Positions 1-64,000 of a DNA stretch of 64,000 bases are shown piece after piece. Both the position numbers and the translations under genes were made by a program. Positions within the stretch are counted from its first letter, which is position 1; each line of letters begins with the position of its first letter. The stretch comes from Candidatus Oxydemutator sp. (GTDB taxonomy: Bacteria > Pseudomonadota > Gammaproteobacteria > Poriferisulfidales > Oxydemutatoraceae): positions 2,272,001 to 2,336,000 of the forward strand of contig OZ241883.1 in NCBI GenBank assembly GCA_965203445.1, given 5' to 3'. The notes under the pieces were generated by a model. That model saw only the letters and a program-made list of their open reading frames with translations. It did not search any database and had not been told where the DNA came from.

Positions 1-2
1 GG

Positions 3-347
3 CGCGTTACTTCGATGCTCGAAGCCGAGGGCCTCGACTACGCCATCGAGTGGCGGCTCTCGGGGCAACCGTTCCTGACGCCGGCGGCGCCCGGGCCGGA
101 CGGCGCGACGAGCCTGCTTGCGGCGGCGCGCGCCGCGGTGCGCGAGGTGGCCGGACGCGAACCGCGCCTGTCCACCGGCGGCGGCACGTCGGACGCGCGC
201 TTCATCGCGCCGCACGGTATCCAGACGATAGAGCTCGGCGTCGTCAACGCGAGTATCCACCAGACCGACGAGCACGTGCGCGTCGGCGATCTCGAACTGC
301 TGACGGAAATCTACCTGCGCCTGACCGCCAAGCTACTGCTTCATTGA
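3..347 (+). CDS. dapE: Succinyl-diaminopimelate desuccinylase, C-terminal part (5' truncated by window)
   Basis: Motifs SGQPFLT, STGGGTSDARFIA, ELGVVNASIHQTDE of the DapE C-terminus. Confidence 0.92.
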   Translation, partial: RVTSMLEAEGLDYAIEWRLSGQPFLTPAAPGPDGATSLLAAARAAVREVAGREPRLSTGGGTSDARFIAPHGIQTIELGVVNASIHQTDEHVRVGDLELLTEIYLRLTAKLLLH

Positions 348-1100
348 GGCGGCGAACTCGCACAGATGCTCCTTGCCCGAGGCCTCGAGCACGGCGCGCA
401 AGCCGGCGACGTGCCGCGCGCAGGCGTCGGCGGAAAGGTGCCCGCGCATCCGCTGGAAGCGCAGATAAACCAGATAGGTGTTGAGCACGTCGGTCTCGCA
501 GTAGTCGCGTATGCGCTGGAGTTCGCCGGCGCGGAACAAGTCCGCCACCTGAGCGCCGTCGACCCCCTGCTTGCCGGGTGCGCCGATCAATCTGGCGACG
601 CCGTCGAGCGGCGCCACCGCGTGGAAGTCGTACAACGACAGCACGTCCATCAGATCGAGGTGGCGCGCGTGATAGCGATTCAGATAGTTGTTGTAGCGAA
701 ACTCGCGGTCGTCCTCGCCGGTATCCCAATAGCGCGGCGCGGCGACGCCGTGCAGCAGCGAACGGTAGTGTATGACCGGCATGTCGAAATGCGCGCCGTT
801 CCAACTGACCAACTGCGGCGTGTATTTCTCGATGCCGTGAAAGAAACGTTCGAGCATCTCGGCCTCGCCGCCGTCGAGCGACCACAGTTGCGGCTCGTCG
901 CCGGACGACGACAGCAGCAGCGAGACCGCGACCACGCGGTGCAGATAATGCGGCAGAAAGGTTCTGCCGTTTTTTTGGAACTGGATCTGCTCGAGCGCGC
1001 GCACCACGTCCTCGTCGGGCAGGTCGTCGCCCAGATCGAACATGCGCCGCCCGGCGTCGGCGTCGGGCACCGTCTCGATGTCGAACACCAGCACTCTCAC
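333..1100 (-). CDS. 3'-5' exonuclease (PolB exonuclease-like family)
   Basis: VLVFDIETVPD, LVSWNGAHFDMPV, YCETDVLNTY DEDDy motifs; GTG start overlaps the cysM stop (GTGA). Confidence 0.85.
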   Translation of the reverse strand: MRVLVFDIETVPDADAGRRMFDLGDDLPDEDVVRALEQIQFQKNGRTFLPHYLHRVVAVSLLLSSSGDEPQLWSLDGGEAEMLERFFHGIEKYTPQLVSWNGAHFDMPVIHYRSLLHGVAAPRYWDTGEDDREFRYNNYLNRYHARHLDLMDVLSLYDFHAVAPLDGVARLIGAPGKQGVDGAQVADLFRAGELQRIRDYCETDVLNTYLVYLRFQRMRGHLSADACARHVAGLRAVLEASGKEHLCEFAASMKQ

Positions 1101-1993
1101 GACGGAAACACCCCGGTCGAGATATAGCGGTCGCCGCGATCGCAGACGATCGCGACGACGGTGCGCGCGGGCGCCTCGCGCGCGACGCGCAGCGCCGCGT
1201 GCACGCAACCGCCCGACGAGACGCCGCAGAATATGCCTTCCTCGCGCGCCATGCGGCGCATCGTCCGCTCGGCGTCCTCGCGCGAGACTTCCAAAGTGCG
1301 GTGGACGCACGAGGCGTCGTATATCTTCGGCAGATACGCGGGCGGCCACGCGCGGATGCCGGGGATCTTCGAGCCTTCCGCCGGCTGCACGCCGACGATC
1401 TCCACCTCGGAATTCTTCTCCTTCAGAAAACGCGATACGCCGACGACGGTGCCGGTGGTGCCCATCGAACTGACGAAGTGCGTCAACTCGCCGTCGGTGG
1501 CGCGCCAGATCTCGGGCCCGGTGCCGTGATAGTGCGCGGCCGGGTTGTCGGGGTTTGCGAACTGGTCGAGCACGCGCCCCTTGCCGGCGGCGGCCATCTC
1601 GGCCGCCAGGTCGCGCGCGCCTTCCATGCCGGCCTGCTCCGACACCAGGACGATCTCGGCGCCGTAGGCCTTCATGCAGGCGCGCCGCTCCTCGCTCATG
1701 TTCTCCGGCATGATCAGAATCATACGATATCCCTTGATCGCGGCGGCCATCGCCAGCGCGATGCCGGTGTTGCCGCTGGTGGCCTCGATCAGTACGTCGC
1801 CGGGAGCGACGTCGCCTCTGCCCTCGGCGGCCGCGATCATCTGCAAGGCCGGGCGATCCTTGACCGAACCGGCCGGGTTGTCGCCTTCGAGCTTGACCAG
1901 CACCTCGCCGTCGGCGTCGGCGGCGATGCGCTGCAAGCGCACCAGCGGCGTATTGCCGACGCAGTCGGCTATGGTCGGGTAATCACGCATCAC
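1097..1993 (-). CDS. cysM: Cysteine synthase B
   Basis: GNTPLVRL, KLEGDNPAGSVKDR, EATSGNTG, CDRGDRY. Confidence 0.95.
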   Translation of the reverse strand: MMRDYPTIADCVGNTPLVRLQRIAADADGEVLVKLEGDNPAGSVKDRPALQMIAAAEGRGDVAPGDVLIEATSGNTGIALAMAAAIKGYRMILIMPENMSEERRACMKAYGAEIVLVSEQAGMEGARDLAAEMAAAGKGRVLDQFANPDNPAAHYHGTGPEIWRATDGELTHFVSSMGTTGTVVGVSRFLKEKNSEVEIVGVQPAEGSKIPGIRAWPPAYLPKIYDASCVHRTLEVSREDAERTMRRMAREEGIFCGVSSGGCVHAALRVAREAPARTVVAIVCDRGDRYISTGVFPS

Positions 1994-2045
1994 GAAGAAT
2001 TATATAGGAGAGTCGGCGGGCGCTTCAGGGCCGCCACCGAGACTC

Positions 2046-2408
2046 TCAGTCGTCGCGCAGCGCGGTGGCCTGGGCCACCGCGTAGCGCTTCTCGGCGGAG
2101 ACGCTGACGAGCACGCGGCGGCGTTCAAAACCGCAGGGCAACACCGCGTACGGACAACCGGCGCCGTCGCGTCCGACGAAGATGTTCGCCGGGTACAGGC
2201 CACGCGCAAAACCGCGGCCGAGGGCCTTGGCAACGGCCTCCTTCAAGGCCCACTGCCGCGCGAGAAAGGCGCCCGGGTCGCGCTGTCCGGCATAGAGCAC
2301 GCGCTCGCGCCGGTGCAGGACTCTTGCGGGAAAGCGCGACGGGTGCCGCCGCAGCGCGCGTCGCACCCGCTCGATGTCGACGACGTCTATGCCGACGCCG
2401 CAGATCAC
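2046..2408 (-). CDS. acpS: Holo-ACP synthase
   Basis: GVGIDVVDIER, WALKEAVAKALG; downstream of pdxJ. Confidence 0.9.
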   Translation of the reverse strand: MICGVGIDVVDIERVRRALRRHPSRFPARVLHRRERVLYAGQRDPGAFLARQWALKEAVAKALGRGFARGLYPANIFVGRDGAGCPYAVLPCGFERRRVLVSVSAEKRYAVAQATALRDD

Positions 2409-3133
2409 GGCGCCGCCATGGCCGCGCGCATACGGCGCACCGCTCCCGCCAATCCATGGAAGACCGCGTCGGCAATAATCGAGTGGCCGACGTTGAGTTC
2501 GGCGATCACCGGCACCGCGGCGACCGCGGCCACGTTGCCCAGGTGCAGGCCGTGCCCGGCGTTGACCTGCAGGCCGACGTGCGCGGCGCGCGCCGCGGCG
2601 TCCTCGATACGGCGCAACTGGCGCCGTCGCTCGGCGCCGTCGGCCAGCGCGTATTCGCCGGTATGCAGCTCGACTATCGCCGCACCCAACTTGGCGCAGC
2701 GTTCGACGACCGCGACCTCCGGCTCGACGAACAACGACACACGGATGCCGGCCTCACCCAGCGCCGCGCAGGCCTCGCCGACGCGCGCCGCGTGGGCGGC
2801 GACGTCGAGTCCGCCCTCGGTCGTCAGTTCCTCGCGCTTCTCCGGCACCAGGCAGCAGTAATCGGGCTGCACGTCGAGCGCGATCGCTATCATCTCCGCG
2901 GTCGCCGCCATCTCCAGATTCAGATGGGTCGTGATCTTCTCGCGCGCCGCGTGGACGTCGGCGTCCTGCACGTGGCGACGGTCCTCGCGCAGGTGCATCG
3001 TGATGCCGTCGGCGCCGGCCGCCTCGACGATCTCGATGGCGCGCGCAAAATCGGGGTACGGCGTGCGCCGCACCTGGCGCAGCGTCGCGACGTGATCCAC
3101 GTTGACGCCGAGGCGGGTGTCGTTCGCGCTCAC
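2405..3133 (-). CDS. pdxJ: Pyridoxine 5'-phosphate synthase
   Basis: LGVNVDHVATLRQ, HLREDRRH, VPEKREELTTEGGLD; GTG start overlapping the recO stop. Confidence 0.95.
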   Translation of the reverse strand: MSANDTRLGVNVDHVATLRQVRRTPYPDFARAIEIVEAAGADGITMHLREDRRHVQDADVHAAREKITTHLNLEMAATAEMIAIALDVQPDYCCLVPEKREELTTEGGLDVAAHAARVGEACAALGEAGIRVSLFVEPEVAVVERCAKLGAAIVELHTGEYALADGAERRRQLRRIEDAAARAAHVGLQVNAGHGLHLGNVAAVAAVPVIAELNVGHSIIADAVFHGLAGAVRRMRAAMAAP

Positions 3134-3864
3134 GTCAGCCGCTGCAAATAATCGAAAATCTGCCGCGCCCGCAACACGCGCCCGCGCAGGTGGTAGTCTA
3201 TGACCGCGCGCAGCAGACGTTTGCTCTCCGGCAGGACCGCGGGCGCCCAGGTGCGTGGTTCGTCGCGCAACGCCAGCAGCGTCGCGCCTCGGCACACCGG
3301 CAAGGCGCGCGCCGCGTCGTCGTCGGCGCCCGTGGCCAGCGCCGGCCCGCGCCCCGGATAGTAACGGTAGTCGGCGTCGGCCGCGACCGGGCGCATGTCG
3401 CAATCGTGCTCCAGTTGCAGGCCGTTGCCGACCAAGTCGAGCAGGCGCAGCTCGAAATGGCGCAGCACGCGCTCGACACCGGCGCCCGCGCGGTTCGCCG
3501 GCGCCGCCAGCAAGTACAGGCATTGTCGGTACAACTCGAACAACCGGCGCGACGGACTCGCCGGCGGCGTCAACCTTACGACCAGCTCGTTGACGTACAT
3601 GCCGACCATGCGCCGGCGGGTATCGCCGAGCAGACCGACGCCGCGCGGCTCGAAGTGGCGCAGGTTGAGCAGGCTGCCGCGCCCGCTGCACGCGAGGCGC
3701 GCCGGGATGAATGGTTGCAGCGTCTTGCCGAGCAGCTTCGACGACTGGCGCGCGACGACCGTGATGCGTCCGTGGCCGGGCGTCAGAAACTGCACCAGAC
3801 TGGCGTCGTCGCGGTACGGGCGTTTGTGGATGACGAACGCCGGTTCGCCCTCGAACACGAGCAT
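3130..3864 (-). CDS. recO: DNA repair protein RecO
   Basis: AFVIHKRPYRDDAS, LQPF, YVNEL, LRHFELRLL; between era and pdxJ. Confidence 0.9.
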   Translation of the reverse strand: MLVFEGEPAFVIHKRPYRDDASLVQFLTPGHGRITVVARQSSKLLGKTLQPFIPARLACSGRGSLLNLRHFEPRGVGLLGDTRRRMVGMYVNELVVRLTPPASPSRRLFELYRQCLYLLAAPANRAGAGVERVLRHFELRLLDLVGNGLQLEHDCDMRPVAADADYRYYPGRGPALATGADDDAARALPVCRGATLLALRDEPRTWAPAVLPESKRLLRAVIDYHLRGRVLRARQIFDYLQRLT

Positions 3865-3868
3865 CGCC

Positions 3869-4765
3869 CTACTCCAGGTAGCCGCGCGCCACGGCCGGGT
3901 CGTCGCGCCAGCGCGGCTTGACGCGCACCGACAATTTCAGGAACACGCGCCTGCCGAAGGCGCGCTCGAGCGCCTTGCGCGCGGCCGTGCCGATCAACCC
4001 CAGACGCGCGCCGCCGGCGCCGACGACGATACCGCGCCGCCCCGGTTTGTCCACGTAAAGCACGGCCGCTATGCGCAGCAGCGACGCGCGCTCGTCGAAC
4101 GACTCGATCTCGACGTGGACGCTGTACGGAATCTCCTGGTGCAGCATCTGCATGACCTTCTCGCGGATCAATTCGGCGGCGACGAAGCACGGCGCGCGAT
4201 CGCTGGTCTGCTCCGGCGGAAACAGGAAGTCCGCCTCGGGCAGGGACTGGGCGATCTCGTTCTGCAAACGGCGAACACCCGCGCCGGTGCGCGCCGACAC
4301 CGGAACGACGCGCCTAAGGCCGTAGTCGGCGGAAAGCTTCTCGATGGCCGGCAGCAGCCGCTGCTTGTCCCTCAGAAGGTCCACCTTGTTGAACGCCAAC
4401 AGGCAGTCTTTGCCGGCTTTCCTGGCCAGCGCGAATACCGCCTCGTCGGCGGCGCCCCATTGCGGCGCGGGCGTCACCAGCACCACTAGATCCACCGCGG
4501 CGACCGCGTTCGCCGCGTTCTTGTTGAGCACGCGCGACAGGAAACCGCGGCGCCCGCGGCACAGTCCCGGCGTATCCACGAAAATGGTCTGGCTGGCGCG
4601 ATCCGTGACGATGCCGCGCACGTTGTAGCGCGTCGTCTGTGGCTTGTGCGTGACCGACGACAGGCGGCGCCCGACCAGGCGGTTGAACAGCGTGGATTTG
4701 CCGGCGTTCGGCCTGCCGGCGAGCGCCACCGTGCCACAGCGCGTCGGCGTGCGCGCCTCAGACAT
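3869..4765 (-). CDS. era: GTPase Era
   Basis: GRPNAGKSTL, KPQTTR, DTPG, NKVD, KH domain. Confidence 0.95.
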   Translation of the reverse strand: MSEARTPTRCGTVALAGRPNAGKSTLFNRLVGRRLSSVTHKPQTTRYNVRGIVTDRASQTIFVDTPGLCRGRRGFLSRVLNKNAANAVAAVDLVVLVTPAPQWGAADEAVFALARKAGKDCLLAFNKVDLLRDKQRLLPAIEKLSADYGLRRVVPVSARTGAGVRRLQNEIAQSLPEADFLFPPEQTSDRAPCFVAAELIREKVMQMLHQEIPYSVHVEIESFDERASLLRIAAVLYVDKPGRRGIVVGAGGARLGLIGTAARKALERAFGRRVFLKLSVRVKPRWRDDPAVARGYLE

Positions 4766-5429
4766 TGGCCACGGCCTCGGTGATGCTTTGCAGCGCGGAT
4801 TCGGCGGCGCGTTGCTCGGCCTTGCGCTTCGACGCGCCGCTGCCGCAAGCCTCGAGGCGCAGATCGGAAACCCTGCACGCGACCTCGAAAAACTTCTGGC
4901 CGTCGCGTCTGTGCTCGCACAGCACCTCGTAGATCGGCAATCCGGCGCCGCGCGCCTGCGTGTATTCTTGCAACCTGCTCTTGGCGTCCTTCAGATCATC
5001 ACCGGAAAGCGACGCCAGCGGGCCGGCGAAAAGCGCGCCGACAAAGTCGCGCGCCGCCGCCAAACCGCGTTCCAGATAGAGCGCGCCGATGACGGCTTCG
5101 AGGGCGTCGGCGAGTATCGAGTCGCGCACGCCGTCGCCTTTGTCCTCGCCAGGCCCCAGCACCAGGAACTCGCCCAAGGCGACCGCACGCGCCAATTCGG
5201 ACAAGGTCTCGCCGCGCACCAGGCGCGCACGCAACTTGCTCAAGACGCCCTCATCGGCGTCGGCGAAGCGCGCGTAAAGCAGCTCGGTTACGACCAACTG
5301 CAACACCGCGTCGCCCAGAAACTCGAGACGCTCGTTGTGCGCCGCGCCGGCGCTTCTGTGGGTGACGGCCGCGCGGGACAGCGGCCGTTTCAGAAAATCC
5401 GGATCGAGCAGGTCTGATAGTTTCGGCAT
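4758..5429 (-). CDS. rnc: Ribonuclease III
   Basis: HNERLEFLGDAVL signature, dsRBD DAKSRLQE. Confidence 0.97.
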   Translation of the reverse strand: MPKLSDLLDPDFLKRPLSRAAVTHRSAGAAHNERLEFLGDAVLQLVVTELLYARFADADEGVLSKLRARLVRGETLSELARAVALGEFLVLGPGEDKGDGVRDSILADALEAVIGALYLERGLAAARDFVGALFAGPLASLSGDDLKDAKSRLQEYTQARGAGLPIYEVLCEHRRDGQKFFEVACRVSDLRLEACGSGASKRKAEQRAAESALQSITEAVANV

Positions 5430-5438
5430 ATCGGCGCG

Positions 5439-6203
5439 TTAGCGAACGACTTCGCCGATCCTCGAGAAATCAAAGTGTCCGGCCGCGTAGTCCCAGTGCA
5501 TCCAGACAAAAAAAGCCTTGCCGACGAGGTTGGCTTCGGGCACGAATCCCCAGGCGCGGCTGTCGTTGCTGTTGTCGCGGTTGTCGCCCATGACGAAGTA
5601 GTGGCCGGGTGGCACGCGCCACTGGCGCGGCGGCTGAGTCACCGCCGGCGCCAGCAGCACGTCGTGCTCGGCGCCGGGCAGCGCCTCGGTTTTGCGCCGC
5701 AATTCGATCAGGTGCGACGACGGCGCCGCGGGCGCGACGCTCTCGTGCTGTGCAATCTCGCGGCCGTTGATATAGAGCCGCTTGTCGCGGTACACGAGGT
5801 GATCGCCGGGGGTGCCGATGACGCGCTTGATGTAGTCCTGCGATGCATCGTGCGGATAACGGAAAACGACGACGTCGCCGGTGCGCGGCGCGCCTGCCGG
5901 GATCAATTCGTCGTGCAGGACCGGCAGTCTCAGACCGTAGGTGTACTTGTTGACCAGGATGAAGTCGCCGATTTGCAGCGTCGGCAGCATCGAACCGGAC
6001 GGGATGCGGAAAGGTTCGACGACGAAGCTGCGCAACAGCAGGACGATCAGCAGCACCGGGAAAAACGAGCGTGCCCCGTCCACGATCCAGGCGCCGCGCG
6101 AGGCGCCACGCGCGCGCGCCGGAAACGGCAGGCGCGCGGCCAGCACGACAAGCCCGGTGAGCAGCGTCGCCAACGTCAGGAAAAATTCAAGGTCGAAATG
6201 CAT
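5439..6203 (-). CDS. lepB: Signal peptidase I
   Basis: EPFRIPSGSMLPTL, DYIKRVIG, GDNRDNSNDSR; ATG at 6203 chosen. Confidence 0.95.
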   Translation of the reverse strand: MHFDLEFFLTLATLLTGLVVLAARLPFPARARGASRGAWIVDGARSFFPVLLIVLLLRSFVVEPFRIPSGSMLPTLQIGDFILVNKYTYGLRLPVLHDELIPAGAPRTGDVVVFRYPHDASQDYIKRVIGTPGDHLVYRDKRLYINGREIAQHESVAPAAPSSHLIELRRKTEALPGAEHDVLLAPAVTQPPRQWRVPPGHYFVMGDNRDNSNDSRAWGFVPEANLVGKAFFVWMHWDYAAGHFDFSRIGEVVR

Positions 6204-6225
6204 GTGAAACCAGGAACGACGGGGG

Positions 6226-6260
6226 ATAAAACGCGCCCGCAAAAGAAACGCCGCGGGCGT
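6226..6260 (-). terminator. Putative intrinsic terminator after 5S rRNA
   Basis: CGCCCGC...GCGGGCG stem followed by TTTT on the minus strand. Confidence 0.45.
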
Positions 6261-6280
6261 CAAACACGCGCGCATAAAAC

Positions 6281-6398
6281 GCCTGGCGGTGTCCTACTCT
6301 CACACGGGGAGGCCCCGCACTACCATCGGCGATGTGCCGTTTCACTTCCGAGTTCGGAATGGGATCGGGTGGTACCAGCACTCTATGGCCGCCAGGCA
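6281..6398 (-). rRNA. rrf: 5S ribosomal RNA (stand-alone)
   Basis: Minus strand TGCCTGGCGGCCATAG...CCCGATCCCATTCCGAACTCGGAAGTGAAAC...GATGGTAGTG...GAGAGTAGGACACCGCCAGGC. Confidence 0.97.
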
Positions 6399-6544
6399 AA
6401 CCGGTTGTCGCGCGCTTCAATGCGTGGTGGCAATCAGATAATCCAGAAAACCCAGTATCGAGAAAAAGATGAGCGGCGAGATCATGTTCTCCGGAGGCGC
6501 TTTCGTCATCGCAATTCTCGTTTCTGGTTGATCGGTAACCGCCG

Positions 6545-6572
6545 ATTATAGCGCATCAAAAAAACATCGCAA
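6545..6572 (-). promoter_or_regulatory. Sigma70 promoter for the 5S rRNA
   Basis: TTGCGA-N16-TATAAT followed by a GC-rich discriminator (CGGCGG). Confidence 0.65.
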
Positions 6573-6589
6573 AACGGGATGTATGGGCT

Positions 6590-6811
6590 TGTCAAACCGA
6601 AGCACAAATGTCCTATTGTTTCCAAAGCGCAGATGTCCTGTTGTTGGCAGGGCTTAGCGCTTTCATGGTCTCCCCGCCAGCGTCTCCACGGGTGATCCGG
6701 CGCCGGTCTGTGGCCTGAACCGCAGCGCCGCCTGGTTGTCGCCTTATCCACTACAGATGGCAATTGTTTTGCGTCCACTGGCGCCGCCGGTGCCTCGCCC
6801 AGGCGATGCAC
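6590..6811 (-). mobile_element. ISNCY/IS1202-like transposon right-end remnant
   Basis: Residual ORF with a GHRPAPDHPWRR C-terminal motif; end ...TTTGACA preceded by two copies of AGGACATyTGyGCTT. Confidence 0.6.
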
Positions 6812-7172
6812 CTAGTAGGCAGTTCGCGCGTGTTTCAGTTGTTGAGGGATTGGCTATACTGGTGATGCTACGGGAAAGCGATCGCCCTTCGATCCGAGGA
6901 GAAGTTTCAGTTGTTGAGGGACTGGCTATACTGGTGATGCTGCTATCTGCGGGCGCGCGGGCACGGGCAGATCGGGTTTCAGTTGTTGAGGGATTGGCTA
7001 TACTGGTGATGCGCCGCCGCGCGCGAGACCGACGCCGAGGATACCGCATGTTTCAGTTGTTGAGGGATTGGCTATACTGGTGATGCCGAGGGGTACGCGG
7101 GGTAGGCGCTTGCGGACGGGCAGGGTTGTGATACACTTCGCCCGTCACTCTTTGGGATTGGTTATACTGGTT

Positions 7173-7274
7173 TGAGGGCGGTGACGCCATCTTCTGCGGG
7201 TGGCGGAACCGATGGCAGAAGATGTGCAAGCGTCAGGAGACCGTCCTCCTCCTGCAATTTAGTAGCCGCCCTCA
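7173..7274. ncRNA. Putative multibranch structured RNA inside the array insert
   Basis: Stems TGAGGGCGG/CCGCCCTCA, CATCTTCTGC/GCAGAAGATG, CAGGAG/CTCCTG; TATACT box at 7163-7168 just upstream on +. Confidence 0.45.
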
Positions 7275-7604
7275 TTCCTTTTGTTTCGCCCTTTTTCTTT
7301 GGTACAGCAGAATCCCGACGCGGCGCCTGTCAATGTATTCCCACTTCGCGCGCAGCACGGTCACAAACACCGAGCCGTCCTCGTGCTCCTGCGCGACCCC
7401 GAGAATGGGACGCGCCTTGTCCTCGCCTCGGAACACCTTGATATAGTGCCTGCGGTATTCGCCTGGCCACGAATACCAGGCCAGCCACTCCTCGTCGGCA
7501 TCCTTCAGCGTCGGTAAATAGAAGTTTGCGTATCGCTCGCGCCAAGTGCGCCTCCCCTTTTTGCCGACGACGACGTGGGTTGCGCCCCCCCAGCCGAATC
7601 TCAC
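7272..7604 (-). CDS. PBECR2-like nuclease domain (MuF C-terminal toxin-like), probably an N-truncated fragment inside the array
   Basis: RERY..YLPTLKDADEEW...YRRHYIKVF...YIDRRRVGILLYQR pattern; the frame stays open up to the repeat at 7636. Confidence 0.6.
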   Translation of the reverse strand: MRFGWGGATHVVVGKKGRRTWRERYANFYLPTLKDADEEWLAWYSWPGEYRRHYIKVFRGEDKARPILGVAQEHEDGSVFVTVLRAKWEYIDRRRVGILLYQRKRAKQKE

Positions 7605-10600
7605 GCCCCCGGCGGGCTCTCCCCGCGTTTTGATGGTTTCAGTTGTTGAGGGATTGGCTATACTGGTGATGCGGTCGGCGCCGGTGGCGAACCACCAGAA
7701 CTTGCGGTTTCAGTTGTTGAGGGATTGGCTATACTGGTGATGCCGAAATCCAGGGGCGCGTGCTCGCGCCCGACGACGGGTTTCAGTTGTTGAGGGATTG
7801 GCTATACTGGTGATGCAGAGGTTTCCTTTGCCGAGTTGGACAAGCGTTGGGGTTTCAGTTGTTGAGGGATTGGCTATACTGGTGATGCGCTTGTGCCAAC
7901 GCCTGCGCACGCGGCGCATTGATGTTTCAGTTGTTGAGGGATTGGCTATACTGGTGATGCCTTTTGCTCGACGCCCTGCAACATTTCCACGTTCGTTTCA
8001 GTTGTTGAGGGATTGGCTATACTGGTGATGCCGCAGCGCGCCGAAGTTCCGCAGCACCCACTCCACGTTTCAGTTGTTGAGGGATTGGCTATACTGGTGA
8101 TGCCCGGCGCCGGCAGCGCGAGCGGCGGCAGGTCAATCGTTTCAGTTGTTGAGGGATTGGCTATACTGGTGATGCCGACGACGCGCTCTACGACGCGGAG
8201 CTTCATGAGTTTCAGTTGTTGAGGGATTGGCTATACTGGTGATGCGATCGCGCAGATGCCGAAGGCCGACATCTATGGCGTTTCAGTTGTTGAGGGATTG
8301 GCTATACTGGTGATGCCGCAAGGTCAAGACTTCCGCGGCGCATAGCCGACGCCAGGCGCATAGCCGACACGGCTATACTGGTGATGCCGCAAGGTCAAGA
8401 CTTCCGCCCCAGGTTTGTGGATGTTTCAGTTGTTGAGGGATTGGCTATACTGGTGATGCTGTTTGGTGTTGTCGAGCGCGGTGGCAGAACTGGTGTTTCA
8501 GTTGTTGAGGGATTGGCTATACTGGTGATGCATACCCGCCCGGCCAATACCACTATATCCCCGGGTAGTTTCAGTTGTTGAGGGATTGGCTATACTGGTG
8601 ATGCGTCAAGTATGGGCGTTCGACGGCCTCCAGCCTATGTTTCAGTTGTTGAGGGATTGGCTATACTGGTGATGCACGGCGCAGGGGAAAACGCGCCTGA
8701 GGTTATGCCGTGTTTCAGTTGTTGAGGGATTGGCTATACTGGTGATGCGGCGCGCTGACTTTGTTCTTGGTCACCTTCGCGGTTTCAGTTGTTGAGGGAT
8801 TGGCTATACTGGTGATGCTCTCACAAACAGTCTGGCCGCGTTTCACATCCCAGTTTCAGTTGTTGAGGGATTGGCTATACTGGTGATGCCGCGTTGGCCG
8901 ACACCGCCGCGCGTGTGCTCGGCAGTTTCAGTTGTTGAGGGATTGGCTATACTGGTGATGCTGATGAAGGCGATTGTGGACATGAGGCCGGCGCCGTTTC
9001 AGTTGTTGAGGGATTGGCTATACTGGTGATGGCCGCGACTGGCGATCAATGCGTGGCGGGGAAGCCGCGTTTCAGTTGTTGAGGGATTGGCTATACTGGT
9101 GATGCTGGGTGTTCGCCAAATCGAAATACGCGGTCAACGCAGTTTCAGTTGTTGAGGGATTGGCTATACTGGTGATGCGAAGTGATCCGCAAGTTCCCCG
9201 CGCACATGACAAGTTTCAGTTGTTGAGGGATTGGCTATACTGGTGATGCCTCCAGCATGGCTTTCTGTTTCGAGTCCAGCCCGCGTTTCAGTTGTTGAGG
9301 GATTGGCTATACTGGTGATGCAGCTCTACACCTCCGTCGTGGCAAATAATGTCCGGAGTTTCAGTTGTTGAGGGATTGGCTATACTGGTGATGCTCCCGT
9401 GCGCGTTCCGCTGGTCGAAAAGAGGCGGCGTTTCAGTTGTTGAGGGATTGGCTATACTGGTGATGCTGTCGTACACGAGCGACGACGGCGACAAGTTTTA
9501 TCGTTTCAGTTGTTGAGGGATTGGCTATACTGGTGATGCATCCCGACTCGTCCGGCAGTCTTTGGGCTCAGGGGTTTCAGTTGTTGAGGGATTGGCTATA
9601 CTGGTGATGCTGCGCTCGGATGGCTGGCGGCGTCGAAGGTCTTGACGTTTCAGTTGTTGAGGGATTGGCTATACTGGTGATGCGCGGGAGGTGATGACGG
9701 CCCTTTCCGAAAACGTGTAGTTTCAGTTGTTGAGGGATTGGCTATACTGGTGATGCATAAAGCAAGGTGTTGATGAGACTATTAGTTTCGGGTTTCAGTT
9801 GTTGAGGGATTGGCTATACTGGTGATGCAATCTCGAAGTGGACATCGCCGACCTGCTGAACGAGCAGTTTCAGTTGTTGAGGGATTGGCTATACTGGTGA
9901 TGCCGTAGCCGCACAAAGATTAAACAGAAAATGGATGTTTCAGTTGTTGAGGGATTGGCTATACTGGTGATGCCGGCGCCGACCCCGCCCCCGGATCCCG
10001 TCCGCGACCGTTTCAGTTGTTGAGGGATTGGCTATACTGGTGATGCGCTGGACCTTCTGCACGAGGCGGCGGTCGGCGCAGGTTTCAGTTGTTGAGGGAT
10101 TGGCTATACTGGTGATGCGTGATGCGCGCTCTTGACCTCTTCTGCGGCGTCGGGTTTCAGTTGTTGAGGGATTGGCTATACTGGTGATGCTTAGAAGTGA
10201 AACAATTATGGTTCGAGGACGCCAGTTTCAGTTGTTGAGGGATTGGCTATACTGGTGATGCGGACGGCACGGCAATCAGAATAAAAGACGTACCGAGTTT
10301 CAGTTGTTGAGGGATTGGCTATACTGGTGATGCCGGTGATAGAGAGAATCAAGAGGGAGGAAAAGTGAGTTTCAGTTGTTGAGGGATTGGCTATACTGGT
10401 GATGCGGCACGTTTGCAGGCACGACCTTGTCGGCGGCACGTTTCAGTTGTTGAGGGATTGGCTATACTGGTGATGCGCGGCTACGCCGTTCGGCCAGGGC
10501 ACCAGGGTCTGTTTCAGTTGTTGAGGGATTGGCTATACTGGTGATGCCGGGGCCGCCGCCGACGTTCCCTTTGTCTCAACAAGTTTCAGTTGTTGAGGGA

Positions 10601-10691
10601 TTGGCTATACTGGTGATGCAGAAAGGCACGCAGAGTTCAGAGATGCTTATCGCAGTTTCAGTTGTTGAGGGATTGGCTATACTGGTGATGC

Positions 10692-10784
10692 CCCATCCCA
10701 AGCCCTTGTTTTACAAGGGCTTGGGATATTTCACAGGGGGCAGAATTTTCGCAAGTAGAGCTATTGCACCAAAGCACGGCGAAT
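10692..10784. promoter_or_regulatory. CRISPR leader with a long palindrome
   Basis: Lower GC; ATCCCAAGCCCTTGT-TTT-ACAAGGGCTTGGGAT next to the last repeat. Confidence 0.65.
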
Positions 10785-10812
10785 TTGCGAAAAGTAACGA
10801 TTGTGCTACGAT
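10785..10812 (+). promoter_or_regulatory. Promoter of tracrRNA-1
   Basis: TTGCGA-N16-TACGAT with an extended -10 TG. Confidence 0.65.
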
Positions 10813-10819
10813 CATGACT

Positions 10820-10946
10820 CCAGTATAGCCAATTCTTGATACTCTGTAATCATAAAAAAGTATCTTGAACGGACCTCTGCATTTTTGCACGTCTGCCTTC
10901 ACTCGATGAAGGATTAAGAAACCGCCTCCGGGCGGTTTCTTTTTTT
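10820..10946 (+). ncRNA. tracrRNA-1, type II-B (Francisella-like)
   Basis: Anti-repeat CCAGTATAGCCAAT, then CTCTGTAATCAT-AAAAGTAT-TTGAACGGACCTCTG-CACGTCTG resembling the FnCas9 tracrRNA as recalled; ends in a terminator. Confidence 0.85.
10916..10946 (+). terminator. Intrinsic terminator (possibly bidirectional, also serving cas4)
   Basis: AAGAAACCGCC-TCCG-GGCGGTTTCTT plus T-run. Confidence 0.85.
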
Positions 10947-10953
10947 CCGACTC

Positions 10954-11547
10954 TCACAATCGGTCATTACAAAAATTCACGTATTCGCAGGTGCAGCACT
11001 GGGCGACCGTCGCACTCGATTCCGGCTTCAGTCCACGCCGCAGCATCCGCCTGATTTTATCCGCCACCTCTGCAACCAGCCGACGCTTGTCCGCGTCAAT
11101 GTCAATCGTATGCAGAACCTTCCCTTTCCCGACCAAGAATCCGGCCGTGCTCGGCTTGGAAAAATGCTCCTCTAACAGCAAGGCATAAGCCGCCAGTTGC
11201 AGTTGGTCGCCGCGCTTCCCGCGGTTTGCGGAAAGCTTGAACTCGACGGCGTACACCGCCTCGTCGGTTTCCACCGCCATGTCCGCGATGCCATGCAGTC
11301 CCAACGCATCGCTGCGCACCGCCAGATTGTGATGGGTTTTCCCGCTCCGCAAATTGAATCTGGAGAGATTGCGACGCTGCCATAATTTTTCCTCTGCCCG
11401 GTGGAAGTGCTCTCCCTGCCCGACCCAGACGGGGCGATGAAAAGCAACATCGGTCAACTCCATGTAATACACGACCCGCGGGCAGTAGCACCACTGCCGG
11501 ATTAAATTTACCGGAATGCTATATGGCAAGGGTTTCCTCCCAATCAT
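10954..11547 (-). CDS. cas4: CRISPR-associated exonuclease Cas4
   Basis: QWCYCPR, GIAD, VEFK, QLAAYA, CCTCEYVNFC Fe-S cysteines; start may be as far up as 11574. Confidence 0.93.
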   Translation of the reverse strand: MIGRKPLPYSIPVNLIRQWCYCPRVVYYMELTDVAFHRPVWVGQGEHFHRAEEKLWQRRNLSRFNLRSGKTHHNLAVRSDALGLHGIADMAVETDEAVYAVEFKLSANRGKRGDQLQLAAYALLLEEHFSKPSTAGFLVGKGKVLHTIDIDADKRRLVAEVADKIRRMLRRGLKPESSATVAQCCTCEYVNFCNDRL

Positions 11548-11821
11548 GGAAATCGCTCTTTTCGTGGCCGACAAAATAACTCCGCCCCCGCCCGTTGAAG
11601 TTGGTATGCGTAATAAATGCCTTGTCCGCCTGCCCCAGGCTATCGTGCAGGTAGCGTTTAATCGCCTCCAGCTCCGCCAGCGTCAGATACCCCCAAAACA
11701 CCGACTTCTGCACGGCTCTGAGCCCGTGCTTCCCCAACTCCATAAAAACGCGGGCGCGCGTTTTATTGTCTTCCACGTCGTAGCTGACCAGATACTCCTG
11801 CCGCAATGGATAATTCTTCAT
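11519..11821 (-). CDS. cas2: CRISPR-associated Cas2
   Basis: YLVSYDVEDNKTR, VQKSVFWG. Confidence 0.95.
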   Translation of the reverse strand: MKNYPLRQEYLVSYDVEDNKTRARVFMELGKHGLRAVQKSVFWGYLTLAELEAIKRYLHDSLGQADKAFITHTNFNGRGRSYFVGHEKSDFHDWEETLAI

Positions 11822-11830
11822 GCCGCCAAA

Positions 11831-12787
11831 TCACCACTTGAACAAATAAGGCCGATAGTTTTGCTCGCCGTAGAAATGACCGCACAAACGATAAACTTGG
11901 CGCTGGATAATATGTTCCAATTTGTGCTTCTTTCTGCGATACGTGTATTTCTTGGCGCACGTTTTCTGTATTTCCCCTATCAACGCCTTCTTCAGGGCGA
12001 CATCCAGAACCGTTCGCCCCTCGCTGCGGGAGCGCAACTTGACTACGGCGCGATCAACCACCCACGCGCGGTATTCTTCCATGACGTCGAGCACCAGCGC
12101 CATTTTCCCCGGCCGCCGGACGTGCATGACGCCGAGATAAGGCTCCAGCCCGGCGTTGATAATCGCGCTCAGGATATAACTGCTCAACACCGCGTAACCG
12201 AGATTGAGCATGGCGTTGTTGATTTCCCCGCTTCCCCGCCCCTCGCGCCTCGTGAACGAAGCCGAAAACAGCCGCGCTTGCCGCAAACCCTGAAAATAGG
12301 CATTGGCGCCGGCACCCTCGAAACCGAGCAAGGTCTCGAGGTCTCTCGCGTGTGGCGCCTTGTCCGCGTGTGCCCGCAATTCATCGGCGGCGGAGCGCAG
12401 AAACGGATGCCTGTGATATTTGTCGAGATGGTTCAGCACGGCGCGCTGATTTTTCAGTTTTGCGACGACGATCCTCCGCGCCAGCGGCATCGTGTCGCGC
12501 TGGCAAAAAGCCATCTGCGCCTGGCGCACCGCCACCACACCGTGTTGCGACTGTCCCAAAATCGCCGAGTGTGCGACACCGCGAAAATCCAAAAAAAATA
12601 ACTTGATGCCGCGGCTGCTGAAAGCCTCGATCAGATCGCTCGATATGCTGACGCCGCGTTTGGCGATGGAGACGGTGCACAGGCGATTGAGCGGATAGTG
12701 CCTGCTTTCTCCATCCTGCCTGACCACCAAGCGATGGCTGTTCAGCCCCAAAAAAGCCCCATAGTCGCCGATGACAAGGTGTTTCAT
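11831..12787 (-). CDS. cas1: CRISPR-associated endonuclease Cas1
   Basis: LLGFEGAGANAYF, NAMLNLGY, GLEPYLGVMH, LDVMEEYR; 318 aa. Confidence 0.96.
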   Translation of the reverse strand: MKHLVIGDYGAFLGLNSHRLVVRQDGESRHYPLNRLCTVSIAKRGVSISSDLIEAFSSRGIKLFFLDFRGVAHSAILGQSQHGVVAVRQAQMAFCQRDTMPLARRIVVAKLKNQRAVLNHLDKYHRHPFLRSAADELRAHADKAPHARDLETLLGFEGAGANAYFQGLRQARLFSASFTRREGRGSGEINNAMLNLGYAVLSSYILSAIINAGLEPYLGVMHVRRPGKMALVLDVMEEYRAWVVDRAVVKLRSRSEGRTVLDVALKKALIGEIQKTCAKKYTYRRKKHKLEHIIQRQVYRLCGHFYGEQNYRPYLFKW

Positions 12788-12880
12788 GGTGTGATCGTGC
12801 CGGCCAGCCGCGGGCTTGGCCGCGTACTTGACCTGGTCTATAGACCGGTATTATAGTCTATATAACACAGGGAGCAGGCC

Positions 12881-13123
12881 ATGACCAAAGAAAACATCGG
12901 ATCTTACGAGGCGAAAACGAAGCTGCCCGAACTGTTGAGGCGGGTGCAGGCGGGCGAGGCCTTTACGATAACCAGACGTGGCAAGCCCATAGCGGACCTG
13001 CTGCCCAGCCAGGCCGGGGCGCGACAAAAGACGGCGGCCGCCATTGACAACATCGCTGCCATGGGCAAACGGACGGTCTCCGAGCGTCGCCTGAAAGAAT
13101 ATAGAGACAAAGGCCGCGAGTGA
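12881..13123 (+). CDS. Phd/YefM family antitoxin
   Basis: IGSYEAKTKLPELLRRVQAGE.FTITRRGKPIADL. Confidence 0.9.
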   Translation: MTKENIGSYEAKTKLPELLRRVQAGEAFTITRRGKPIADLLPSQAGARQKTAAAIDNIAAMGKRTVSERRLKEYRDKGRE

Positions 13124-13545
13124 CGACCTTCGTGCTGGATAATTCAGTGGCAATGCGTTGGCTGCTCGCAACTCCCAGCCCTTCGGGGCAGAAGTATGCC
13201 GGGAAGGTCCTGCAAAGCATGAAAGACGCGGACGCGCTCGTGCCCGCGCTCTGGCACCTCGAAGCGGCCAATGTCCTGCTCCACGCCGAAAGAGACGGCC
13301 AGATAACGACCGGCCAGGCACAAGCGTTTGTCTCACAACTGAAAAATCTGCCCATTACGATTGATTCACCGACCCAGACAAATTCGGTCGACCGAATTAT
13401 GGCGCTGGCTCGGTCATACAACCTCAGCAGTTACGACGCCGCCTATCTGGAGATTGCCACCCGCAATTCGGTACGGCTCGCCACCCTGGACAGATCGCTG
13501 GCAAAAGCAGCGAGGAAAGCGGGAGTAGGTATCTATCTGAAATAA
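13120..13545 (+). CDS. vapC: VapC/PIN-domain toxin
   Basis: FVLDNSVAMRW, WHLEAANVL, SSYDAAYLE, LATLD; coupled to the antitoxin. Confidence 0.9.
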   Translation: MTTFVLDNSVAMRWLLATPSPSGQKYAGKVLQSMKDADALVPALWHLEAANVLLHAERDGQITTGQAQAFVSQLKNLPITIDSPTQTNSVDRIMALARSYNLSSYDAAYLEIATRNSVRLATLDRSLAKAARKAGVGIYLK

Positions 13546-13561
13546 GAAAGCACCAGTGTGC

Positions 13562-13828
13562 TCAAGTAGTCTTCGCCTTCAGCGGGAACCGCGCAGGATT
13601 TCGGATGATTTCTCTGCTCAGATCAACGTCTATCATCGGCCAGTAATAATGATCCGCAGATAATTGCTCCACTTTAAGGATCGCCTCAACGGGCTGCCCC
13701 TTGAACCAGGGAAAATCCTCGTAGGACAGAAATAACTCCTCATCATGTGCAAGCAGCCATATACCGTGGGTAGATATATGGGTAACTTCAACTTCTGAAG
13801 TAGTCTTTCCAGGCATTGATGAGTTCAT
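13562..13828 (-). CDS. DUF2442 domain protein
   Basis: EVTHISTHGIWL, FLSYEDFPWF, YYWPMIDVDLS, PARFPL. Confidence 0.8.
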   Translation of the reverse strand: MNSSMPGKTTSEVEVTHISTHGIWLLAHDEELFLSYEDFPWFKGQPVEAILKVEQLSADHYYWPMIDVDLSREIIRNPARFPLKAKTT

Positions 13829-16800
13829 TGTGATGGTTCTCTATAGATTTCCAATTCCTTATAACCTATCTCAGTTTCTTCCATCGTTTCATCATCCCTA
13901 AGTGTTGCTCGGGGACCCAGTTTGGTGATAGCCCACGGCCCACTTTTCCCATCAATACGAACCCTATCACCCCGTTTGAATATTTTGAGTATTTTATAAT
14001 TCACTGGAAGTTCTTTATCTATTTCATTTCTTTCATAAACTGGCTGAGACTTATCCTTCCAATAAAACTTATTCGTAATACGAACAGCATCTATTTTATC
14101 TTTTCCATCTTTATTATATTGAATAACCATAACTTTATCCCAAGAAACCGTCCGTCTAAAGTGATGCATGCCTTTTGTATTTTTATCTTTTCTTCGCCAC
14201 ATCTGTTGAACTCCCATGCCCCCTCGGACACCAGGACCCACCCTTACGCAACGAACTGACCGTGTATTCTTGGGGTGTAAAATATGCTCCTGGGGCAGCC
14301 TCAGAAAATAAGAATGCGTAATTGTTCTCTTATCACCGCTTCCATTTGTCATTTCTTTTTTTCTGTCATCCGGCATATCATCGATTTTTTCCCATGCTTT
14401 TTCCATTGCCATCCTGATAGGCTCGGACTGTATATTCCCGATATTCTTTTTTTGAATCTTCTCCAACGGTTTTCTTTGTGTAATCATGCCGTCCAAACAA
14501 CGCAAAGGTTCAGTATCCGTTTTGCTGCATTCGATCTTTCCTTCATTTCTCTTGTCTTCAACATACCAACCCGAAGATTTATCGGGAGCCAACAAATTCC
14601 CTCTGCCGTCTTCTCTTAGATTGATAAAAGCAGGGGCATTTTCCTTCCTTGCCTGCTTACGAACATCACTATTCAAGCGTTTGATCGCTTCCCAATCTAC
14701 ATTTGCTGCCAAGACCACAGCATCAAGGGCATGGTGGAACTCTCTGATGGGATCATCTTTCGCTGGCTCAACAATCACCTTAAACCTTTTCACGGCAATT
14801 TTGGTCTTTATCATAACTTTGATATTCGAGATCTCCCCCGTACTTTTGTCTACAACTTCCACATCGCACCATGGTACATATTTACCATTACCTCTTTTCC
14901 TGTAACACTTCTTCAGTGTCCCAACCAATTTATTACCCTTGACAGATAGCCAATCATTACCTGCTTCCTCATCATTCTTACGATATTTAAGCTTTACAGA
15001 AGCATTAGCACCTTCCAACAATTTACTTAGTTTTTTATCCTTTGAGAAAACATCTTCCAATAACAACTCTAATTCTTGATCAAGCTGTCCTTTTGTCTCA
15101 TAGAGAGTTTCATCTTTCTTTTTTCCACTCGTTTTGCCTTCCTTTACTACTTCAAGGACGAAGTTTTTATTGTTACAGTTCTCTAACCAAAACTGGTTTG
15201 TCCCTACTGCATTATCATCCGGAGTCCCGACAAGCATCACTTTCCCATTATTTTTGTCCGTTCGAATTTCCAGCCAGTCAGTTACCCCTTCATCATAGTC
15301 TTTACAGATAGAAACCTCCCCATCAAATAAATACTCATCCAACTTCAGCTTTGAAAGTTCATATTTGAATTCTTCACCTGCCTTTGTTTTGTATGGATTC
15401 CTAAATCGTATAGCCCGCTTCTGCCGATCCATAAACGGAAACCAGAACCGACGAAGATAAATTGAATCACCTGAACGTATTTTGTGAATCACCTCTGATG
15501 GCAAGTTAAATTCATCCATAAAAGCCTGTTTCAAGAGTTTCGCCCCGAACATGGTGTGCTGTGGGGCAGCAAGCATATCCTCAGGCAGTCTCCTGTCTGC
15601 CTCCAAACGGGATTGAATGAATTTGTGCTTCTCAGGATTATTATTCTCAATCAAAGAAAGGACATTCTTATCCAGAGGCTCCCTCCGGTTGTGCTTATCA
15701 ATATTGCAAATTGAATGACCGATTACTTTATTCCGGGCAATATTTCCCCCACCTTTTGATTTAGGGAACAGATGATCAATATGAGCGTCACTATGCAAAA
15801 ACTCACCACAAAATATGCAACGGCCACCTTGATCCGCCCTAAGCGTGGCCATATCCCCACCCGCCGACTGTTGATACTGTTTCGGCTTGAGCTTCTTCTT
15901 CAGCTTCTTACCTTCACTCTGAGCCAGAGCACTGATATCAAAACGCGCTGTCTCTATACCTACATGTTCAATAGGTATCGGCGAATTTCTGAGGTCTCGT
16001 ACCTCCTGCTCCTTCAACATCTTGCGCACAACAACAGTGATTTTTTCAACTTTCTGCCGTATTGAGGGTGGCGCGTCATCTTTCAATGTTAAAACACGCT
16101 CTTCATGAAGCCTCGCCCATGAATTGCCCTTGGTTTCATCGCGCTCCAAAAGGTTCAGTTTTTGTTCCAGGTGCTTAATACAAAAACCTGCTCTGCCGGG
16201 CTGTTCCCCACAAATAATATCCCTGAGAATATCTTTCTTGCCTCTCGCCTCGTTCTCTGCGGGGAGAACATAGCGATTTCCCCTACTGTTAGTAAAAAAT
16301 TGATTAATAGTTTCCTGATTTTTATTTTTGATAACTCCGTCTAGTTCTTTCACAAACTCCAAACTATTCATCAACTTCTGTATTTCACTCTCATCCAACT
16401 TGTCTTTATTCCCATTGGCACGCCTCACATTCATTTGACGCAACTCAATTTCAAACTGAAGTCTGCGAACGTCTTTCCTGCGCTTTTTAGGGAGATTAAG
16501 TCCGCAACGTGTTCCATCATCGTCAGTAGCTGCCGGGCATTTGCCCATGCTATTGCGGTTGTTGAATCTTTTCTTGCGATATTCACGATTGACTACCTTT
16601 GTTGCTGCCTTAATCCATCGCTTTTTTATTTCTGTAGGGGTAGTACCTGCTCTATGAGCGATTTCACTGGCCTTATTATGAACATCCGCCATTGATTGTT
16701 GCCAATCCTGTTTTATTTTGGCCATAGACAAGATCTGTCTGTTCTGATTGACTTTGCTTTTCTTCAAACCCTGGAAGGTTTCATCCAGGCAAATTTGAAA

Positions 16801-17790
16801 GCGATCCTGCTCCAAGCCACAGGCGACTTTCATCAGGTTTTCCAACCCGCTTAGCATTTCCTCACGATGGCGATTACGATGTGGACGATAAACTTTGCCT
16901 TCCTCAAAAAGCTTCTCACCTGTTTGTAGGCCAAGCATAGTCATAATGCGAGTAACAATTTCTTCTTCCTGAGGTATGGTACTTCCAGCCCCATAGACCA
17001 AACCAAGGCGTTCTTTGATCCAGCTCTTTATATCCTCTGGCACAGCATCTTGAAGTTTTATTTCCAGTGCCTCATAAACCACTTCCTGCCTGGCAAGCTC
17101 CTCCATGACTGAAGAATCTTTTTCGGCTTTTTTTCTGAGATCGTGAATCTCTTTAGCTTTCTCATAAAGCTCACCCAGGCAGCTCCGTTCCTCTTTTATT
17201 TTTATAAAGGAAACAGTTTTGTCAGAAAATTTTTGAGACTCACTATGCCTTGAACGCCTGTTGAATTCTTGTCTTGCGTTGTCTTGGGCTTGTTTGTATT
17301 CCTCGTCTGATTCATTCTTGTATTTCCTACGCCCTTTCTCGTTAAATTCCGCGGGCGCATTAAATTCCTGAAGAAGAATCCTGTCAACTTCTTTAACTAT
17401 TAGAGGGCATTTAGGAGATTTACCATCATCAGTTTTGACAACGAGCAATTCAAGCAAGCTCGCATAGTCCCATCCACGATAATGGGCTAGCGCATAAAGG
17501 CGGTTTCCAAGAGAAGCCTTATCTCTCTCAGTCTGTTTCTCCCCCGGTTTCGCATTTCTTGGCTCCAACCCCATGCCTTTAAGAAGCGCATAGAAGTCGC
17601 GTAGCCGCCTCGCCTTGGAAAGTTTCCGCCTGCGTTGTCCCCTGTTGACGCGACGTTTTTGGAGAGTATCCGATAGCGTAGTGCGATGTTTGAGAACTTT
17701 ATAATCCAGGACTTCATTACTTGAACTCAACAAGCCAACGCCTGTATATGCGTAACCGAAGTCAATCCCTAATCTGAAGGACTTATTCAT
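13825..17790 (-). CDS. cas9: Type II CRISPR effector Cas9 (Cas9d/II-D-like core with large insertions), ~1321 aa
   Basis: RuvC-I LGIDFG..YTG, Arg-rich bridge helix, RuvC-II GIETARFD, HNH GRCIFCG..HIDHLFP..CN..K, RuvC-III HHALDA; ATG 17790 with AGGTGG RBS. Confidence 0.9.
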   Translation of the reverse strand: MNKSFRLGIDFGYAYTGVGLLSSSNEVLDYKVLKHRTTLSDTLQKRRVNRGQRRRKLSKARRLRDFYALLKGMGLEPRNAKPGEKQTERDKASLGNRLYALAHYRGWDYASLLELLVVKTDDGKSPKCPLIVKEVDRILLQEFNAPAEFNEKGRRKYKNESDEEYKQAQDNARQEFNRRSRHSESQKFSDKTVSFIKIKEERSCLGELYEKAKEIHDLRKKAEKDSSVMEELARQEVVYEALEIKLQDAVPEDIKSWIKERLGLVYGAGSTIPQEEEIVTRIMTMLGLQTGEKLFEEGKVYRPHRNRHREEMLSGLENLMKVACGLEQDRFQICLDETFQGLKKSKVNQNRQILSMAKIKQDWQQSMADVHNKASEIAHRAGTTPTEIKKRWIKAATKVVNREYRKKRFNNRNSMGKCPAATDDDGTRCGLNLPKKRRKDVRRLQFEIELRQMNVRRANGNKDKLDESEIQKLMNSLEFVKELDGVIKNKNQETINQFFTNSRGNRYVLPAENEARGKKDILRDIICGEQPGRAGFCIKHLEQKLNLLERDETKGNSWARLHEERVLTLKDDAPPSIRQKVEKITVVVRKMLKEQEVRDLRNSPIPIEHVGIETARFDISALAQSEGKKLKKKLKPKQYQQSAGGDMATLRADQGGRCIFCGEFLHSDAHIDHLFPKSKGGGNIARNKVIGHSICNIDKHNRREPLDKNVLSLIENNNPEKHKFIQSRLEADRRLPEDMLAAPQHTMFGAKLLKQAFMDEFNLPSEVIHKIRSGDSIYLRRFWFPFMDRQKRAIRFRNPYKTKAGEEFKYELSKLKLDEYLFDGEVSICKDYDEGVTDWLEIRTDKNNGKVMLVGTPDDNAVGTNQFWLENCNNKNFVLEVVKEGKTSGKKKDETLYETKGQLDQELELLLEDVFSKDKKLSKLLEGANASVKLKYRKNDEEAGNDWLSVKGNKLVGTLKKCYRKRGNGKYVPWCDVEVVDKSTGEISNIKVMIKTKIAVKRFKVIVEPAKDDPIREFHHALDAVVLAANVDWEAIKRLNSDVRKQARKENAPAFINLREDGRGNLLAPDKSSGWYVEDKRNEGKIECSKTDTEPLRCLDGMITQRKPLEKIQKKNIGNIQSEPIRMAMEKAWEKIDDMPDDRKKEMTNGSGDKRTITHSYFLRLPQEHILHPKNTRSVRCVRVGPGVRGGMGVQQMWRRKDKNTKGMHHFRRTVSWDKVMVIQYNKDGKDKIDAVRITNKFYWKDKSQPVYERNEIDKELPVNYKILKIFKRGDRVRIDGKSGPWAITKLGPRATLRDDETMEETEIGYKELEIYREPSQ

Positions 17791-17804
17791 AACCCACCTG
17801 AATG

Positions 17805-17939
17805 TAAAACAATACCCTGCATAAAGCAGGGTATTGTAGATTTTGCTCGCCCTCAAGCGGTGACTTACTGAAAACAGAGCATCGCCTGCAAAAAACGATG
17901 GTGCCAGCAAGCACCTCGGACTTTTTTCAGTTGTTGAGG
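17805..17939 (-). ncRNA. tracrRNA-2 candidate upstream of cas9
   Basis: 15-nt perfect anti-repeat CCTCAACAACTGAAA (17925-17939), several hairpins, terminator ACAATACCCTGC/GCAGGGTATTGT followed by TTT. Confidence 0.75.
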
Positions 17940-17943
17940 CCTG

Positions 17944-17971
17944 ATTGTAACGACGAAGAAAAAACTGTCAA
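17944..17971 (-). promoter_or_regulatory. Promoter of tracrRNA-2/cas9
   Basis: TTGACA-N16-TACAAT directly upstream of the anti-repeat. Confidence 0.8.
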
Positions 17972-17987
17972 GCCCTGATGTGTTGTT

Positions 17988-18638
17988 CTACATTGGCGTC
18001 GCAGGGGTTGCGAAGTCGTCGTCGTAGAAATAGTGTCCCTTCAGCCGTTTGACGTTGAAAATGAGTATTTCGCTATGGAACAGTATGCCGTCGAACACGT
18101 TCTTCGGGAGGCTGATTATCGAGCATATCTCGGGATAAGTGCCGTCTACAAACTTGATCCAGCGCCTCGATTGTTGCGTCTGGTTCAGGCGCAATCCGTA
18201 AGGGGTGAACAGCACAATCGGGATGCTTTTGCCGAACAGTTCTATCGCTTTTTGCAGCCACACTTCCGGCAGCAATGGCCTGCCACCATAATTTTCTACC
18301 AGATGCGCTTTCGTCTTCGGGTCAATGTTGAACGGGGGGTTCATTATCACGAGGCCAGGCTCCTTCAGCTCTCCCTTCTTTACCTTCAGATAATTCCTGA
18401 CCCGCGTCCTCGGAAAACCCTGCTTTTCTATATCAATGCCGACAACGTCAAACCCGTTCTCCTCGAAAGGCCGCAGCAACGAACCCTCGCCCACGCACGG
18501 GTCGAGCACCGGCTTCGACTTGTCAATGCGCTTGCCGACCAGTTCATACAGGAACCGGCTGACACCTTCCGGCGTCTGTATCGTGGATTTCTTTTGTCGG
18601 TTGTAAAAATTATTGCGATCAACTCTGTACATCGTCAT
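17988..18638 (-). CDS. Solitary N6-adenine DNA methyltransferase
   Basis: VLDPCVGEG (motif I) and MNPPF (motif IV); GGAGGAG RBS. Confidence 0.8.
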   Translation of the reverse strand: MTMYRVDRNNFYNRQKKSTIQTPEGVSRFLYELVGKRIDKSKPVLDPCVGEGSLLRPFEENGFDVVGIDIEKQGFPRTRVRNYLKVKKGELKEPGLVIMNPPFNIDPKTKAHLVENYGGRPLLPEVWLQKAIELFGKSIPIVLFTPYGLRLNQTQQSRRWIKFVDGTYPEICSIISLPKNVFDGILFHSEILIFNVKRLKGHYFYDDDFATPATPM

Positions 18639-19632
18639 CAACTCCTCCGATTGTATTCCTTCGCCCGCTCCCCCACAAACTCCGAATCGCCGCGATTCCG
18701 TGGCCGCCGTGATGTCGGCATTGTGCCAAATCTTCCGGGCCAAGGCCGCCCAATCCGTACACCGGCATCGGCGCGTCTTGCACCAGCGTCGCAAAAGCAT
18801 CCCATCCCAATCCGCGCGCGCCGGGGTGTCCCGGCGTCTCCCGCACCGGTCCCAGCACCGCGAAGTCGGCGTCGAGCGAGGCCGCCGTTTTCAGTTCGTC
18901 CGCGTTGTGGCACGAGGCGCCAAACCAACGGCCCGCGGCCACCGGGCGACGGCGGCAGCGTCGCAATGCGGCGGCGCTCAGGTGCACGCCGGCGGCACCG
19001 GCGCCCGGGTGCGCAAGCAATGCGGGGTCGCGGTCGTGCAGCAGGACGCGCGCATGAAAAGCAGCGGCATCAGTCGCCATGCGACGAGCCAGTTCCTCGT
19101 AATCGTCGTCGTCCAGGCGATTGTCCCTGAACACGGCGAGGCGCACGCCGCGTTCCAGCGCGCGGCGGAAGCATTGCAGAAAGCGCGCGGGGTGTTCGAC
19201 GTTCGGGGTGATCAGGTAGCGGTCGGGAAGCCTCAGCGCGTTGATCATGGCGCGGCTTGCGGGCGGAAAGTCCGGCGCGCGCAGGGCCTCGATTTTCGTC
19301 CAGCGCAAGTCGTTGTCGCCGGCCAGGCGCGGGGCGCCGTCGAAGTCGCGCACCGTGAACACGTGAAAACGCAGGCGGCGCTCCCGGTAGCGCCACGGAA
19401 ATTGAATCAGGGGTTCGGAATTGCGCGCGACGACGCCGGTTTCTTCCTTCAGTTCGCGGGCAAGCGCCCGCTCGGGGGATTCGCCCGGCTCGATCTTGCC
19501 GCCGGGAAACTCGCGCAGGCCGCCCTGATGAACTTCGGGACGGCGCACAGAGGTCAGAACGGAGTCGGCGCGTCGCACCAGGCCGATTGCGATGGAGATC
19601 ACGGGGAATGGATCGGAGTCGGGCAAGAACAA
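18619..19632 (-). CDS. mutT: MutT Nudix hydrolase fused to a thiamine-phosphate-synthase-like domain
   Basis: EFPGGKIEPGE..ALARELKEETG; ASCHNADEL, PVYGLGG; start may be GTG 19602. Confidence 0.85.
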   Translation of the reverse strand: MFLPDSDPFPVISIAIGLVRRADSVLTSVRRPEVHQGGLREFPGGKIEPGESPERALARELKEETGVVARNSEPLIQFPWRYRERRLRFHVFTVRDFDGAPRLAGDNDLRWTKIEALRAPDFPPASRAMINALRLPDRYLITPNVEHPARFLQCFRRALERGVRLAVFRDNRLDDDDYEELARRMATDAAAFHARVLLHDRDPALLAHPGAGAAGVHLSAAALRRCRRRPVAAGRWFGASCHNADELKTAASLDADFAVLGPVRETPGHPGARGLGWDAFATLVQDAPMPVYGLGGLGPEDLAQCRHHGGHGIAAIRSLWGSGRRNTIGGVDDDVQS

Positions 19633-19733
19633 AAGCGTCGGAACGCGCTATATCGAAACGCACCCGGATCGAATCGGCGAGCCAGCGAAGCGGCCGCGTC
19701 GTCGCCGACGCTCGATACGCAATTCGGCGCTCC

Positions 19734-20951
19734 TCAACTACGGTAATCGGCGTTGATCCGTACGTAGTCCTCGGTCAGGTCGGACGTCCAGACGACGGCG
19801 GCCGCGTCGCCGCGCCCCAATTCGACGCGGATCGCAATCTCGGGCGCGGACATGATCTCTTTGGCGCGCGCCTCGTCGTAGTCGCGGGCCACGGCGCCGT
19901 CTCGGAAAATGCAGTGCTCCCCCAAAAAACAGCGCACGCGCGCCATGTCCAGCGCCGCGACCGGGCTGCGCCCGAGGGCCGCGACGATGCGGCCCCAGTT
20001 GGGGTCGCCGGCGTAGCACGCGGTCTTGACCAACGGCGAATGGGCGACGGTGCAGGCGACGGCGCGCGCCTCGTCGTCCGAGGCGGCGCCGCGCACCTCG
20101 ATCTCGATCAGGCGCGTCGCGCCCTCGCCGTCGCGCACAATCGCCTTCGCCAGATCCTGCATCACCGCGCTCAACGCGCCGGCGAAACGGCGGCGATCGT
20201 CGTCGCCGAGCGCCCCCCAGGCCACTCCGGCGCGCCCGCTCGCAAGCAACACGCAGGCGTCGTTGGTCGAGGTGTCGCCGTCCACCGTGATCGAGTTGAA
20301 CGAAACGGCGCACGCCTCGCGCAGCAGCGCGCGCGCGGCGTGCGCGTCCATCTGCATATCGGTGGCGACGAACCCCAGCATCGTCGCCATATCGGGGCGG
20401 ATCATGCCGGCGCCCTTGGCGATGCCGGTCAGCGTAACCGTACCCGCGCCACACGCGACGCGCCGGCTGCTCCATTTCTCGGCGTTGTCGGTCGTCATCA
20501 TCGCGCGCGCGGCGGTCAGCCACGCGTCGTCCGACAACGCCGCGAGCAAATCCGGCAGCCGCGACGTGATCTTCGCGCACGGCAGGCGCTCGCCGATGAC
20601 GCCGGTCGAGAACGGCAACACTTCCTGCGCGGCGACGCCCGCCAAGTCCGCCAGCGCCGCGCAGCAGGCGTCGGCGTCGGCGATGCCGGCGTCGCCCAGA
20701 CCGGCGTTGGCGTTGCCGGCGTTGATCAGCAAATAACGCGGCCGCGCGCGCGCCAGATTCCTCTTCGCAACGACGACCGGCGCCGCACAAAAACGGTTGC
20801 GCGTGAACACCGCGGCCGCAACGCTCCGCGGCGCGACTTCGATCAACGCCAAGTCGTCGCGGTCATGGCGTATGCCGGCGGCCGCCGCGGCCGTGCGCAC
20901 ACCCGCGACCGGCAGCGGCGCGCGCGTCTCGCGCGCGTCAGGTGGCGCCAT
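19734..20951 (-). CDS. argJ: Bifunctional ornithine acetyltransferase/N-acetylglutamate synthase
   Basis: [47 protein letters not shown]. Confidence 0.96.
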
Positions 20952-23712
20952 GACAGCGTTTGTATTTCTTTCCGGAACCGCAGAAGCACGGGTCGTTGCG
21001 ACCGATTTTCGGATGGTCGCGCCGCACCGTGCGCGGCTTGGCGACGGTGCGCGGTCTCGGCGGCATGAACTCGCCCGGCGCGTCGGCCACGGCCTCGGCG
21101 ACGGGCGCAGCGGCGGGCACGGCCTGCGGCAAGTCGCCGTTCCCCGCGCTCCCCGGGTGCAGCGCGTCCGACGCCGGCTGGTGCTGGAAGCTGAGCTGCC
21201 GTTCGCCGGCGGCGGCGCGTCTTTGCAGGTCCTGTTCCGGCGCCTCCAGCTCCAGTTTCATCAGGCGCGTGACAAACTCATAACGAATCACGTCGAACAT
21301 GCGCCCGAACATCTGAAAAGCCTCGCGCTTGTATTCCTGCTTCGGATTCTTCTGCGCGAAGCTGCGCAGGCCGATGCCCTGGCGCAGGTGCTCCATCCGC
21401 GCCAGATGCTCCTTCCAGTGGTGGTCTAGGATCTGCAGCATGCAAAAATCCTCCAGCCGTTGCGCGTGCTCGGCGCCGATCACTCCGGCCTTCTCGCGGT
21501 AGGCGGCCTCGACGCGCTCGCGCACGCGCTCGCCGATGGTCTCGCGCGTCAGCTCGGGATTCTCGGCAAGCCACTCCGAGACCGGGCACGGCGCGTTGAA
21601 ATCTCGCTCCAGTACCCGTTCCAGGTTGGCGGCGTCCCACTCCTCGTCCACCGCGTACGCCGGCACGTGCGTATCGAGCACGCTCTCAACTATCTCCGGC
21701 AGCATCGTCTCCATCGCGCTGCCGCCCTCCTTCGACTCCATCAGTTCGCGCCGCTGCTGGTAGATGATCTGGCGCTGCTCGTTGGCGACGTCGTCGTACT
21801 CGAGCAGGTGCTTGCGGATGTCGAAGTTGTGCGCCTCGACCTTCTTCTGCGCGTTCTCAATCGCGCGCGTAACCCACGGGTGCTCGATCACCTCGTCCTG
21901 CTCCATGCCCAGCTTCTGCATCATGGACTTGACCTTGCCGCTTGCGAAGATGCGCATCAGGTTGTCCTCGAGCGACAGGTAGAAACGGCTCGAACCGGGG
22001 TCGCCCTGGCGCCCCGAGCGCCCACGCAGCTGGTTGTCCACGCGCCGCGACTCGTGACGTTCGGTACCGACGATGCGCAGGCCGCCGGCCTCGACCACGC
22101 CGCGGTGGCGTTCCTCCCAGGCGGCGCGGATCTTGTCCGTATCGCGCTCTTCGCCCGCGCCCGCAAGCTCGGCGTCGAGCGAGCCGCCCAGCACGATGTC
22201 GGTGCCGCGCCCGGCCATGTTGGTCGCTATCGTAACCGTGCCCGGGCGCCCGGCCTGCGCGATGATCTGCGATTCGGCCTCGTGGTGCTTCGCGTTCAGC
22301 ACCTGGTGGCCTATCTTGCGCTTGTTCAGCAGGCCGGACAGGTATTCGGAGACCTCGATCGAGGCGGTGCCGACCAGCACCGGCTGGTGCTGCGCGACGC
22401 ACGACTCGATGTCCTCGACTATCGCGGCGAACTTTTCGTCGGCGGTCATATAGACCAGATCGGGCTGGTCGTCGCGCACCATCGGATGGTGGGTCGGGAT
22501 CACGACCACCTCCAGCCCGTAGATGTCCTGGAACTCGAACGCCTCGGTGTCGGCGGTTCCGGTCATGCCGGCGAGCTTGTCGTAGAGCCGGAAGTAATTC
22601 TGGAACGTGACCGACGCCAGCGTCTGGTTCTCCTGCTCGACGCGCACGCCCTCCTTGGCCTCGACCGCCTGGTGCAGGCCGTCGCCCCAGCGCCGCCCGG
22701 CCATCACCCGCCCGGTGAACTCGTCCACGATCAGCACGCGCCCGTCGCGCACGATGTAGTCCACGTTCTTCTTGAACAGCGCGTGCGCGCGCAGCGAGGT
22801 GTTGACGTGGTGCAACAGGCCGATGTTGGCGACGTCGTAGAGGCCGCCCTCGTGCAGCAGCCCTTCGCGCACCAGCATGTCCTCGATGCGCTGGTAGCCG
22901 CCCTCGCTCAGCATCGCTTGGCGCGCCTTTTCGTCCACCGTGAAGTCGCCGTCGTCGTCCTCGTCGGCGGCGGCGCGCAGGCTCCTTACCAGGCGGTCTA
23001 TGCGCAGATAGACGTCGGCGCCGCCCTCGGACGGCCCCGAGATGATCAGCGGTGTGCGCGCCTCGTCTATCAGGATCGAATCCACTTCGTCGACGATGCC
23101 GAAGTGCGCGCCGCGCTGCACCCGCTGCCCGGCCTCGAACACCATGTTGTCGCGCAGATAGTCGAAGCCGAACTCGTTGTTGGTACCGTAGGTGACGTCG
23201 GCCTGGTACGCGGCGCGGCGCTGCTCGCCGCCCTGTCCGGAGACGACGACGCCGGTCGTGAGGCCCAGGCGTTCGTACACCGCGCCCATCCATTCGGCGT
23301 CGCGGCGCGCCAGGTAGTCGTTGACGGTGACGACGTGCACGCCGTCGCCGCCGAGGGCGTTCAGATAGACCGGCAACGTCGCCACCAGGGTCTTGCCCTC
23401 GCCGGTGCGCATCTCGGCGATCCTGCCGTCGTGCAGCACCATGCCGCCGATCAGCTGCACGTCGAAATGGCGCATACCGAGCGCGCGCCCGGCGGCCTCG
23501 CGCACCACCGCGAATGCCTCGGGCAGCAGCGCGTCGAGACTTTCGCCGTGCCCCAGGCGCTCCTTGAACTCGCCCTTCTTCGCGCGCAGCGCGGCGTCGT
23601 CAAGCGCGCGGCAGGTTTCCTCCAGGCGGTTGACGTGCGCGACCCTGCGACGGTAACGGGCAAGCAGCCGCTGGTTGCGCGACGGGAGAATATTGTTCAG
23701 CGGGTTCCACAT
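20938..23712 (-). CDS. secA: Preprotein translocase SecA
   Basis: [46 protein letters not shown]. Confidence 0.98.
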
Positions 23713-23900
23713 CGGAAAACGTCGGTGATGGGCGCGATTATACCCGCAGCATCCAGCCCTTCGGGTGCGGCGTCGCCCACCCGTCGCCGCTTCGGCGTTA
23801 CCGCCCCCTCGCCCGATCCGGCGGTCGCTCCTTCCCGCAAAAGCAGGAAGAAGCGACCGCCGGAGACAACCTGATTACGAAAAGCGAACCACGGGCGGCG

Positions 23901-24830
23901 TCAACGACGCGGGCCGTGCAAATACGGCATGGGGTTCAGCCTGCGGCCGTTTTTCTGTATCTCGAAATGCAGGTGGGGGCCGGTGGAACGGCCGCTGTTG
24001 CCGAGCAGCGCGATGACCTGGCCTTTCTTTACGACGTCGCCCTCGCGCACGATGATCCTGTCGTTGTGCGCATACAGCGTGGTGTAGCCGTCGGCGTGGT
24101 CGACCTCGACCAGCTTGCCGTAGTGCGGCAGACGTTCGGTACGGCGCACGACGCCGCTTGCGACTACGCGCACCGGATCGCCGATGCGCCCGATGATGTC
24201 CACGCCGGCGTGAAATTCCCTGTTGCCGGTGAACGGGCTGCGGCGCGCACCGTAACCCGACGAGATCATAGCGCGCCTGACCGGCCAGCCGAACGGCCGC
24301 ATCTCGGCGGACAACTGGCGCGTGCCGACGACGTCCTCGAGCACCGAGAATTTTCTTTCGATTGCGTTCACGCTCCGCCGAAAACCGTCCACCGTCGCCG
24401 GCGTCCGCGAGAAACCGACGCCGCCGACGCCCGGCGCGTCCGGGAAATGGAACTCGGCGGGATCGAGACCGTAATCCTCGATCATGCGGTCGCCGACCGC
24501 CTCGACGCGCGCGAGCCGCGCCTCGAGGGCCGCGACTTTGCGAATCAACAGCGAGCTCTCGATTTCGCGCGAGCGCCCGGCGTCGTCCGCGACCGAAGCC
24601 TGGCCCGGGGCGCCGGCGACCGCGCCCGGGCGCCCGGGCGCGCCCTGCAGCTGCAACAGCGCGGCCACGTAGCCGAAACCGCCGGCCAGCACCAGCCACA
24701 CGCCGAACGCGAGCGCGCGCCTGGCGACGGCGGCTTCCCATCGGCGCGCGACACGGGCAGAATAGGCGCGACGCGGAAATCGCGCCAAACGCGCACCACG
24801 GGGGCGAAAACTTGAAGAAAATCGGTTCAT
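23901..24830 (-). CDS. M23 family metallopeptidase (start uncertain)
   Basis: HAGVD, YAHN, STGPHLHFE; usual position upstream of secA. Confidence 0.85.
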   Translation of the reverse strand: MNRFSSSFRPRGARLARFPRRAYSARVARRWEAAVARRALAFGVWLVLAGGFGYVAALLQLQGAPGRPGAVAGAPGQASVADDAGRSREIESSLLIRKVAALEARLARVEAVGDRMIEDYGLDPAEFHFPDAPGVGGVGFSRTPATVDGFRRSVNAIERKFSVLEDVVGTRQLSAEMRPFGWPVRRAMISSGYGARRSPFTGNREFHAGVDIIGRIGDPVRVVASGVVRRTERLPHYGKLVEVDHADGYTTLYAHNDRIIVREGDVVKKGQVIALLGNSGRSTGPHLHFEIQKNGRRLNPMPYLHGPRR

Positions 24831-25141
24831 TGATGCCGCGCATCCACCCCGGACTGGGCGAGCGCGCGCGCCTGCTGGCCGAGATGACCGCCAGCGCGCG
24901 CAGCCGCCTGTCGCCGCGCCTCGCGCACCATTGCTGGATCAGCGGCTTTGGCGAGCGCCGCGTGACGCTGGTAACCGACCAGCCCCATCTGGCGATGCAC
25001 CTGCGCCATCACCAACGCGAGATCATCAAGCAGCTCAACGAGGAATTCGGCCGCCGGTTGCACCAGAATTTCACCGCGATAAAAGTGAAGGTTGCCCGCG
25101 AACCGCTGGCGCCGTCTCAGCCCTCGGAAAGGGGCGTGTAA
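24812..25141 (+). CDS. DUF721/DciA family protein
   Basis: ~109-aa ORF on the opposite strand between the M23 gene and lpxC; [17 protein letters not shown]. Confidence 0.65.
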
Positions 25142-26028
25142 AAGATCGGGGTCGCATCGCTCTCGTCCTCGAACGAGACTTCCTCCCACGCCTTGCGCTC
25201 GGCCAGCAGTTTGTTGAGCAGCATGTTGTTCAACTCGTGGCCGGATTTGTAGCCCTCGAACGCGCCTATCAGGCCGCACCCAAGCAGGTAGAGGTCGCCG
25301 ATAACGTCGAGCACCTTGTGTTTGACGCACTCGTCCTCGACGCGCAGGCCCTCCTCGTTGATGACGCGGTGATCGTCTATCACGATCGCGTTCTCGAGGC
25401 TGCCACCGCCCGCCAGGTCCATGTCGCGCAGTTTCTCGTAGTCCTTCAAAAACCCGAAGGTGCGGGCGCGGCTGACGCTGGTGACAAACGAGGTGCTCGA
25501 GAAGTCCACCTCGACGCTTTGCGCCTTGTCGCGGAAGGCCGGGTGGTCGAAATCTATCGTGAAATGAACCTTGAAGCCTTCGTACGGCCTGAAACGCGCC
25601 CACTTGTCGTCTTTTTTCGCCTCGACCGTTCTGCGAATGCGGATGAACTTCTTCGGCGCGTTCTGTTCCTCTATCCCCGCCGACTGCAACAAGAACACGA
25701 ACGGCCCGGCGCTGCCGTCCATGATCGGCACCTCGGGCGCGTCGACGTCTACGTGCAGATTGTCTATGCCGAGGCCGGCCACCGCCGACAGCAGATGCTC
25801 GACCGTGGACACGCGCACGTCGCCGCGCCCGAGCGTCGTCGACATGCGCGTGTCCACGACGTAGCCGGTGGACGCCGGAATGTCGAACGGGTGGTCGAAG
25901 TCCACGCGGTGGAAAACGATGCCGGTGTTCGGAGCGGCCGGACGCAGGGTCAGATATATTCTCTTACCCGTGTGCAGACCGACTCCGACGGCCTGGATGG
26001 AGTTCTTGAGAGTTCGTTGTTTCAGCAC
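25117..26028 (-). CDS. lpxC: UDP-3-O-acyl-GlcNAc deacetylase
   Basis: [36 protein letters not shown]. Confidence 0.97.
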
Positions 26029-26155
26029 GACGACAAATAAGGAGATGCAACAACCGGTTGTGAAAAAGGCGGAACCACGCGCGAAGCACTGGTCGCCGCT
26101 GCCGGAGATTGGAAGCGCATTATAGCGGCAGGGCGCGGGACCGCAAGTACGGACC

Positions 26156-26300
26156 TTCGGGAACGCCCATGGGGGCGTTCCCTCACCCCTCGGGAACGCC
26201 CATGGGGGCGTTCCCTCACCCCTCGGGAACGCCCATGGGGGCGTTCCCTTGCCTCTCGGGGGCGCCCGTGGGGGCGTTCCCTTGCCTCTCGGGGGCGCCC
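26156..26300. repeat. Tandem palindromic 33-bp repeats (~4.4 copies)
   Basis: Unit CTCGGGAACGCCCATGGGGGCGTTCCCTCACCC with an internal inverted repeat. Confidence 0.9.
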
Positions 26301-26336
26301 GCCCTGGCGCGCGGACAGCGGCATATGCGCCGGCAT

Positions 26337-27500
26337 TTAATCCACCTGTTTCCTTAAAAACGCCGGTATTTCAAGGTATTCATCGTAATTTTCGTCCGAA
26401 CCTCGAGACTCCCGCCGGGGCAGGCGCGCCACCGCCGGACTGTCGAGGTCACCGTAGTCGTCGCCGTGCGACGCCGCCGACGGCTTCTGCACCGCCGCCT
26501 GCTCATGGCGCACAACCTCGGCGCGCGCGTCGGCGGCGCCGAGACCGGTGGCGACCAGCGTCACCCGCAGTTCGTCCTCCAGACCCTCGTCCACGACGGT
26601 GCCGACGACCACGTTGGCGTCCTCGGTCGTAAGCTCGGACAGGCACGCTCCGATCTCCTCGAACTCGCCGATAGAGACGTCGGCGCTGGTGATGTTGACC
26701 AGCAGGCCGCGCACGTTCGACAGATCCATGTCCTCCAGCAGCGGATTGTGGATCGCCGCCTGCGCCGCCTCGTAGGCGCGTCCTTCGCCGCGCGCCGAAC
26801 CGGAGCCAATCATCGCCATGCCCATTTCCGACATCACCGTGCGCACGTCGGCGAAATCGAGATTGACCATGCCGTCGCAGGTGATCAACTCGGCGATGCC
26901 TTGGACCGCGCCGTAGAGCACGTCGTTGGCCCTCTCGAACGCCTCCGTTATCGTCACGTCGGAACCGAACACCGCGCGCAGCTTGTCGTTCGGAATCGTG
27001 ATCAGCGAATCCACGTACTTCGACAGGTTGTCTATGCCCTGTTCGGCCACGGTCATGCGCTTGCGCCCCTCGAACGAGAACGGCCTGGTCACGACGGCGA
27101 CCGTCAGGACGCCGAGACTCTTTGATATTTCGGCGATGACCGGGGCCGCGCCGGTGCCGGTGCCGCCGCCGAGGCCGGCGGTGATGAACACCATGTCGGC
27201 GCCGTCGAGCACGTCGCGCAAACGCTCGCTGGCCTCGTTGGCGGCGTCGCGCCCGAGCTCCGGGTCGGCGCCGGCGCCGAGGCCGCCGGTGAGTTTCTCG
27301 CCCAGGCGCACGACGGTGCCGGCGCGGCTGTTGCCGAGCGCCTGCACGTCGGTATTGGCGACGACGAACTCGACGCCGTCTATATCCCTGGCGACCATGT
27401 GATTGAGCGCGTTGCCGCCGCCGCCGCCGATGCCGATGACCTTGATGACCGCGCCCTGCGGGCGCGTCTCTTCCTCTACCAGTTGAAACGGAAATGACAT
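26337..27500 (-). CDS. ftsZ: Cell division protein FtsZ
   Basis: [31 protein letters not shown]. Confidence 0.98.
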
Positions 27501-27531
27501 GATGACCTCCTTGCCTAAGCCGTCGTTGTGG

Positions 27532-28743
27532 TTAAAAATTATCCTTGAGCCAGGCTCTGGTCTTGCGCCAGGCTCCCTGTATGCGGCCTTCGGACGGCCG
27601 CTCCTCGACGTTGTCGAAACCGACTTCCGCGGCATAGCGCAGCAGCCCCAGCCCGGTCGCGTGCACCGGGTCGTTCGACAGCGACGGAAAACCCTCCACC
27701 GCCGCCGGCCGACCTATGCGTACCGGCATGTGCAGCACGCTCTCGGCCAGTTCGGCGGCGCCCTCGAGCTTGGCGCTGCCGCCGGTCAGGACGACGCCCG
27801 ACACGACCGCGTCCTCGAACCGGTGGCGCACCAGTTCGCGGCGCACCAGCGAGAACAGTTCCTCGTAGCGCGGCTCTATGATCTCGGCCAGCATCTGGCG
27901 GCGGATGCGCGAGCGCGGCCTCTCGCTCGACAGGCCGGCGACCTCTATCGTCTCGTCGTCGTCGGCGAGGCGCTTCAGCGCGAAGCCGTACTGCAATTTG
28001 ATCTCCTCGGCGCTGTTCGTCGGCGTGCGCAGCGTCACCGCGACGTCGGTGGTCACGTGGTCGCCGGCAATCGGAATGACCGCGGTGTGCACGACCGCGC
28101 CGCGCGTGAACACCGCGACGTCGGTGGTGCCGCCACCGACGTCCACCAGGCAGACGCCGAGTTCGCGCTCGTCGGGCGTCAGCACCGCGAGGCTAGAGGC
28201 GAGCGACTCGAGCACGAAGCTCTCGACCTCGAGACCGCAGCGGCGCACGCACTTGGCGATGTTCTGTATCGGGTGGGTGCCGCCGGTGATCAGGTGCACC
28301 GTGGCCTCGAGGCGGTAGCCGGACATGCCGACCGGTTCCTTGATGCCCTGCTCGCCGTCTATCGCGAAGTCGCGCGGCAGCACGTGCAGCACCTGCTGGT
28401 CGCCGGCGATCTGAATCGCCTGCGCGGTCTCGATCGCGTTGCGCACGTCGCTCGGGGTGACCTCGCCGTTGCGTATCGGCGCGGCGCCGTGGCAGTTGAG
28501 GCTCTGGATGTGCTTGCCGGCGACGCCGGCGTACACCGACGACACCTTGCACTCCGCCATCAGCTCGGCCTCCTCGACGGCGCGGCGGATCGAGTCCGCC
28601 ATCTCCTCGACGTTGACGACCACGCCCCTCTTCATGCCGCGCGACGGGCACGTGCCGACCGACAGCACCTTGACGTCGTCGCCCGCGGCCTCGCCGACGA
28701 TGACCGCGATCTTGCTGGTGCCGATGTCGAGCGCCGTCAGCAC
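27532..28743 (-). CDS. ftsA: Cell division protein FtsA
   Basis: ALDIGTSKI, VDVGGGTTD, VLTGG. Confidence 0.96.
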   Translation of the reverse strand: MLTALDIGTSKIAVIVGEAAGDDVKVLSVGTCPSRGMKRGVVVNVEEMADSIRRAVEEAELMAECKVSSVYAGVAGKHIQSLNCHGAAPIRNGEVTPSDVRNAIETAQAIQIAGDQQVLHVLPRDFAIDGEQGIKEPVGMSGYRLEATVHLITGGTHPIQNIAKCVRRCGLEVESFVLESLASSLAVLTPDERELGVCLVDVGGGTTDVAVFTRGAVVHTAVIPIAGDHVTTDVAVTLRTPTNSAEEIKLQYGFALKRLADDDETIEVAGLSSERPRSRIRRQMLAEIIEPRYEELFSLVRRELVRHRFEDAVVSGVVLTGGSAKLEGAAELAESVLHMPVRIGRPAAVEGFPSLSNDPVHATGLGLLRYAAEVGFDNVEERPSEGRIQGAWRKTRAWLKDNF

Positions 28744-29468
28744 GCCGTCTCCTCGCGCGCGCGCACCGCGAACCCGTCCGGGTAGCGCAAATCTATGCAG
28801 GCGGCGCGCCGCGGGCGCTCGAAACCGGCGCGCCGCGCGGCGACGAAGCGATGCACGCGCGCGCGCAGGCGGTCGCGCCCCAGCACCAGGCGCGTCCCGT
28901 CCGCCAGCCGCAGGCTCCACGAACCGCGCCGGTCCAGCCGCAGCGCCGCGACCTCGGCGCCGGCGTCGCCGAACGCCGGCGCCACCCAGCGGTAGAAGGC
29001 AAGCACCTCGCGCCGACGCCGCAACGGCGCCTCGAACAACGGCAGATCGTAGGGCTGGCTCAGCGGCGGCGCGAAGACCTCGCCGTCGCCGCTCAGCAGC
29101 GCGTCGCGGCCCCAGTAGGCGAGCGGCTCGTATTCGTGCAGCCTGATCCGTAGCGTCCCCGGCCACACGCGCCGCACGACGGCGCCGCGCACCCACGGGA
29201 TCTCGGCGAGTTCGCGCGCGACCTCGTGTACGTCCACCGACATCAGCCGCTGCTCGTAGAGGCTCTCGAAGATGCGCTCGACGCGAAAGCGGTCAATGTG
29301 GCGGTATTCCCCGGTAAGGTGCACGACCGCGACCTTGCCCGACACCAGAGCGCGCCAATCGGGCCGAAACGCCACCGCGGCCGCGATCACGGCGCCCGCG
29401 GCCGCGGCCAGAGTCAGCCACTCGAACCACGGCGCGGCGCGCGCCGGGCACGCCGCCGCCCTACCCAT
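28737..29468 (-). CDS. ftsQ: Cell division protein FtsQ
   Basis: PWVR..VRRVWP, IDLRYPDGFAV. Confidence 0.88.
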   Translation of the reverse strand: MGRAAACPARAAPWFEWLTLAAAAGAVIAAAVAFRPDWRALVSGKVAVVHLTGEYRHIDRFRVERIFESLYEQRLMSVDVHEVARELAEIPWVRGAVVRRVWPGTLRIRLHEYEPLAYWGRDALLSGDGEVFAPPLSQPYDLPLFEAPLRRRREVLAFYRWVAPAFGDAGAEVAALRLDRRGSWSLRLADGTRLVLGRDRLRARVHRFVAARRAGFERPRRAACIDLRYPDGFAVRAREETAC

Positions 29469-30390
29469 CGTCGCGCTCCTCCGATGTGCGCAAAATCTCG
29501 AGCGCCAACTCGTCGAAACCGATTCCCTCCGCGGCCGCCGCCATCGGCACCAGGCTGTGGCCGGTCATGCCGGGCACGGTGTTGACCTCGAGCAGGCGGA
29601 ACTCGCCGCTGGCGTCGCGCATCACGTCCACGCGCGCCCAGCCGCGCACGCCGAGTACGTCGCAGGCGCGCCGGCACAGGGCCTGCAATTTTTCGACGTC
29701 GCCGGCGGGCAGACCGCACGGGCAATGATAGCGAGTCGCGCGGTCCTCGTACTTGGCGACGTAGTCGTAGAATGGACGCGCCGGCTCCAGGAGAATCGGC
29801 GCGAGTATCCGTGTCCGCAACAGCGCGACCGCGTATTCGCGGCCCTCGATCCAGCTCTCGGCGATGACGTCGCCGAAACGCGCGGCCTCGCGCAACGCGG
29901 GCGCCCATTGCCCGAGGTCCTCGACCTTGCCGACGCCGATGCTCGAACCCTCGCGCCTCGGCTTCAACGCAAGTGGCAGACCGAGGGCCTCGGCGATGCG
30001 CGCCGGATCGCTGTCTTCGTCCACTTCGGCGTAGGCCGGCATCGGCAGCCCGAACGCGCCCCACAGGCGCTTGGCCGCAAGCTTGTCCATGCACGTGGCC
30101 GAGGCCAGCACGCCGCTGCCGGTATACGGAAGGCCGAGCGTCTCGAGCAGGCCCTGCACGGCGCCGTCCTCGCCCCCCCTGCCGTGCATTGCGACGAACG
30201 CGCGATCGAAAGCGTGCGCACCGAGACGCGCCGCCGACGCGCGCGTCACGTCGAAGGCGAAGGCGTCGACGCCGCGGCGGCCCAGCGCCTCGGTAACCGA
30301 GGCGCCGGTCTCGAGCGAGATCGCGCGTTCCGACGACCAGCCGCCCATCAACACGCCGACGCGCCCGAAATCGCGCGCTGCGCGCGTCAC
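29461..30390 (-). CDS. ddl: D-alanine--D-alanine ligase
   Basis: GGWSSERAIS, HGRGGEDG, EGSSIG, LEVNTVPGMT. Confidence 0.95.
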   Translation of the reverse strand: MTRAARDFGRVGVLMGGWSSERAISLETGASVTEALGRRGVDAFAFDVTRASAARLGAHAFDRAFVAMHGRGGEDGAVQGLLETLGLPYTGSGVLASATCMDKLAAKRLWGAFGLPMPAYAEVDEDSDPARIAEALGLPLALKPRREGSSIGVGKVEDLGQWAPALREAARFGDVIAESWIEGREYAVALLRTRILAPILLEPARPFYDYVAKYEDRATRYHCPCGLPAGDVEKLQALCRRACDVLGVRGWARVDVMRDASGEFRLLEVNTVPGMTGHSLVPMAAAAEGIGFDELALEILRTSEERDDG

Positions 30391-31288
30391 GCCCGTTCCC
30401 CGATGATGCACACTTCCGGGTGCAGGCGTACGCCGGTGCCGCGCTCGACCGCGTCGCGCACGCGCTCTATCAGCCGCTCGATGTCGGCGGCGGTCGCACG
30501 GCCGCGGTTGACGATGAAATTGGCGTGTTTTGCGGACACCTCGGCGTCCCCCACCGAGCACGACTTCAAGCCGCATTGCTCTATCAGGCGCGCGGCGTGG
30601 TCGTTCTCCGGATTCCTGAACACCGAACCGCAGCTGTACTCCCCCAACGGCTGCGCGCGCGCGCGCGTGCGCAGCAGCCTCTTCAGGCGCGCGCGCAGCG
30701 CGACGGCGTCGGCGCCGCGGCGCAGTGCGAACTCGGCGGACAGAAACCATTCCTCGTCCGGCATGTCGACGCGCCGGTAGGCGACGACGAAATCGCGCGC
30801 TTCGCGCCGCCGTCGCCGTCCGTCGCGCGCCATCGTCTCGACCGACGACACCCGCCGCCAGGTCTCGTCGCCGAAGGCACCGGCGTTCATGCGCAGCGCG
30901 CCGCCGACCGTGCCCGGGATACCGGCCATGAACTCCAGCCCCTCGAGACCCGCGCCCACGCAACGGCGCGCGAGCCGCGTGCACGCGGTGCCGGCGGCGG
31001 CGCGCACACGGTCGCCGTCCAGCATCTCGATACGATCGAAACCCTTGCGCAACGAGATAACGACGCCGCGCACGCCGCCGTCCCTGATCAGCACGTTGCT
31101 GCCCAGCCCCAGATACGTGACCGGATGGCCGGCGGCGCAGTCCGACAGAAAATACGCCAGGTCGTCGGCGTCGCGCGGCTCGAACAGGCAGTCGCCGGTG
31201 CCGCCGACGCGCCAGGAATTGAGGCGCGCCAGCCGGCAGTCGAAGTGCAAGCCGCCGCGCAGCGCGGCCGTGTCGCAGGCCAGACGGA

Positions 31289-31292
<4 letters not shown>
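30387..31292 (-). CDS. murB: UDP-N-acetylmuramate dehydrogenase
   Basis: GLGSNVL, GIPGTVGG..MNAGA, GSVFRNP, KHANFIVN. Confidence 0.95.
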
Positions 31293-32727
<1,435 letters not shown>

Positions 32728-32731
<4 letters not shown>

Positions 32732-33816
32732 CGCCCGATCTCCTCGAGACAGACACCGGCCACGCGCGCGGCGGCGTCGGGCACCGCCAAGCGCCGCGCG
32801 GCGCGCGCCATGTCGCCCAGCAGTCGCGGGTTCGCGCACAGGCGTTCGAGTTCCCGCGCCAGCGTCCGGGGCGAGAACTCGGACTGCGGCATCAGCACCG
32901 CGGCGCCGCGTTCGGACAGGAAGCGCGCGTTGTGCGTCTGGTGGTCGTCCGCCGCATGCGGGTACGGCACCAAAATCGCGGCGGCCGCGAACGCCGCGAG
33001 TTCGGCCACCGTGATCGCGCCGGCGCGGCACAGCACCAGATCGCTCCACGCGTACAAGGAACCGACGTCCTCGTCGAACTCGAAGAACTCGACGTCGGCG
33101 CCGCAGGCGGCGGCGCTCTCGAGCGCCTCCTGCAGGCGCCCGCGCCCGGTCTGCTGGCGCACCCGGGGGCGCAACGCCGGGTTCATCAGCGCAATCGCCC
33201 GCGGCACGACCCGGTTCAAGACCGCCGCTCCGAGACTGCCGCCGAGCACGAACAGGCGCAGGACGCCCGCGCGCGCGCGCGGCGCGGCGCGCCCGATCAA
33301 CGCGCGGCGCAACGGGTTGCCGACGTGCGTGCCGCCGTGCTTTTCCAGCACCCGGGGAAAGCCGGTCAGCACGCGCTTGCTGAGCGGAGCGAGCCAGCGG
33401 TTGACCAACCCGGGCGCGGCGTTCTGTTCGTGGATCACGAGCGGCACGCCGAGCACGAAAGCGGCGACGCCGCCCGGCGCGGCGGCAAACCCGCCCATGC
33501 CGAGCACCAGCGCCGGGCGGCGGCGGACGAACACCGCCAACATCCGCCAAAACGCGAGACTCAAGGTCCACGGCGCCAGGAGCTTGCGCACCGGCCCGGT
33601 GCCGCGCAGCCCGCCGACGCGCACCGTCTCGAACGCGAAGCCCGCGCCCGGCGCGACCTCGCTTTCCAACCCGGCCGCGGTGCCGAACCACGACACTTCC
33701 GCGCCGGCCGCGCGCAGCCGCTCGGCGACCGCGAGCCCCGGGAACACGTGGCCGCCGGTGCCGCCCGCCAGCAGCACGACGAGCGGCCGCGCGCGGCCGC
33801 GAACGTCAGCGTCCAC
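32728..33816 (-). CDS. murG: Glycosyltransferase MurG
   Basis: GGTGGHVFPG, HEQN, GGSLGA, HQTHNA. Confidence 0.95.
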
Positions 33817-34990
33817 GGCGCCCCCCGGCGACGCGCGCGCGCGGCGACGGCGTGCGACACTGCGCCTCGTAATGCACGCGCATCAGCAGGCCGACGCACA
33901 GCAGCGAGGCGACCAGGCTGCTGCCGCCCGCGCTGATGAACGGCAGGGTAATGCCCTTGGTCGGCAGCATGCCCATCGCCACCGCCATGTTGGTGAACGC
34001 CTGCAAGCCGAACCAGATTCCGGCGCCGTGGCAGAAGTACGCGCACGCGACCAGATTTTCGCGCCGCGCGCGCGCGGCGATCGCAAAGCAACGCCACACC
34101 AGCAGCCAGAACACCGCGACGACGGCGCACACGGCGATGAAACCCAGCTCCTCGGCGACGACCGAGAAAATAAAATCGGTGTGCGCCTCCGGCAGATAAA
34201 ACAATTTCTGCACGCCGTTGCCGAGGCCGACGCCGCCGAAGCCGCCGCTGCCGAACGCGATCAGCGACTGCGTAAGCTGATAGCCGCCGGCGAACGGATC
34301 CTGCCACGGGTCGAAGAATGAGACGACGCGCCGCCAGCGGTACGGCGACGACACCATGAACAGCACCGCGAGCGCCGCGAACACCGCCGCGAAGGAGAAA
34401 AAATAGCGCAGCCTGACGCCCGCGATCCACAGCAGCGCAAGGGCCACGGCGCTGATCAGCGCGGCGCCGCCGTAGTCCGGCTGCAACAACAGCAGCGCGG
34501 CGATGGCCGCGACTATCAGCAGCGGCCTGACGAAGGCGGACATCGTCTCGCGCACGTCGTCGCCGCGTCTTGCGACGTAGCCGGCGAGATAGATCAGCAG
34601 CGCCAATTTGGCGAACTCGGACGGCTGAAACGCGAAGCCGGCGAGACTGATCCAGCGGCGGCTGCCGTTGACCTCCCTGCCGACGAGCAGCACCGCGATC
34701 AGCAGCAGCAGCGACACGGCGACGAGCCAGCCGCCGCCGCGAAACACCGTTTGCGGCGCGATGAAATAGACGACAACCGCGGCGCACGCGCCGAGCAGCG
34801 CGTAGGCGATCTGGCGCTCCACGTAATGCAGCGGGTCGTGCGCGTTGCGCGCGGCGATCTCGAGCGACGCCGACGCCACCATGACCAGGCCAAACGACAG
34901 CAGCGCGACCACGCACAACAGCGCCCGGGCGTCCACCCACGCGGCCGACCCAGTGCGCGCACCCGGCATCCAGCCGACGAAACCGGTCAC
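33806..34990 (-). CDS. ftsW: Peptidoglycan polymerase FtsW
   Basis: NGSRRWI, QPSEFAK, LPEAHTDF, LPFISAGG. Confidence 0.95.
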   Translation of the reverse strand: MTGFVGWMPGARTGSAAWVDARALLCVVALLSFGLVMVASASLEIAARNAHDPLHYVERQIAYALLGACAAVVVYFIAPQTVFRGGGWLVAVSLLLLIAVLLVGREVNGSRRWISLAGFAFQPSEFAKLALLIYLAGYVARRGDDVRETMSAFVRPLLIVAAIAALLLLQPDYGGAALISAVALALLWIAGVRLRYFFSFAAVFAALAVLFMVSSPYRWRRVVSFFDPWQDPFAGGYQLTQSLIAFGSGGFGGVGLGNGVQKLFYLPEAHTDFIFSVVAEELGFIAVCAVVAVFWLLVWRCFAIAARARRENLVACAYFCHGAGIWFGLQAFTNMAVAMGMLPTKGITLPFISAGGSSLVASLLCVGLLMRVHYEAQCRTPSPRARVAGGRRGR

Positions 34991-36345
34991 CGGCGCAACT
35001 CCCGAAACGCCGAGGCGAAGGCGTCGCCGCGCTCGCGGTAATCGCGGTACATGTCGAGACTCGCGCACGCCGGCGACAACAGCACGCGGTCGCCGGGCAG
35101 CGCGGCGCGGCGCGCGGCGCGCGCCGCGCCGCGCATGTCCGCGACCTCGACGACCGGCACGCGCGCGCCGACGGCGCGCGCGATCCCGCCGGCGTCGCGC
35201 CCGAACAACACCACCGCGCGGGCGCGTTCGGCCGCGGCCTCGCCGAGCGCGTCGAAACGGGCGCCCTTGCCGTCGCCGCCGCAGATCAGCACCGCCTTGC
35301 CCGGCGCGGCGCGCAACGCGCTGACCGCGGCGGCGACGTTGGTCGCCTTGGAGTCGTTGATCCACTCGACGCCGTCGAGGCTGCCGAGAGACTGCATCCG
35401 ATGCGCCAATCCGCGAAAGGCGCGCGCTTCGGCGACCATGGCCGCGCGCGGCACGCGCAGCGCGCATCCCAGCGCAAAGGCCGCCTGCACGTTGAGCAGC
35501 CCGGCGTCGCCCGCAAGCGCTACCTCGTCGCAGGCGAGCCACGCTTGCGCGCCGCGCGCGATACAGCGGCGCGCGCCGTCGGTGACGATCCCGAAGTGGC
35601 CGGCGTCGCCGCGCCCGAGGCCGAAGGAGACGACGTCGGCGACGCGCGCGGCGACCGCGAACGCCTCCTCGCGGTTGACGACGACGGTGCCGCTGTTGCG
35701 ATGTACGCCGAGCTTGGCTTGCAGATATTCGTCGCGCGTGGCATAGCGGTCGAGATGGTCGTCGCTGACGTTGAGCACCACCGACGCCGCCGGGCGCAGC
35801 GAGCGCGTCGTCTCCAGCTGGAAACTCGACAACTCGAGGATATAGACGTCGGCGGCGACGCGCCGCTCGAGCAGGTCGAGCGCCGGCGTGCCGAGATTGC
35901 CGCCGGCGGCGACGCGCAGGCCGGCGGCCGCGGCCATCGCCTCGAGCAGGCGGGTGACGGTGCTCTTGCCGTTGGAGCCGGTGATGGCCGCGACCGGACG
36001 CCGTGCCACGCAGCGCGCGAACAACTCGACGTCGCCCATGATCGGTATACCCCGGGCCGCGGCGCGGCGCAGCGCCGGCGTGTTCAACGGCACGCCCGGG
36101 CTTACGACGATGTCGTCGGCCTCGAAGAAACGCGCCTCGTCGAAGGCGCCGAAATACACCTCGGCGTCCGGGTCGAGCCGCCGCAAGCCGGCGTACGCCG
36201 GCGGCGACCGGCACTCGTCGGCGACCGCGAACGCGATGCCGCGCCGGTGCAGGAAGCGCGCCACCGACAGCCCGGTCGCGCCCAGGCCGACTATCAGCGC
36301 CTTGTGTCCGGGCGGAAGTGGGGTGGCGGCGGGCATCGGCGTCAC
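34987..36345 (-). CDS. murD: UDP-MurNAc-Ala--D-Glu ligase
   Basis: [30 protein letters not shown]. Confidence 0.95.
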
Positions 36346-37421
36346 CTGATCTTGAGGGTCGCCAGACCGACCAGCACCAGCAACAGGCTGATGATCCAGA
36401 AACGCACGATGACGCGCGGTTCGGGCCAGCCGCGCAACTCGAAATGGTGGTGCAGCGGCGCCATCCGGAAGACGCGCCGCCCGGTGGACTTGAACGACGC
36501 CACCTGCAACATGACCGACAAGGTCTCGACCACGAACACCCCGCCCATGATCACCAGCACCAGTTCCTGGCGCACCAGCACCGCGACCACGCCGAGCGCG
36601 GCGCCGAGCGCGAGCGAGCCGACGTCGCCCATGAATACCTGCGCCGGGTACGTGTTGAACCACAGAAAACCGAGCGCGGCGCCGGCCAGCGCGCCGCAGA
36701 AAATCACCAGTTCGCTCGCCGACGGCAGGTGCGGAATCGCAAGGTAATGCGAGAAGTTCGCGTGGCCGCTGGCGTAGGCGAAGATGCTCAACGCGACCGC
36801 TATCAACGCCACCGGCAGCACCACCAGGCCGTCGAGGCCGTCGGTCAGATTGACGGCGTTGCTGGCGCCGACCATGGTCAGGTAGGCGAGCACGATGAAC
36901 CACGGCCCCAGGTCCACCATCACGTCCTTGACGAACGGCACTATCAGCTGGAGTTCGTTCGGATATTCGGCGCCGTCGAACAGCAGCACCGCGACCAGCA
37001 GGCCGGCCACCGACTGCCAGAAGAACTTGACGTGCATCGCAAGGCCGCGTCCGTCACGCCGCAGTTTCAGATAATCGTCGGCGCCGCCGACGGCCGCGAA
37101 CAGGAGCGTTGCAAGCAGCGCGGTCGCAACGTAGCGGTTCGAGACGTCGGCCCACAGCAGCGTCGTCAACACTATCGTCACTATCATCAACACGCCGCCC
37201 ATGGTCGGCGTGCCGTGCTTCGGATAATGCGACTTCGGGCCGTCGTCGCGCACGTTCTGGCCGACTTTCATGCGCGCCAGCGCGGCGATGATGCGCGGCC
37301 CCAGAACCAGGCTCAGCAACAGCGCGCTGATCGCCGCCATCACGCCGCGAAACGTGATGTACTGAAACAGATGAAAGCCGCTGTACGACGACGCCAGCCA
37401 TTCCGTGAGCCGCGTCAACAT
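36342..37421 (-). CDS. mraY: Phospho-MurNAc-pentapeptide transferase
   Basis: [34 protein letters not shown]. Confidence 0.97.
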
Positions 37422-38773
37422 TCGGCGTCCCTCGCGTCCGCGCCGCCGGGCGACAGCGCCGCCACCAGCCTTTCCATGCGCGCCGAACGGGAGCCCTTGA
37501 CCAGCAGGAACACGTCAGGCGCGGCCTGTCCGATGATCCTGCCGGCCAAAGACTTCAGGGAGGTAAACAGTTCGGCGCCCTCGCCGAAATGGGCGCCGGC
37601 CTCGGCCGCGCCCGCGCCCAACGCGAACAGCCGCTCTATGCCCGCGCTCTTCGCGCGCAGTCCGGCGGCGGCGTGCAGCGCGCGCGCGTCGGCGCCGAGT
37701 TCGGCCATGTCGCCCAGCGCGAGCCAGCGTCTGCCGGGACATTCCTTCAATACCTCGAGCGCGGCCTCGAGCGAGCCGGGGTTGGCGTTGTAACTGTCGT
37801 CTATCAGGTGCAGACCGCCCACGCCGCGGCGGTTCTGCAGGCGCCCGCGCACCGGGCGCACCGCCTCGAGACCGGCGATGATCGCGTCGGCGTCGGCGCC
37901 GGCGGCGTGCGCCGCGGCGCCCGCGGCGAGGGCGTTGCAGACGTTGTGGCGCCCGGGCAGGCGCAGGCGGCAGGATCGCACCGCGCCACCCAGGCTCAGT
38001 TCGACGGAATCCGCACCAGTCGCGGTCGCGCGGAAGTCGGCGTTCCCGGAAAAGCCGAAATCCAGGGTGCGCCGGGCGCCGAGCAGGCGGCGCCAGTAGT
38101 CATAGTAGGCGTCGTCGCGGTTGACGACGCCGGTCGCCGACGGTCGCAGCGACTCGAACATCTCGCCCTTGGCGCGCGCGACGCCGTCGAGATCGCGAAA
38201 GCCCTCGAGGTGCGCGCGCGCCGCGTTCAGCACGACGCCGACGTCGGGGCGCGCGAGCGCGCACAAACGCCGGATCTCGCCGGGATGGTTGGCGCCCATC
38301 TCGACGACCGCAAACCGGTGGCGCGGGCGCATCGCCAGCAAGGTCAGCGGCACGCCGACGTGGTTGTTCCGGTTGCCCTCGGAAGCGAGCACCGCGTGCG
38401 AGCGCGCCAGGATCGAGGCGATCATCTCCCTGGTCGTGGTCTTGCCGTTGCTGCCGGTCACTCCGATGACCAGCGCGCGCAGGCGCCCGCGCCAAGCCCC
38501 GGCGAAGCGCGCCAGCGCGCGCAGCGTGTCTTCGACGCGCACCTGCGGCAGCGGCACCGCGACCGCTCTCGACACCAGCGCCGCGCGCGCCCCGGCGGCC
38601 GCGGCGCGCGCGACGAAATCGTGCCCGTCGAAACGCTCGCCTCGGAGGGCGACGAACAACGCGCCGGGGGACAGCGCGCGGGTGTCGGTCGCGACGTGCT
38701 CGACCGGCACGTCGTCGCCCTCGAGCAGGCCGCCGGCCAGGGCCGCCACTTCCGACAGGGCGAGCCAGCTCAC
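37415..38773 (-). CDS. murF: MurF ligase
   Basis: [35 protein letters not shown]. Confidence 0.95.
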
Positions 38774-40248
38774 GGATGCCCTCCGGCGCCGGCCAGCGCG
38801 CGCCGTATCACGTCGGCGTCGTCGAAAGGCAGCGCCGCGCCCGCCACTATCTGGCGGGTCTCGTGCCCCTTGCCCGCGACCAACACCACGTCGCCGGCGG
38901 CGCAGACCGCGATCGCGCGCGCGATCGCGCGCGCGCGATCGCGGATGATCTCGACGTGGGCGCGGTCGCCGATACCGGACAGCACGTCGGCGACGATTGC
39001 GTCCGGATCCTCGGCGCGCGGATTGTCGTCGGTGACGACCGCGTGGTCGCACAGGCGCGCCGCGGTCTCCCCCATGCGCGGGCGCTTGTCGGCGTCGCGC
39101 TCGCCGCCGCAGCCGAACACGCACGCGACGCGGCGCGCGGCCAGTTCGCGGCAGCAGGCGAGCGCCCCGGCCAGGGCCTCGGGCGTATGCGCGTAGTCCA
39201 GGACGACGAGCGGCTTGTCGCCGCCGCCGAAGCGCTGCATGCGCCCGCGCACCGGGCGCACGCGCGACAGCAGGGACGCGGCTTCGGGCGCGGCGACGCC
39301 GACCGCGGTGAGCGCGGCCAACGCCGCCAGCAGATTGGCGACGTTGAATCTTCCGAGCAGCGGCGCGCTTATCGAGAGCACCTCGCCGTGCGCGCGCGCG
39401 GTGATCTCGAGGCCGACGGCGGAGGCCTCGGCGCGCTCGACGCGGACGTCGGCCGCGGCCGCGGTCGAGTAGGTGACGACGCGCGTGCCCGGCGCGCAGG
39501 CGGCGATGAACGACGCGGCGTAGTGGTCGTCGGCGTTGAGCACCGCGCAAGCGAGGCCACGCGTCTGGAACAGGCGTCTTTTGGCCGCCACGTAGTTCTC
39601 GCGCGTGCCGTGGTAATCGTGGTGATCCGATCCCACGTTGGTGAGCACCGCGACCTCGATCGCAAGCCCGTTCAACCTTCCCTGGACGATGCCGTGCGAC
39701 GACGCCTCGAGCACGACGTGGCCGACGCCGTCGTCGCGCAGGCGGCGCAGTTCGCGGTTCAGCGCGAGCGCGTCGGGCGTCGTGTTGGCGGCGGGCGCCA
39801 AGGCGCCGAACTCGCCGCCGCCGAGCGTGCCGAACAAGCCGCAACGGCGTCCCGACAGCGACAGCGCCTCGGCCACGAAGTGGCTGACCGAGGTCTTGCC
39901 GTCGGTGCCGGTTACCGCGACCACCGACATCTCGCGCGACGGATGCGCGAAGAAGCGCGCGGCGATGACGCCGGCCTTGGCGCGCAGCCCCTCGACGCGC
40001 ACCATCGGCACGTCGTCCGTGGCGGCCGCGTGCGCGCCCTCCCAGGCGACCGCGTGCGCGCCGCGCTCGATGACCTCGGGCAGAAAGTCGAGGCCGTGCG
40101 CGCGCGCGCCCTGCAGCGCGAGGTAGAGGTCGCCGCGGCGCACCCGGCGGCTGTAATTCGCAACGCCGGTCACCGACACGCGCGGCGCGCGGCGCGGCGC
40201 GGCGAGGCCGTCTAGCAGCAGCGGCAACGGCATGCCGGCGGCCATCAC
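38770..40248 (-). CDS. murE: MurE ligase
   Basis: TGTDGKTS, DYAHTP, DNPR, AGKGHE. Confidence 0.95.
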   Translation of the reverse strand: MMAAGMPLPLLLDGLAAPRRAPRVSVTGVANYSRRVRRGDLYLALQGARAHGLDFLPEVIERGAHAVAWEGAHAAATDDVPMVRVEGLRAKAGVIAARFFAHPSREMSVVAVTGTDGKTSVSHFVAEALSLSGRRCGLFGTLGGGEFGALAPAANTTPDALALNRELRRLRDDGVGHVVLEASSHGIVQGRLNGLAIEVAVLTNVGSDHHDYHGTRENYVAAKRRLFQTRGLACAVLNADDHYAASFIAACAPGTRVVTYSTAAAADVRVERAEASAVGLEITARAHGEVLSISAPLLGRFNVANLLAALAALTAVGVAAPEAASLLSRVRPVRGRMQRFGGGDKPLVVLDYAHTPEALAGALACCRELAARRVACVFGCGGERDADKRPRMGETAARLCDHAVVTDDNPRAEDPDAIVADVLSGIGDRAHVEIIRDRARAIARAIAVCAAGDVVLVAGKGHETRQIVAGAALPFDDADVIRRALAGAGGHP

Positions 40249-41975
40249 ATCGGCGCCCCGGCCACGGCGGCGCCCGGCGCGTCGTCGGAGCGCTCGTCGT
40301 CGGCGACGTTCATCAGCCGCAGCGACTCGAACATCACGCGCGAAAACACCGGGGCCGCGACCTGGCCGCCGAAATAACCGCCGCGCGACGGCGCGTCAAT
40401 CAGCACGACGGCGACCAGGCGCGGTGCGCGCGCCGGCGCGAAGCCGGCAAACAACGAGAAGTATTCATTGTCCCGGCCGAGGTCGGCGGCGCTCTTGCGC
40501 GTCGTGCCGGTCTTGCCGGCGGTCGTGAAACCGCGCACCTTTGCGAGACGCCCGGTGCCCTCGTCGCTGACGACGCGCCGCAGCATCGCGCGCACCACGC
40601 GCGCGGTGCGCGGTTTGAACACCTGGCGCTGGTCCAGGTACGGGTTGTCCTTCAGGAAGCTCAGCGTCGGCTGCCAGCCGTCGTTGGCGAACGCGGTGTA
40701 CATGTGCGCAAGTTGCAGAGGCGACACCGACACGCCGTATCCGTACGACACGACGACGTGGTCGGTCTCATGCCATTCGTCGTAATAGCGCAACTTGCCG
40801 CCGGCCTCGCCGGGGAAACCGGTGCCCGGAAGGTGTCCGAAACCGAGCCTGTCGAGCATACCCCACAGCTTGTTCTCCGGTATCAGCCCGACCGCCTTGC
40901 TGACGCCGACGTTGCTCGACTTGACGAGTATGCCGCCCAGGTCGAGACGCCCGTAGTCGCGGACGTCCTTGATCGTCTTGTCGCGCGAAATCTTGTAATA
41001 GCCGGGGGAGGTCTCTATCGTCGTCTCCGGCTCGGCGTAGCCGCCGTCCAACAACGCCGCGATGATGAACGGCTTGATCGCCGAACCCGGCTCGAACACG
41101 TCTATGAAGGCGCGGTGGCGGCGCTCGCCGGGAGGATAGGCGCGGCGCTCGTTCGGGTTGAAGGACGGGTGGTTGACCGAAGCCAGTATCTCGCCGCTGC
41201 GCGCGTCGAGCACCACGACCGAACCGGCCGCGGCGGCGTGTTTTTCTATCGCCTCCTTCAGCGCGCGGTACGCGTGGTACTGGATGCGCTGGTCAAAGCT
41301 CAGTTCGAGGTCGCGTCCGTAGCGCGGCGCCTTGATCAATCCCAGATCGCGCACGCTGCGCGCGCGGCGGTCGCGCAGCACGCGCTTGGCGCCGGGCCTG
41401 GCGTGCAGGATCTCGTCGTACGCCTTCTCGATGCCCTCGATGCCGACGCCGTCGACGTCGGTAACGCCGACGACGTGGGCCGATACCTCGCCGGCCGGGT
41501 AATAACGGCGGTACTCGCGTTTCAGATGCACCCCGCCGAGACGCAGACGCCGCAGGCGCCCGGCCACGTCCGGGGTCACGTGGCGCTTGACGTAGAGAAA
41601 ACGCCGCCCGGAGGCGCCCGCAAGGCGCTCGCGCAAGCGGCGGTGCGGAATCGAGAGCACCTCGGCCACCGCGCGCGCGTCGCCCGCGTCGAAGCGCGCC
41701 GGATCTATCCACGCGGCGTGCACCGGCGTGCTGACCGCAAGCTGGGCGCCGTTGCGGTCGAGGATGCGGCCGCGACGCGCCGGAATCTCGACGATCCGCA
41801 GCTGGCGCTGGTCGGCCTCGTTTTGCAGCCTGTCCTGCTGGTAATGCTGCAAGTGCAGCGCGCGCGCGACGAGCGCCGCCATCGCGGCCGACAACAGCAA
41901 CAGCACCACCGCGCCGCGCCAGCGGCCGCCGCGCGTGCGCGCGCGGCGGCGCGAGTGATCGGGCGCGCGCCTCAC
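40245..41975 (-). CDS. ftsI: Penicillin-binding protein 3
   Basis: RGRILDRNG, EPGSAIKP, SSN, GKTGT. Confidence 0.93.
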   Translation of the reverse strand: MRRAPDHSRRRARTRGGRWRGAVVLLLLSAAMAALVARALHLQHYQQDRLQNEADQRQLRIVEIPARRGRILDRNGAQLAVSTPVHAAWIDPARFDAGDARAVAEVLSIPHRRLRERLAGASGRRFLYVKRHVTPDVAGRLRRLRLGGVHLKREYRRYYPAGEVSAHVVGVTDVDGVGIEGIEKAYDEILHARPGAKRVLRDRRARSVRDLGLIKAPRYGRDLELSFDQRIQYHAYRALKEAIEKHAAAAGSVVVLDARSGEILASVNHPSFNPNERRAYPPGERRHRAFIDVFEPGSAIKPFIIAALLDGGYAEPETTIETSPGYYKISRDKTIKDVRDYGRLDLGGILVKSSNVGVSKAVGLIPENKLWGMLDRLGFGHLPGTGFPGEAGGKLRYYDEWHETDHVVVSYGYGVSVSPLQLAHMYTAFANDGWQPTLSFLKDNPYLDQRQVFKPRTARVVRAMLRRVVSDEGTGRLAKVRGFTTAGKTGTTRKSAADLGRDNEYFSLFAGFAPARAPRLVAVVLIDAPSRGGYFGGQVAAPVFSRVMFESLRLMNVADDERSDDAPGAAVAGAPM

Positions 41976-42244
41976 GGCACGACCACCGTTATCACCTCGC
42001 GCGGATACTCCATGCCGAGTTTCTCGCGCGCGCGCATCTCGACGTGGCCATAGGTTTGAAACGTGCCGCGCTCGAGTTGCAGGCGCTCCCATTCGACGCG
42101 CAATTCGTCGCGCTCGTACTGCAGGCGCTGCGACTCGATGAACTCGGCGCGCCCGTGGTGGCGCACGATGACGACGGCCAGCGCCGACAGCAGCGTCGCC
42201 GCCGCCAGCACGTGCGCGACGACGGCGTCGCGGCGCAAGATCAC
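41972..42244 (-). CDS. ftsL: Cell division protein FtsL
   Basis: TM helix plus EWERLQLE, AREKLGM; position in the dcw cluster. Confidence 0.85.
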   Translation of the reverse strand: MILRRDAVVAHVLAAATLLSALAVVIVRHHGRAEFIESQRLQYERDELRVEWERLQLERGTFQTYGHVEMRAREKLGMEYPREVITVVVP

Positions 42245-43176
42245 GCCAGCCTCCGCGCGAGCCTGAGGCGCGCGCTGCGCGCGCGCGGATTGGCGGCGAC
42301 TTCCGCGTCGCCGGGAACCACCGGCCTGCCGATGCCGTGCAACGTTACCGCGCCGGCGTCGTCGGCCACGGGCATGCCGCGCGGCGCGCGCCGCGGTTCG
42401 GATTGGGAACGAATGAAGCGTTTGACGATGCGGTCCTCTAGCGAATGGAAGGTGATCACGGCCAGGCGCCCGCCGCCGCGCAGCAGGCGCGGCACCGCGG
42501 CCAGCGCGGCTGAGAGTTCCTCCAGTTCGCGGTTGACGAACAGGCGAACGGCGAGAAAGGAGCGCGTCGCCGGATGTTTCCCCCTGCGCCGCCCCGACGC
42601 CCCCTCGACCAGCGCCGCCAGTTCGCCGGTGGTGCGCAATGGGCGGCGCCCGACGATGGCGGCGGCGATGCGCCCGGCGTTGCGCTCCTCGCCGTAGTCC
42701 CTGAGCACGCGCGCGATCTCGGTCTCGGCGGCGGCGTTGAGCCATTGCGCCGCGGTCGCGCCTCGGCGCCGGTCCATGCGCATGTCGAGCGGGCCGTCGC
42801 GCAAGAAACTGAAGCCGCGTTCGGGCGCCTCGAGTTGCGCCGACGACACGCCGAGATCGAAGAACACGCCGGCGACCGTGCCGGCCAGTTCGTCGTCGGC
42901 GAGCGTTTGCAACGCGGCGAACGAATCGTGGCGGATCGAGAAACGGGCGTCGGTGCCGAAAGTCGCGCGCGCGTGGCGGCATGCCTCGGCGTCCTTGTCG
43001 AAGGCGATGACGCGCCCGGCGGCGCCGAGACGTCGCAGCAGCGCCGCGCTGTGGCCGCCGCGTCCGTAGGTCGCATCCACGTAGCAGCCGCGCGCGTCCA
43101 CGTTCAGCCCCTCGAGCAACTCCGCCACCAGCACCGGCCGATGGCGATCCCTGAGGTCGTCGCGGTCGTCGCGCAC
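42241..43176 (-). CDS. rsmH: 16S rRNA m4C1402 methyltransferase
   Basis: HRPVL, DATYGRGGHS, DGPLDMRM, FHSLEDR, NPRARSA. Confidence 0.96.
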   Translation of the reverse strand: MRDDRDDLRDRHRPVLVAELLEGLNVDARGCYVDATYGRGGHSAALLRRLGAAGRVIAFDKDAEACRHARATFGTDARFSIRHDSFAALQTLADDELAGTVAGVFFDLGVSSAQLEAPERGFSFLRDGPLDMRMDRRRGATAAQWLNAAAETEIARVLRDYGEERNAGRIAAAIVGRRPLRTTGELAALVEGASGRRRGKHPATRSFLAVRLFVNRELEELSAALAAVPRLLRGGGRLAVITFHSLEDRIVKRFIRSQSEPRRAPRGMPVADDAGAVTLHGIGRPVVPGDAEVAANPRARSARLRLARRLA

Positions 43177-43185
43177 CGGCGGCTC

Positions 43186-43653
43186 CTACAGGCGCACGTT
43201 TTCCAACGCTTCATCAAGGTGCCCGTCGTCGCCGGCCTCGTTCATGCGCAGTTCGCGTTGATGCGCCCATTGCCGCTGATCCCACAGCTCGAAGTATTCG
43301 CCCTGGCCCAACAACAGCGCGTGCTTGCCTAGGCGCGCAAACTCGCGCAACGGAGAAGACAGCAGTATGCGCCCCTGCCCGTCGAGTTCGCACTCGGTCG
43401 CGTGCCCGAGCATCAGGCGCTGGATGAAGCGAGCGCCCTGGTTCAGCGACGGCAACTGGAGAACCTGCGCCTCGACCTCATCCCATCGCCCGCGCGGATA
43501 GATCAACAGGCAGCCGTCGCGGTCGGCGGTCACCATCAGGCACCCGCCACAGGACTCCGCCAGAGACTGGCGATAGCGAGACGGGATACCCAGCCGCCCT
43601 TTGGTGTCGACGGTGACCTGGCTGACCCCCCTGAAAAACAAACCGTTCTGCAT
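43186..43653 (-). CDS. mraZ: Transcriptional regulator MraZ
   Basis: FRG..VDTKGRL, DGQGRIL, FELWD. Confidence 0.95.
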   Translation of the reverse strand: MQNGLFFRGVSQVTVDTKGRLGIPSRYRQSLAESCGGCLMVTADRDGCLLIYPRGRWDEVEAQVLQLPSLNQGARFIQRLMLGHATECELDGQGRILLSSPLREFARLGKHALLLGQGEYFELWDQRQWAHQRELRMNEAGDDGHLDEALENVRL

Positions 43654-43654
43654 T

Positions 43655-43706
43655 CCCTACTCCACTGGAACACCACAATACTACATTAAAAACCATAAAT
43701 CACCAC
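43655..43706 (-). promoter_or_regulatory. Putative MraZ-binding direct repeats
   Basis: GTGG/GTAG-type units at roughly 10-nt spacing upstream of mraZ. Confidence 0.5.
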
Positions 43707-43800
43707 CTTTTTTCAAGAATACCGGCCCCCTCCCCCGGAGCAGGGCCGGCAAAAGCCAAAGAAATATATGAATAACAGCAGTTTAGATAAGTCGACGCAG

Positions 43801-45234
43801 CTACCCGGTCGCGGGCTGGCCCCCTTGTGCCTGCACGTTGCGTTCCGTGCCGTACCATTGGAGTTTGTCGTGTAGTCGGACGACTTCGCCTACGATCAGC
43901 AGCGTCGGGGCGGCTATTTGCCGGGTTTTTGTCAGCGCGGGCAGGGTGGACAAGTCGCCTAACAGCACGCGCTGGTCGGGTAGCGTGCCGCGCGTGACCA
44001 ATGCGGCCGGGGTGCGCGGCGGCAGGCCGTGGCCCATCAGGCGCGCGCAAATCCCCTCCAGGCCCACGAAGCCCATGTAAAACACCAACGTCTGCGACGG
44101 ACGCGCGAGCATTTCCCAGTCGAGGCCGGCGTCGCGGTCCTTGCGGTGGCCGGTGGCGAAGATACAGGCGTGGGCGTAGTCGCGGTGCGTCAGCGGAATG
44201 CCCGCGTACGCGGCGCAGCCGAGCGCCGCGGTGATGCCGGGCACCACCTGGAACGGGATGCCGCGCTCCATCAGCGTCTCGATCTCCTCGCCGCCGCGCC
44301 CGAACACGAACGGATCGCCGCCCTTCAGGCGCAGCACCTTTTTGCCCCGCGACGCGAAGCGCACGAGCAGTTCGTTGATCCGCTCCTGCGGCATCGTGTG
44401 GCGCGCGCGCTCCTTGCCGGCGTAGATTTTCTCGACGTCGTCGCGCAGCAGTCTCAGGATCGAGTCCGAGACCAGACGGTCGTAGAGCACGACGTCGGCC
44501 CGTTGCATCAGGCGCAACGCCTTGACCGTCAGCAGATCGGGATCGCCGGGGCCGGAACCGACCAGGTAGATCTCGCCGACGGGCGCGGTGTCGCCGGCGC
44601 ACAACAGCGTCTCGAGCTCGGCCTCGGCCTGGTCGTAGCGACCGGCGAAAATCTGATCGGCGACGCGCCCGCGCAGCACCTTGTCCCAGAAACGGCGGCG
44701 CTCGCGCGGCGCGGCGAAGCGTTGTTTGACGCGCGGGCGGTAACGCGCCGCGAGTTCGGCGAGACGCCCGTAGGCCGACGGTATGCAGCCGGACAGGTAC
44801 GCCTTCAGCAGCCGCGCGAGCAGCGGCGACACGCCCTCGGTCGAGATCGCGACGCGAATCGGCGCGCGGTTGATCAGCGACGGGAAAATGACGTCGCCCA
44901 AACGCGGTTCGTCGGCGACGTTGATCGGCACGCCGGCGGCGCGACACGCCTCGGCTATACGACGGTTGACGCCGGCGTCGTCGGTGGCGGCGACGACCAG
45001 CGCGCGGCCCTCGAGGTCGGCGCGCACGAACCGGCGGCGCTCCACTCGGCACGCCGCGCGCGACGCCGCGGTCTCGACGGCCTCGCGCATGGGGCGCGAA
45101 ATCGAGGGGGCTACGACGGTCACGCGCATGCCGCCCTCGAGCAGGCGGCGCGCCTTGCGCGCGGCGACCTCGCCGGCGCCGACGACCAGCGCGGGACGCC
45201 CTTTCATCTTCAGGAAGAACGGCAGGTAGTCCAC
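43801..45234 (-). CDS. cysG: Siroheme synthase
   Basis: MDYLP.F, VGAGEVA.RK, VGSGPGDPDLLT, LKGGDPFVFGRGGEE. Confidence 0.95.
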   Translation of the reverse strand: MDYLPFFLKMKGRPALVVGAGEVAARKARRLLEGGMRVTVVAPSISRPMREAVETAASRAACRVERRRFVRADLEGRALVVAATDDAGVNRRIAEACRAAGVPINVADEPRLGDVIFPSLINRAPIRVAISTEGVSPLLARLLKAYLSGCIPSAYGRLAELAARYRPRVKQRFAAPRERRRFWDKVLRGRVADQIFAGRYDQAEAELETLLCAGDTAPVGEIYLVGSGPGDPDLLTVKALRLMQRADVVLYDRLVSDSILRLLRDDVEKIYAGKERARHTMPQERINELLVRFASRGKKVLRLKGGDPFVFGRGGEEIETLMERGIPFQVVPGITAALGCAAYAGIPLTHRDYAHACIFATGHRKDRDAGLDWEMLARPSQTLVFYMGFVGLEGICARLMGHGLPPRTPAALVTRGTLPDQRVLLGDLSTLPALTKTRQIAAPTLLIVGEVVRLHDKLQWYGTERNVQAQGGQPATG

Positions 45235-45256
45235 GGCGGCGGCGCCACGACGCGCG

Positions 45257-45730
45257 TCACAAAAGGCGCGCGAGCACGACCGCGTCCTCGCGCCCGTGGC
45301 TGGACGGGTAATAGTTCCTGCGCCGGCCTATGCGACGGAAGCCTTCGGACAAGTACAGCTGCATCGCCGGCGGGTTGCTGACGCTGACTTCGAGGATCGC
45401 GCGCACGACGCCGCGCGAGACGGCGATGCCCAACATCCGCCGCAGCAGGTCGCGGCCGTGGCCGAGGCGCTGGAAACGCGGGTCTATGCACAGATTCAAC
45501 AGGTGACATTCGCCGGCACCGACGTCCATCAGGGCGTAACCGATGATCCCGCGGCGGCGCCCGAGCACGCGGCACTCGCAACCGGCGCCGATGCAGTCGA
45601 CAAACACGCCGTGCCCCCACGGCTTCTCGTAGGCGCGCCGTTCGATCGCCTGCACCGCGTCGAGATCGCACGCACGCATCAATCGCAGCGGCGGCGCGGC
45701 GCGCGCCGCGTCTTTCGGCGACGCGCTCAC
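45257..45730 (-). CDS. rimI: Ribosomal protein S18 alanine N-acetyltransferase
   Basis: HLLNL, LEV..SN, GRRRNYY, REDA. Confidence 0.88.
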   Translation of the reverse strand: MSASPKDAARAAPPLRLMRACDLDAVQAIERRAYEKPWGHGVFVDCIGAGCECRVLGRRRGIIGYALMDVGAGECHLLNLCIDPRFQRLGHGRDLLRRMLGIAVSRGVVRAILEVSVSNPPAMQLYLSEGFRRIGRRRNYYPSSHGREDAVVLARLL

Positions 45731-46521
45731 GGCAACTCCCTGCCGACCGTGCGGCACGCCAGTTGCAGGTCGTCCCACGCGGCGCGCTTTTGTTGCGGCG
45801 CACGCAGCAAGTAGGCGGGATGGTAGGTCACGACCACCGGTATCTCGGCGCCGGGCAGCGTATAGACGCGCCCGCGCATCCGGCCCACCGGCGTCTGCTC
45901 GCCCAACACCGCCGTGGCCGCGACGCCGCCGAGCAACAGAATGAGCCGCGGCCGGATCAGCTCGATCTGGCGTTGCAGGTAACCGCTGCAATGCACGACT
46001 TCCTCGGGCCTCGGGTTGCGGTTGTCGGGCGGACGGCACTTGATCACGTTGGCGATATAAACGTCGGCGCGCGCGAAGCCGATGGCCTGCAACATGCGGT
46101 CGAGCAGCTTGCCGGCGCGCCCGACGAAAGGCTCGCCGCGCTTGTCCTCCTCGAAACCGGGCGCCTCGCCGATCAGCATCCACTCGGCGGCGCGCGCACC
46201 GACGCCGAACACGGTCTGCGTGCGCGTCTCGCACAGGGCGCAACGGCGACAGGCGCGAACTTCCGCTTCGAGCGATTGCCAGGGGCCGTCGCCGGGCGCG
46301 CCCGCGGCGGCGGGTGCCGCCACCGGTGGCGGCGTCGTTTGCGCGCCGACCGCGGGCGCGGCCGCGGGTGGCACCGCGCCGGAAGCGGGGAACTCGTCGG
46401 GGTGCTCACCGGGAGACTCTCCGGGAGAGTCGCCCACGCGCGGCCGCCGGCGCCCGCGACGCGCGTACACCTGCACGCCGATGCGTTCCAGGTACGCAAG
46501 TTTTCGCCGGCGCGCGTCCAA
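45727..46521 (-). CDS. Uracil-DNA glycosylase family 4
   Basis: [38 protein letters not shown]. Confidence 0.9.
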
Positions 46522-46526
46522 ACCCG

Positions 46527-48077
<1,551 letters not shown>

Positions 48078-48150
48078 CGGTTTCTCCGTCTAAGGGATTC
48101 GGTAATGACGTTTTGCGCGTACCACGCCCGCCGGCGACGATAGAATGCCG

Positions 48151-48243
48151 CTAACGCGGCAGTCGCAGTCTGAGGAGAAAGGAACGGGTGACCGCGGCGC
48201 GCGAGGAGGCGCCGAAGACGGAAGTTATGGGCCGGTGGCTCAT
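48151..48243 (-). promoter_or_regulatory. Putative leuA leader peptide (30 aa)
   Basis: MSHRPITSVFGASSRAAVTRSFLLRLRLPR; promoter TTGCAA-N18-TATAAT at 48251-48280. Confidence 0.6.
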
Positions 48244-48363
48244 GGACGGGATTATAGGGCGGCACGGGGAGAAATTGCAAGCCGTTGTATAAGGATTCCA
48301 TTCGCGTCGGCAGCCACGGCGACGCTTTATTTTCTTTCAGCTAATGTGATGCCCGCGAAAACT

Positions 48364-51300
48364 TCATCGTCCACTTGACCGGCAAATCATCCCACGAGTG
48401 AGACCGGATGGACGCCTTAATTGCGTCAACACACGATCGAAATCAGATGAGACTAGCAATTCGTCAAGGCTGACGTTCGCGCTTGGCATATAAAACTCCG
48501 TGCCCCTAAATCTGAGAATCCTGAACGAAGCCGGATTATTTGTGGCCTGAAGCCCCAAACTGATAGCACGCCTAAGAGCCTCGTCTGCGAATTCAGCATC
48601 CGCCGATACTATCGTGCCGTCAGCATTCACGTCGCCGGTTATCATGAACAAACGGTCATTGTTACGGAACATCGGGCAGCTCCCATTATACAAATCCGCA
48701 GAGGCTCCCACCTCTCGGTAGTCTACGCAATAGTTCGCACCTGAATCACCGCAATCCGTGGACAATGGCCGCGCCGACAATATCGGCAGGTGGTTGCGAT
48801 GCTGCAACAGCAGATACACGTCCTTGTTCGGCTCTATCTCGGCGTCAAAGCGCACCCCTTGCCGAGCCAACACATCCGTCGTCGTCGTCGCATTCTCGTT
48901 CACGCCTGCTATGCTGCCGTCGGACAAAAGCAAGCCCGCCTTCACCCCGCCCGCGGGCACGCTGTCCGGATCCGCGGCGCTCGGCGCGGAACCCGTGTCC
49001 ACCACCCGCAACTCCAACAACATCCAGTCCACCACATTCGACGGCATGCCGTTGGCGTTGGCGGCGCCCTCTATACGCGGCACCGTCGTCGTCGCCGCGT
49101 GGTTCCAGGGCCTCACGTTATACGGTTGTACACGTGGCAGCGCTCGATTCAAAAACGTGCCCATGTCGCCAGTCGCGACACGATACGCTCCCTCCAGATA
49201 CACGCCCGCGGCCACCACCAGACCTCGCTCGCTGCGGATGCGGGCTTCGGCGGACGACGTTGTTCCTATTTCCGCGGGATGATCGCTGCCGCAGTTCGGG
49301 CAGTTCGTCAGGCGCAAACGAAATCGCTCGTTGCTTTCCTTCGCTACCTCGTCGGCCACAACCGACACACCCACTTCCGCGCTACCGTCCGTGCGCAACG
49401 TTATGCTCCCGGTGACCGGCAGCGCATTCAAACTCACATAGTTGGTGCCGTTGCGGTCTATCACGGTGGCTTGCCCCAGATCTCCGGCCGTCAGATCTTC
49501 GGACACGGCCGCAAGCTCATACTCCACCGTAACGGCCCGATCAGCGCCGCTGCTCAACGACACCGTGAACGTTGCGGTAGTCCCTTCCGCCACCACCGCA
49601 GGCGCCACCGCCACCGTCACCTGCTCCAGTTCGTTGGCCGCTATCGTCGTCCGCGCAACGGTGCCCGGCACCTCCAGCGTCACGTCGTCAGGCGCCCCGG
49701 TAAGCCGCGCGTTGCTCATGGTCACCTCGAAGGCCTCGTCCAGCTCGGCGACACCGTCAACGGCCACCGTCAGGGAAAACGACGCGCTGCTCCCACCCGG
49801 TGCGATAACCACGCTGCCTCTGCTGGTGCCGCCAAAATCGGCGACGCCAATTCCAGTGCCGCCCACCGACCAATCCCAACTCGCACCAATGCCCGCGGGC
49901 AAGACCCCCGGCAGACGCACCACGTAGGTCGCCGCCTCGCCTTCCGACACCGTCTTGCTGCCGCCAAGCGTCGGCGTCAGCACCACCGCGGGCTGCGCCT
50001 GCTGTTGCGACGTGCGACGCGCCTGCCTGGTATCGGTAGAACCACCAAACACCAGCACCGGGTAATCAAACACACTACCAAAATCCCACGGAGCGTCGTC
50101 GTTGTAGTCGCCGTCGCCCCCCTGATCCACGTCGTTCACGTTCAACCTGTCCCAGCCCTCGTAGATGGTGCCCGCCGCCATCGTCGGGACGCGCAACTGA
50201 GCGGAAGTCCTGGGCGCGTTGTCCATAGTTGGCTTATTGCTGCCGCAACACGCGGATTGGCCGCTGCGCCCTTCGTCAAAATAGCTTGTCTGTATCGTAC
50301 CGGCATTATAGTCCCCCACCAGACCACCGGACGGAAACCCTTGCAGGCCGTGCTGCCTGCCCAGCCTCGAGACCGCGTAGCTGGCACTGACTATGCCGCC
50401 ATTCGCAACGCCGCCTATCAAACCCCCCACGCTTTCCCCCGGCGGCCACTGATGCACCCGCACGTCCGCATAACTGGCAATCACGACACCCCCGTCCAAT
50501 CTGCCTACCAGACCGCCCAAGGCCCAACCACCGCGCACTTGCCTGCTGTCGCCCACCACGTAACACGCCGCCACCTTGCCCGCGTTGTATCCCACCAACG
50601 CGCCCGCCCCTACGCTGCTGCCGGCCATGTCCATATGCACGTTGTTCAAGCCCACGTTGCGGATCCTGCCTGTGACGCCCACGGCACCAAAAAAGCCCAC
50701 GTTATCGAACCGGTCGGCCGCATTGTTTGCGCTGCGGATCGTTATATTGCTGATGACGTGGCCGTTGCCTTCAAAAACGGCCTGGTAACGTCTGTTCGAG
50801 GGAGGAGTACCCCAAGGAGCCTGTGTAAGCCCCCCGCCTATCGGCTTCCAGTTCGGTATGCCGGACAGATCCAGGTCGGCCGATAACTCGTAGCCGGTGC
50901 ACGTGCTGGGACAGGTGCGCCTCTCGTCGAAAAAGGGAAACGCCGCCAAGTATGCATCCCTGTCGCTGACGCCGGCCAGCCCGACACCGTCCAGGTCGTA
51001 GCGTATCGCCTCCAACTGGGTCGTCGTCCTCACGTCTATCAGATTATCGTCGTCGGTGTCGTAGTCTATGCCGTCGCTGAACCCGATGGTGGTGGTTACC
51101 GCGGAATCCGCGACACCCAATACTATCCGCACTCCCGCATCCGCGACACCGCCCGCGCTCACCGAGAACCGCTCCGCGTACTCCGCGTCCCGGTCATCGA
51201 AAACATATACCGAAAACGTTGTCTTGCTGCTGCCCGCCGAGATAGTCGCGGTGCCGGTGGGGAAACCAGCGAGCCGCATTCCGGCGTCGTCGGCAAAATC

Positions 51301-52527
51301 CCCGGCCTCGGCACCGTCCTCCCCCACTGCGCCGACGCTCCAACGCACCGTCGCCGCGTAAGGCAGCGCGAAAGGCACGCGCACCGTGTACTCCACGGCC
51401 CCGTTCTCGGCCACCGTCGCGGCGCCCGTCAGCGTGACCGGCAGCGTTATCTGCGGCTGCAACAAAAACTGCCTGGCCACGTTGGCGCCGCCACCACGCA
51501 ACACCGGGTAGTCGAGAAACGTGCCGAATCTCCACGGGTCGTCGGCGGCGCCGTCTCCATCCACGTCCACGTTCCAGGCGGCGTAGATGCCGGTGTAGGT
51601 CGTCGGCATTTGCAGGACGGCGGTGTCGGTGCCGCTGCCGCCGCCGGCACCGAAGGTGAGGAAGTTATTGACGCTGACAGTCAGCCCGCTGACCTGACTG
51701 TCCCAATAACTGTCGGTCACCGTGTTTGCGCTACCCGTTCCCGCCAAGCCGCCCGCGAGTCCCGACACTCTGCGGCTTCTCGAGTAGCTCGCCCGTATCG
51801 TCGCGCCCACGGGGTTGCCGATCAGACCGCCTGAGTACGTGCCGCCATCTACGTCGCAGTCGGCGTAGCTCGCTACTGCCAGGCCGACGCTGCCGCCTGC
51901 CAAACAGCCCGCATAAATGGAACCTGTGACCTTGCCCGTTACGAAACTGCCCGCCAAGGTGGCCGAGTTATAGCCCAATATGCCACCCGTCCATGAGCCC
52001 CCGGTTACATCCGCGTTGACCAGACCAATCCCTTCTACCCTCACGCTGGCGGCATTATTGGAGAATTGCATATTGGCGAACAAGCCCACCTGTTGCACCT
52101 GGGGACGGTTGATGTACAGGTTTTCGAGGAAATAGCCGTTGCCGCGAAAAACGGCGTTGTAGCGCGCGCCGATAGGTTCCCAGCCCAGCCCGTTATTCCA
52201 ATAGAGGTCGTCGGTGCGGGTGCTGGCGCTGCCGGTGTTGAAATCCAGGTCGTTCAACAACTCGTAGCCGTTGCAGGAAGCCGCGGTGCACGTCGTCGCA
52301 AAGGCCGCGGCGTAGTTCGCAGCGTTGCCCTGGGAATCCGCGACGCCGTCGCCGTTCAAATCCCAGCGTATGGCGTTCATCTGTTGCAGCGTGGTTACGT
52401 CAATCAGACTGGAGTCGTTCTGCGTCTGCGCCGCGAGCGGTTGTGACATAAGCGCCAGCAGCAACGCGACAAAGAGCGACGTCCAGGCAAGCGATTCTGA
52501 ACGCGCGAAGCACCGGTGCACGCCCAA
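48364..52527 (-). CDS. Large secreted protein, paralog 1 (GLUG-like beta-helix regions, Calx-beta-like domains, C-terminal dockerin-like domain)
   Basis: Signal-peptide-like N-terminus, IRWDLNGDG/CxGYEL motifs, GGLVG repeats, VAEG.TATFTV, GDVNADGTI. Confidence 0.8.
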   Translation of the reverse strand: MGVHRCFARSESLAWTSLFVALLLALMSQPLAAQTQNDSSLIDVTTLQQMNAIRWDLNGDGVADSQGNAANYAAAFATTCTAASCNGYELLNDLDFNTGSASTRTDDLYWNNGLGWEPIGARYNAVFRGNGYFLENLYINRPQVQQVGLFANMQFSNNAASVRVEGIGLVNADVTGGSWTGGILGYNSATLAGSFVTGKVTGSIYAGCLAGGSVGLAVASYADCDVDGGTYSGGLIGNPVGATIRASYSRSRRVSGLAGGLAGTGSANTVTDSYWDSQVSGLTVSVNNFLTFGAGGGSGTDTAVLQMPTTYTGIYAAWNVDVDGDGAADDPWRFGTFLDYPVLRGGGANVARQFLLQPQITLPVTLTGAATVAENGAVEYTVRVPFALPYAATVRWSVGAVGEDGAEAGDFADDAGMRLAGFPTGTATISAGSSKTTFSVYVFDDRDAEYAERFSVSAGGVADAGVRIVLGVADSAVTTTIGFSDGIDYDTDDDNLIDVRTTTQLEAIRYDLDGVGLAGVSDRDAYLAAFPFFDERRTCPSTCTGYELSADLDLSGIPNWKPIGGGLTQAPWGTPPSNRRYQAVFEGNGHVISNITIRSANNAADRFDNVGFFGAVGVTGRIRNVGLNNVHMDMAGSSVGAGALVGYNAGKVAACYVVGDSRQVRGGWALGGLVGRLDGGVVIASYADVRVHQWPPGESVGGLIGGVANGGIVSASYAVSRLGRQHGLQGFPSGGLVGDYNAGTIQTSYFDEGRSGQSACCGSNKPTMDNAPRTSAQLRVPTMAAGTIYEGWDRLNVNDVDQGGDGDYNDDAPWDFGSVFDYPVLVFGGSTDTRQARRTSQQQAQPAVVLTPTLGGSKTVSEGEAATYVVRLPGVLPAGIGASWDWSVGGTGIGVADFGGTSRGSVVIAPGGSSASFSLTVAVDGVAELDEAFEVTMSNARLTGAPDDVTLEVPGTVARTTIAANELEQVTVAVAPAVVAEGTTATFTVSLSSGADRAVTVEYELAAVSEDLTAGDLGQATVIDRNGTNYVSLNALPVTGSITLRTDGSAEVGVSVVADEVAKESNERFRLRLTNCPNCGSDHPAEIGTTSSAEARIRSERGLVVAAGVYLEGAYRVATGDMGTFLNRALPRVQPYNVRPWNHAATTTVPRIEGAANANGMPSNVVDWMLLELRVVDTGSAPSAADPDSVPAGGVKAGLLLSDGSIAGVNENATTTTDVLARQGVRFDAEIEPNKDVYLLLQHRNHLPILSARPLSTDCGDSGANYCVDYREVGASADLYNGSCPMFRNNDRLFMITGDVNADGTIVSADAEFADEALRRAISLGLQATNNPASFRILRFRGTEFYMPSANVSLDELLVSSDFDRVLTQLRRPSGLTRGMICRSSGR

Positions 52528-52553
52528 ACCCAGACTTCGTTTGTAACGGGATT

Positions 52554-52566
52554 GGGGGGGGGGGGG
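52554..52566. repeat. Poly-G (13) tract
   Basis: Homopolymer just upstream of the paralog 1 start. Confidence 0.9.
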
Positions 52567-52709
52567 TAGTCATTGGTTCAGCGAAGGGTGTAAGCGAACA
52601 AGCATTTTGTCATTTTGGGACAGGTTTTTGTCATCGCTATTTAACAATAATCCGAAAAAACGAAGTTCGCGCCGGCTGCTGCGGGCGCTGGCAGAAGCCT
52701 GCAAGAACT

Positions 52710-55700
52710 TCATTGCCCACTTGACCGGCAAATCATCCCACGAGTGAGACCGGATGGACGCCTTAATTGCGTCAACACACGATCGAAATCAGATGAGACT
52801 AGCAACTCGTCAAGACTGACGTTCGCGCTTGGCATATAAAAAGCCGTTCCCCTAAATGTGAGAATCCTGAACGAATCCGGATTATTTGTGGCCTGAAGAC
52901 TCAAACTGATAGCACGCCTAAGAGCCTCGTCTGCGAATTCAGCATCCGCCGATACTATCGTGCCGTCAGCATTCACGTCGCCGGTTATCATGAACAAACG
53001 GTCATTGTTACGGAACATCGGGCAGCTCCTATTATACAAATCCGCAGAGGCTCCCACCTCTCGGTAGTCTATGCAATAGTCCGCGCCCAAATCGCCGCAT
53101 TCCGCGGACAGCGGACGCGCCGACAATATCGGCAGGTGGTTGCGGTGCTGCAACAGCAGATACACGTCCTTGTCCGAACCTATCTCGACGGCAAAACGCA
53201 CCCCTTGCCGAGCCAGCACCGCCGACGTCGTCGTCGCGTCCTCGACCACGCCCGCTATGCTGCCGTCCGACAAAAGCAAGCCCGCCTTCACCCCGCCCGC
53301 GGGCACGCTGTCCGGATCCGCGGCGCTCGGCGCGGAACCCGTGTCCACCACCCGCAACTCCAACAACATCCAGTCCACCACATTCGACGGCATGCCGTTG
53401 GCGTTGGCGGCGCCCTCTATACGCGGCACCGTCGTCGTCGCCGCGTGGTTCCAGGGCCTCACGTTATACGGTTGTACACGTGGCAGCGCTCGATTCAAAA
53501 ACGTGCCCATGTCGCCAGTCGCGACACTATACGCCCCCTCCAGATACACGCCCGCGGCCACCACCAAGCCTCGCTCGCTGCGGATGCGGGCTTCGGCGGA
53601 CGACGGCTCTCCTATTTCCGCGAGATGCACGCTGCCGCAGTTCGGGCAGTTCGTCAGGCGCAAACGAAATCGCTCGCTGCTTTCCTTCTCTACCTCGTCG
53701 TCCACAACCGACACACCCACTCTCGCGGTACCGCCCCTGTCCAACGTTATGCTCCCGGTGACTGGCAGCGCATCCACACTCACATAGATGGTGCCGCTGC
53801 GATCTATCACGGTGGCTTGCCCCAGATCTCCGGCCGTCAGATCTTCGGACACGGCCGCAAGCTCATACTCCACCGTAACGGCCCGATCAGCGCCGCTGCT
53901 CAACGACACCGTGAACGTTGCGGTAGTCCCTTCCGCCACCACCGCAGGCGCCACCGCCACCGTCACCTGCTCCAGTTCGTTGGCCGCTATCGTCGTCCGC
54001 GCAACGGTGCCCGGCACCTCCAGCGTCACGTCGTCGGGCGCCCCGATAAGCCGTGCGTTGCTCATGGTCACCTCGAAGACCTCGCCCAGCTCGGCGACAC
54101 CGTCAACGGCCGCCGTCAGGGAAAACGACTCGCTGCTCCTACCCGGCGCGATGACCACGCTGCCCCTGCTGGTGTCGGCAAAATCGGCGGCGCCGATTTC
54201 AGTGCCGCCCACCGACCAATCCCAACTCGCACTCATGCCCGCCGGCAAGACCCCTGGCAAACGCACCACGTAGGTCGCAGCCTCGCCTTCCGATACCGTC
54301 TCGCTGCCGCCCAGCGTCGGCGTCAGCACCACCGCGGGCTGCGCCTCCTGTTGCGATGCGCGCCGCGCCGCCCGACTGCCGGCGTCGCCGCCGAACACCA
54401 GCACCGGGTAATGAAGAAAATTGCCAAAATCCCACGGCGCGTCGTCGTTCAACGTCAAAACGCCCATCACCGTGCTCGACGTATCGTCCACGTTCAGCCG
54501 ATCCCAACCGGCGTAGATGCCTTCCGCCGCGGTCGGGGAGCGCAACTCGGCGGAGCTCCGAGGCGCCGTGTCCGTCACAGGCGCACCCTCGCCGCAGCAG
54601 GACGACTCCCCGCTGCGCTCGCTATCAAAGTAGCTTGACTGGAGCTCCACACCTCGACCATCCCTCCACCCCATCAGACCGCCTCTTTGATTCCCCCCGC
54701 CGGTCGGCTTCCCTATCGTATAGCTGGCTCTCACTATGGCTTCGCCCGCGGCGAAGCCTGCCAGACCGCCCACTCTTTGACCATCGCCGTGCACCGCCAC
54801 GTCGCTATAACTCGCAACCACAATTCCCCTCTCCACGGCGCCCACCAAACCGCCTACCACCGAGGAACCGCTCACCGCCCCGCTCACCACGTAACTCGCC
54901 GCTATCTTGCCGTAGTTGAACCCCGCCAACGCCGCCACCGCCGAGCTTTCAGGTGCATTTATGCTCACGTTCTCCATGCCTACGGAACGGATTCTGCCGG
55001 CTACGCCCAAGGCGCCGAACAAGCCCACGAAATCATAGCGACTACTGCCCGCTGTTCGTTGTATTCTCATATTCCTGATGACGTGGCCGTGACCTTCGAA
55101 TACGGCGTTGTAGCGGAGGGATTCTGGCACAATTCCGACGATCTCAGTACCCGTCCAGCCGCCGCCTATCGGCGTCCAGCCCGGGCCCGGGGCCGGTTCC
55201 ACACTGGACAAGTCCAGATCGTTCGACAATTCGTAGCCAGTGCACGCGCCGGAGCAGGTGCGCCTCTCGTCGAAAAAGGGAAACGCCGCCAGATAAGCGG
55301 CCCTGTTCGCACTGCTCACGCCCGCTATCCCGGCACCGCCCAGGTCATAGCGGATCGCCGCCAACTGCGACGTCGTCGCCACCTCTATCAGGGTGTCGCC
55401 GTCGGTGTCGTAGTTTTCCCCCTCGCTGACGCGCAAGAACGGATACTCGGAAGACGTGCCGAAGCGCCACGGATCATCGGCGTTGCCGTCGCCGCTAACG
55501 TCCACGTTCCAGGCGGCGTAGATGCCGCTGTAGGTCGTCGGCGTCTGCAACGACGCGGTGTCGGTGCCGACGCCGAGCGCGCTTGCGCTCTGGCCGCTTG
55601 CGAGCGTGTCCCAATAACTGGCGGTGACCGTAGTTAATTCATCCGTTCGTCGCCCGACCAGGCCGCCGACGTTGCTCGCCCCGGTGACCCCGCCCGCGGC

Positions 55701-56480
55701 GTAACTGGCGGTCAGTTCCCTGGACGCGCCGCCGCCGGAATGCCCCGCCAGACCGCCTACGTTGTTCGTGCCGCTGACCGCCACCGACGCATACACCGCG
55801 ATTGCATCATGGTTGAGGAGTCCGACCAGACCGCCCACGTCCTCTGCGCCCGTAACCAAACCGCCCGCCGCGTAGATCGTCGCAACCACCGTGTTGGTGC
55901 TGACCCAACCCGTCAGCGCACCGACCCGGTTGCGACCGGTAACGTCCACGTCGAGCAAACCAAGATTCTGGATCCTGTTTAGTCGGGTGCCAACAGACCC
56001 TCGGGATATGCGCCCAAACAGGCCGACGTAATCCGAGGACGGACGGTTGATGTAGAGGCCCGTGATAACGTGGCCGCGACCGTCAAAATCGGCGTCGTAG
56101 CCAGTGTTCTCACCGCCTATCGGCTGCCAGCCTGCGCCGGCGTTCCAGTAGAGGTCGTCGCTGCGGGTGCCGAAGCTGCCGGTGTTGAAATCCAGGTTGT
56201 TCAGCAACTCATAGCCGTTGCAGGAAGCCGCGGTGCACGTCGTCGCAAAGGCCGCGGCGTAGTTCGCGGCGTTGTCCTGGGAATCCGCGACGCCGTCGCC
56301 GTTCAAATCCCAGCGTATGGCGTTCATCTGTTGCAGCGTGGTTACGTCAATCAGCCGGGGGGCGTTCTGCGTCTGCGCCGCGAGCGGTTGCGAGGTCAGC
56401 ACCAGCAGCGACGCGACCAGGAGTAGTCCAGACACCAGCAATCCTGAACACGCGCAACGCCGACGCATGTTCAAACCCAT
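52710..56480 (-). CDS. Large secreted protein, paralog 2
   Basis: Same motifs; C-terminus near-identical to paralog 1. Confidence 0.8.
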   Translation of the reverse strand: MGLNMRRRCACSGLLVSGLLLVASLLVLTSQPLAAQTQNAPRLIDVTTLQQMNAIRWDLNGDGVADSQDNAANYAAAFATTCTAASCNGYELLNNLDFNTGSFGTRSDDLYWNAGAGWQPIGGENTGYDADFDGRGHVITGLYINRPSSDYVGLFGRISRGSVGTRLNRIQNLGLLDVDVTGRNRVGALTGWVSTNTVVATIYAAGGLVTGAEDVGGLVGLLNHDAIAVYASVAVSGTNNVGGLAGHSGGGASRELTASYAAGGVTGASNVGGLVGRRTDELTTVTASYWDTLASGQSASALGVGTDTASLQTPTTYSGIYAAWNVDVSGDGNADDPWRFGTSSEYPFLRVSEGENYDTDGDTLIEVATTSQLAAIRYDLGGAGIAGVSSANRAAYLAAFPFFDERRTCSGACTGYELSNDLDLSSVEPAPGPGWTPIGGGWTGTEIVGIVPESLRYNAVFEGHGHVIRNMRIQRTAGSSRYDFVGLFGALGVAGRIRSVGMENVSINAPESSAVAALAGFNYGKIAASYVVSGAVSGSSVVGGLVGAVERGIVVASYSDVAVHGDGQRVGGLAGFAAGEAIVRASYTIGKPTGGGNQRGGLMGWRDGRGVELQSSYFDSERSGESSCCGEGAPVTDTAPRSSAELRSPTAAEGIYAGWDRLNVDDTSSTVMGVLTLNDDAPWDFGNFLHYPVLVFGGDAGSRAARRASQQEAQPAVVLTPTLGGSETVSEGEAATYVVRLPGVLPAGMSASWDWSVGGTEIGAADFADTSRGSVVIAPGRSSESFSLTAAVDGVAELGEVFEVTMSNARLIGAPDDVTLEVPGTVARTTIAANELEQVTVAVAPAVVAEGTTATFTVSLSSGADRAVTVEYELAAVSEDLTAGDLGQATVIDRSGTIYVSVDALPVTGSITLDRGGTARVGVSVVDDEVEKESSERFRLRLTNCPNCGSVHLAEIGEPSSAEARIRSERGLVVAAGVYLEGAYSVATGDMGTFLNRALPRVQPYNVRPWNHAATTTVPRIEGAANANGMPSNVVDWMLLELRVVDTGSAPSAADPDSVPAGGVKAGLLLSDGSIAGVVEDATTTSAVLARQGVRFAVEIGSDKDVYLLLQHRNHLPILSARPLSAECGDLGADYCIDYREVGASADLYNRSCPMFRNNDRLFMITGDVNADGTIVSADAEFADEALRRAISLSLQATNNPDSFRILTFRGTAFYMPSANVSLDELLVSSDFDRVLTQLRRPSGLTRGMICRSSGQ

Positions 56481-56498
56481 ACTTCGTTTGTACAGAAA

Positions 56499-56517
56499 GG
56501 GGGGGGGGGGGGGGGGG
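56499..56517. repeat. Poly-G (19) tract
   Basis: Homopolymer at the equivalent position upstream of paralog 2. Confidence 0.9.
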
Positions 56518-56660
56518 TAGTCATTGGTTCAGCGAAGGGTGTAAGCAGAGAAGCATTTTGTCATTCTGGGGCAGGTTTTTGTCATCGCTATTTAATAATA
56601 ATCCGAAAAAACGAAGTTCGCGCCGGCTGCTGCGGGCGCTGGCGGAAGCCTGCAAGAACT

Positions 56661-59600
56661 TCACTGCTCACTTGACCGGCAAATCCTCCCACGAGTGAGA
56701 CTGCCGGATGGACGCCTTAATTGCCTCACCACACGCTCGAAATCAGATGAGACTAGAAATTCGTCAAGACTGACGTTCGCGCTTGGCATATAAAACTCCG
56801 TGCCCCTAAATCTGAGAATCCTGAACGAAGCCGGATTATTTGTGGCCTGAAGTTGCAAAACGGCAGCAAGCCTAAGAGCCTCGTTTGCGAAATCAGCATC
56901 CGCCGATACTATCGTGCCATCAGCATTCACGTCGCCGGTTATCATGAACAAACGGTCATTGTTACGGAACATCGGGCAGCTCCCATTATACAAATCCGTA
57001 GAGGCTCCCACCTCTCGGTAGTCTATGCAATAGTTCGCACTTGAATCACCGCAATCCGTGGACAATGGCCGCGCCGACAATATCGGCAGGTGGTTGCGAT
57101 GCTGCAACAGCAGATACACGTCCTTGTTCGGCTCTATCTCGGCGTCAAAGCGCACCCCTTGCCGAGCCAACACATCCGTCGTCGTCGTCGCATTCTCGTT
57201 CACGCCTACTATGCTGCCGTCGGACAGAATCAAGCCTGCCTTTACGCCGCCTACGGGCACGCTGTCCGGATCCGCAGCACTCGGCGCGGAACCCGTGTTC
57301 ACTACCCGCAACTCCAACAACATCCAGTCCACCACATTCGACGGCATGCCGTTTGCGTTGGCAACACCCTCTATACGAGGCACCGTCGTCGTCGCCGCGT
57401 GGTTCCAGGGCCTCACGCTATACGGTTGTACACGTGGCAGCGCTCGATTCAAAAAAGTGCCCATGTCGCCATCCGCGACACGATACGCCCCCTCCAAATA
57501 CACGCCCGCGGCCACCACGAAACCTCTCTCGCTGCGGATGCGGGCTTCGGCGGACTTCGGCTCTCCTATTTCCGCCAGATGCTCGCTGCCGCAGTTCGGG
57601 CAGTTCGTCAAAGTCAAACGAAATCGCTCGCTACTTTCCTTCTCTACCTCGTCGGCCACAACGGACACACCCACTTCCGCAGTACCGTCCTCGCGCAACG
57701 TTATGCTCCCGGTGATCGGCAGCGCATTCACGCTCACGTAGTTGGTGCCGCCGCGATCTATCACGGTAACTTGCGACAGATCTCCGGACGTCAGGCCTTC
57801 GGACGCGGTCGTAAGCTCATATTCCACCGTAACGTCCCAACCAGCGCCGCCGCTCAACGTCACCGTGAACGTCGCGGTAGTCCCTTCCGCCACCACCACA
57901 GGCGCCACCGCCACCGTCACCTGATCAAATTCGTTGGCCGCTATCGTCGTCCGCGCAACGGTGCTCGGCGCGTCCAGCGTCACGTCGTCGGGCGCCCCGG
58001 TAAGCCGCGCGTTGCTCATGGTCACCTCGAAGGCCTCGTCCAGCTCGGCGACACCGTCAACGGCCGCCGTCAGGAAAAACGACGCGCTGCTCCCACCCGG
58101 TGCGATAACCACGCTGCCTCTGCTGGTGCCGGCAAAATCGGCGGCGCCGATTTCAGTGCCGCCCACCGACCAATCCCAACTCGCACCGACCCCCGCCGGC
58201 AAGACCCCCGGCAGACGCACCACGTAGCTCGCCGCCTCGCCTTCCGACACCGTCTCGCTGCCGCCCAGCGTCGGCGTCAGCACCACCGCGGGCTGCGCCT
58301 GCTGTTGCGACGTGCGCTGTGCCGCCCGACTGTCGGCGTCGTCGCCGAACACCAGCACCGGGTATTGATAAAAAGTACCAAAATCCCACGGCGCGTCGTC
58401 GTTCAAGTCGCCGTCGTCCTCCTGATCCACGCCGTCCACGTTCAACTTGTCCCAACCCTCGTAGATGGTGCCCGCCGTGGTCGGAGCGCGCAACTGGTTC
58501 GACGTCTTCGGGCTGTTGTCCGGACTCGGCACATTCGCTCCTCCGCAGCAACCACTCTGGCCGCTGCGCTCGTTATCAAAATAGCTTGCCTGGATGTCGG
58601 TGGCAACGGCACCGCTTGTATCACGCCGTCCTAACAAGCCGCCCCTTACAGTATCTCCCATATGGGATCCGCCTTTCACCACCCCGATAGAATAACTGGC
58701 GCTCACCACCGAACCCACACCAGCCTCCCCGATCAGGCCGCCCGACGTGTGAAACCTCGAATCCACTTCCACATTGGCATAACTTGCTATCACCTTGCCA
58801 AAATTAGACCCCGCCAAACCACCCGCTCCCCAAGCACCATACACTCTCCCACCTATCACGTAGCAGGCCGCCACTTTGCCGTCGTTACGCCCCACCAGCG
58901 CACCCGTATGAACACTATGTTGCCCTATATTCAGATTCACGTCCCTCAAGCCCACGTTGCGGATGACACCGTCGCCGTCCAAGACGCGGAACAAGCCCGC
59001 AAAGTGCCATACATTATTCGGGGAGAGCAGTTCCATATTGCTGATAACGTGGCCGTTGCCCTCAAACACCGCTTTGTAACGGTGCTCCTTGGACAGCCCG
59101 CTGCCACTGACAAAGGACGTGCCCACCCCGCCCCCTATCGGTACCCAGTCCGTCCCCGCCAAGTCTATATCGTTCGACAGCTCGTAGCCGGTGCACGTGC
59201 TGGGACAGGTGCGCCTCTCGTCGAAAAAGGGAAACGCCGCCAGGTATGCATCCCTGTTCGCATCGCTGACACTCGCCAACCCGGCACCGCCCAGGTCGTG
59301 GCGTATCGCCGACAACTGTGTCGTCGTCGTAACGTCTATCAAACCGTCGTTGTCGCGGTCGTGGTCCATCCCGTCGCTGAGCCCGATGATGGTTGCCGCG
59401 GAACTCGCGGCAACCGCATCGCCGCTTACGCCGACAGAGAATTGCTCGGCGTACTCCGGGGCCTGATCGTCGAAAACATATACCGAAAACGTCGTCCCGG
59501 TGGTGCCCGCCCGGATGATCACCGTGCCGCTCGGAAAACGGGCAAGCTGCATTCCGACGTCATCGGCAAAATCCGCGGCCACGACGCCGTCGGTCCCCGT

Positions 59601-61055
59601 AGCCGTGCCAACCTGCCAACGCACCACCACGTCTATCGGCGCAGCCATGGACAAACTCACGGTGTACGTCGCCACACCTCCCTCCAAAACGCGCTCGCTT
59701 CCCGTTATCGTCAGCGGTAGCACGAAATCGGCGATACGAAAGTCGCGCGCGACGCCGTACGTGGCGCCGAGTGCGCCGCCGCCAGCGGGCGCCGACAAAG
59801 CGACGGCGAAGCGCTCGACGGACTCCTTCCTGTAATCAACGACGACGGCGAACTCGCAGCTTGCCGTCGTTTGGGCCGTGAAGACCGCGGTGGCGGTGGC
59901 TGCAAGGAAATCATTCCCGTCGGCGGAAGCACCCGAACCGGCGCCGGGAATTATCGTGCACAGCACGTCGTCGGTGACGGAAGCGTCGCTTTGCACGACG
60001 ACCGTCAACGTGGCGCCTTCTACAACTTCGGCGGCGGGCGCGGGGCCGGCTATCGCGTATTGCGGACCGTCGTTGGCAAGGATGGTGAAAGTGGCGGAAA
60101 CGTCCCTGAGATCGAAACCAAACGCGGCCGGCACCGCTCCAAAATTAAAAAGCCAATTACTGAGGCGCAAGGTGACGCTCTCCTCCCCTTCCACCGTCGA
60201 ATCGTCCGCAACCGTTACAATATGATTCGCTCGGAGAATGATTTTCTCGGCAAGTACATCATTCACTATTATTTGAAAAAAGGTCAGGCCACTAGATGGC
60301 GTACTCTGCAAGTCAAGCGCGTTGAAGGCGTCGCCGGACCATGCCCCATCGTATAGGTAACTCCCCGCATACTGGCTCTCCAACGGATGAATGACCCGGG
60401 CAAAGAAGGCCACCGTATCCCCCTCGCGCACCTGCAAACCGGGCCTCGCGGGATCCCGATCGAGGAAATTGCGACTGATGTAGCCGCTGGTCGAACCTCG
60501 GAAATACCGGGGCAGGTCCTCCGCCGGCCGGGTCTGGGACAGGGGCGCGGCCACGGCCTCGCCGTTGCGGACGACAATCGGGCGCCCGCCCGTGGTCGCA
60601 ATGGCGGCAATAAACGACAGCGCCGGCACGACGACGAAACTACTACTGGACTGTATGCCGACCATAACGCTGTCCGCGCCGCTCACGCGCCGGTATCCGT
60701 GCGCTTCCATGACGTTCCCGGTCGGGGTGTACGCAAGGAGAGGAAACGGGAATCTTTCCGACGGTTCCGCTACGCTATCATGGGTGACGGCTTGAAACCG
60801 CGCTTGAGTTCTGACGGCTATCGAGTTGTGGGAACCTCTGACAATTACTTTTTCAAGAGGGCATGCTTGAAAACCGTCGCCGGCACCGCTTCGACACGCC
60901 TCGTTTTCATTGGTATTCATCTGAATTCTTGAAACAGGTGGACTGATGAAATGGGTTTCAGGGGTTCCCTTGTCGTTATTTTCATCATAGTCAATCGAGT
61001 TTTGGGCCGCGGCGTCGGCGCCGAAAGCCATCAACAACAGGCACACAATTCTCAT
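56661..61055 (-). CDS. Large secreted protein, paralog 3 (contains an in-frame MITE)
   Basis: Same Calx-beta/GLUG-like/dockerin-like modules with a distinct N-terminus. Confidence 0.78.
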   Translation of the reverse strand: MRIVCLLLMAFGADAAAQNSIDYDENNDKGTPETHFISPPVSRIQMNTNENEACRSGAGDGFQACPLEKVIVRGSHNSIAVRTQARFQAVTHDSVAEPSERFPFPLLAYTPTGNVMEAHGYRRVSGADSVMVGIQSSSSFVVVPALSFIAAIATTGGRPIVVRNGEAVAAPLSQTRPAEDLPRYFRGSTSGYISRNFLDRDPARPGLQVREGDTVAFFARVIHPLESQYAGSYLYDGAWSGDAFNALDLQSTPSSGLTFFQIIVNDVLAEKIILRANHIVTVADDSTVEGEESVTLRLSNWLFNFGAVPAAFGFDLRDVSATFTILANDGPQYAIAGPAPAAEVVEGATLTVVVQSDASVTDDVLCTIIPGAGSGASADGNDFLAATATAVFTAQTTASCEFAVVVDYRKESVERFAVALSAPAGGGALGATYGVARDFRIADFVLPLTITGSERVLEGGVATYTVSLSMAAPIDVVVRWQVGTATGTDGVVAADFADDVGMQLARFPSGTVIIRAGTTGTTFSVYVFDDQAPEYAEQFSVGVSGDAVAASSAATIIGLSDGMDHDRDNDGLIDVTTTTQLSAIRHDLGGAGLASVSDANRDAYLAAFPFFDERRTCPSTCTGYELSNDIDLAGTDWVPIGGGVGTSFVSGSGLSKEHRYKAVFEGNGHVISNMELLSPNNVWHFAGLFRVLDGDGVIRNVGLRDVNLNIGQHSVHTGALVGRNDGKVAACYVIGGRVYGAWGAGGLAGSNFGKVIASYANVEVDSRFHTSGGLIGEAGVGSVVSASYSIGVVKGGSHMGDTVRGGLLGRRDTSGAVATDIQASYFDNERSGQSGCCGGANVPSPDNSPKTSNQLRAPTTAGTIYEGWDKLNVDGVDQEDDGDLNDDAPWDFGTFYQYPVLVFGDDADSRAAQRTSQQQAQPAVVLTPTLGGSETVSEGEAASYVVRLPGVLPAGVGASWDWSVGGTEIGAADFAGTSRGSVVIAPGGSSASFFLTAAVDGVAELDEAFEVTMSNARLTGAPDDVTLDAPSTVARTTIAANEFDQVTVAVAPVVVAEGTTATFTVTLSGGAGWDVTVEYELTTASEGLTSGDLSQVTVIDRGGTNYVSVNALPITGSITLREDGTAEVGVSVVADEVEKESSERFRLTLTNCPNCGSEHLAEIGEPKSAEARIRSERGFVVAAGVYLEGAYRVADGDMGTFLNRALPRVQPYSVRPWNHAATTTVPRIEGVANANGMPSNVVDWMLLELRVVNTGSAPSAADPDSVPVGGVKAGLILSDGSIVGVNENATTTTDVLARQGVRFDAEIEPNKDVYLLLQHRNHLPILSARPLSTDCGDSSANYCIDYREVGASTDLYNGSCPMFRNNDRLFMITGDVNADGTIVSADADFANEALRLAAVLQLQATNNPASFRILRFRGTEFYMPSANVSLDEFLVSSDFERVVRQLRRPSGSLTRGRICRSSEQ
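60830..60969. mobile_element. 140-bp MITE with a TTGT target duplication
   Basis: TIRs GGGAACCTCTGA / TCAGGGGTTCCC; TTGT at 60826-60829 and 60970-60973. Confidence 0.8.
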
Positions 61056-61097
61056 TAGTCCGCGCTCAATAGGAGGGAGAACAATTAGGGGATTATA

Positions 61098-61540
61098 TGA
61101 ACCTATCTCAAAATTGCCTAATCAATATCATCATGGCGGCCAGCTGCACAAAACCAAAAAAGTTATGCGCGTAATACTCCCACCGTGTTAACACTCGTCG
61201 TTGCCATTGTAGCCATGCAAAAGTTCTCTCCACTATCCAGCGTCTTTCACAGCGGCGCAGCCTGCGACCATCCTGTGTCTTGCGTTTCTAACGGCGGTGC
61301 ACTGTTTTGTAATTCGGCTAACATTGCGGCAGCATCTTCCATTGCGCACCCGTGTTGAGGATCCACAGGACGCCTTCGAGAACCTTTCTTGTCGGCACCG
61401 GCTTGCGACCGGCCCGACCCGGCGGGATGTTTTCTTCTGGGAAGTGCTTGCGTATGCGTTCCCATTGCTCGTCGCTCAATCGTACCATGCAATGGATCAT
61501 ACACGATAATCAGCAGATATTCGATTTTGAGATAGGTTCA
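61098..61540 (-). mobile_element. Internally deleted IS5-family element (transposase pseudogene)
   Basis: Perfect 17-bp TIR TGAACCTATCTCAAAAT; N-terminal LSDEQWERI..VLWILNTGAQW joined to C-terminal RWIVERTFAWL with in-frame stops. Confidence 0.88.
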
Positions 61541-61610
61541 GGTTTCATTTGCGTTGGCAGTTACGGCGACGCTTTATTTTCTTTCAGGTGATGCGATGCC
61601 CGCAGAAACT

Positions 61611-64000
61611 TCAGCGTCCGCTTGACCGGCAAATCCTCCCACGAGTGAGACTGCCGGATGGACGCCTTAATTGCCTCACCACACGCTCGAAATCAGATGA
61701 GACTAGAAATTCGTCAAGACTGACGTTCGCGCTTGGCATATAAAACTCCGTGCCCCTAAATCTGAGAATCCTGAACGAAGCCGGATTATTTGTGGCCTGA
61801 AGTTGCAAAACGGCAGCAAGCCTAAGAGCCTCGTTTGCGAAATCAGCATCCGCCGATACTATCGTGCCATCAGCATTCACGTCGCCGGTTATCATGAACA
61901 AACGGTCATTGTTACGGAACATCGGGCAGCTCCCATTATACAAATCCGTAGAGGCTCCCACCTCTCGGTAGTCTATGCAATAGTTCGCACTTGAATCACC
62001 GCAATCCGTGGACAATGGCCGCGCCGACAATATCGGCAGGTGGTTGCGATGCTGCAACAGCAGATACACGTCCTTGTTCGGCTCTATCTCGGCGTCAAAG
62101 CGCACCCCTTGCCGAGCCAACACATCCGTCGTCGTCGTCGCATTCTCGTTCACGCCTACTATGCTGCCGTCGGACAGAATCAAGCCTGCCTTTACGCCGC
62201 CTACGGGCACGCTGTCCGGATCCGCAGCACTCGGCGCGAAACCCGTGTTCACTACCCGCAACTCCAACAACATCCAGTCCACCACATTCGACGGCATGCC
62301 GTTTGCGTTGGCAACACCCTCTATACGAGGCACCGTCGTCGTCGCCGCGTGGTTCCAGGGCCTCACGCTATACGGTTGTACACGTGGCAGCGCTCGATTC
62401 AAAAAAGTGCCCATGTCGCCATCCGCGACACGATACGCCCCCTCCAAATACACGCCCGCGGCCACTACCAGACCTCGCTCGCTGCGGATGCCGACTTCGG
62501 CGAACTTCGGCTCTCCTATTTCCGCGGGGTGATCGCTGCCGCAGTTCGGGCAGTTCGTCAGGCGTAAACGAAAGCGTTCGCTATTTTCCTTCTCTACCTC
62601 GTCGGCCACAACCGACACCTGCACTCTCGCGGTGCCGTCCTCGCCCAACGTTATGCTCCCGGTGACCGGCAGCGCATTCACACTCACACCGGCGCTGCCG
62701 CCGCGATCTATCTCGAGAACTCCCCCCAGATCTGCGGACGTCAGACCTTCGGACGCGGTCGTAAGCTCATATTCCACCGTAACGGCCCAATTTGCGCCGC
62801 CGCTCAACGACACCGTGAAGGTCGCGGTCGCCCCTTCCGCCACCACCGCCGGCGCCGCCGCCACCGTCACCTGATCAAATTCGTTGGCCGCTATCGTCGT
62901 CATCGCCTCCAACGCCTCGGTGCTCAAACGAAGAGTACCCGCCGCGCCGGAAAGCATCGCGTTAGTCAGCTCCACCGAGAACGTCTCGGCCAATTCCGCT
63001 CCATCGTCGTCTTTTATTGCCACCTGGAACGACTGGGAAGAATTGCCCGCCGTGATGCTGACGTTGCCGTTGTTCGCTCCGTCAATGTCATCAAGCTCCG
63101 AAGTTCCTCCGCTTGTGTCCACGTTCCAATTCCAACTCGCAGTCACGCCCGACGGAAGGGCACCCGGCAGACTAACCGTGTACCTCGCTCTCGCGCCCTC
63201 CGAGACCATCGCGGAACCGGCGAACGCAGCCTTGACCGCGGGTTGCGATTCTCGTTGCGCCCTGATTTCGGTAGTGTTGCCAGACGGGAAAAAATCACTG
63301 ACGCCCTTCAACACCGGATAATCAAATGCCGTTCCAAAATCCCACGGGTTGTCGTCGTTCAAGGTCTCTATGCCCATGACCGTGCCCGTCGTATCGTCCA
63401 CGTTCAACTTATCCCAACCGGCGTAGATGCCGTCCGCCATCGTCGGGATATGCAAGTCGTAGGAAGTCTTGGGCGAATTGTCCGGCGACGGCGCGGTCGT
63501 GCCGCCGCAGCATGACGACTCCTCGCTGCGCTCCAGGTCAAAGTAGCTTGACTGAATCTCCATGGATGTACGATACCCTATCAAACCGCCTCTATGTGGC
63601 CCCCCGCCGGTCGGTTTCCCTATCGTGTAGCTGGCGCTCACTACGGAATTGCCCGTGTCGCTGCCTATCAAACCGCCCGCTCTTTCCCCCGCGCCGTGCA
63701 CCCTCACGTTGCTATAACCGGCGATCACAATTCCCCCGTTCATCTCGCCCACCAGACCGCCTACCGCCCAGGAACCGCTCACCGACCCGCCCGCCACGTA
63801 ACTCGCCGCTATCTTGCCGAAGTTATATCCCACCAGCGCCCCCACCCCCACGCTGTCGGGCGCACTCACGTTCACGTTCTTCATGCCTACCGAACGGATT
63901 ACGCCGTCGGCGCCCAAGATACCGAACAAGCCCACGTAATCAGAACGAGCACCGCTGCGCGTCAGATTCATATTCCTGATGACGTGGCCGTGACCTTCGA
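61611..64000 (-). CDS. Large secreted protein, paralog 4 (5' truncated by window)
   Basis: Same modules; 3' ~840 bp almost identical to paralog 3. Confidence 0.8.
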   Translation of the reverse strand, partial: EGHGHVIRNMNLTRSGARSDYVGLFGILGADGVIRSVGMKNVNVSAPDSVGVGALVGYNFGKIAASYVAGGSVSGSWAVGGLVGEMNGGIVIAGYSNVRVHGAGERAGGLIGSDTGNSVVSASYTIGKPTGGGPHRGGLIGYRTSMEIQSSYFDLERSEESSCCGGTTAPSPDNSPKTSYDLHIPTMADGIYAGWDKLNVDDTTGTVMGIETLNDDNPWDFGTAFDYPVLKGVSDFFPSGNTTEIRAQRESQPAVKAAFAGSAMVSEGARARYTVSLPGALPSGVTASWNWNVDTSGGTSELDDIDGANNGNVSITAGNSSQSFQVAIKDDDGAELAETFSVELTNAMLSGAAGTLRLSTEALEAMTTIAANEFDQVTVAAAPAVVAEGATATFTVSLSGGANWAVTVEYELTTASEGLTSADLGGVLEIDRGGSAGVSVNALPVTGSITLGEDGTARVQVSVVADEVEKENSERFRLRLTNCPNCGSDHPAEIGEPKFAEVGIRSERGLVVAAGVYLEGAYRVADGDMGTFLNRALPRVQPYSVRPWNHAATTTVPRIEGVANANGMPSNVVDWMLLELRVVNTGFAPSAADPDSVPVGGVKAGLILSDGSIVGVNENATTTTDVLARQGVRFDAEIEPNKDVYLLLQHRNHLPILSARPLSTDCGDSSANYCIDYREVGASTDLYNGSCPMFRNNDRLFMITGDVNADGTIVSADADFANEALRLAAVLQLQATNNPASFRILRFRGTEFYMPSANVSLDEFLVSSDFERVVRQLRRPSGSLTRGRICRSSGR

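Follow-up and report, generated by a model that had tools for sequence, protein, structure and literature searches.

The locus described here raises the question of how a CRISPR array and adaptation genes of one type II subtype came to stand beside a cas9 gene of another lineage, and which RNA that Cas9 would use. It lies in the genome of Candidatus Oxydemutator sp. (GCA_965203445.1), and we analysed a stretch of 64,000 nt of contig OZ241883.1, hereafter the window. HNH Pfam matches, RuvC motifs, 46 repeats and two anti-repeat RNAs place the locus in type II. All elements listed in a preceding sequence-only reading, i.e. cas9, DUF2442, a toxin-antitoxin pair, cas1-cas2-cas4, the 46-repeat array and both anti-repeat RNAs, were found again between 6832 and 17971 (Table 1). 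That reading had also proposed that a Cas9d-lineage effector with its own tracrRNA took the place of a II-B Cas9; the analysis largely supports such a swap, with a type II-B backbone and a Cas9 from a Cas9d-related lineage that has a candidate RNA of its own.

Table 1. Features of the locus, in window coordinates.
Feature	Position	Strand	Details
CRISPR array, first block	6832..7086	+	4 repeats of 37 nt
Array-splitting insertion, 549 nt	7087..7635	.	Carries a 110-aa ORF
CRISPR array, main block	7636..10691	+	42 repeats and a 5'-truncated repeat at 8371-8387
tracr-A, II-B (Francisella-type) tracrRNA gene	10804..10948	+	Extended -10, anti-repeat, terminator
cas4	10954..11574	-	PF01930; TIGR00372 at 97.5 bits
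cas2	11519..11821	-	PF09827; TIGR01573
cas1	11831..12787	-	PF01867 at 207 bits
Phd/YefM antitoxin	12881-13123	+	PF02604
PIN-domain toxin	13120-13545	+	PF01850
DUF2442 gene	13562..13828	-	PF10387; accessory gene of the window's II-B clade
cas9, large Cas9d-related clade	13825..17790	-	1321 aa counted from MNKSF
tracr-B	17800..17971	-	Promoter, 15-nt anti-repeat, hairpins, terminator-like hairpin

The array comprises 46 matches to the 37-nt repeat GTTTCAGTTGTTGAGGGATTGGCTATACTGGTGATGC on the + strand (6832-10691), 44 of them exact and two with one mismatch; 100 shuffles gave none. Spacers measure 33-38 nt in 43 of the 45 intervals. The remaining two intervals are the 549-nt insertion (7087-7635), whose ORF (7272-7604, - strand) encodes a PBECR2 nuclease-fold domain (Pfam PF18810, E 5.2e-12), and a rearranged stretch of 106 nt (8317-8422) that encloses the truncated, 47th repeat. 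The insertion also holds a repeat-like remnant, GGGATTGGTTATACTGG, at about 7153-7169.

A search with the core pattern of tracr-A gathered related II-B loci from 22 genomes. Repeats in all 22 are 37 nt long, begin GTTTCAGT and recur with a period of 71-73 nt, and the window array has the same repeat length and period; cas4 adjoins an RNA of the tracr-A type in each locus, and cas1 was visible in all 19 that extend far enough. Every one of the 22 genomes has a match to TIGR03031 (Cas9/Csx12), above the cut-off in 21; the Csx12 ORFs were inspected directly in three loci, and in the others Csx12 was scored by this genome-wide match. Window Cas1 is 62-83% identical, over its full length, to Cas1 of 14 Csx12 loci, and window Cas4 shares 54-76% identity with its counterparts in Csx12 loci. 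In trees each nests among Csx12-linked sequences; the Cas1 comparison was made against Csx12-linked sequences, and II-D Cas1 proteins are described in the excerpted text of PMC12669027 as one monophyletic branch.

tracr-A, situated between cas4 and the array, has an anti-repeat (10820-10833, + strand) that fits repeat nt 18-31 perfectly over 14 nt, and an imperfect continuation brings the match to 39 nt at 74%. Its extended -10 element, TGCTACGAT (10804-10812), was read by eye and is conserved across the alignment of 22 related tracrRNAs; a terminator (10916-10941) is followed by a T run. A promoter scan of the region was not enriched (11 sites found versus 10.8 expected from shuffles), so that promoter assignments rest on position and conservation. 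The Rfam family FtrA (Francisella sRNA A) matched tracr-A across the full model (positions 1-111) at 41.4 bits, short of its gathering score, which is 134 (E 6e-5 on a 271-nt stretch), and tracr-A aligned over its entire length with its counterparts, the tracrRNAs from the 22 Csx12-genome loci, with no decay seen. The Francisella-like II-B layout that had been read from the letters is thereby borne out.

DUF2442 has copies of 66-69% identity directly upstream of cas1 in five II-B loci, with a DUF4160 partner beside it in four of the five; the window has no DUF4160. Between DUF2442 and cas1 a toxin-antitoxin pair (12881..13545) is inserted, whose two genes overlap by 4 nt. The pair recurs in contigs of sibling strains, and tblastn with antitoxin and toxin gave no match to either in the 22 related II-B loci. 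Its earlier label, vapBC, agrees with a PIN toxin preceded by an overlapping small antitoxin gene, but the antitoxin belongs to the Phd/YefM family, not to the AbrB or MetJ type, and is not a classical VapB. Array, tracr-A, cas1-cas2-cas4 and DUF2442 all belong to the II-B type. With type II-B systems of the Francisella novicida, Legionella and Parasutterella type the window has in common the cas1-cas2-cas4 genes, the 37-nt repeat with its characteristic beginning, spacers of about 35 nt, the FtrA-like tracrRNA between cas4 and array, and the DUF2442 accessory gene; it differs by an effector that is not Csx12, an extra tracrRNA gene upstream of cas9 and the missing DUF4160.

The effector itself is not of the II-B kind. 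Neither TIGR03031 nor PF21069 matched the protein, and a search of the whole genome with TIGR03031 gave nothing at E <= 10; the genome does contain a second cas9, which belongs to a separate II-C-like system and not to a II-B one. The protein (the listed ORF begins further upstream, with a TTG at 17910) is a member of a rare, unnamed clade of proteins of 1095-1499 aa. Cas9d was its best NCBIfam match (NF049971, 114.3 bits with a cut-off of 375); five other family members scored 101-132 bits, and three compact or mid-size relatives that pass the cut-off (P0046, P0081 and P0100) scored 408-470. An RRXRR domain was recognized by PF14239 at 32 bits (cut-off 25). The best PDB sequence matches of the effector were Cas9d structures, which the family profile reached at E 1e-55 to 1e-64, with no FnCas9 entry among its PDB matches at E <= 10, and Cas9d structures were also the top fold matches of a structure model (pLDDT 79). 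Using hhalign, the family aligned with five compact or mid-size Cas9d relatives over 729 columns (100%, E 7.5e-60), as compared with 294 columns (59%, E 9e-5) for 12 Csx12 sequences. A 35-row tree separated the effector family and the II-B group into two clades with 100% support each; its backbone, which joins the large family, two Cas9d groups, II-B and Csn1, was not resolved and leaves the family either as sister to Cas9d or within Cas9d. Separate phylogenies, which the sequence-only reading had named as a check, thus put Cas9 outside the II-B clade and Cas1 and Cas4 among Csx12-linked sequences. Its description of the effector as Cas9d-like rather than FnCas9-like is right as to the nearest relatives, which are Cas9d and not II-B; strict Cas9d membership is not supported by the NCBIfam score, which lies well below the cut-off.

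In 25 family members the RuvC residues D10, E613, H1020 and D1023 and the HNH residues D672, H673 and N696 are invariant or nearly so, and C418, C429, C537, C658, C661 and C695, which form putative Zn-ribbon motifs, are invariant. Two large insertions are present, one helical (about residues 115-355) and one beta-rich (about 800-1010), the helical one providing ~240 aa where Cas9d has about 17 residues. Published type II-D Cas9d proteins include MG34-1, MG102-2 and NsCas9d (excerpts of PMC9755519, PMC11706934 and PMC12339737). They are the effector's nearest relatives by sequence, profile and fold, and share with it RRXRR (PF14239), the RuvC/HNH motifs and Cys pairs around RuvC-II and HNH. In contrast, at 1321 aa the window effector lies outside the compact type II-D format (about 600-1050 aa and a greatly reduced REC lobe), Cas9d being put at about 600-970 aa in the available part of PMC11706934, and its adaptation module is one common to Csx12 loci. 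The AT-richness of cas9, which had been read as a sign of replacement, is real (GC3 of 0.41, versus 0.51 for DUF2442 and 0.69-0.72 for cas1/2/4, at a genome GC of 0.636) but does not diagnose a foreign origin, because csx12 of ordinary II-B loci is likewise poorer in GC3 than its own cas1, by up to 0.25.

Upstream of cas9, tracr-B begins with a TTGACA-16-TACAAT promoter (17971-17944, - strand), which agrees with the consensus at 11 of 12 positions and is the best site of the region. Its anti-repeat (17939-17925, - strand) fits repeat nt 2-16 perfectly over 15 nt; by a rough estimate, the chance of such a match at the predicted transcript start is ~1e-4 in the window. Two terminator-like hairpins (17915-17900 and 17837-17809) follow, and the fold has a z-score of -4.5. 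The hairpin at 17837-17809 directly precedes the cas9 ribosome-binding site, so that cas9 would need readthrough or an unseen promoter. A search of RNA runs found none that contains this stretch. The predicted tracr-A:repeat duplex (-32.1 kcal/mol) is stronger than that of tracr-B (-24.2 kcal/mol), and the two RNAs compete for the same repeat nucleotides.

Genomic context of the effector family covers two of about 27 clusters, i.e. the window and genome G057; searches of genome, metagenome and viral contigs found none of the remaining clusters. In G057 the family cas9 stands alone with a mini-array, built from another repeat, of 36 nt, with spacers of 30 nt, and has no adjacent cas1/2/4; a separate II-B locus in this genome retains its own Csx12. 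This arrangement resembles that of many reported II-D loci, which consist of cas9 and array without cas1/cas2 (according to parts of PMC11706934 and of bioRxiv 10.64898/2026.08.17.745286). The G057 homologue is preceded by GGCTTGACA, a -10 box, an anti-repeat and then TGAAAAAA-N-TCC-N-AGG, in the same order as in tracr-B. The G057 anti-repeat fits its own, different repeat over 11 nt, and the fold of this counterpart is no better than that of shuffled sequence (z = +0.8). The shared motif was found nowhere else in the window's genome nor in any retrieved locus, and an anti-repeat within 1.5 kb upstream of csx12 was absent in 17 of the 18 loci checked. On the basis of these two loci, the sequences suggest that tracr-B is the cognate RNA of the effector.

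A similar gene order is known from IscB, the transposon-borne ancestor of Cas9, as omega-RNA lies upstream of iscB: in both cases, the nuclease gene is immediately preceded by a scaffold RNA gene that is read from the same strand. With its RRXRR/RuvC-HNH core, the effector matches NF040563 weakly (60.6 bits, below the 175-bit cut-off); IscB proteins, however, have about 400-500 aa and come without CRISPR array or adaptation genes.

Sequences of sibling strains located the boundaries of the exchange. Both flanks, 10655-13844 and 17996-19000, are represented in contigs from runs X3, X6 and X8 with an identity of about 95-97%, whereas these runs have zero or only trace depth over cas9 and tracr-B. 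A 2659-nt contig from X3 matches 13594-13844 and continues with 2408 nt unlike the window; likewise, a 906-nt contig from X6 departs from the window at 17996. The similarity of the window to II-B loci upstream of DUF2442 stops about 16 nt before the DUF2442 ATG. Since the flanks are shared and cas9 and its upstream RNA are not, a ~4.15-kb cassette (about 13845-17995) varies between strains; close relatives either lack it or have very different sequence in its place. At this site, the siblings could have csx12 or an allele of <88% identity. Together with the positions of Cas1 and Cas4 in their trees, these contigs back the proposed replacement of the effector.

We therefore favour the view that a resident Csx12-type cas9 and the neighbouring DUF4160 gene were probably replaced by the ~4.15-kb cassette of promoter, tracr-B and large cas9, in what was a type II-B CRISPR locus of a Candidatus Oxydemutatoraceae genome. 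The array would be transcribed from the + strand, and the 5' end of the repeat (nt 2-16) would pair with the 5' end of tracr-B. The repeat:tracr-B duplex may then be cleaved by RNase III, whose gene is present at 4785-5396, and the Cas9d-like protein, with its RuvC/HNH residues intact, would cut DNA next to a PAM when loaded with crRNA:tracr-B, while the resident II-B Cas1-Cas2-Cas4 would provide new spacers. tracr-A, which would once have served the lost Csx12, may be a recent remnant or may still act, e.g. in processing of pre-crRNA or in adaptation. To judge from its perfect 15-nt anti-repeat, tracr-B was recently fitted to the window repeat or came from a locus sharing the repeat 5' end.

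Could the combination instead be old? The large clade, or its 52-57%-identical subclade, might normally go with II-B modules, repeats and two tracrRNAs, which would make the window locus an ordinary member of an undescribed subtype, whose mechanism works as in the replacement reading. A tracr-A free of decay and a tracr-B anti-repeat perfect to the window repeat would suit this, and the family contexts read are only those of the window and G057. We nevertheless regard it as rather unlikely, given that the G057 gene stands alone with another repeat while the II-B locus there keeps Csx12, that Csx12 accompanies the tracr-A type in 22/22 loci, and that strains at about 95-97% identity are without the window's cas9 sequence. 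Alternatively, recombination may have left a non-functional locus, in which the effector cannot use the crRNAs, or the old spacers are unsuited to its PAM, with array and tracr-A surviving as recent fossils; the breakage of the array by the 549-nt insertion and a rearranged repeat would be in keeping with this. Exchange of dual RNA and Cas9 is reportedly functional only between closely related Cas9s. It has been tested in print among orthologous type II systems (PMC3936727, in its accessible text). With 44 of the 46 repeats exact, all cas ORFs open, the catalytic residues intact and a perfect anti-repeat exactly at the predicted start of the effector's own RNA, a dead locus seems quite improbable.

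It is very doubtful that the effector uses tracr-A, alone or with tracr-B, and that the upstream element is a cas9 promoter and 5' leader whose anti-repeat is regulatory (pre-crRNA sensing, autorepression). tracr-A is intact with the stronger predicted hybrid, the upstream RNA continues straight to the cas9 ribosome-binding site, and regulatory stand-alone repeat-like RNAs are known in cas loci (excerpts of PMC10120712); yet the tracr-A scaffold goes with Csx12 in 22/22 genomes, Csx12 is only marginally alignable to the effector, the sole core-pattern match in G057 is its II-B locus and not that of the homologue, and the upstream element is conserved together with the effector. A misassembly that joined the cas9 cassette to a II-B module might be suspected from the composition of cas9, unlike that of its neighbours, and from the apparent metagenomic origin of this genome and its relatives. 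The 9619-nt contig from run X1, produced by another assembler (Logan), argues against it, spanning 10663-19000 and both junctions without a single difference and at even depth; X1 may itself be the source sample, which makes this an independent assembly, not an independent sample. Moreover, cas9 ends in an in-frame ATGA overlap with the start of DUF2442. We find a chimera barely credible.

The hybrid nature of the locus, proposed in the sequence-only reading, is largely supported, and its being undescribed rests on literature searches: no description of a II-B backbone with a Cas9d-like effector and two tracrRNAs was found in the literature searched, nor, within type II, a published Csx12 to Cas9d-like replacement that keeps both tracrRNAs. 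Module shuffling counts among the general principles by which CRISPR-Cas systems evolve, and here the array and adaptation module of one subtype would serve an effector of another lineage. More tentatively, promoter, tracr-B and large cas9d-like gene may form a self-contained exchangeable cassette, which either stands by itself beside a mini-array, like the one in G057, or ousts the resident Cas9 of a foreign type II locus. In the latter case it would take over the array and adaptation genes of that locus by copying the host repeat into its anti-repeat. On the replacement reading, the locus would mean that Cas9 nucleases are swappable between systems in nature. If the take-over by such a cassette is true as well, tracr-B would be a natural, recently formed tracrRNA, and the locus an effector take-over between Cas9 subtypes that is still polymorphic in one population.

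The window's array comprises 46 + strand copies of a 37-nt repeat, GTTTCAGTTGTTGAGGGATTGGCTATACTGGTGATGC (6832-10691), of which 44 are exact and two carry one mismatch; none appeared in 100 shuffles, and no further copy was found elsewhere in the genome at up to six mismatches. Of the 45 intervals, 43 contain spacers of 33-38 nt. The locus described by the sequence-only reading, i.e. array, cas genes, toxin-antitoxin (TA) pair and two anti-repeat RNAs, proved to be real.

Coordinates of features at the locus and of the second type II system (positions in the window unless stated otherwise)
Feature	Position	Strand	Remark
RNase III	4785-5396
Insertion splitting the array	7087-7635		549 nt
110-aa ORF inside the insertion	7272-7604	-	PBECR2 (Barnase/EndoU/RelE-like) nuclease-fold domain
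tracr-A	about 10819-10948	+
cas4	10954-11574	-
cas2	11519-11821	-
cas1	11831-12787	-
Phd/YefM antitoxin and PIN toxin	between DUF2442 and cas1	+
DUF2442 gene	13562-13828	-
cas9	13825-17790	-	1321 aa
tracr-B promoter, TTGACA-16-TACAAT	17971-17944	-	11/12 consensus positions; best promoter-like site of the region
Second type II system	G000:C1:1459782-1466706 (window's genome)		outside the window, about 820 kb away

Some irregularities were seen in the array and beside it. The insertion contains a degenerate repeat piece (about 7153-7169). Within a local rearrangement at 8317-8422, a spacer's initial 20 nt are duplicated, the 14-nt direct repeat GGCGCATAGCCGAC is present in two copies, and a 5′-truncated repeat retains only its 3′ 17 nt (8371-8387). 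The array adjoins a 5S rRNA gene (6281-6396, - strand, 102 bits) and takes the place upstream of it that a 23S gene would normally fill; this 5S gene is apparently unlinked to an rRNA operon. A blastn comparison of the whole array with a phage collection returned no protospacer, and no PAM could be inferred. The sole self-match standing out in the genome was partial (23 of 34 nt): spacer 9 (7961-7994) is identical over its first 23 nt to G000:C1:138431-138453 (E 7e-7), the repeat-proximal 11 nt being unmatched.

Next to the array lies tracr-A, an RNA gene of the II-B (Francisella) type. Its 5′ end holds 14 nt perfectly complementary to repeat nt 18-31, with imperfect pairing on to the repeat's first base, and its 3′ end is a strong terminator. 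It matched Rfam FtrA (Francisella sRNA A), which we take to be the Francisella tracrRNA, over model positions 1-111 with 41 bits (gathering score 134). Searching a collection of one genome per species with the conserved tracr-A core as a DNA pattern yielded 22 stretches. All 22 RNAs could be aligned with tracr-A from the -10 box through the terminator, and tracr-A bore no signs of decay. In every one of these loci, cas4 stood beside the tracr-A-type RNA and 37-nt repeats starting with GTTTCA recurred with a period of 71-73 nt, while cas1 was visible in the 19 that reached far enough. The 14 full-length Cas1 proteins were 62-83% identical to that of the window, and Cas4 was 54-76% identical. 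All 22 genomes encode Csx12, the canonical II-B Cas9 (TIGR03031), above the curated cut-off in 21 and in pieces in one; three effector ORFs adjoining the II-B module, examined directly, scored 414-487 bits with TIGR03031 and also matched PF21069. In maximum-likelihood trees, which were poorly resolved and midpoint-rooted only, the window's Cas1 (15 rows) and Cas4 (22 rows) fell on short branches among Csx12-linked sequences, the nearest Cas1 being 83% identical. Collectively, the FtrA match, the Csx12-linked loci and the two trees bear out the earlier proposal of a II-B array and adaptation module with an array-adjacent tracrRNA.

The kinship of the backbone extends to an accessory gene. DUF2442 (66-69% identical) lies directly upstream of cas1 in five of the 22 loci, and in four of these a DUF4160 gene overlaps it. 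The overlap is at the start of DUF2442, between csx12 and cas1, as at L024:3653-3892 (- strand) and in L016, L017 and L019, all fetched II-B loci. The DUF4160-DUF2442 pair seems to recur as an accessory of this II-B clade; the window retains DUF2442 only.

The effector is of another kind. TIGR03031 found no match at E ≤ 10 in the window's complete 2.38-Mb genome. In Pfam, the effector matched RRXRR and HNH, and in NCBIfam only Cas9d (114 bits, cut-off 375) and IscB (61 bits, cut-off 175). Among PDB sequences, six Cas9d entries were best, with E ∼1e-21 for the single sequence and 1e-55 to 1e-64 for a 25-sequence family profile; no PDB entry for FnCas9 was matched by the effector at E ≤ 10. Profile-profile comparison with five compact or mid-size relatives, three of which exceed the Cas9d cut-off, gave 100% probability (E 7.5e-60) over 729 aligned columns; that with 12 Csx12 sequences gave 59% (E 9e-5) over 294 columns, in the RuvC-II/HNH region only. 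An AlphaFold model of residues 1-1200 (pLDDT 79, pTM 0.55) had as its two top Foldseek matches the Cas9d structures 9lgi, titled type II-D, and 9k32, titled NbaCas9 and also among the effector's Cas9d-type sequence matches; II-C and II-A Cas9s came next, and PsCas9 ranked 21.

We also built an effector tree by a quick method (35 sequences, 653 columns, two IscB sequences as root). The effector's family, the II-B group and the Csn1 group each formed one clade with 100% support, and the backbone joining these with two Cas9d groups was not resolved; for this reason the effector is called Cas9d-related, a well-supported placement, rather than a member of Cas9d proper. The sequence-only reading had placed the protein outside II-B and in the Cas9d lineage. 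The former is upheld by the TIGR03031 search, the profile-profile comparison and the tree, and the latter stands as relatedness, the score being well short of the Cas9d cut-off. Relative to a 747-aa Cas9d, the window protein is enlarged at two places: ∼240 helical residues follow the bridge helix, and a beta-rich insertion of ∼200 aa (about residues 800-1010) precedes RuvC-III. The beta-rich insertion is absent from a 1095-aa relative encoded by G057, one of the 22 II-B genomes.

Large Cas9d-related proteins like this one form a rare family. Residues 1-1200, searched against 1.84 billion representative proteins, retrieved 27 clusters at E ≤ 1e-30, with full-length members of 1095-1359 aa; below these came a gap and then compact proteins of 700-774 aa at E 1e-15 or weaker. 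A word-indexed search gave 23 relatives (37-56% identity, the longest 1499 aa); every one stems from ENA, Logan or JGI, with none from NCBI/UniRef and none named. The catalytic residues D10, E613, D672, H673, N696, H1020 and D1023 are invariant or nearly so in the family. Two family alignments used as protein patterns detected no relative in genome, metagenome (two scans) or viral contigs, and tblastn of the effector against plasmids gave no match. The family was found in none of 40 relatives, in one of 400 genomes of the class of G000, the window's genome (G000 itself; one further genome was unscored) and in one of 126 genomes of the order of G057 (G057 itself). Among 18 family mates of the host, three had Csx12 loci and none a Cas9d-like protein, and three genus mates lacked both. 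In the family mates G006, G010 and G017, the II-B locus has no homologue of the Nudix/ThiE or methyltransferase genes that flank the window's locus as its neighbour, and the ancestral state can therefore not be read from synteny. A short N6-adenine-methyltransferase-like gene (17988-18635, - strand) adjoins the junction of the cas9-tracr-B segment; its homologues in G003 and G017 (72-77% identical) lie elsewhere in those genomes.

Directly upstream of cas9, on the same strand, lies the second RNA gene, tracr-B. Its 5′ end carries 15 nt perfectly complementary to repeat nt 2-16, it folds far better than shuffled sequence (z = -4.5), and it ends in a hairpin and T run immediately before the cas9 ribosome-binding site. 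The tracr-B terminator resembles a spacer (9754-9772) over 19 nt, which chance could explain (roughly 0.5 expected). Repeat pairing was stronger for tracr-A than for tracr-B (-32.1 vs -24.2 kcal/mol), and the two pairing sites overlap. The tracr-B motif, shared with the G057 locus described below, was absent elsewhere in the window's genome and from every other fetched locus. Of 18 csx12 loci checked, 17 lacked an anti-repeat in the 1.5 kb preceding csx12. The exception, in genome G049 (L044, + strand, about position 748), is complementary to nt 1-14 of the local repeat and lies ∼730 nt upstream of csx12; it may be scaRNA-like or a second anti-repeat element.

Genomic context was read for two family members, those of the window and of G057, the only one of the 22 II-B genomes that also encodes one (E 3.6e-126; the other ten matches to the effector were at HNH level only). 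The G057 gene stands alone between housekeeping genes with no cas1, cas2 or cas4 nearby, and has a mini-array of seven repeats with 30-nt spacers and a different 36-nt repeat (GTTTCACTTACCCC…). An orphan copy of this repeat with one mismatch occurs ∼1.2 kb from the mini-array, past a cNMP-binding-protein gene (L065:7040-7071; G057:C1:1553040-1553071). Upstream of the G057 gene, on its strand, we found GGCTTGACA, a -10 box, an anti-repeat and TGAAAAAA-N-TCC-N-AGG, in the same order as in the window. Here the anti-repeat is complementary to 11 nt at the 5′ end of the local repeat; the fold of this RNA was not significant. In both loci, then, the anti-repeat follows the local repeat while position and neighbouring motifs are kept, and mainly because of this we regard tracr-B as the probable cognate tracrRNA of the effector, as judged from the sequences of two loci only.

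A simple assembly chimera is excluded by a 9619-nt Logan contig from run X1, possibly the source sample, that is identical to 10663-19000. The earlier remark that cas9 is more AT-rich than the adaptation genes was correct (GC3 0.41 vs about 0.70 for cas1/2/4, in a complete single-contig genome of GC 0.636), but its use as a mark of replacement was not retained: in ordinary II-B loci (G053, G055), csx12 likewise has a GC3 up to 0.25 below that of its own cas1, and GC content was rejected as a decisive sign of foreign origin. Nor does the genome hold a second II-B cas9 that would serve the array, a check called for by the sequence-only reading; the TIGR03031 search found none, and the other cas9 is of Csn1 type (1034 aa; TIGR01865, 655 bits). 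It has an adjacent 298-aa ORF in the cas1 position and an array of 66-nt period whose 36-nt repeat (GTTGTGAATTGCGG…) is unrelated to that of the window, and this second system should leave our reading of the locus unaffected.

Variation between strains delimits the segment. Logan contigs from four runs were aligned to 6401-19000 with an identity threshold of 88%: X1, and X3, X6 and X8 from three other studies, two of which carry the labels sponge and marine metagenome. No RNA run containing this stretch was found. In the three sibling strains, sequence about 95-97% identical to the window spans 10655-13844 (tracr-A, cas4, cas2, cas1, the TA pair and DUF2442) and also 17996-19000. Their depth is zero over nearly all of 13961-17740, apart from a GC-rich match near 14866-14897 that is short and seems unrelated. 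A 2659-nt X3 contig matches 13594-13844 and continues with 2408 nt unlike the window, and a 906-nt X6 contig matches 17996-18507, with a further 394 nt unlike it. Since the sibling contigs cover the flanks and not the interior, the variable segment is cas9 plus tracr-B, about 13845-17995. Independently of the contigs, likeness to the II-B loci upstream of DUF2442 stops ∼16 nt before its ATG, the place filled there by DUF4160. Four positions within the tracr-A anti-repeat of the sibling strains differ from the window, which suggests that repeat and anti-repeat changed together in these strains, whose repeats are only partly visible.

The architecture, a II-B locus now run on a Cas9d-related effector with its own tracrRNA, is thus well supported; that this hybrid is a working system is plausible from its sequence. 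II-D effectors are reported to measure ∼600-970 aa (PMC11706934), and II-D loci to lack cas1/cas2/cas4 or else to share a cas1-cas2-cas4 module with monophyletic Cas1 (for loci lacking cas1/cas2, PMC11706934 and bioRxiv 10.64898/2026.08.17.745286; for the Cas1 branch, PMC12669027). Recent mining filtered candidates to 400-1000 aa (bioRxiv 10.64898/2026.08.17.745286), a size limit that would have excluded the large family. An Atlas cluster with a 1293-aa representative bears the automatic name 'Cas9d family', so that large proteins may already go under that name, which we note as a lead only. Literature searches joining 'type II-B', 'type II-D' and 'Cas9', and looser ones, returned no description of a II-B/II-D hybrid in the portions available of the retrieved papers (including PMC9755519, PMC12669027, PMC11706934, PMC6546382 and bioRxiv 10.64898/2026.08.17.745286).

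If this reading is true, the locus would be a natural experiment on how freely Cas9 effectors swap between arrays and adaptation modules, on the birth or retuning of a tracrRNA anti-repeat, and on the fate of an old tracrRNA once its effector is gone. It also draws attention to an unnamed and rare clade of Cas9d relatives measuring 1.1-1.5 kaa. With a size that falls between those of compact Cas9d and large Cas9s, these proteins are relevant to the replacement of RNA scaffold by protein domains as Cas9 evolved, and could be a source of nucleases that have new PAMs and use a short tracrRNA.

Follow-up and report, generated by a model that had tools for sequence, protein, structure and literature searches.

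The CRISPR array and its cas neighbourhood

The locus described here lies in a window of 64,000 nt (the whole stretch of DNA that was analysed) and includes a CRISPR array, a tracrRNA gene and a cas operon convergent with the array. The array (6832-10691) comprises 46 repeats of 37 nt and 45 intervals. Its repeat, GTTTCAGTTGTTGAGGGATTGGCTATACTGGTGATGC, is present in 44 perfect copies and in two copies with one mismatch. The plus strand is taken as the sense strand of the array, because the tracrRNA is encoded on the plus strand (10814-10946). The tracrRNA begins with an anti-repeat (10814-10850), which shows 14 mismatches to the repeat in inverse orientation, and continues with stem-loops and an intrinsic terminator (a stem at 10916-10941 and a T run); its fold has a z-score of -5.03. 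The cas operon (10954-17910, minus strand) contains cas9 (13825-17910), cas1 (11831-12787), cas2 (11519-11821) and cas4 (10954-11574). The Cas1, Cas2 and Cas4 models were matched above their cut-offs, and the 1361-aa protein encoded by cas9 demonstrates HNH and RuvC-type (RRXRR) matches while scoring below the cut-off of every Cas9 subtype model. With cas9, cas1, cas2 and cas4, a 37-nt repeat, a tracrRNA and an array opposite to the cas operon, the system belongs to type II-B. Array transcription opposite to the cas operon is described for the type II-B system of F. novicida (Chylinski et al. 2013, PMC3737331).

The intervals are of 33-38 nt in 43 of 45 cases. The original prediction had given about 35 bp as the usual length. 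One outlier, at 8317-8422, has 106 nt and is a second rearrangement scar in the history of the array. The main outlier is an insert of 549 nt (7087-7635), too long for an ordinary spacer of this array. Both of its ends are flush with perfect plus-strand repeats, at 7050-7086 (the fourth repeat from the left end of the array) and at 7636-7672, exactly as had been predicted. Neither prophage genes nor a second copy of the insert were found in the window. A comparison of the array and its flanks with 50,697 phage records gave no spacer match; the only match, of 31 nt (E 0.03), lies inside the tracrRNA terminator. When the spacers were compared with the window, a single match was obtained, of 30 nt and with six mismatches.

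The muF-type fragment and its PBECR2 domain

Read from right to left, the insert consists of 120 muF codons including a PBECR2 domain, a structured region of about 100 nt, an 18-nt truncated repeat and a 67-nt spacer-like stretch. The minus-strand frame was rightly described in the original prediction as open up to the repeat boundary; it is open from 7709, runs through this boundary and ends at a stop codon at 7272-7274, so that the part within the insert (7272-7634) holds 120 codons and the stop. A PBECR2-like domain had been recognised in this frame, and the profile search proposed at that time confirms it: the stop-to-stop translation matches the Pfam model PF18810 (PBECR2) with E 6.8e-12 and 46.1 bits, against a gathering score of 27.1, over profile positions 38-120 of 120. 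The part of this translation that lies within the insert (P0001, 120 residues) gives an ungapped alignment with residues 309-425 of its closest full-length relative, a protein of 425 aa (P0002), in which 74 of 117 positions (63%) are identical. The coordinates, repeats, open frame and domain of the original prediction are thus correct, at a level well above chance. P0002 contains both a Phage_Mu_F domain (PF04233, E 5.2e-28, residues 39-165) and a PBECR2 domain (E 1.3e-18, matched from profile position 35 only), and its N-terminal two thirds (residues 1-284) have about 40% identity to the Mup30/F gene known from Mu-like phages of Pseudomonas, with matches in 409 phage records. These comparisons bear out the suggested origin from the C-terminus of a phage MuF protein, and the homology supports reading the fragment as the phage-derived 3' end of a muF-type head-morphogenesis gene. 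The MuF domain (PF04233) itself is absent, as the insert holds only the equivalent of residues 309-425.

The predicted active-site histidine corresponds to H20 of P0001. Its column has H in 82 of the 93 sequences aligned there, and the residue is part of helix 15-22 of the model, in line with the N-terminal helix in which the PBECR2 active-site histidine is placed by Iyer et al. 2017 (PMC5512222). This residue is kept even with translation from GTG 7604, and R32, E33, R61, R105 and G107 are also conserved. Two positions that are nearly invariant in the family are substituted, with A46 in place of P (94/96) and E49 in place of V or I (92/96). For the conserved Ser/Thr of strand 4, the candidate is T92, in strand 88-95; it occupies a column that is N in 51 and T in 40 of the 96 sequences. 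The AlphaFold2 model of the fragment (mean pLDDT 85.6) has five strands besides helices 15-22 and 32-44. At least 500 PDB fold matches were listed; all of them remained above E 0.001, and the best, the CdiA-CT toxin/immunity structure 6cp9, had only E 0.3 and a TM of 0.33-0.36. The RNase activity of PBECR2 is a prediction, and is presented as such in the founding paper as well (Iyer et al. 2017, PMC5512222). PBECR2 often occurs alone in short proteins (29 of 142 representatives have at most 130 aa), and since, in addition, the predicted catalytic histidine and other conserved residues are kept, the decay of the domain seems to be slight and some function is conceivable.

The comparison of the insert with viral sequences, envisaged in the original prediction, gave no match for the 549 nt (blastn, 50,697 phage records). 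The 120-aa fragment likewise had no match in a tblastn search of the same phage records and of 72,556 plasmids, and among 185,579 species genomes 116 pattern matches to relatives of the fragment protein were found, none of which was confirmed. A tblastn search of four full-length MuF relatives against the array found no other muF pieces at E<0.2, and the other 43 spacers had no significant match to the MuF relatives, both at low power.

The coding homology to MuF extends to 7634, within one base of the right repeat. As it starts at the first in-insert codon, the right junction is exact to about 1 nt, which is the expectation if the terminal 35 nt were a spacer. These last 35 nt (7601-7635, plus strand) have the position and length of a normal spacer beside the right repeat; they may represent a former muF-targeting spacer and would comprise the part that ends up in a mature crRNA. 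Flush junctions, together with coding homology that reaches the right repeat, point to the biology of adaptation or recombination and away from random insertion. An assembly chimera, in which the array was joined to a co-occurring phage or prophage through k-mers common to spacers and protospacers, would also place the insert ends at spacer ends, and the 110-aa open reading frame predicted within the insert is found on only one contig of the protein collection. However, the contig bearing the array spans 2,378,814 bp, 35-nt identities are shorter than the final k-mers of common assemblers, and a chimera would need two spacers whose targets are separated by 549 bp, with order and orientation both correct. 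As a chimera would moreover leave the truncated repeat inside the insert unexplained, we regard it as very unlikely.

The repeat core and the question of expression

The truncated repeat is an 18-nt core (7154-7171, plus strand), located 67 nt past the left repeat and identical in 17 of 18 positions to positions 15-32 of the array repeat. It is out of register: position 1 of the repeat would be at 7140, 53 nt past the left repeat. Beyond the core, the similarity to the repeat in 7087-7153 and 7172-7271 is at the level of shuffled sequences, with 0.42-0.47 of shuffles reaching an equal score. The predicted duplex of the core with the tracrRNA anti-repeat has -28.8 kcal/mol, compared with -33.3 for the canonical repeat. 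The core is absent from the original prediction. A search for related arrays with the core pattern in 596 billion genome bases found none; it returned 38 matches, always single and in unrelated taxa, and these loci were set aside as candidate relatives, since the chance estimate is about 35.

Between the core and the coding part lies a structured non-coding region just past the muF stop codon (7173-7274, minus strand). It is bounded by a 9-bp inverted repeat (7173-7181 and 7266-7274), which encloses a perfect 10-bp hairpin (7188-7197 and 7215-7224); the minus strand folds with a z-score of -3.08 and the plus strand with one of -2.04. The search of Rfam with 6400-7700 gave no match at E<=1. The core directly adjoins this inverted repeat, the other arm of which overlaps the muF stop codon, and this ties the core to the phage-derived part. 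The remaining 67 nt in the spacer position (7087-7153) have no assigned origin: they show no above-chance repeat similarity (local alignment score 7, reached by 0.46 of shuffles), and neither the window nor the phage collection contains a match to them. An AGG at 7122-7124, considered as a protospacer-adjacent motif after a 35-nt first segment, was given no weight; GG occurs at a frequency of 0.065 per position, several spacer lengths are allowed, and the NGG preference belongs to another Cas9.

The presence of the core bears on several readings of the insert. The original prediction offered aberrant acquisition or spacer-mediated recombination, both of which are plausible and unproven. The flush junctions agree with this pair of mechanisms; the core means that the 549 nt are not simply one oversized spacer. 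Had Cas1-Cas2 (with Cas4) integrated a contiguous over-long prespacer of 549 bp, with its PAM-proximal end processed, its distal trimming failed and the repeat duplicated, both junctions would fall exactly at the boundaries of perfect repeats and the coding homology would reach the right repeat, as observed, and a complete adaptation module is indeed present. But in this case the phage itself must have carried the 18-nt core, and the spacer ruler is tight, with 33-38 nt in 43/45 intervals. In addition, we know of no report of a CRISPR integrase integrating hundreds of bases in vivo; a literature search that was not aimed solely at this point gave none. Acquisition of the whole insert in one step is therefore unlikely.

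The core may also be seen as the decayed terminal repeat of a separate small array (6832-7171), with the main array starting at 7636 and ending at 10691, and with the 464 nt between them (7172-7635) being an old prophage remnant that is there by chance or acts as the leader of the main array. The end of an array is usually marked by a degenerate repeat (Chylinski et al. 2013, PMC3737331), and the core is at the right edge of the four-repeat block. Nevertheless, only 18 of 37 positions are recognisable in the supposed terminal repeat while all its neighbours are perfect, the last "spacer" would have 53-67 nt, leaving this repeat out of register, and no promoter-like site was found on the plus strand in 7172-7635. 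Chance neighbourhood also does not explain why no more than one base separates the muF homology from the repeat that opens the main array, and an arrangement of two arrays appears quite improbable.

The original prediction also proposed that the frame, if expressed from GTG 7604, acts as an array-embedded toxin or addiction module, a role that is not supported by the present analysis. The GTG (7602-7604, minus strand) is the first possible start codon and would give a 110-aa protein; gene callers predict the same protein on the contig (P0003), and it has one member on one contig in the protein collection. No sigma-70-like promoter was found on the minus strand in 7605-8000. The nearest GGAG is 14 nt upstream of the GTG, and the ribosome-binding context is poor. 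No open reading frame for an immunity protein was found downstream, and the frame is antisense to the transcription of the array and its crRNAs. It seems to be silent.

A functional version of this idea would have the solo PBECR2 protein silenced by Cas9 together with a crRNA-like RNA from the repeat-like element, making the loss or inhibition of CRISPR-Cas costly. A precedent exists in CreP (Shu et al., bioRxiv 10.1101/2024.01.05.574328), which has 103 aa and represents one domain of a phage protein; a type I-F locus has captured it, and a degenerate mini-CRISPR keeps it repressed. In the insert the phage-derived single domain has a confident model and retains H20 together with most of the conserved residues, and some 100 nt separate it from a repeat-like element predicted to pair with the tracrRNA. 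Against such a module, besides the lack of a promoter-like site and the poor ribosome-binding context, stand the two substitutions at near-invariant positions, the presence of a single repeat-like element reduced to its core and the failure to find a homologous locus in other genomes. The search for the guide-target match expected for a CreA-like RNA was also negative: no 10-mer of 7087-7139 matched near the open reading frame, and the 9-mers of 7087-7153 gave four matches in 6400-18900 (5.6 expected), none of them near it. No degenerate mini-CRISPR spacer matching a toxin promoter next to a PAM was thus found, and a working CrePA analogue is extremely improbable. For annotation, the predicted 110-aa "PBECR2 protein" is most likely the product of a fragmentary gene and does not belong in counts of toxin genes.

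Origin of the insert and comparison with known systems

The insert is probably a silent remnant left by the recombination of phage DNA into the type II-B array, the left junction having arisen presumably via repeat homology and the right one via spacer-protospacer homology; it would then be neither an oversized spacer taken up in one step nor a working gene. [quoted passage not shown] A normal 35-nt muF-derived spacer, now 7601-7635, would already have been present in the host array, and spacer-protospacer recombination or single-strand annealing, possibly triggered by Cas9 cleavage, could then have removed the remaining phage, incoming or integrated, and left muF flush with the repeat. Transcription of the array from the plus strand would read the fragment antisense. 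Mature crRNAs of type II systems keep only the repeat-proximal ~20 nt of the spacer, which accounts for the tolerance of a type II array to a giant "spacer", and the right end of the insert could still give an ordinary crRNA against muF of the source phage.

Some observations count against this path. No source phage was matched among the phage records, which leaves the contiguity of 7087-7271 with muF in a phage unproven, and the other 43 spacers have no significant match to MuF (at low power) or to phages. The slight decay of the PBECR2 domain is a further point against a mere relic. As a different reading, the whole 549 nt could be one contiguous piece of a Mu-like phage with a short mimic of the host type II-B repeat right after muF, serving both as an RNA anti-CRISPR against Cas9 and as homology for recombination with the array. 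The mimic could be, on the muF strand, an anti-repeat decoy able to pair with pre-crRNA or, on the other strand, a repeat decoy titrating the tracrRNA through the predicted duplex. Mu-like Pseudomonas relatives have small accessory genes in the zone before the protease gene, near the position proposed for the mimic, but we attach only a small probability to this possibility.

In comparison with the MuF-PBECR fusions (PF04233 and PF18810; Iyer et al. 2017, PMC5512222), the fragment resembles the C-terminal 117 residues at 63% identity, passes the PBECR2 model and keeps the active-site histidine. Unlike these fusions, it is devoid of the MuF domain and of about 308 codons, and is located in a bacterial CRISPR array and not in a cluster of phage head genes. 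In Mu-like phages the next head gene comes directly after F; in the insert, the muF stop codon is followed by at least 185 nt in which no open reading frame is convincing.

Like CrePA/CreTA, as described by Shu et al., the insert has a phage-derived single-domain open reading frame of about 100 aa beside a degenerate repeat inside a CRISPR-Cas locus. It differs from them in belonging to type II and not type I, in having one repeat-like element, with neither guide-promoter complementarity nor a promoter found, and in that conservation in other loci was not found among 185,579 species genomes and 596 billion genome bases. The core also differs from solitary repeat units (Camara-Wilpert et al. 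2023, PMC10651486). For these, SRUFinder asks for an intergenic position in a mobile element and an identity of 90% or more to a known repeat, of which a full unit must cover 90% or more and a partial unit 50-90%. The core, at 94% identity, covers 18 of 37 positions (49%), under the limits for both partial and full units.

Viruses carry mini-CRISPR arrays, and according to one proposal they integrate into host arrays by way of these repeats (Faure et al. 2019 and Medvedeva et al. 2019, as cited in PMC8616872). The segment 7050-7171 is similar to such a mini-array in having a complete repeat, a single spacer-like stretch and a truncated repeat beside phage DNA. The differences are its location, which is a host array instead of a virus, and the length of its spacer-like stretch, which is 53-67 nt instead of 33-38 nt, a misfit with a canonical mini-array that also counts against the path proposed here. 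Spacer-target recombination has been described in the laboratory (Varble et al. 2019, as cited in PMC8616872), in events by which transducing particles received CRISPR loci. The resemblance is that the phage DNA of the insert joins the array exactly at a spacer end; the present case differs in being a stable chromosomal remnant in a type II-B system, with recombination being an inference.

Arrays are usually read as orderly lists of memories of 30-40 nt. In this natural array, the insert brings in phage coding DNA over hundreds of bases, meets the repeats exactly at both junctions and includes a truncated repeat. Should the proposed path be true, the insert would be a chromosomal fossil of spacer-protospacer recombination, a process known mainly from laboratory work, and also a fossil of the recombination of virus-borne repeats with host arrays, which so far has been a proposal only.

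A CRISPR array with an irregular interval

The CRISPR array (6832-10691) comprises 46 copies of a 37-nt repeat, 44 of which are perfect, with one mismatch each in the copies at 6904 and 8996. Among its 45 intervals, 43 are 33-38 nt long, and the outliers measure 106 nt (8317-8422) and 549 nt (7087-7635). Both repeats bordering the longer interval are perfect, and the survey of repeats and intervals confirmed its coordinates and description in the original prediction. As an ordinary spacer, the 549 nt were rejected on length. Within the 106-nt interval, a spacer-like stretch of 34 nt, in which the initial 20 nt duplicate the start of the following spacer, precedes a repeat with its first 20 positions replaced, where only the last 17 nt match; a duplicated 14-nt motif and a short hairpin are also present. 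This arrangement resembles a scar of template switching or slippage and indicates that the array had been rearranged before.

The array is part of a type II-B system. The minus strand carries cas9 (13825-17910), whose 1361-aa product has HNH and RuvC-type matches, as well as cas1 (11831-12787), cas2 (11519-11821) and cas4 (10954-11574). The tracrRNA is encoded on the plus strand between cas4 and the array, and includes an anti-repeat (10814-10850), downstream stem-loops and an intrinsic terminator with its stem at 10916-10941. Therefore, the crRNAs are also read from the plus strand, convergently with the cas genes. According to Chylinski et al. [quoted passage not shown] Its product scored below every NCBIfam Cas9 subtype cut-off, the best match being Cas9d (114 bits versus a cut-off of 375). 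Between these two genes, cas9 and cas1, a region of roughly 1 kb (12788-13824) contains minus-strand ORFs of 88-161 aa without a Pfam or NCBIfam match.

Each repeat (for example, 7636-7672, plus strand) contains GTTTCA, 17 nt and TATACT, corresponding to a weak -35 element (3/6) and a good -10 element (5/6) on the sense strand, and this spacing would start transcription at the next spacer. The site scored under the threshold of the promoter scan. Repeat-borne promoters have been described for some type II-C arrays, and the type II-B repeats found here recall them. Directly past the last repeat lies a 13-bp inverted repeat whose arms are separated by 4 nt, with ATATTT next to it (10692-10735, plus strand). 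It was seen in the sequence and was not flagged by the terminator scan; it may represent the end of the pre-crRNA ahead of the tracrRNA gene.

Outside this system, the 64-kb window consists of ordinary chromosomal DNA (lepB-rnc-era-pdxJ, secA, argJ, lpxC and the fts/mur cluster), and no prophage genes were found in it. A lone 5S rRNA gene (6281-6396, minus strand, 102 bits) is flanked by lepB and the far end of the array, with a good sigma-70-like site (10/12; 6572-6545, minus strand) about 150 nt upstream; no 23S or 16S rRNA gene or other Rfam family reached the gathering score in the 64-kb window. Four very large consecutive ORFs (1387, 1256, 1464 and at least 786 aa) occupy 48364-63971 on the minus strand and have no Pfam match or weak Calx-beta matches. 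Short words recur every ~4.3-5 kb across this region, so the ORFs resemble tandemly arranged paralogues encoding a giant surface protein.

The phage muF fragment

The minus-strand frame is open from 7709 to the stop codon at 7272-7274, with GTG 7604 as its first start codon; reading of the ORF thus bore out the prediction of a frame open up to the repeat boundary, and the profile check did the same for the predicted PBECR2 domain (Pfam, 46.1 bits versus a cut-off of 27.1, E 6.8e-12). Across 1.84 billion representative proteins, scanned in full, 142 matches passed E<=0.001. The best of them, apart from the window's own 110-aa protein called from GTG 7604 (P0003), was a 425-aa protein, P0002, with the domains Phage_Mu_F (39-165) and PBECR2 (333-420). 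The word-indexed search of longer proteins (104 candidates) returned P0002 again as the single protein, and P0003, predicted on one contig of 2,378,814 bp, is the only other trace of the locus.

The 120 residues encoded by the insert align with residues 309-425 of P0002 without gaps (74/117 identities), starting from the very first codon within the insert. Residues 1-284 of P0002 are about 40% identical to the F (Mup30) head-morphogenesis gene of Mu-like Pseudomonas phages and match 409 phage records in all, one of which demonstrates the usual order of terminase, portal, F and the next head gene. This indicates that the insert carries the 3'-terminal third of a phage muF, cut exactly at the repeat. 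As only this third is present, the fragment was rejected as a MuF protein.

PBECR domains are predicted metal-independent RNases fused to MuF, and solo forms are known in phages, as stated by Iyer et al. 2017 (PMC5512222). Judging by the model score and the conserved His, the domain encoded by the insert belongs to PBECR2. In the alignment of 96 sequences, the fragment keeps H20 (H in 82/93 sequences), R32, E33, R61, R105 and G107, and carries A where 94/96 have P and E where 92/96 have V or I. PBECR2 matches of 130 aa or less make up 29/142 representatives, so the 110-aa solo form is within the size range of the family. The AlphaFold2 model of the fragment is confident (pLDDT 85.6) and comprises two helices and five strands; the PDB fold search with it found nothing significant, the best match being a CdiA-CT toxin/immunity entry (E 0.3).

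The repeat core and the origin of the insert

The 185 nt left of the muF stop codon are heterogeneous. Positions 7154-7171 are identical to repeat positions 15-32 in 17/18 nt. The 18-nt core pattern gave 38 single matches and no arrays in 596 billion bases, as rare as chance predicts, and therefore the match in the insert is derived from the repeat. Repeat similarity on either side of the core was not above that of shuffles, and the core is out of register, since repeat position 1 would sit 53 nt past the left repeat. With a coverage of 49%, it falls short of the criteria published for solitary repeat units. The predicted duplex of the core region with the tracrRNA anti-repeat is -28.8 kcal/mol versus -33.3 for the true repeat, and random genomic windows gave a mean of -15.6 (s.d. 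4.4, best -32.7). Directly right of the core lies a 9-bp inverted repeat (7173-7181/7266-7274), which encloses a perfect 10-bp hairpin and whose second arm overlaps the muF stop codon; this region folds better than shuffles on the minus strand (z -3.08). The inverted repeat and the hairpin tie the core physically to the phage-derived muF end.

Any account of the origin must explain the flush junctions with intact repeats, the coding homology up to the right repeat and the internal truncated repeat. Random insertion is disfavoured because it would not yield flush junctions, and recombination through the array's own homologies is most likely. At the left junction, a complete phage-borne repeat adjoining muF would have recombined with a host repeat. 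At the right junction, a pre-existing 35-nt muF-derived spacer (now 7601-7635) would have recombined with its protospacer or annealed to it, perhaps following a Cas9 cut, and this event would have removed the remaining phage DNA. Viral repeats have been proposed to allow integration into host arrays (review PMC8616872; Camara-Wilpert et al. 2023, PMC10651486), and recombination between spacer and target was described by Varble et al. 2019, as cited in the former review. The recombination account has weak points: the spacer-like stretch is 53-67 nt, not 33-38 nt, and searches with the insert DNA and protein among phage records, plasmids and species genomes did not find the source phage.

Possible activity and known systems

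The plus-strand pre-crRNA includes the insert. Of each spacer, only the repeat-proximal part is retained in mature type II crRNAs, and therefore the last ~20 nt of the insert with the next repeat could still form a guide targeting muF in the source phage. A terminator-like hairpin was flagged at 7612-7626 (plus strand), such sites being only modestly enriched (6 found versus 2.3 +/- 1.4 in shuffles). It was also proposed that expression from GTG 7604 could give an array-embedded toxin or addiction module, and here the evidence was negative: the promoter scan found no promoter-like site upstream of the ORF (7605-8000), the sole GGAG is 14 nt from the start codon, the ORF is antisense to the array, and there is no candidate ORF for an immunity gene downstream.

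A real precedent is CrePA (Shu et al., bioRxiv 10.1101/2024.01.05.574328; companion preprint 10.1101/2024.12.27.630466), in which a degenerate mini-CRISPR guards a single-domain toxin of phage origin, but its defining guide-promoter match was absent at the insert in the guide-target search. One paper in the searched literature names PBECR2. Keyword searches of an open-access subset, covering array recombination, long spacers, solitary repeats and phage-CRISPR recombination, returned no title or abstract describing a muF or PBECR fragment within a CRISPR array. Rearranged arrays and phage-array recombination are known already, and the insert is a variant of these.

Follow-up and report, generated by a model that had tools for sequence, protein, structure and literature searches.

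A partial repeat between two pieces of foreign DNA in an over-long unit of a type II-B CRISPR array: a probable recombination scar

A CRISPR array of Candidatus Oxydemutator sp. holds a "spacer" of 549 nt in which an 18-nt near copy of the array's own repeat lies beside a multi-stem structure and an open reading frame (ORF) of toxin type. The question raised by this locus is whether the 18-mer is a working signal, be it a promoter, part of an RNA regulator or a phage-borne decoy, or whether it is what remains of a repeat. The window, i.e. the whole 64-kb stretch of DNA that was analysed, is part of a complete host genome of 2.38 Mb (63.6% GC), and the features concerned are the following.

6832-10691, + strand: CRISPR array assigned to type II-B, 46 repeats of 37 nt (GTTTCAGTTGTTGAGGGATTGGCTATACTGGTGATGC)
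7050-7086, + strand: intact repeat to the left of the 549-nt unit
7087-7635, + strand: compound over-long "spacer" unit of 549 nt, made up of piece A, then a putative repeat scar, then piece B
7087-7158, + strand: piece A, foreign DNA of 72 nt, starting at the repeat border
7154-7171, + strand: repeat-like 18-mer, consisting of GGGAT (7154-7158, common to piece A), TGGT (7159-7162) and TATACTGGT (7163-7171, assigned to piece B)
7172-7274, both strands fold: multi-stem structure of 103 nt; on the - strand, the 3' intergenic region directly after the stop of the phage gene
7272-7634, - strand: 3' fragment (120 codons and stop) of a Phage_Mu_F + PBECR2 head-protein/nuclease gene
7636-7672, + strand: intact repeat to the right of the 549-nt unit
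about 10818-10946, + strand: tracrRNA downstream of the array, with anti-repeat, core and terminator

The array and its repeat-like 18-mer

The array has 46 repeats, 44 of them exact and two with one substitution, and 45 spacer units; 43 units measure 33-38 nt, one measures 106 nt (8317-8422), and the 549-nt unit (7087-7635) sits between array repeats 4 and 5 and is unique within its own genome (self match only). Anomalies of the array are concentrated at its 6832 end, which a dispersed 240-nt repeat element adjoins. The + strand was assigned to the array from the complementarity of the repeat to the tracrRNA. The anti-repeat of the latter, CCAGTATAGCCAAT (10821-10834), is a perfect 14 nt; the core aligns over full-length Rfam FtrA (Francisella sRNA A) with 41.4 bits and an E-value of 6.7e-5 in a local search, below the gathering score of 134, and the terminator at 10916-10941 is followed by a T-run. 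The computed energy of the whole repeat:tracrRNA duplex is -32.7 kcal/mol.

The - strand carries cas4, cas2, cas1, two small ORFs (one DUF2442), and cas9. Cas1 matches PF01867 (E 3e-61), Cas2 TIGR01573 (27.8 bits; cut-off 24.5) and Cas4 TIGR00372 (97.5 bits; cut-off 65); the Cas9 ORF has HNH/RRXRR matches and a RuvC-I motif after ATG 17790, and none of the NCBIfam Cas9 models reaches its own cut-off, the best being Cas9d at 114 bits against 375. PMC3737331 lists Cas4, repeats of 37 nt, and an array that runs against the direction of the cas operon and adjoins a tracrRNA among the marks of type II-B. Judged by its genes and repeats, the locus belongs to this type; it combines Cas9, Cas1, Cas2 and Cas4 with repeats of 37 nt, and the array and tracrRNA are on the + strand, opposite to the cas genes on the - strand. 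The CRISPR-Cas system is isolated within its lineage: the repeat core is absent from 52 other genomes of the order, three of which have a single two-mismatch match each, and no Cas9 relative was found among 400 sampled genomes of the class. Comparison of the array spacers with their own genome gave only one 23-nt partial match (spacer 7961-7994), so that no PAM is derivable, and a search of the whole array against GenBank phages for protospacers gave no match.

The 18-mer at 7154-7171 (GGGATTGGTTATACTGGT) lies on the same strand as the array and is identical to repeat nt 15-32 (GGGATTGGCTATACTGGT) at 17 of 18 positions; it includes TATACT at 7163-7168, the counterpart of nt 24-29 in each repeat. 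Both the match and the box had been described in a first-pass annotation of this DNA, and direct comparison and a genome-wide scan bear them out. The scan (2.38 Mb, up to two mismatches) found 47 forward sites, all in the array or at the 18-mer site, and two reverse-strand sites, both in a degenerate orphan mini-array. In full register, 19 of 37 positions agree with the repeat, 17 of them within the 18-mer, and repeat nt 1-14 and 33-37 agree at only 2 of 19 positions. GGGAT is repeat nt 15-19 and TATACT(GGT) is repeat nt 24-32; the repeat-only bases of the 18-mer are TGGT (7159-7162), as compared with TGGC in the repeat, and the sole mismatch, C>T at 7162, falls at the inner edge of the right-hand microhomology discussed below. 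When 7087-7300 was aligned locally with the tracrRNA complement and the orphan repeat only the repeat core aligned; with the cas9 leader, the common TTGAGGGCG was not significant (52 of 200 shuffles score as high). TTGAGGG (7172-7178), which is similar to repeat nt 11-17, was considered as a second repeat piece and rejected, since it pairs with the phage stop-codon region and is therefore phage-native.

Misassembly is common in repeat-rich regions, and the 18-mer might in principle be an artefact or a chance match. A reversed-pattern control of the 18-mer gave no match genome-wide, and the probability of a 17/18 match anywhere in 549 nt is estimated at about 2e-5 (the authors' own arithmetic). 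A single 607-nt contig of run X1 spans 7058-7664 with zero differences, which places the 549-nt insert physically within the array; X1 is probably the source data and thus not an independent check. Chance or artefact can hardly be the explanation, its probability being close to negligible.

The two foreign pieces of the unit

Piece B is a severed phage gene. The ORF at 7275-7604 (- strand, 110 aa) matches Pfam PBECR2 with an E-value of 5e-12, over profile positions 38-120 of 120 only; its frame is open through the adjoining repeat, and the first possible start is a GTG at 7604, 31 nt inside the unit. The nearest relative, P0002, is a 425 aa protein with Phage_Mu_F followed by PBECR2; its residues 309-425 are identical to the fragment at 74 of 117 positions, from codon 7634-7632 to the stop, and this homology starts directly at the repeat border. 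Among 142 library matches the domain is C-terminal, in proteins that are mostly 400-470 aa with some short ones; PBECR2 stands at the end of an open frame of at least 400 codons in 26 of 32 fetched related loci, and eight of nine scanned relatives have the Phage_Mu_F + PBECR2 architecture. Because of these long frames and this architecture in relatives, the ORF in the window is considered to be a gene fragment; by homology it is the 3' end of a ~425-codon phage Mu-F/PBECR2 head-protein gene of the MuF-toxin kind.

The stand-alone toxin that the first-pass annotation saw in this ORF thus gives way to a truncated phage gene, cut at the repeat border and without upstream signals of its own; a scan of 6400-7800 found no sigma-70-type promoter on the ORF strand, and upstream there is only a poorly spaced GGAG. 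The window holds the C-terminal 120 codons only, with neither the MuF part nor an immunity gene. The 110-aa ORF has already been called as a gene (P0003). The fragment retains every residue invariant in an 11-sequence alignment, and ~100-aa homologues of it exist; residual activity of the PBECR2 fragment would be conceivable were translation to occur.

The adjoining structure of ~100 nt, with the stop codon in its closing stem, was also part of the earlier description and is upheld by folding. On the + strand 7172-7274 folds at -52.0 kcal/mol, against -34.9 +/- 3.6 for shuffles (z -4.81; 0 of 200 as good), and on the - strand at -48.3 kcal/mol (z -4.70; 0 of 200 as good); the closing stem of 9 bp pairs 7173-7181 with 7266-7274 and takes in the TGA stop (7272-7274, - strand). 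The + strand continues after the structure as TTCCTTTTGTTTCGCCCTTTTTCTTT, and a search of 7000-7700 against Rfam gave no family at E <= 10. Relatives of the phage gene have ~100-110 nt of intergenic DNA 3' of the stop, usually opening with a hairpin at or just after it. This region is significantly structured (z <= -2) in 9 of 30 relative loci by mononucleotide shuffles (60 each), a further two of the 32 loci being too short to score. Structured or terminator-bearing regions come after the homologous gene in relatives, and 7172-7274 is best read, from sequence, as the phage gene's own 3' intergenic region rather than as a regulator.

The same relatives suggest where piece B may end. Their co-directional next gene starts ~100-110 nt downstream, preceded by ...TATAGGAG..., and a TATAG/GTATA motif occurs 60-135 nt after the stop, just before the ribosome site of the next gene, in 11 of 30 relative loci, against a background of 0.027 per interval of that size in the rest of the loci. 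On the - strand of the window the only motif of this type is the TATACT in the 18-mer, 108 nt past the stop. Hence the last piece-B-native sequence before the joint is plausibly TATACT(GGT), as judged from distant relatives (24-43% protein identity) that share the TATA core alone.

Piece A has a close counterpart in another data set. Contigs of four sequencing runs were compared with 6500-8000; run X4 has no contig matching this interval, and in run X3, a separate study labelled sponge metagenome, a 342-nt contig matches 7087-7158 exactly in extent with three differences, between unrelated non-repeat flanks on both sides (one contig, at depth 2.4, for which the position of only one of the three differences is displayed). 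The match begins at the first base after repeat 7050-7086 and stops five bases into the 18-mer; because it runs to 7158, GGGAT is native to piece A. Piece A seems to hold the final part of a + strand reading frame (TAG at 7103-7105, G/C-rich third positions) that would continue from the left flank of the X3 contig. As read from its sequence, GACGGGC (7115-7121) pairs with GCCCGTC (7140-7146) in a hairpin, after which comes ACTCTTT. Its opening 35 nt (7087-7121) have the length of a spacer, and the next three bases are AGG (7122-7124). The PAM of Francisella Cas9 is NGG; AGG would fit a PAM of this type, which is only suggestive, as this Cas9's own PAM may differ. Pieces A and B are unlikely to be natural neighbours, because in A a convergent gene end replaces the co-directional gene of the relatives. 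The minus strand of 7090-7171 was also considered as a second tracrRNA (anti-repeat and hairpin) and rejected, as it has no similarity to the real scaffold, contains an A-C mismatch, and includes piece A, which is foreign.

Searches for the source elements of 7087-7635 gave nothing matching over more than 31 nt in 40 relatives, no match at E <= 1e-4 in 52 other genomes of the order, and no match among GenBank phages (by DNA and by protein) or plasmids; IMG/VR gave 0 matches with the protein, the 18-mer, a 24-mer of piece A, or the long hairpin. Metagenome and genome contigs gave none with a single-protein query and only distant relatives with an alignment query, in 10, 17 and 5 loci at 24-43% identity.

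Promoter, regulator and decoy readings

The TATACT box had been taken for part of a promoter. When 6400-7800 was scanned for sigma-70 promoters, neither the 18-mer nor any repeat gave a promoter-like site, and by eye TATACT is preceded by GGT in the 18-mer and by GGC in the repeats, where an extended -10 would have TGn; what is left of the proposed promoter is a TATACT with neither -35 nor TGn. Repeat-embedded promoters are described for type II-C systems, with a -10 in each repeat and primary 5' ends in the spacers (PMC5965381). By analogy, repeat-internal promoters are not implausible here, given the anomalies at the 6832 end and the repeat element adjoining it; if the repeats do hold promoters, the scar could fire a by-product RNA.

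Were TATACT a promoter of this repeat type, it would yield a structured + strand RNA of ~100-125 nt, terminating in the T-rich tract beyond 7274 and serving as an antisense antitoxin against the PBECR2 ORF. The abutting dispersed repeat and the 6832-end anomalies would make repeat-internal promoters a sensible route of expression, the structure is very stable and followed by that tract, and the fragment keeps its conserved PBECR2 residues. The difficulty lies with the ORF: it is a fragment lacking its own upstream signals, with a first start well inside the unit, and so leaves the antitoxin without a clear client. In addition, the box lacks its accompanying promoter elements, Rfam offers no family, the + strand is expected as a pre-crRNA transcript anyway, and the structure is accounted for as the 3' region of the phage gene. 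The RNA antitoxin of the first-pass annotation is therefore considered very unlikely, as the gene that it would control is not a complete toxin gene (profile positions 38-120 of 120; homology from the repeat border).

A further reading is that of a host regulator, similar to a scaRNA or to CreA, in which the degenerate repeat would load into Cas9 with the tracrRNA and repress a host gene. Partial repeats are indeed scattered in this genome, at the cas9 leader, in the degenerate orphan mini-array and at 8371-8387. The 18-mer, however, lacks repeat nt 1-14, which face the conserved, FtrA-matching core of the tracrRNA; without them it cannot serve as the handle of a scaRNA or crRNA. Upstream, where a guide would lie, the DNA is foreign, and 7087-7300 has no common 10-mer or longer, on either strand, with the cas9 upstream region (17881-18600) or the tracrRNA region (10692-10960). 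Furthermore, the element lies inside the array, whereas scaRNAs are defined as lying outside it with their own start site and terminator (PMC6199352). On these grounds the regulator that had been proposed was abandoned, its probability being very slight. Functional antisense and regulator readings taken together are considered quite improbable.

The 18-mer was also compared with solitary repeat units, for which PMC10651486 gives thresholds of at least 90% identity and at least 90% coverage in a viral genome (50-90% being "partial"). It was rejected as a solitary repeat unit or Racr; identity is 94%, but coverage is 18/37 or 49%, and array repeats stand 68 and 465 nt away.

More serious is the possibility that all 549 nt come uninterrupted from a single phage or other mobile element in which the 18-mer is native, either as a repeat-like attachment site or as an RNA decoy, an anti-CRISPR of the Racr or viral-scaRNA kind that pairs with the upper stem of the host tracrRNA. 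Such a piece would have been taken up as a single oversized spacer, either by Cas1-Cas2 or in a double recombination involving two spacers. In its favour, the unit begins and ends exactly at repeat borders, a single event makes a simpler history than two, and the 18-mer is intergenic, between two convergent gene ends. An 18-mer RNA is predicted to pair with the tracrRNA anti-repeat at -25.0 kcal/mol, against -27.4 kcal/mol for the true segment, the C>T change giving a G-U pair. Precedents are described: phages that carry repeat mimics (PMC10651486), viral scaRNAs and sgRNAs (10.64898/2026.06.01.729453), and a phage attP that has 8 bp in common with a type II-A repeat (10.1101/2020.10.09.333658). 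The viral scaRNAs and RNA anti-CRISPRs described in the first two of these sources resemble the 18-mer in that repeat-like sequence accompanies phage DNA and could pair with the tracrRNA anti-repeat; unlike them, the 18-mer has no Cas9-bound 5' part of the repeat (nt 1-14), no guide to the cas9 promoter, and no anti-CRISPR neighbour, and covers 49% of the repeat against 90%. Several further points tell against native carriage. The X3 relative of piece A diverges within the 18-mer, relatives of piece B have a co-directional gene at the place of piece A, the scan shows no upstream sigma-70-type promoter, and the 18-mer has no match in IMG/VR. The first-pass annotation had named a phage decoy among its options; this would require the 549 nt to be a single unbroken phage fragment, and a native mimic of either kind is considered rather unlikely. 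A bolder variant, in which the 18-mer and the adjoining structured RNA form an undescribed phage anti-Cas9 RNA that was swallowed whole by the array, and which would act as a sponge for the tracrRNA upper stem through 17-bp pairing and misdirect RNase III processing, is thought to be a distinctly long shot.

A two-joint history and its parallels

The explanation favoured here is that the 18-mer is probably the leftover of a genuine CRISPR repeat between two foreign pieces, with a microhomology joint on either side of it, rather than a mimic shaped by selection for a function. On the right (homology to P0002) and on the left (X3 match) the unit ends at repeat borders, the DNA on either side of the 18-mer is foreign, and bases are shared at both of its ends. 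Two joints are read from this because GGGAT is native to piece A, TATACTGGT is plausibly native to piece B, and only TGGT is repeat-only. A prophage remnant (att) fails as an explanation, both flanking repeats being intact.

The order and mechanism of the events may be pictured as follows. The ancestral array would have read repeat, spacer Sa, repeat R2, spacer Sb, repeat, where Sa (~7087-7121) and Sb (~7601-7635) were ordinary adjacent spacers. An invader matching Sa would have recombined through a crossover within the 35 bp shared with the spacer, its other joint falling in R2 at the 5-nt microhomology GGGAT; an invader matching Sb would have done likewise, with its second joint at the 9-nt microhomology TATACTGGT, and the Sa and Sb events may have been separate or part of one complex template-switching repair. 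In this way 37 nt of invader flank on the left and ~430 nt on the right would have been copied into the array, leaving nt 15-32 alone of R2. The right flank would comprise the end of the Mu-F/PBECR2 gene with its own structured 3' intergenic region, which the first-pass annotation called a three-stem structure. On this history, the phage that supplied piece B would run on from ...CCAGTATA into a ribosome site and the start of a gene, and would lack GGGATTGG. Spacer-protospacer recombination reportedly occurs in staphylococci. Two points weigh against this history: A, the 18-mer and B may after all be contiguous in one phage, and two spacer-anchored events on one repeat, or a multi-switch repair, do not make a simple course of events. 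The earlier suggestion that the match seeded recombination into the array survives in part; recombination joints are placed at both ends of the 18-mer, and the seeding is now ascribed to microhomology with the foreign flanks.

If this history holds, Sa would be dead, since its handle, the part of the repeat (nt 1-14) that pairs with the tracrRNA core, is gone. A crRNA against the phage gene could still mature from the final 20-30 nt ahead of repeat 7636-7672; crRNAs of type II are described as retaining the repeat-proximal part of the spacer (PMC5965381). The whole unit, if transcribed, would be part of the + strand pre-crRNA and antisense to the gene fragment.

The foreign cargo has relatives among known phage and toxin systems. 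CreTA combines a toxin-type ORF with structured RNA in or next to a CRISPR array, and has a complete small toxin and a mapped antitoxin RNA. The type I toxin-antitoxin pairs by Clostridioides difficile arrays (PMC5961336) are similar in that a toxin-type ORF and convergent structured RNA potential lie in or next to an array; as described there, they are complete small toxin genes with promoters and mapped antitoxin RNAs, whereas the ORF in the window is a truncated domain of a large phage protein. The MuF polymorphic toxins of temperate phages (PMC5576092, PMC12226406) match the source gene in having an N-terminal Phage_Mu_F and a variable C-terminal domain of toxin type (here PBECR2); unlike them, the window has only the severed C-terminal end.

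As for the entry of phage DNA, Varble et al. (10.1101/2020.10.09.333658) describe phage-array recombination and integration, in which phage DNA enters a Cas9 array through short identities and rearrangements, deletions and duplications of units follow; the present locus is alike in this, but contains no whole prophage, integrase or att duplication, and its partial repeat is internal between intact flanking repeats. Spacers of at least 100 nt are rare, e.g. 6 of the 746 unique spacers of an E. coli data set, and most are transposon-like (Kupczok et al. 2015, PMC4524480); the 549-nt unit is likewise rare and over-long, but consists of a phage head-gene fragment and a second foreign piece, without transposase or inverted ends.

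The closest parallel is array decay, which is known to leave repeats that have lost part of their sequence inside "spacers" of excessive length (PMC4869251). The 18-mer is such a partial repeat, in array orientation and bounded by intact repeats, within one long "spacer". It differs from the decay described there in that the flanking "spacers" have been lengthened by foreign DNA (to 67-72 nt and ~464 nt) rather than shortened; specific to the window is that the remnant, at either end, shares its bases with the native sequence of the foreign DNA. A second case stands in the same array. Unit 8317-8422 begins normally at the repeat border and continues with extra DNA and a partial repeat (nt 21-37, at 8371-8387), in which non-repeat DNA takes the place of the 5' part; the spacer after it opens with a 20-nt copy of the unit's beginning. 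The left-hand architecture of unit 8317-8422 is the same as that of the 549-nt unit.

The 549-nt unit is a fresh example of a known array lesion with an unusually informative anatomy. If the recombination history proposed here is right, it would be a fossil of recombination between a Cas9 array and spacer-targeted invaders, in which ~0.5 kb of phage DNA was captured and one spacer killed through loss of its repeat handle; it would then bear on array decay and on the escape of targeted elements. Its weight is modest, this being a single example known from sequence alone. For annotators it is a warning that ORFs and "structured RNAs" within arrays can be cargo, as with the 110-aa ORF called as P0003.

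A separate observation concerns the cas9 leader, which has an anti-repeat of 15 nt at its 5' end; this element was judged more intriguing than the 18-mer.

Promoter, anti-repeat and structure of the cas9 leader

Window 17788−17971, − strand: cas9 leader region, comprising the promoter and the leader up to the cas9 start

The true start codon of cas9 is the ATG at 17790 (MNKSFRLGIDFGYAYTG) rather than the TTG at 17910. At window 17971−17944 (−), 5' of the gene, lies a near-consensus promoter (TTGACA, 16 nt, TACAAT; 11/12), from which transcription would be predicted to begin at ~17937; given this start, the leader would be roughly 150 nt in length. Because of the position of the predicted transcription start, the leader opens with an anti-repeat, CCTCAACAACTGAAA(A), at window 17939−17924 (−), which is a perfect complement of nt 2−16 of the CRISPR repeat; arrays and tracrRNA aside, it is the only such 15-mer. 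The computed pairing of this anti-repeat with the 5' part of the repeat is −24.1 kcal/mol, and the same calculation gives −7.4 for the lower stem of the tracrRNA. The anti-repeat could couple Cas9 expression to the level of pre-crRNA, or could be a vestigial tracrRNA. The leader is also strongly structured (z −4.0) and contains terminator-like hairpins, one of which, of 12 bp, is immediately 5' of the ribosome site. Relatives with which to compare the leader were not found: no Cas9 relative was present in 400 sampled genomes of the class, and no such repeat in 52 genomes of the order.

Array upstream end, second aberrant unit and neighbouring genes

Window 8317−8422, + strand (that of the array): second aberrant array unit, 106 nt
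Window 6281−6396, − strand: 5S rRNA gene, 102 bits
Window 12854−13828, − strand: two small ORFs in the cas9–cas1 interval, one encoding a DUF2442 protein and the other 161 aa long
Window 13565−13828, − strand: the DUF2442 protein of this pair

The second aberrant unit consists, in order, of the initial 20 nt of the spacer that follows, a 34-nt stretch that includes a tandem GCGCATAGCCGAC duplication, nt 21−37 of the repeat (8371−8387), and then that same spacer in full. Upstream, the 240 nt abutting the first repeat (window 6590−6829) represent one member of a dispersed repeat family, so that an ordinary leader is missing from the 6832 end of the array; the family has at least seven further genome copies at 84−90% identity, and relatives in run X3, a sequencing run of another study labelled sponge metagenome. 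The 5S rRNA gene has a signal-peptidase-like ORF on one side and the CRISPR array on the other; no match to 23S or 16S rRNA was found in window 1−24000. The 161-aa ORF has no match in Pfam or NCBIfam.

Repeat and spacer matches elsewhere in the genome

G000:C1 (the genome's 2.38-Mb sequence) 143430−143560, − strand, outside the window: orphan degenerate type II-B mini-array

The orphan mini-array has two repeats (24/37 and 30/37 identity) and one 37-nt spacer; no convincing target for the 3' seed of this spacer was found in the organism's own genome. The mini-array adjoins a transposase-like gene end and a second, distinct array, presumably type I-E-like, whose repeat differs (GGTCTATCCCCGCGCGTGCGGGGGAACC). 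Approximately 5 kb from these orphan arrays, genome positions 138431−138453 match the first 23 nt of the spacer at window 7961−7994; the repeat-proximal end of the spacer does not match, and self-targeting is therefore unlikely. Two isolated 12−13-nt matches to repeat nt 1−13 (GTTTCAGTTGTT), at G000:C1 1757355 (+) and 1975816 (−), are probably due to chance, as 12-mer hits of this kind average 5.5 when the repeat is shuffled.

Downstream of Phage_Mu_F/PBECR2 genes in distant prophages

Phage_Mu_F/PBECR2 genes of distant prophages have a hairpin following them at the stop codon in loci L016, L018, L022, L028, L029, L037, L045, L048 and others. In the same loci a conserved ...TATAGGAG... box is located ~100 nt 3' of the gene, immediately preceding a co-directional gene whose product starts MAG... 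or MSG....

Follow-up and report, generated by a model that had tools for sequence, protein, structure and literature searches.

In the window (the whole 64,000-nt stretch of DNA that was analysed), we observed that a low-GC cassette stands where cas9 would be in a type II-B locus that is ordinary in all other respects. By its sequence, the effector encoded in this cassette is a member of an unnamed metagenomic clade of large (about 1100–1500 aa) Cas9d-related nucleases. We read the locus as a chimeric type II CRISPR-Cas system that is intact and probably active, and in which the large Cas9d-related effector would have its own upstream RNA, and we give this reading a probability of roughly 70%. 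An enlarged effector in a II-B locus, with a core like that of Cas9d, the smallest Cas9s known, suggests that insertions can enlarge CRISPR effectors and that systems can exchange them.

The open frame of the cas9-like gene spans 13825..17910 on the minus strand. We preferred the ATG at 17790 as the start, because an AGGTGGG ribosome-binding site lies upstream of it and the homologues align from residue 1. The gene defined in this way (13825..17790, minus strand) encodes 1321 aa beginning MNKSFRLGIDFGY, and was assigned from the ORF, Pfam/NCBIfam, a PDB sequence search, the family alignment and hhalign. It is not a chance ORF, since one search returned 24 homologues (the protein of the window itself among them) and another returned 27 representative clusters at E ≤ 1e-30. 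The domain order is RuvC-I, an arginine-rich bridge helix (Pfam RRXRR type), an enlarged REC, a CCCH zinc site, RuvC-II, HNH, inserted β domains, RuvC-III and a WED/PI-like C-terminus. In a 29-sequence alignment of the family, E613, D618, D672, N687, C695, K699, H1020 and D1023 are invariant, and D10, H673, N696 and H1019 are at least 90% conserved. The preliminary description had called all the RuvC and HNH motifs intact, and in this alignment the effector indeed keeps every catalytic residue; the HNH motif (C658, C661, D672-H673, N687, C695-N696) lies at 15676..15819 on the minus strand, as located by Pfam HNH_4/HNH and the conserved columns.

The zinc-ligand-like Cys/His motifs reported earlier turned out to form a Cas9d-type CCCH site of REC2 (C418, C429 ... 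C537, H540; 16171..16539, minus strand), identified from family conservation and the Cas9d alignment; three of its ligands, C418, C429 and C537, are invariant among the 29 sequences. In Cas9d, C182, C187, C264 and H267 have been shown to bind zinc (PMC11903963). The four effector residues align to the Cas9d residues that match these by sequence context, a mapping of our own, as the HMMER output carries no per-residue numbers and H540 was numbered by our own count.

Next, we compared the effector and its family with the known Cas9 types. The proposal of a Cas9d core carrying several hundred extra residues was borne out by hhalign, where the family aligned collinearly and end to end with 21 compact Cas9d proteins (728 columns, probability 100, E 3e-105) and with one Cas9d over 750 columns (1–1233 against 1–770; probability 100, E 1e-44). 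Searching the PDB with phmmer, we obtained the Cas9d chains 8zq9/9auf, 8w2z, 9lgi, 8w2s, 9k32 and 8zdr at E 1e-19 to 1e-21; these matches form four collinear blocks, the last two of which, at the C-terminus, are weak (i-Evalues 150 and 5000). The sole non-Cas9d sequence match in the PDB was a weak one to the maturase reverse transcriptase 6me0 in the HNH region (E 0.0044). On the Cas9d model NF049971 the effector scores 114 bits, below the cut-off of 375, and eight further family members score 84–132 bits; this score alone says little, as a II-C Cas9 reaches 153 bits on the same model. The effector also falls below the cut-off of the IscB model NF040563 (60.6 against 175 bits). The family comprises 27 clusters at 50% identity (E ≤ 1e-30), 18 of them of 1095–1359 aa, and the next matches appear only at E 1e-15; the 29 aligned rows are 1095–1499 aa long. 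Cas9d/Cas9c2 proteins are described as 600–1050 aa (PMC9755519) or 600–970 aa (PMC12339737), so that the earlier wording, 'well under 1000 aa', was slightly too strong, and the effector with its 1321 aa exceeds even the wider range.

Since 1321 aa and a cas1-cas2-cas4 context are typical of II-B, the effector might be regarded as an ordinary type II-B or II-C Cas9 that looks unusual through sequence divergence. We consider this highly improbable and have rejected it. Neither TIGR03031 (Csx12-type Cas9, cut-off 399 bits) nor TIGR01865 matched the effector at E ≤ 0.01, though each model did recognize its true members in these analyses; the full-length collinear match is to Cas9d instead; and the CCCH zinc site has been reported missing from previously described Cas9 (PMC9755519). 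With II-B Cas9, the family aligned by hhalign over 161–296 columns around RuvC-II/HNH (with four II-B sequences: probability 79, E 1.6e-5, 161 columns), and with a II-C Cas9 over 77 HNH columns. One II-B alignment alone (probability 47%) continues from residue 301 through the remaining REC lobe. A full-length collinear alignment to II-B or II-C REC domains, which according to the preliminary description would speak against an expanded Cas9d, was thus looked for and not found; neither the II-B nor the II-C alignment reaches insertion residues 115–300.

The REC insertion (residues 115–355; 16726..17448, minus strand) stands unaligned between Cas9d blocks and is all helical, with ~185 aa before the RHREE helix and ~60 aa after it. 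This agrees with the ~190 aa noticed earlier between RGWDYA (residues 105–110) and RNRHREE (residues 305–311; nt ~17460–16880), and also with the second extra stretch, for which we measured ~90 aa from RHREE to NREYRKKRFNNR (residues 401–412), as compared with ~25 in Cas9d. The insertion is present in 29 of the 29 family rows, at 166–247 aa. Its predicted fold (pLDDT 88.7) is all-helical and gave 0 matches in the PDB at E ≤ 0.001, with no Cas9 among the matches listed.

About half of the extra length of the effector sits outside REC, before the RuvC-III HHxxD motif, and had been overlooked in the first reading. This second insertion (residues 784–1018; 14737..15441, minus strand) adds ~225–235 aa between the L2/RuvC-III entry (RRFWFP) and HHALDA, where the Cas9d alignment jumps from 485 to 496, and in the 29 family rows it measures 47–398 aa. 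It is β-rich in the predicted fold (pLDDT 91.2); the Foldseek search returned no Cas9 match, its best hit being to tandem Ig-like domains (E 6e-4, TM ~0.2), and the module probably consists of two Ig-like sandwiches. Smaller C-terminal additions are also present. These alignments establish the identity of the effector and both insertions; as far as can be read from its sequence, the protein keeps the whole compact Cas9d plan and adds to it a helical REC insertion, a variable β-sandwich module and the smaller C-terminal extensions.

The surroundings of the gene are of the II-B kind, which had also escaped the first reading. Repeat detection gave CRISPR array B (7636..10691, plus strand) with 42 detected 37-nt repeats and, 549 nt from it, array A (6832..7086, plus strand) with 4 repeats. 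Identical repeats make up 44 of the 46, and the 43 spacers of 33–38 nt are mostly GC-rich like the host; a spacer search gave no protospacer good enough for a PAM. On the minus strand follow cas4 (10954..11574; Pfam and NCBIfam; 73% identical to Cas4 of the II-B locus L014), cas2 (11519..11821; Pfam CRISPR_Cas2; 75–79% identical to Cas2 of II-B loci) and cas1 (11831..12787; 78% identical over 318 aa to Cas1 of L014). A DUF2442 gene (13562..13828, minus strand; Pfam), whose start overlaps the cas9 stop codon, has a 67% identical homologue between the II-B cas9 and cas1 of the genome G006. Between cas1 and DUF2442 lies a phd/PIN toxin-antitoxin pair (12881..13545, plus strand; Pfam) with a promoter-like site near it at 12828–12857, and an RNase III gene is found 1.4 kb from the array.

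The Cas9 of L014 is a II-B protein by TIGR03031 (622 bits), and our effector has only an HNH patch in common with it, despite the 78% and 73% identities of Cas1 and Cas4. The intergenic tracr region is 83% identical to that of this II-B locus and the repeats are alike, while the true II-B version, with DUF2442, occurs in a relative of the same family. The TIGR03031 search of the complete genome gave no match and hence no II-B Cas9, which makes the locus chimeric; that the module is of II-B type and that the genome lacks a II-B Cas9 are both direct observations. Base composition follows the same division. The GC content is 0.42 for cas9, 0.54–0.57 for cas1/2/4 and 0.65–0.71 for host genes, and the low-GC cassette (13845–17995), which is the cas9 gene together with the upstream RNA, has a GC step at its borders. 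In three metagenome runs, contigs 90–97% alike cover 10655–13844, and one run, X6, has in addition a short piece over 17996–18050; nothing at ≥85% covers most of the cassette in these runs. The direction of the exchange is one that we infer.

The lack of another II-B effector in the genome would also be expected if the family were an early-branching sister of type II-B Cas9 with a Cas9d-like core, having inherited the II-B module, the repeat and an FtrA-like tracrRNA that is its cognate RNA. The II-B tracrRNA, described below, is intact and matches the repeat. Two trees place the family outside the compact Cas9d clade, beside II-B or II-C rows; both set it on the large-Cas9 side, separate from compact Cas9d (97), and the first puts it next to the II-B row with SH-aLRT 98. 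This sister relation vanishes with four II-B rows, and the placement of the family is unstable; the sampling covered only 4 rows of II-B and 1 of II-C, with none from II-A. By AU tests, joining the family with Cas9d is not rejected (p 0.062), nor is joining it with II-B (delta lnL 0.75, p 0.47), so that the expansion could have arisen on the stem leading to the large Cas9s. Of the independent REC-lobe expansion proposed earlier, the expansion is borne out, its independence only conjectural. Compact Cas9d (E 3e-6, 217 columns) is at least as close to II-B as the family profile is (E 1.6e-5, 161 columns), and Cas1 is 78% identical to that of II-B, yet the Cas9s can be aligned only around HNH. 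The GC step at the cassette borders also argues against common inheritance with II-B, as does the family locus L001: its repeat differs, adaptation genes are missing, and a search of 19 kb revealed no FtrA-like RNA at E ≤ 1. We consider such a sister relation doubtful and prefer the chimeric reading.

Upstream of cas9 and in the same sense, we observed a candidate tracrRNA of about 130 nt (17805..17941, minus strand), recognized from an anti-repeat, a promoter and a terminator. The anti-repeat (17939..17925) is a 15-nt perfect complement of repeat nt 2–16 and the only non-array occurrence of this 15-mer in 64 kb (0.00 expected). A promoter-like site (TTGACA-16-TACAAT, 11/12; 17944..17971, minus strand), the best-scoring one in 10600–18100, ends 4–5 nt before it; at the other end, a sequence scan found a terminator-like 12-bp hairpin followed by a T run (17809..17837, minus strand) just before the cas9 ribosome-binding site. 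The fold z-score of the candidate is −4.6. L001, the only other family locus with DNA for comparison, has the same upstream layout with a co-varying anti-repeat, so that this comparison covers two loci; there the anti-repeat is only 11 nt and the fold (z 0.16) is not significant. The genome of L001 also holds a separate, true II-B locus.

A second tracrRNA, FtrA-like (10812..10948, plus strand), opens at its 5′ end with an imperfect but full-length anti-repeat; its terminator lies at 10916–10941. It matches Rfam RF02747 at 10825–10943 (41 bits, E 0.0027, model positions 1–111), has a fold z-score of −5.0, and has a homologue in the corresponding position of two true II-B loci (31 pairs, 3 compensatory). 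We take Rfam FtrA to be the Francisella tracrRNA, although our literature search found no paper stating so. This RNA is intact, its anti-repeat fits the array's repeat, pairing best with repeat nt about 14–32, and changes in related contigs avoid the conserved core, as under purifying selection; being intact and matching, it is argued to be still in use, possibly by the effector.

The effector may then use the FtrA-like tracrRNA, with the upstream element acting as a regulatory 5′ leader, e.g. a pre-crRNA sensor or a cas9 attenuator at hairpin 17837–17809. In silico, the repeat binds the FtrA-like RNA more strongly (−32.9 against −24.2 kcal/mol for the upstream RNA), and when the three strands are folded together, the crRNA pairs with the former while the upstream RNA folds on itself. 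The upstream anti-repeat can also pair with an internal repeat-like stretch, and because the terminator stands directly before the cas9 ribosome-binding site, cas9 expression would need read-through. L001, however, has the upstream element without an FtrA-like RNA, and the effector and II-B Cas9 show no similarity in the RNA-binding parts of the latter. Moreover, the 15-nt duplex starts from repeat nt 2, adjoining the spacer, where a Cas9 guide duplex begins, and ~130 nt fits Cas9d tracrRNAs (117 nt in NsCas9d, PMC12339737). A leader role is therefore unlikely, if still a serious contender, and we favour the upstream RNA as what would be the cognate tracrRNA of the effector family.

With this RNA as the guide partner, the array would be transcribed on the plus strand; the promoter immediately before cas9 would yield the ~130-nt RNA, whose 5′-terminal anti-repeat would bind the first 16 nt of the repeat. 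RNase III would trim the repeat/anti-repeat duplex, and the effector would cut PAM-flanked DNA with RuvC and HNH. The II-B tracrRNA would be a recent leftover or might still help in processing or adaptation. Repeat identity and spacer content suggest that the locus is likely to be active. A bolder joint reading, which we hold to be improbable as a whole, is a natural two-tracrRNA, effector-swapped system: a subtype-level Cas9d-derived clade would have enlarged its REC and RuvC on its own, displaced the Csx12-type Cas9 of a II-B locus and come to load guides through its own upstream tracrRNA (repeat nt 2–16), the resident II-B tracrRNA being kept for RNase III duplex length in crRNA 3′ processing or for the II-B adaptation proteins.

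Compared with compact Cas9d, the type II-D Cas9 (MG34-1-like 747 aa, NsCas9d 762 aa; PDB 8zq9, 9auf, 8w2z, 9lgi), the effector shares the domain order, the RRXRR bridge helix, the RHREE helix, the NxxYRxKRFNNR linker, the zinc site in REC2 and the RuvC/HNH catalytic residues, whereas the C-terminal blocks align weakly. The long candidate tracrRNA is alike, and the spacers are ~35 nt against ~37 in the NsCas9d locus. The effector differs in its length (1321 against 700–800 aa), with ~245 extra residues in REC and ~225 before the RuvC-III motif, and in having a II-B adaptation module; II-D Cas1 forms a monophyletic branch (Makarova 2025, PMC12669027). An engineered Cas9d, in which SpCas9 REC2 was placed between E102 and E103, is reported to cleave faster (PMC11903963). 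The natural insertion starts at the equivalent point (query residue 114 ~ Cas9d residue 102), but, unlike the construct, it is natural, measures ~185 + 60 aa, is family-wide and has no fold-search match to solved REC domains.

With type II-B (Cas9/Csx12; loci L014 and L018), the locus shares the gene order cas9-(DUF2442)-cas1-cas2-cas4-tracrRNA-array, the 37-nt repeat starting GTTTCAG, the FtrA-like tracrRNA and Cas1/Cas2/Cas4 at 71–79% identity. Unlike in type II-B, the effector is not of the Csx12 type, its similarity being limited to RuvC-II/HNH, and an extra anti-repeat RNA lies upstream of cas9; L014, the sole true II-B locus checked for this, has none. With IscB/OMEGA systems, the effector has in common the RuvC-HNH core and a guide-scaffold RNA whose gene immediately precedes that of the nuclease in the same orientation, but it is far larger and is accompanied by a CRISPR array and adaptation genes.

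Across 14–18 kb of the window, the G+C content falls from the ~70% of the whole to 41–44%, and an open frame on the minus strand (17910..13825) lies inside this dip. Starting from the ATG at 17790, the frame (13825..17790) encodes a protein of 1321 aa with the N-terminus MNKSFRLGIDFGY. Pfam recognised only the RRXRR bridge-helix region and the HNH domain in this effector. Among the NCBIfam models, the Cas9d model NF049971 gave 114 bits (cut-off 375) and the IscB model 61 bits (cut-off 175); the general Cas9 and II-B models did not match. We then searched the sequences of the PDB (E ≤ 0.01) and obtained six Cas9d sequences (E 1e-19 to 1e-21), the sole other match being a weak one to the maturase reverse transcriptase 6me0 in the HNH region (E 0.0044). 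In this search, effector and Cas9d were collinear over residues 2–114 versus 2–102 and 356–783 versus 120–485, and weakly over 1019–1138 versus 496–601 (i-Evalue 150) and 1249–1297 versus 674–722 (i-Evalue 5000).

The preliminary description had reported intact RuvC and HNH motifs as well as Cys/His zinc-ligand-like motifs, and the motifs and distances that it gave within the Cas9 were correct. In a 29-row alignment of the family, i.e. the effector and its unnamed metagenomic homologues, the RuvC residues D10, E613, H1020 and D1023, the HNH residues D672-H673 and N696, and the cysteines C418, C429 and C537 were invariant or at least 90% conserved. Together with H540, these cysteines align with the CCCH zinc site of Cas9d (C182, C187, C264 and H267), which, according to PMC11903963, binds stem 3 of the sgRNA.

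Profile–profile comparison aligned the family with 21 compact Cas9d proteins at probability 100 (E 3e-105, 728 columns), and with one compact Cas9d over almost its whole length (1–1233 versus 1–770 of 774; probability 100, E 1.2e-44, 750 columns). P0082, of the larger former-II-C2 type, was matched at probability 99 (E 7e-18, 279 columns), four II-B Cas9s at 79 (E 1.6e-5, 161 columns), one II-B Cas9 at 47 (E 1.9e-4, 296 columns) and the genome's own II-C Cas9 at 57 (E 1.1e-4, 77 columns). As compact Cas9d itself matched II-B at probability 88 (E 3e-6, 217 columns), the family is no nearer to II-B than compact Cas9d is. The similarity of the effector to II-B Cas9 was limited to a 78-residue HNH patch (E 0.006).

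We also built two quick LG+G4 trees rooted on two IscB rows. Dropping near-duplicates reduced the family from 29 to 21 rows for these trees, and the Cas9d matches from 34 to 15. The family was monophyletic in both (SH-aLRT 99), and both separated it from compact Cas9d and grouped it with II-B, II-C, P0082/P0101 and P0199 (96–97). Its nearest neighbour was a single II-B row in the first tree and a II-C row in the second, and AU tests rejected neither a clade of the family with Cas9d (p 0.062) nor one with II-B (p 0.47). The placement is unstable, the branches being long and the large Cas9s thinly sampled.

A word-indexed search of 5.8 billion proteins returned 24 members of the family including the window's own, all metagenomic in origin and none of them named. 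The homologues at 52–57% identity have 1301–1370 aa, and those at 37–40% identity 1275–1499 aa. When 1.84 billion cluster representatives were scanned in full by HMMER with query residues 1–1200 (E ≤ 1e-30), 27 representatives were obtained, 18 of them with 1095–1359 aa; the others, of 308–901 aa, are likely fragments. Below these came a gap in E-value to 1e-15 and 1e-13, at two proteins of 700–774 aa, one above the NCBIfam Cas9d cut-off (408 bits) and the other below it (290 bits). The scan of genome contigs found a single family locus, L001; none was found in metagenome contigs scanned with the family alignment and with the protein P0003, or in viral contigs. In 60 relatives no match went beyond HNH-only ones, and a scan of 400 more genomes from the class did not detect the family. 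One ESM Atlas cluster, which we know by label and length alone, has a 1293-aa representative with the automatic name 'Cas9d family protein', so that long proteins labelled Cas9d do exist in databases.

Published work gives Cas9d as 600–1050 aa with adaptation genes seldom present (PMC9755519) or as 600–970 aa (PMC12339737), and describes II-D as now comprising the former II-C2 and the smallest Cas9s, with cas1-cas2-cas4 shared among these loci and Cas1 monophyletic (PMC12669027). A recent Cas9d mining study filtered its candidates to 400–1000 aa, a range that would have passed over the present family (bioRxiv 10.64898/2026.08.17.745286). Literature searches for a larger subtype under the names 'type II-E', 'Cas9e', 'II-D2' or 'Cas9d2' gave nothing relevant, and we found there no description of a Cas9d-like effector of this size or of a beta-sandwich insertion in RuvC-III. 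The family is an unexplored source of nucleases.

The surroundings of the gene are of type II-B. Downstream of cas9, cas1, cas2 and cas4 lie on the minus strand, and the start of a DUF2442 gene (13562–13828, minus strand) overlaps the cas9 stop codon. The CRISPR repeat is 37 nt long, with 44 of the 46 detected copies identical, and the array holds 43 spacers of 33–38 nt and a 549-nt split. At a relaxed threshold, Rfam found FtrA ('Francisella sRNA A') over its whole model at 10825–10943 on the plus strand (41 bits, E 0.0027). We take FtrA to be the Francisella type II-B tracrRNA; our literature search found no paper joining FtrA, tracrRNA and Francisella. The gammaproteobacterial MAG that carries L001 has in addition a true II-B locus (L014). 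Its Cas9 reaches 622 bits with TIGR03031, and after it lie cas1, cas2, cas4, an FtrA-like RNA and an array whose repeat closely resembles that of the window. Between this locus and the window, Cas1 is 78% identical, Cas4 73%, and the DNA separating cas4 from the last repeat 83%. The same II-B locus is present in G006 (identical to G315), a genome of the same taxonomic family as the window's, where a DUF2442 gene, 67% identical, stands between the II-B cas9 and cas1 (L033, 10025–10288); DUF2442 may belong to these II-B loci as an accessory gene so far overlooked. Phd/YefM antitoxin and PIN toxin genes (12881–13545, plus strand), with a promoter-like site of their own, lie between cas1 and DUF2442 in the window, a position at which the pair was absent from the two true II-B loci compared.

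The complete one-contig genome of the window gave no match to TIGR03031. The other type II system of the genome is unrelated and differs in its repeat: this ordinary II-C locus (L022, G000:C1:1455000-1474999 of the 2.38-Mb genome) has a Cas9 of 1048 aa, cas1, cas2 and an array in which a 36-nt repeat, unrelated to that of the window's array, occurs ~40 times between spacers of 30 nt. That its Cas9 might serve the window's array was considered and rejected in view of that unrelated repeat and those spacers. We regard the identity of the effector and the chimeric make-up of the locus as solid, and the locus itself as a genuine new type II variant with good support. In the literature searched we found no description of a II-B module with a non-Csx12 effector, nor of an RNA with an anti-repeat preceding an effector gene of this kind.

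Two RNAs of the locus are candidates for the tracrRNA. The one upstream of cas9 (tracrRNA 1, 17805..17941, minus strand) contains on the cas9 strand a 15-mer (17939..17925) that is the exact complement of repeat nt 2–16. Its 47 matches in the 64 kb are the 46 repeats and this single non-array copy (0.00 expected). A TTGACA-16-TACAAT site (11/12), the best promoter-like site in the 7.5 kb scanned, precedes it, and ~100 nt past it a 12-bp terminator hairpin immediately precedes the ribosome-binding site of cas9; folding of this RNA gave a z-score of −4.6. The II-B RNA (tracrRNA 2, 10812..10948, plus strand) has a terminator, a fold z-score of −5.0 and, by reading of the sequence, a promoter-like TTGCGA-N16-TACGAT just upstream, unlisted by the promoter scan. 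Aligned with the RNAs of two II-B loci, it has an identical core and compensatory changes at 3 of 31 pairs; a 15-nt motif taken from it was found in no paper by our literature search. In the metagenome run X3, several contigs match its ~35-nt core only (10845–10879), with different flanks and compensating hairpins, which suggests that the sample contains many related loci of the II-B type.

We take the upstream RNA as the probable cognate tracrRNA of the family, mainly because its anti-repeat co-varies with the local repeat in L001. There the Cas9 shares 38% identity with the effector, the repeat differs, and neither adaptation genes nor an FtrA-like RNA were found; an 11-mer matching that locus's own repeat stands in the same place and orientation as its only non-array match (0.01 expected). 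The motifs GGCTTGACA and TGAAAAAA-TCC-AGG around the anti-repeat are common to both loci. In L001 (11936–12981), a small array of seven repeats is set off from an eighth by the gene of a cyclic-nucleotide-binding protein; cas9 is preceded there by a cobalamin riboswitch and by a gene for a TonB-dependent receptor. Against the cognate reading of the upstream RNA, the fold of the L001 RNA is not significant (z 0.16), and the II-B RNA is in silico the stronger binder of the repeat (−32.9 versus −24.2 kcal/mol), wins the three-strand fold and bears every sign of still being maintained. As tracrRNA 1 pairs best with repeat nt 2–16 and tracrRNA 2 with nt about 14–32, which are largely different parts, a joint role of both RNAs is conceivable, although purely as an inference.

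The G+C content by gene is 0.42 for cas9, 0.47 for DUF2442, 0.54–0.57 for cas1/2/4 and 0.65–0.71 for host genes. In three metagenome runs, 10655–13844 was covered by contigs 90–97% alike, and almost nothing at ≥85% was seen over 13844–17996, as judged from match coverage, by which alone these contigs are known. Run X6 also gave a 55-nt piece over 17996–18050 with 6 differences. One contig of 4996 nt showed four short collinear patches within cas9, as would be expected from a diverged allele of the same family. Next to the cassette lies a 270-aa open frame (17988–18800, minus strand) that weakly matches N6-DNA-methylase, and the X6 similarity resumes at the edge of this frame, at 17996. In this locus a class 2 effector, along with its candidate RNA, appears as an exchanged cassette inside an adaptation and array module foreign to it. 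To our knowledge, such exchange of effector modules, though often assumed, has seldom been seen so plainly, and the locus makes the continued compatibility of tracrRNA, repeat and effector after an exchange a question open to testing.

An intact open frame, conserved catalytic residues, a long and homogeneous array, spacers like the host in composition and an RNase III gene (4785–5396, minus strand; TIGR02191, 205 bits) argue for a working DNA-targeting system. The RNase III gene and a 5S rRNA gene (6281–6396, minus strand) lie within 0.5–2 kb of the far end of the array. The spacers matched neither phages and plasmids nor, at up to 5 mismatches, their own genome. In 120 relatives the sole spacer-length candidate target (30/34 nt, in G002) was too weak and isolated for a PAM. 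The 549-nt split (7087–7635) holds a degenerate repeat remnant (~7145–7170) and a 110-aa open frame (7272–7604, minus strand) matching PBECR2, a phage Barnase/EndoU/ColicinE5-D/RelE-like nuclease, at E 5e-12. A 106-nt gap between detected repeats (8317–8422) is probably two spacers around a repeat too degenerate for the 6-mismatch limit.

Cas9d is seen as marking the compact and ancestral-like extreme among Cas9s, and in the passage from IscB to large Cas9s the growth of the REC lobe is the main step still to be explained. The family departs from the compact form chiefly by two insertions, with borders taken from the PDB sequence match and the profile alignment with one compact Cas9d, and lengths measured across the 29-row family alignment. 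Insertion 2 (residues 784–1018, before the RuvC-III HHALDA motif) varies from 47 aa in P0028 (1095 aa) to 398 aa in P0017 and P0018 (about 1499 aa). The predicted fold of residues 775–1030 (31 aligned sequences) is beta-rich (pLDDT 91.2). Its best Foldseek matches were the tandem Ig-like accessory domains of GH107 (E 6e-4, TM only ~0.2), followed by dystroglycan, ZP-N and cadherins, and no Cas9 appeared. We therefore describe insertion 2, with modest confidence in the Ig-like label, as two predicted beta-sandwiches. Pfam gave no match to insertion 2 alone. Its nearness to RuvC_III clusters in the ESM Atlas (0.80–0.88) was set aside as a lead only, being under the reliability level of the tool and lacking Pfam or Foldseek support.

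Insertion 1, in the REC lobe (residues 115–355), is present in all 29 rows with 166–247 aa, and Pfam on it alone gave only a chance-level Nup85 match. The fold predicted for residues 96–372 (34 aligned sequences) is all-helical (pLDDT 88.7, pTM 0.82); against the PDB, Foldseek returned no match at E ≤ 0.001 (best E 0.76) and no Cas9 among the matches listed. PMC11903963 reports that SpCas9 REC2, engineered into Cas9d at E102/E103, made cleavage faster. Natural insertion 1 begins at the same site as this engineered REC2, and the family, which keeps a recognisable Cas9d core, is thus a direct natural test case for an REC insertion at that position.
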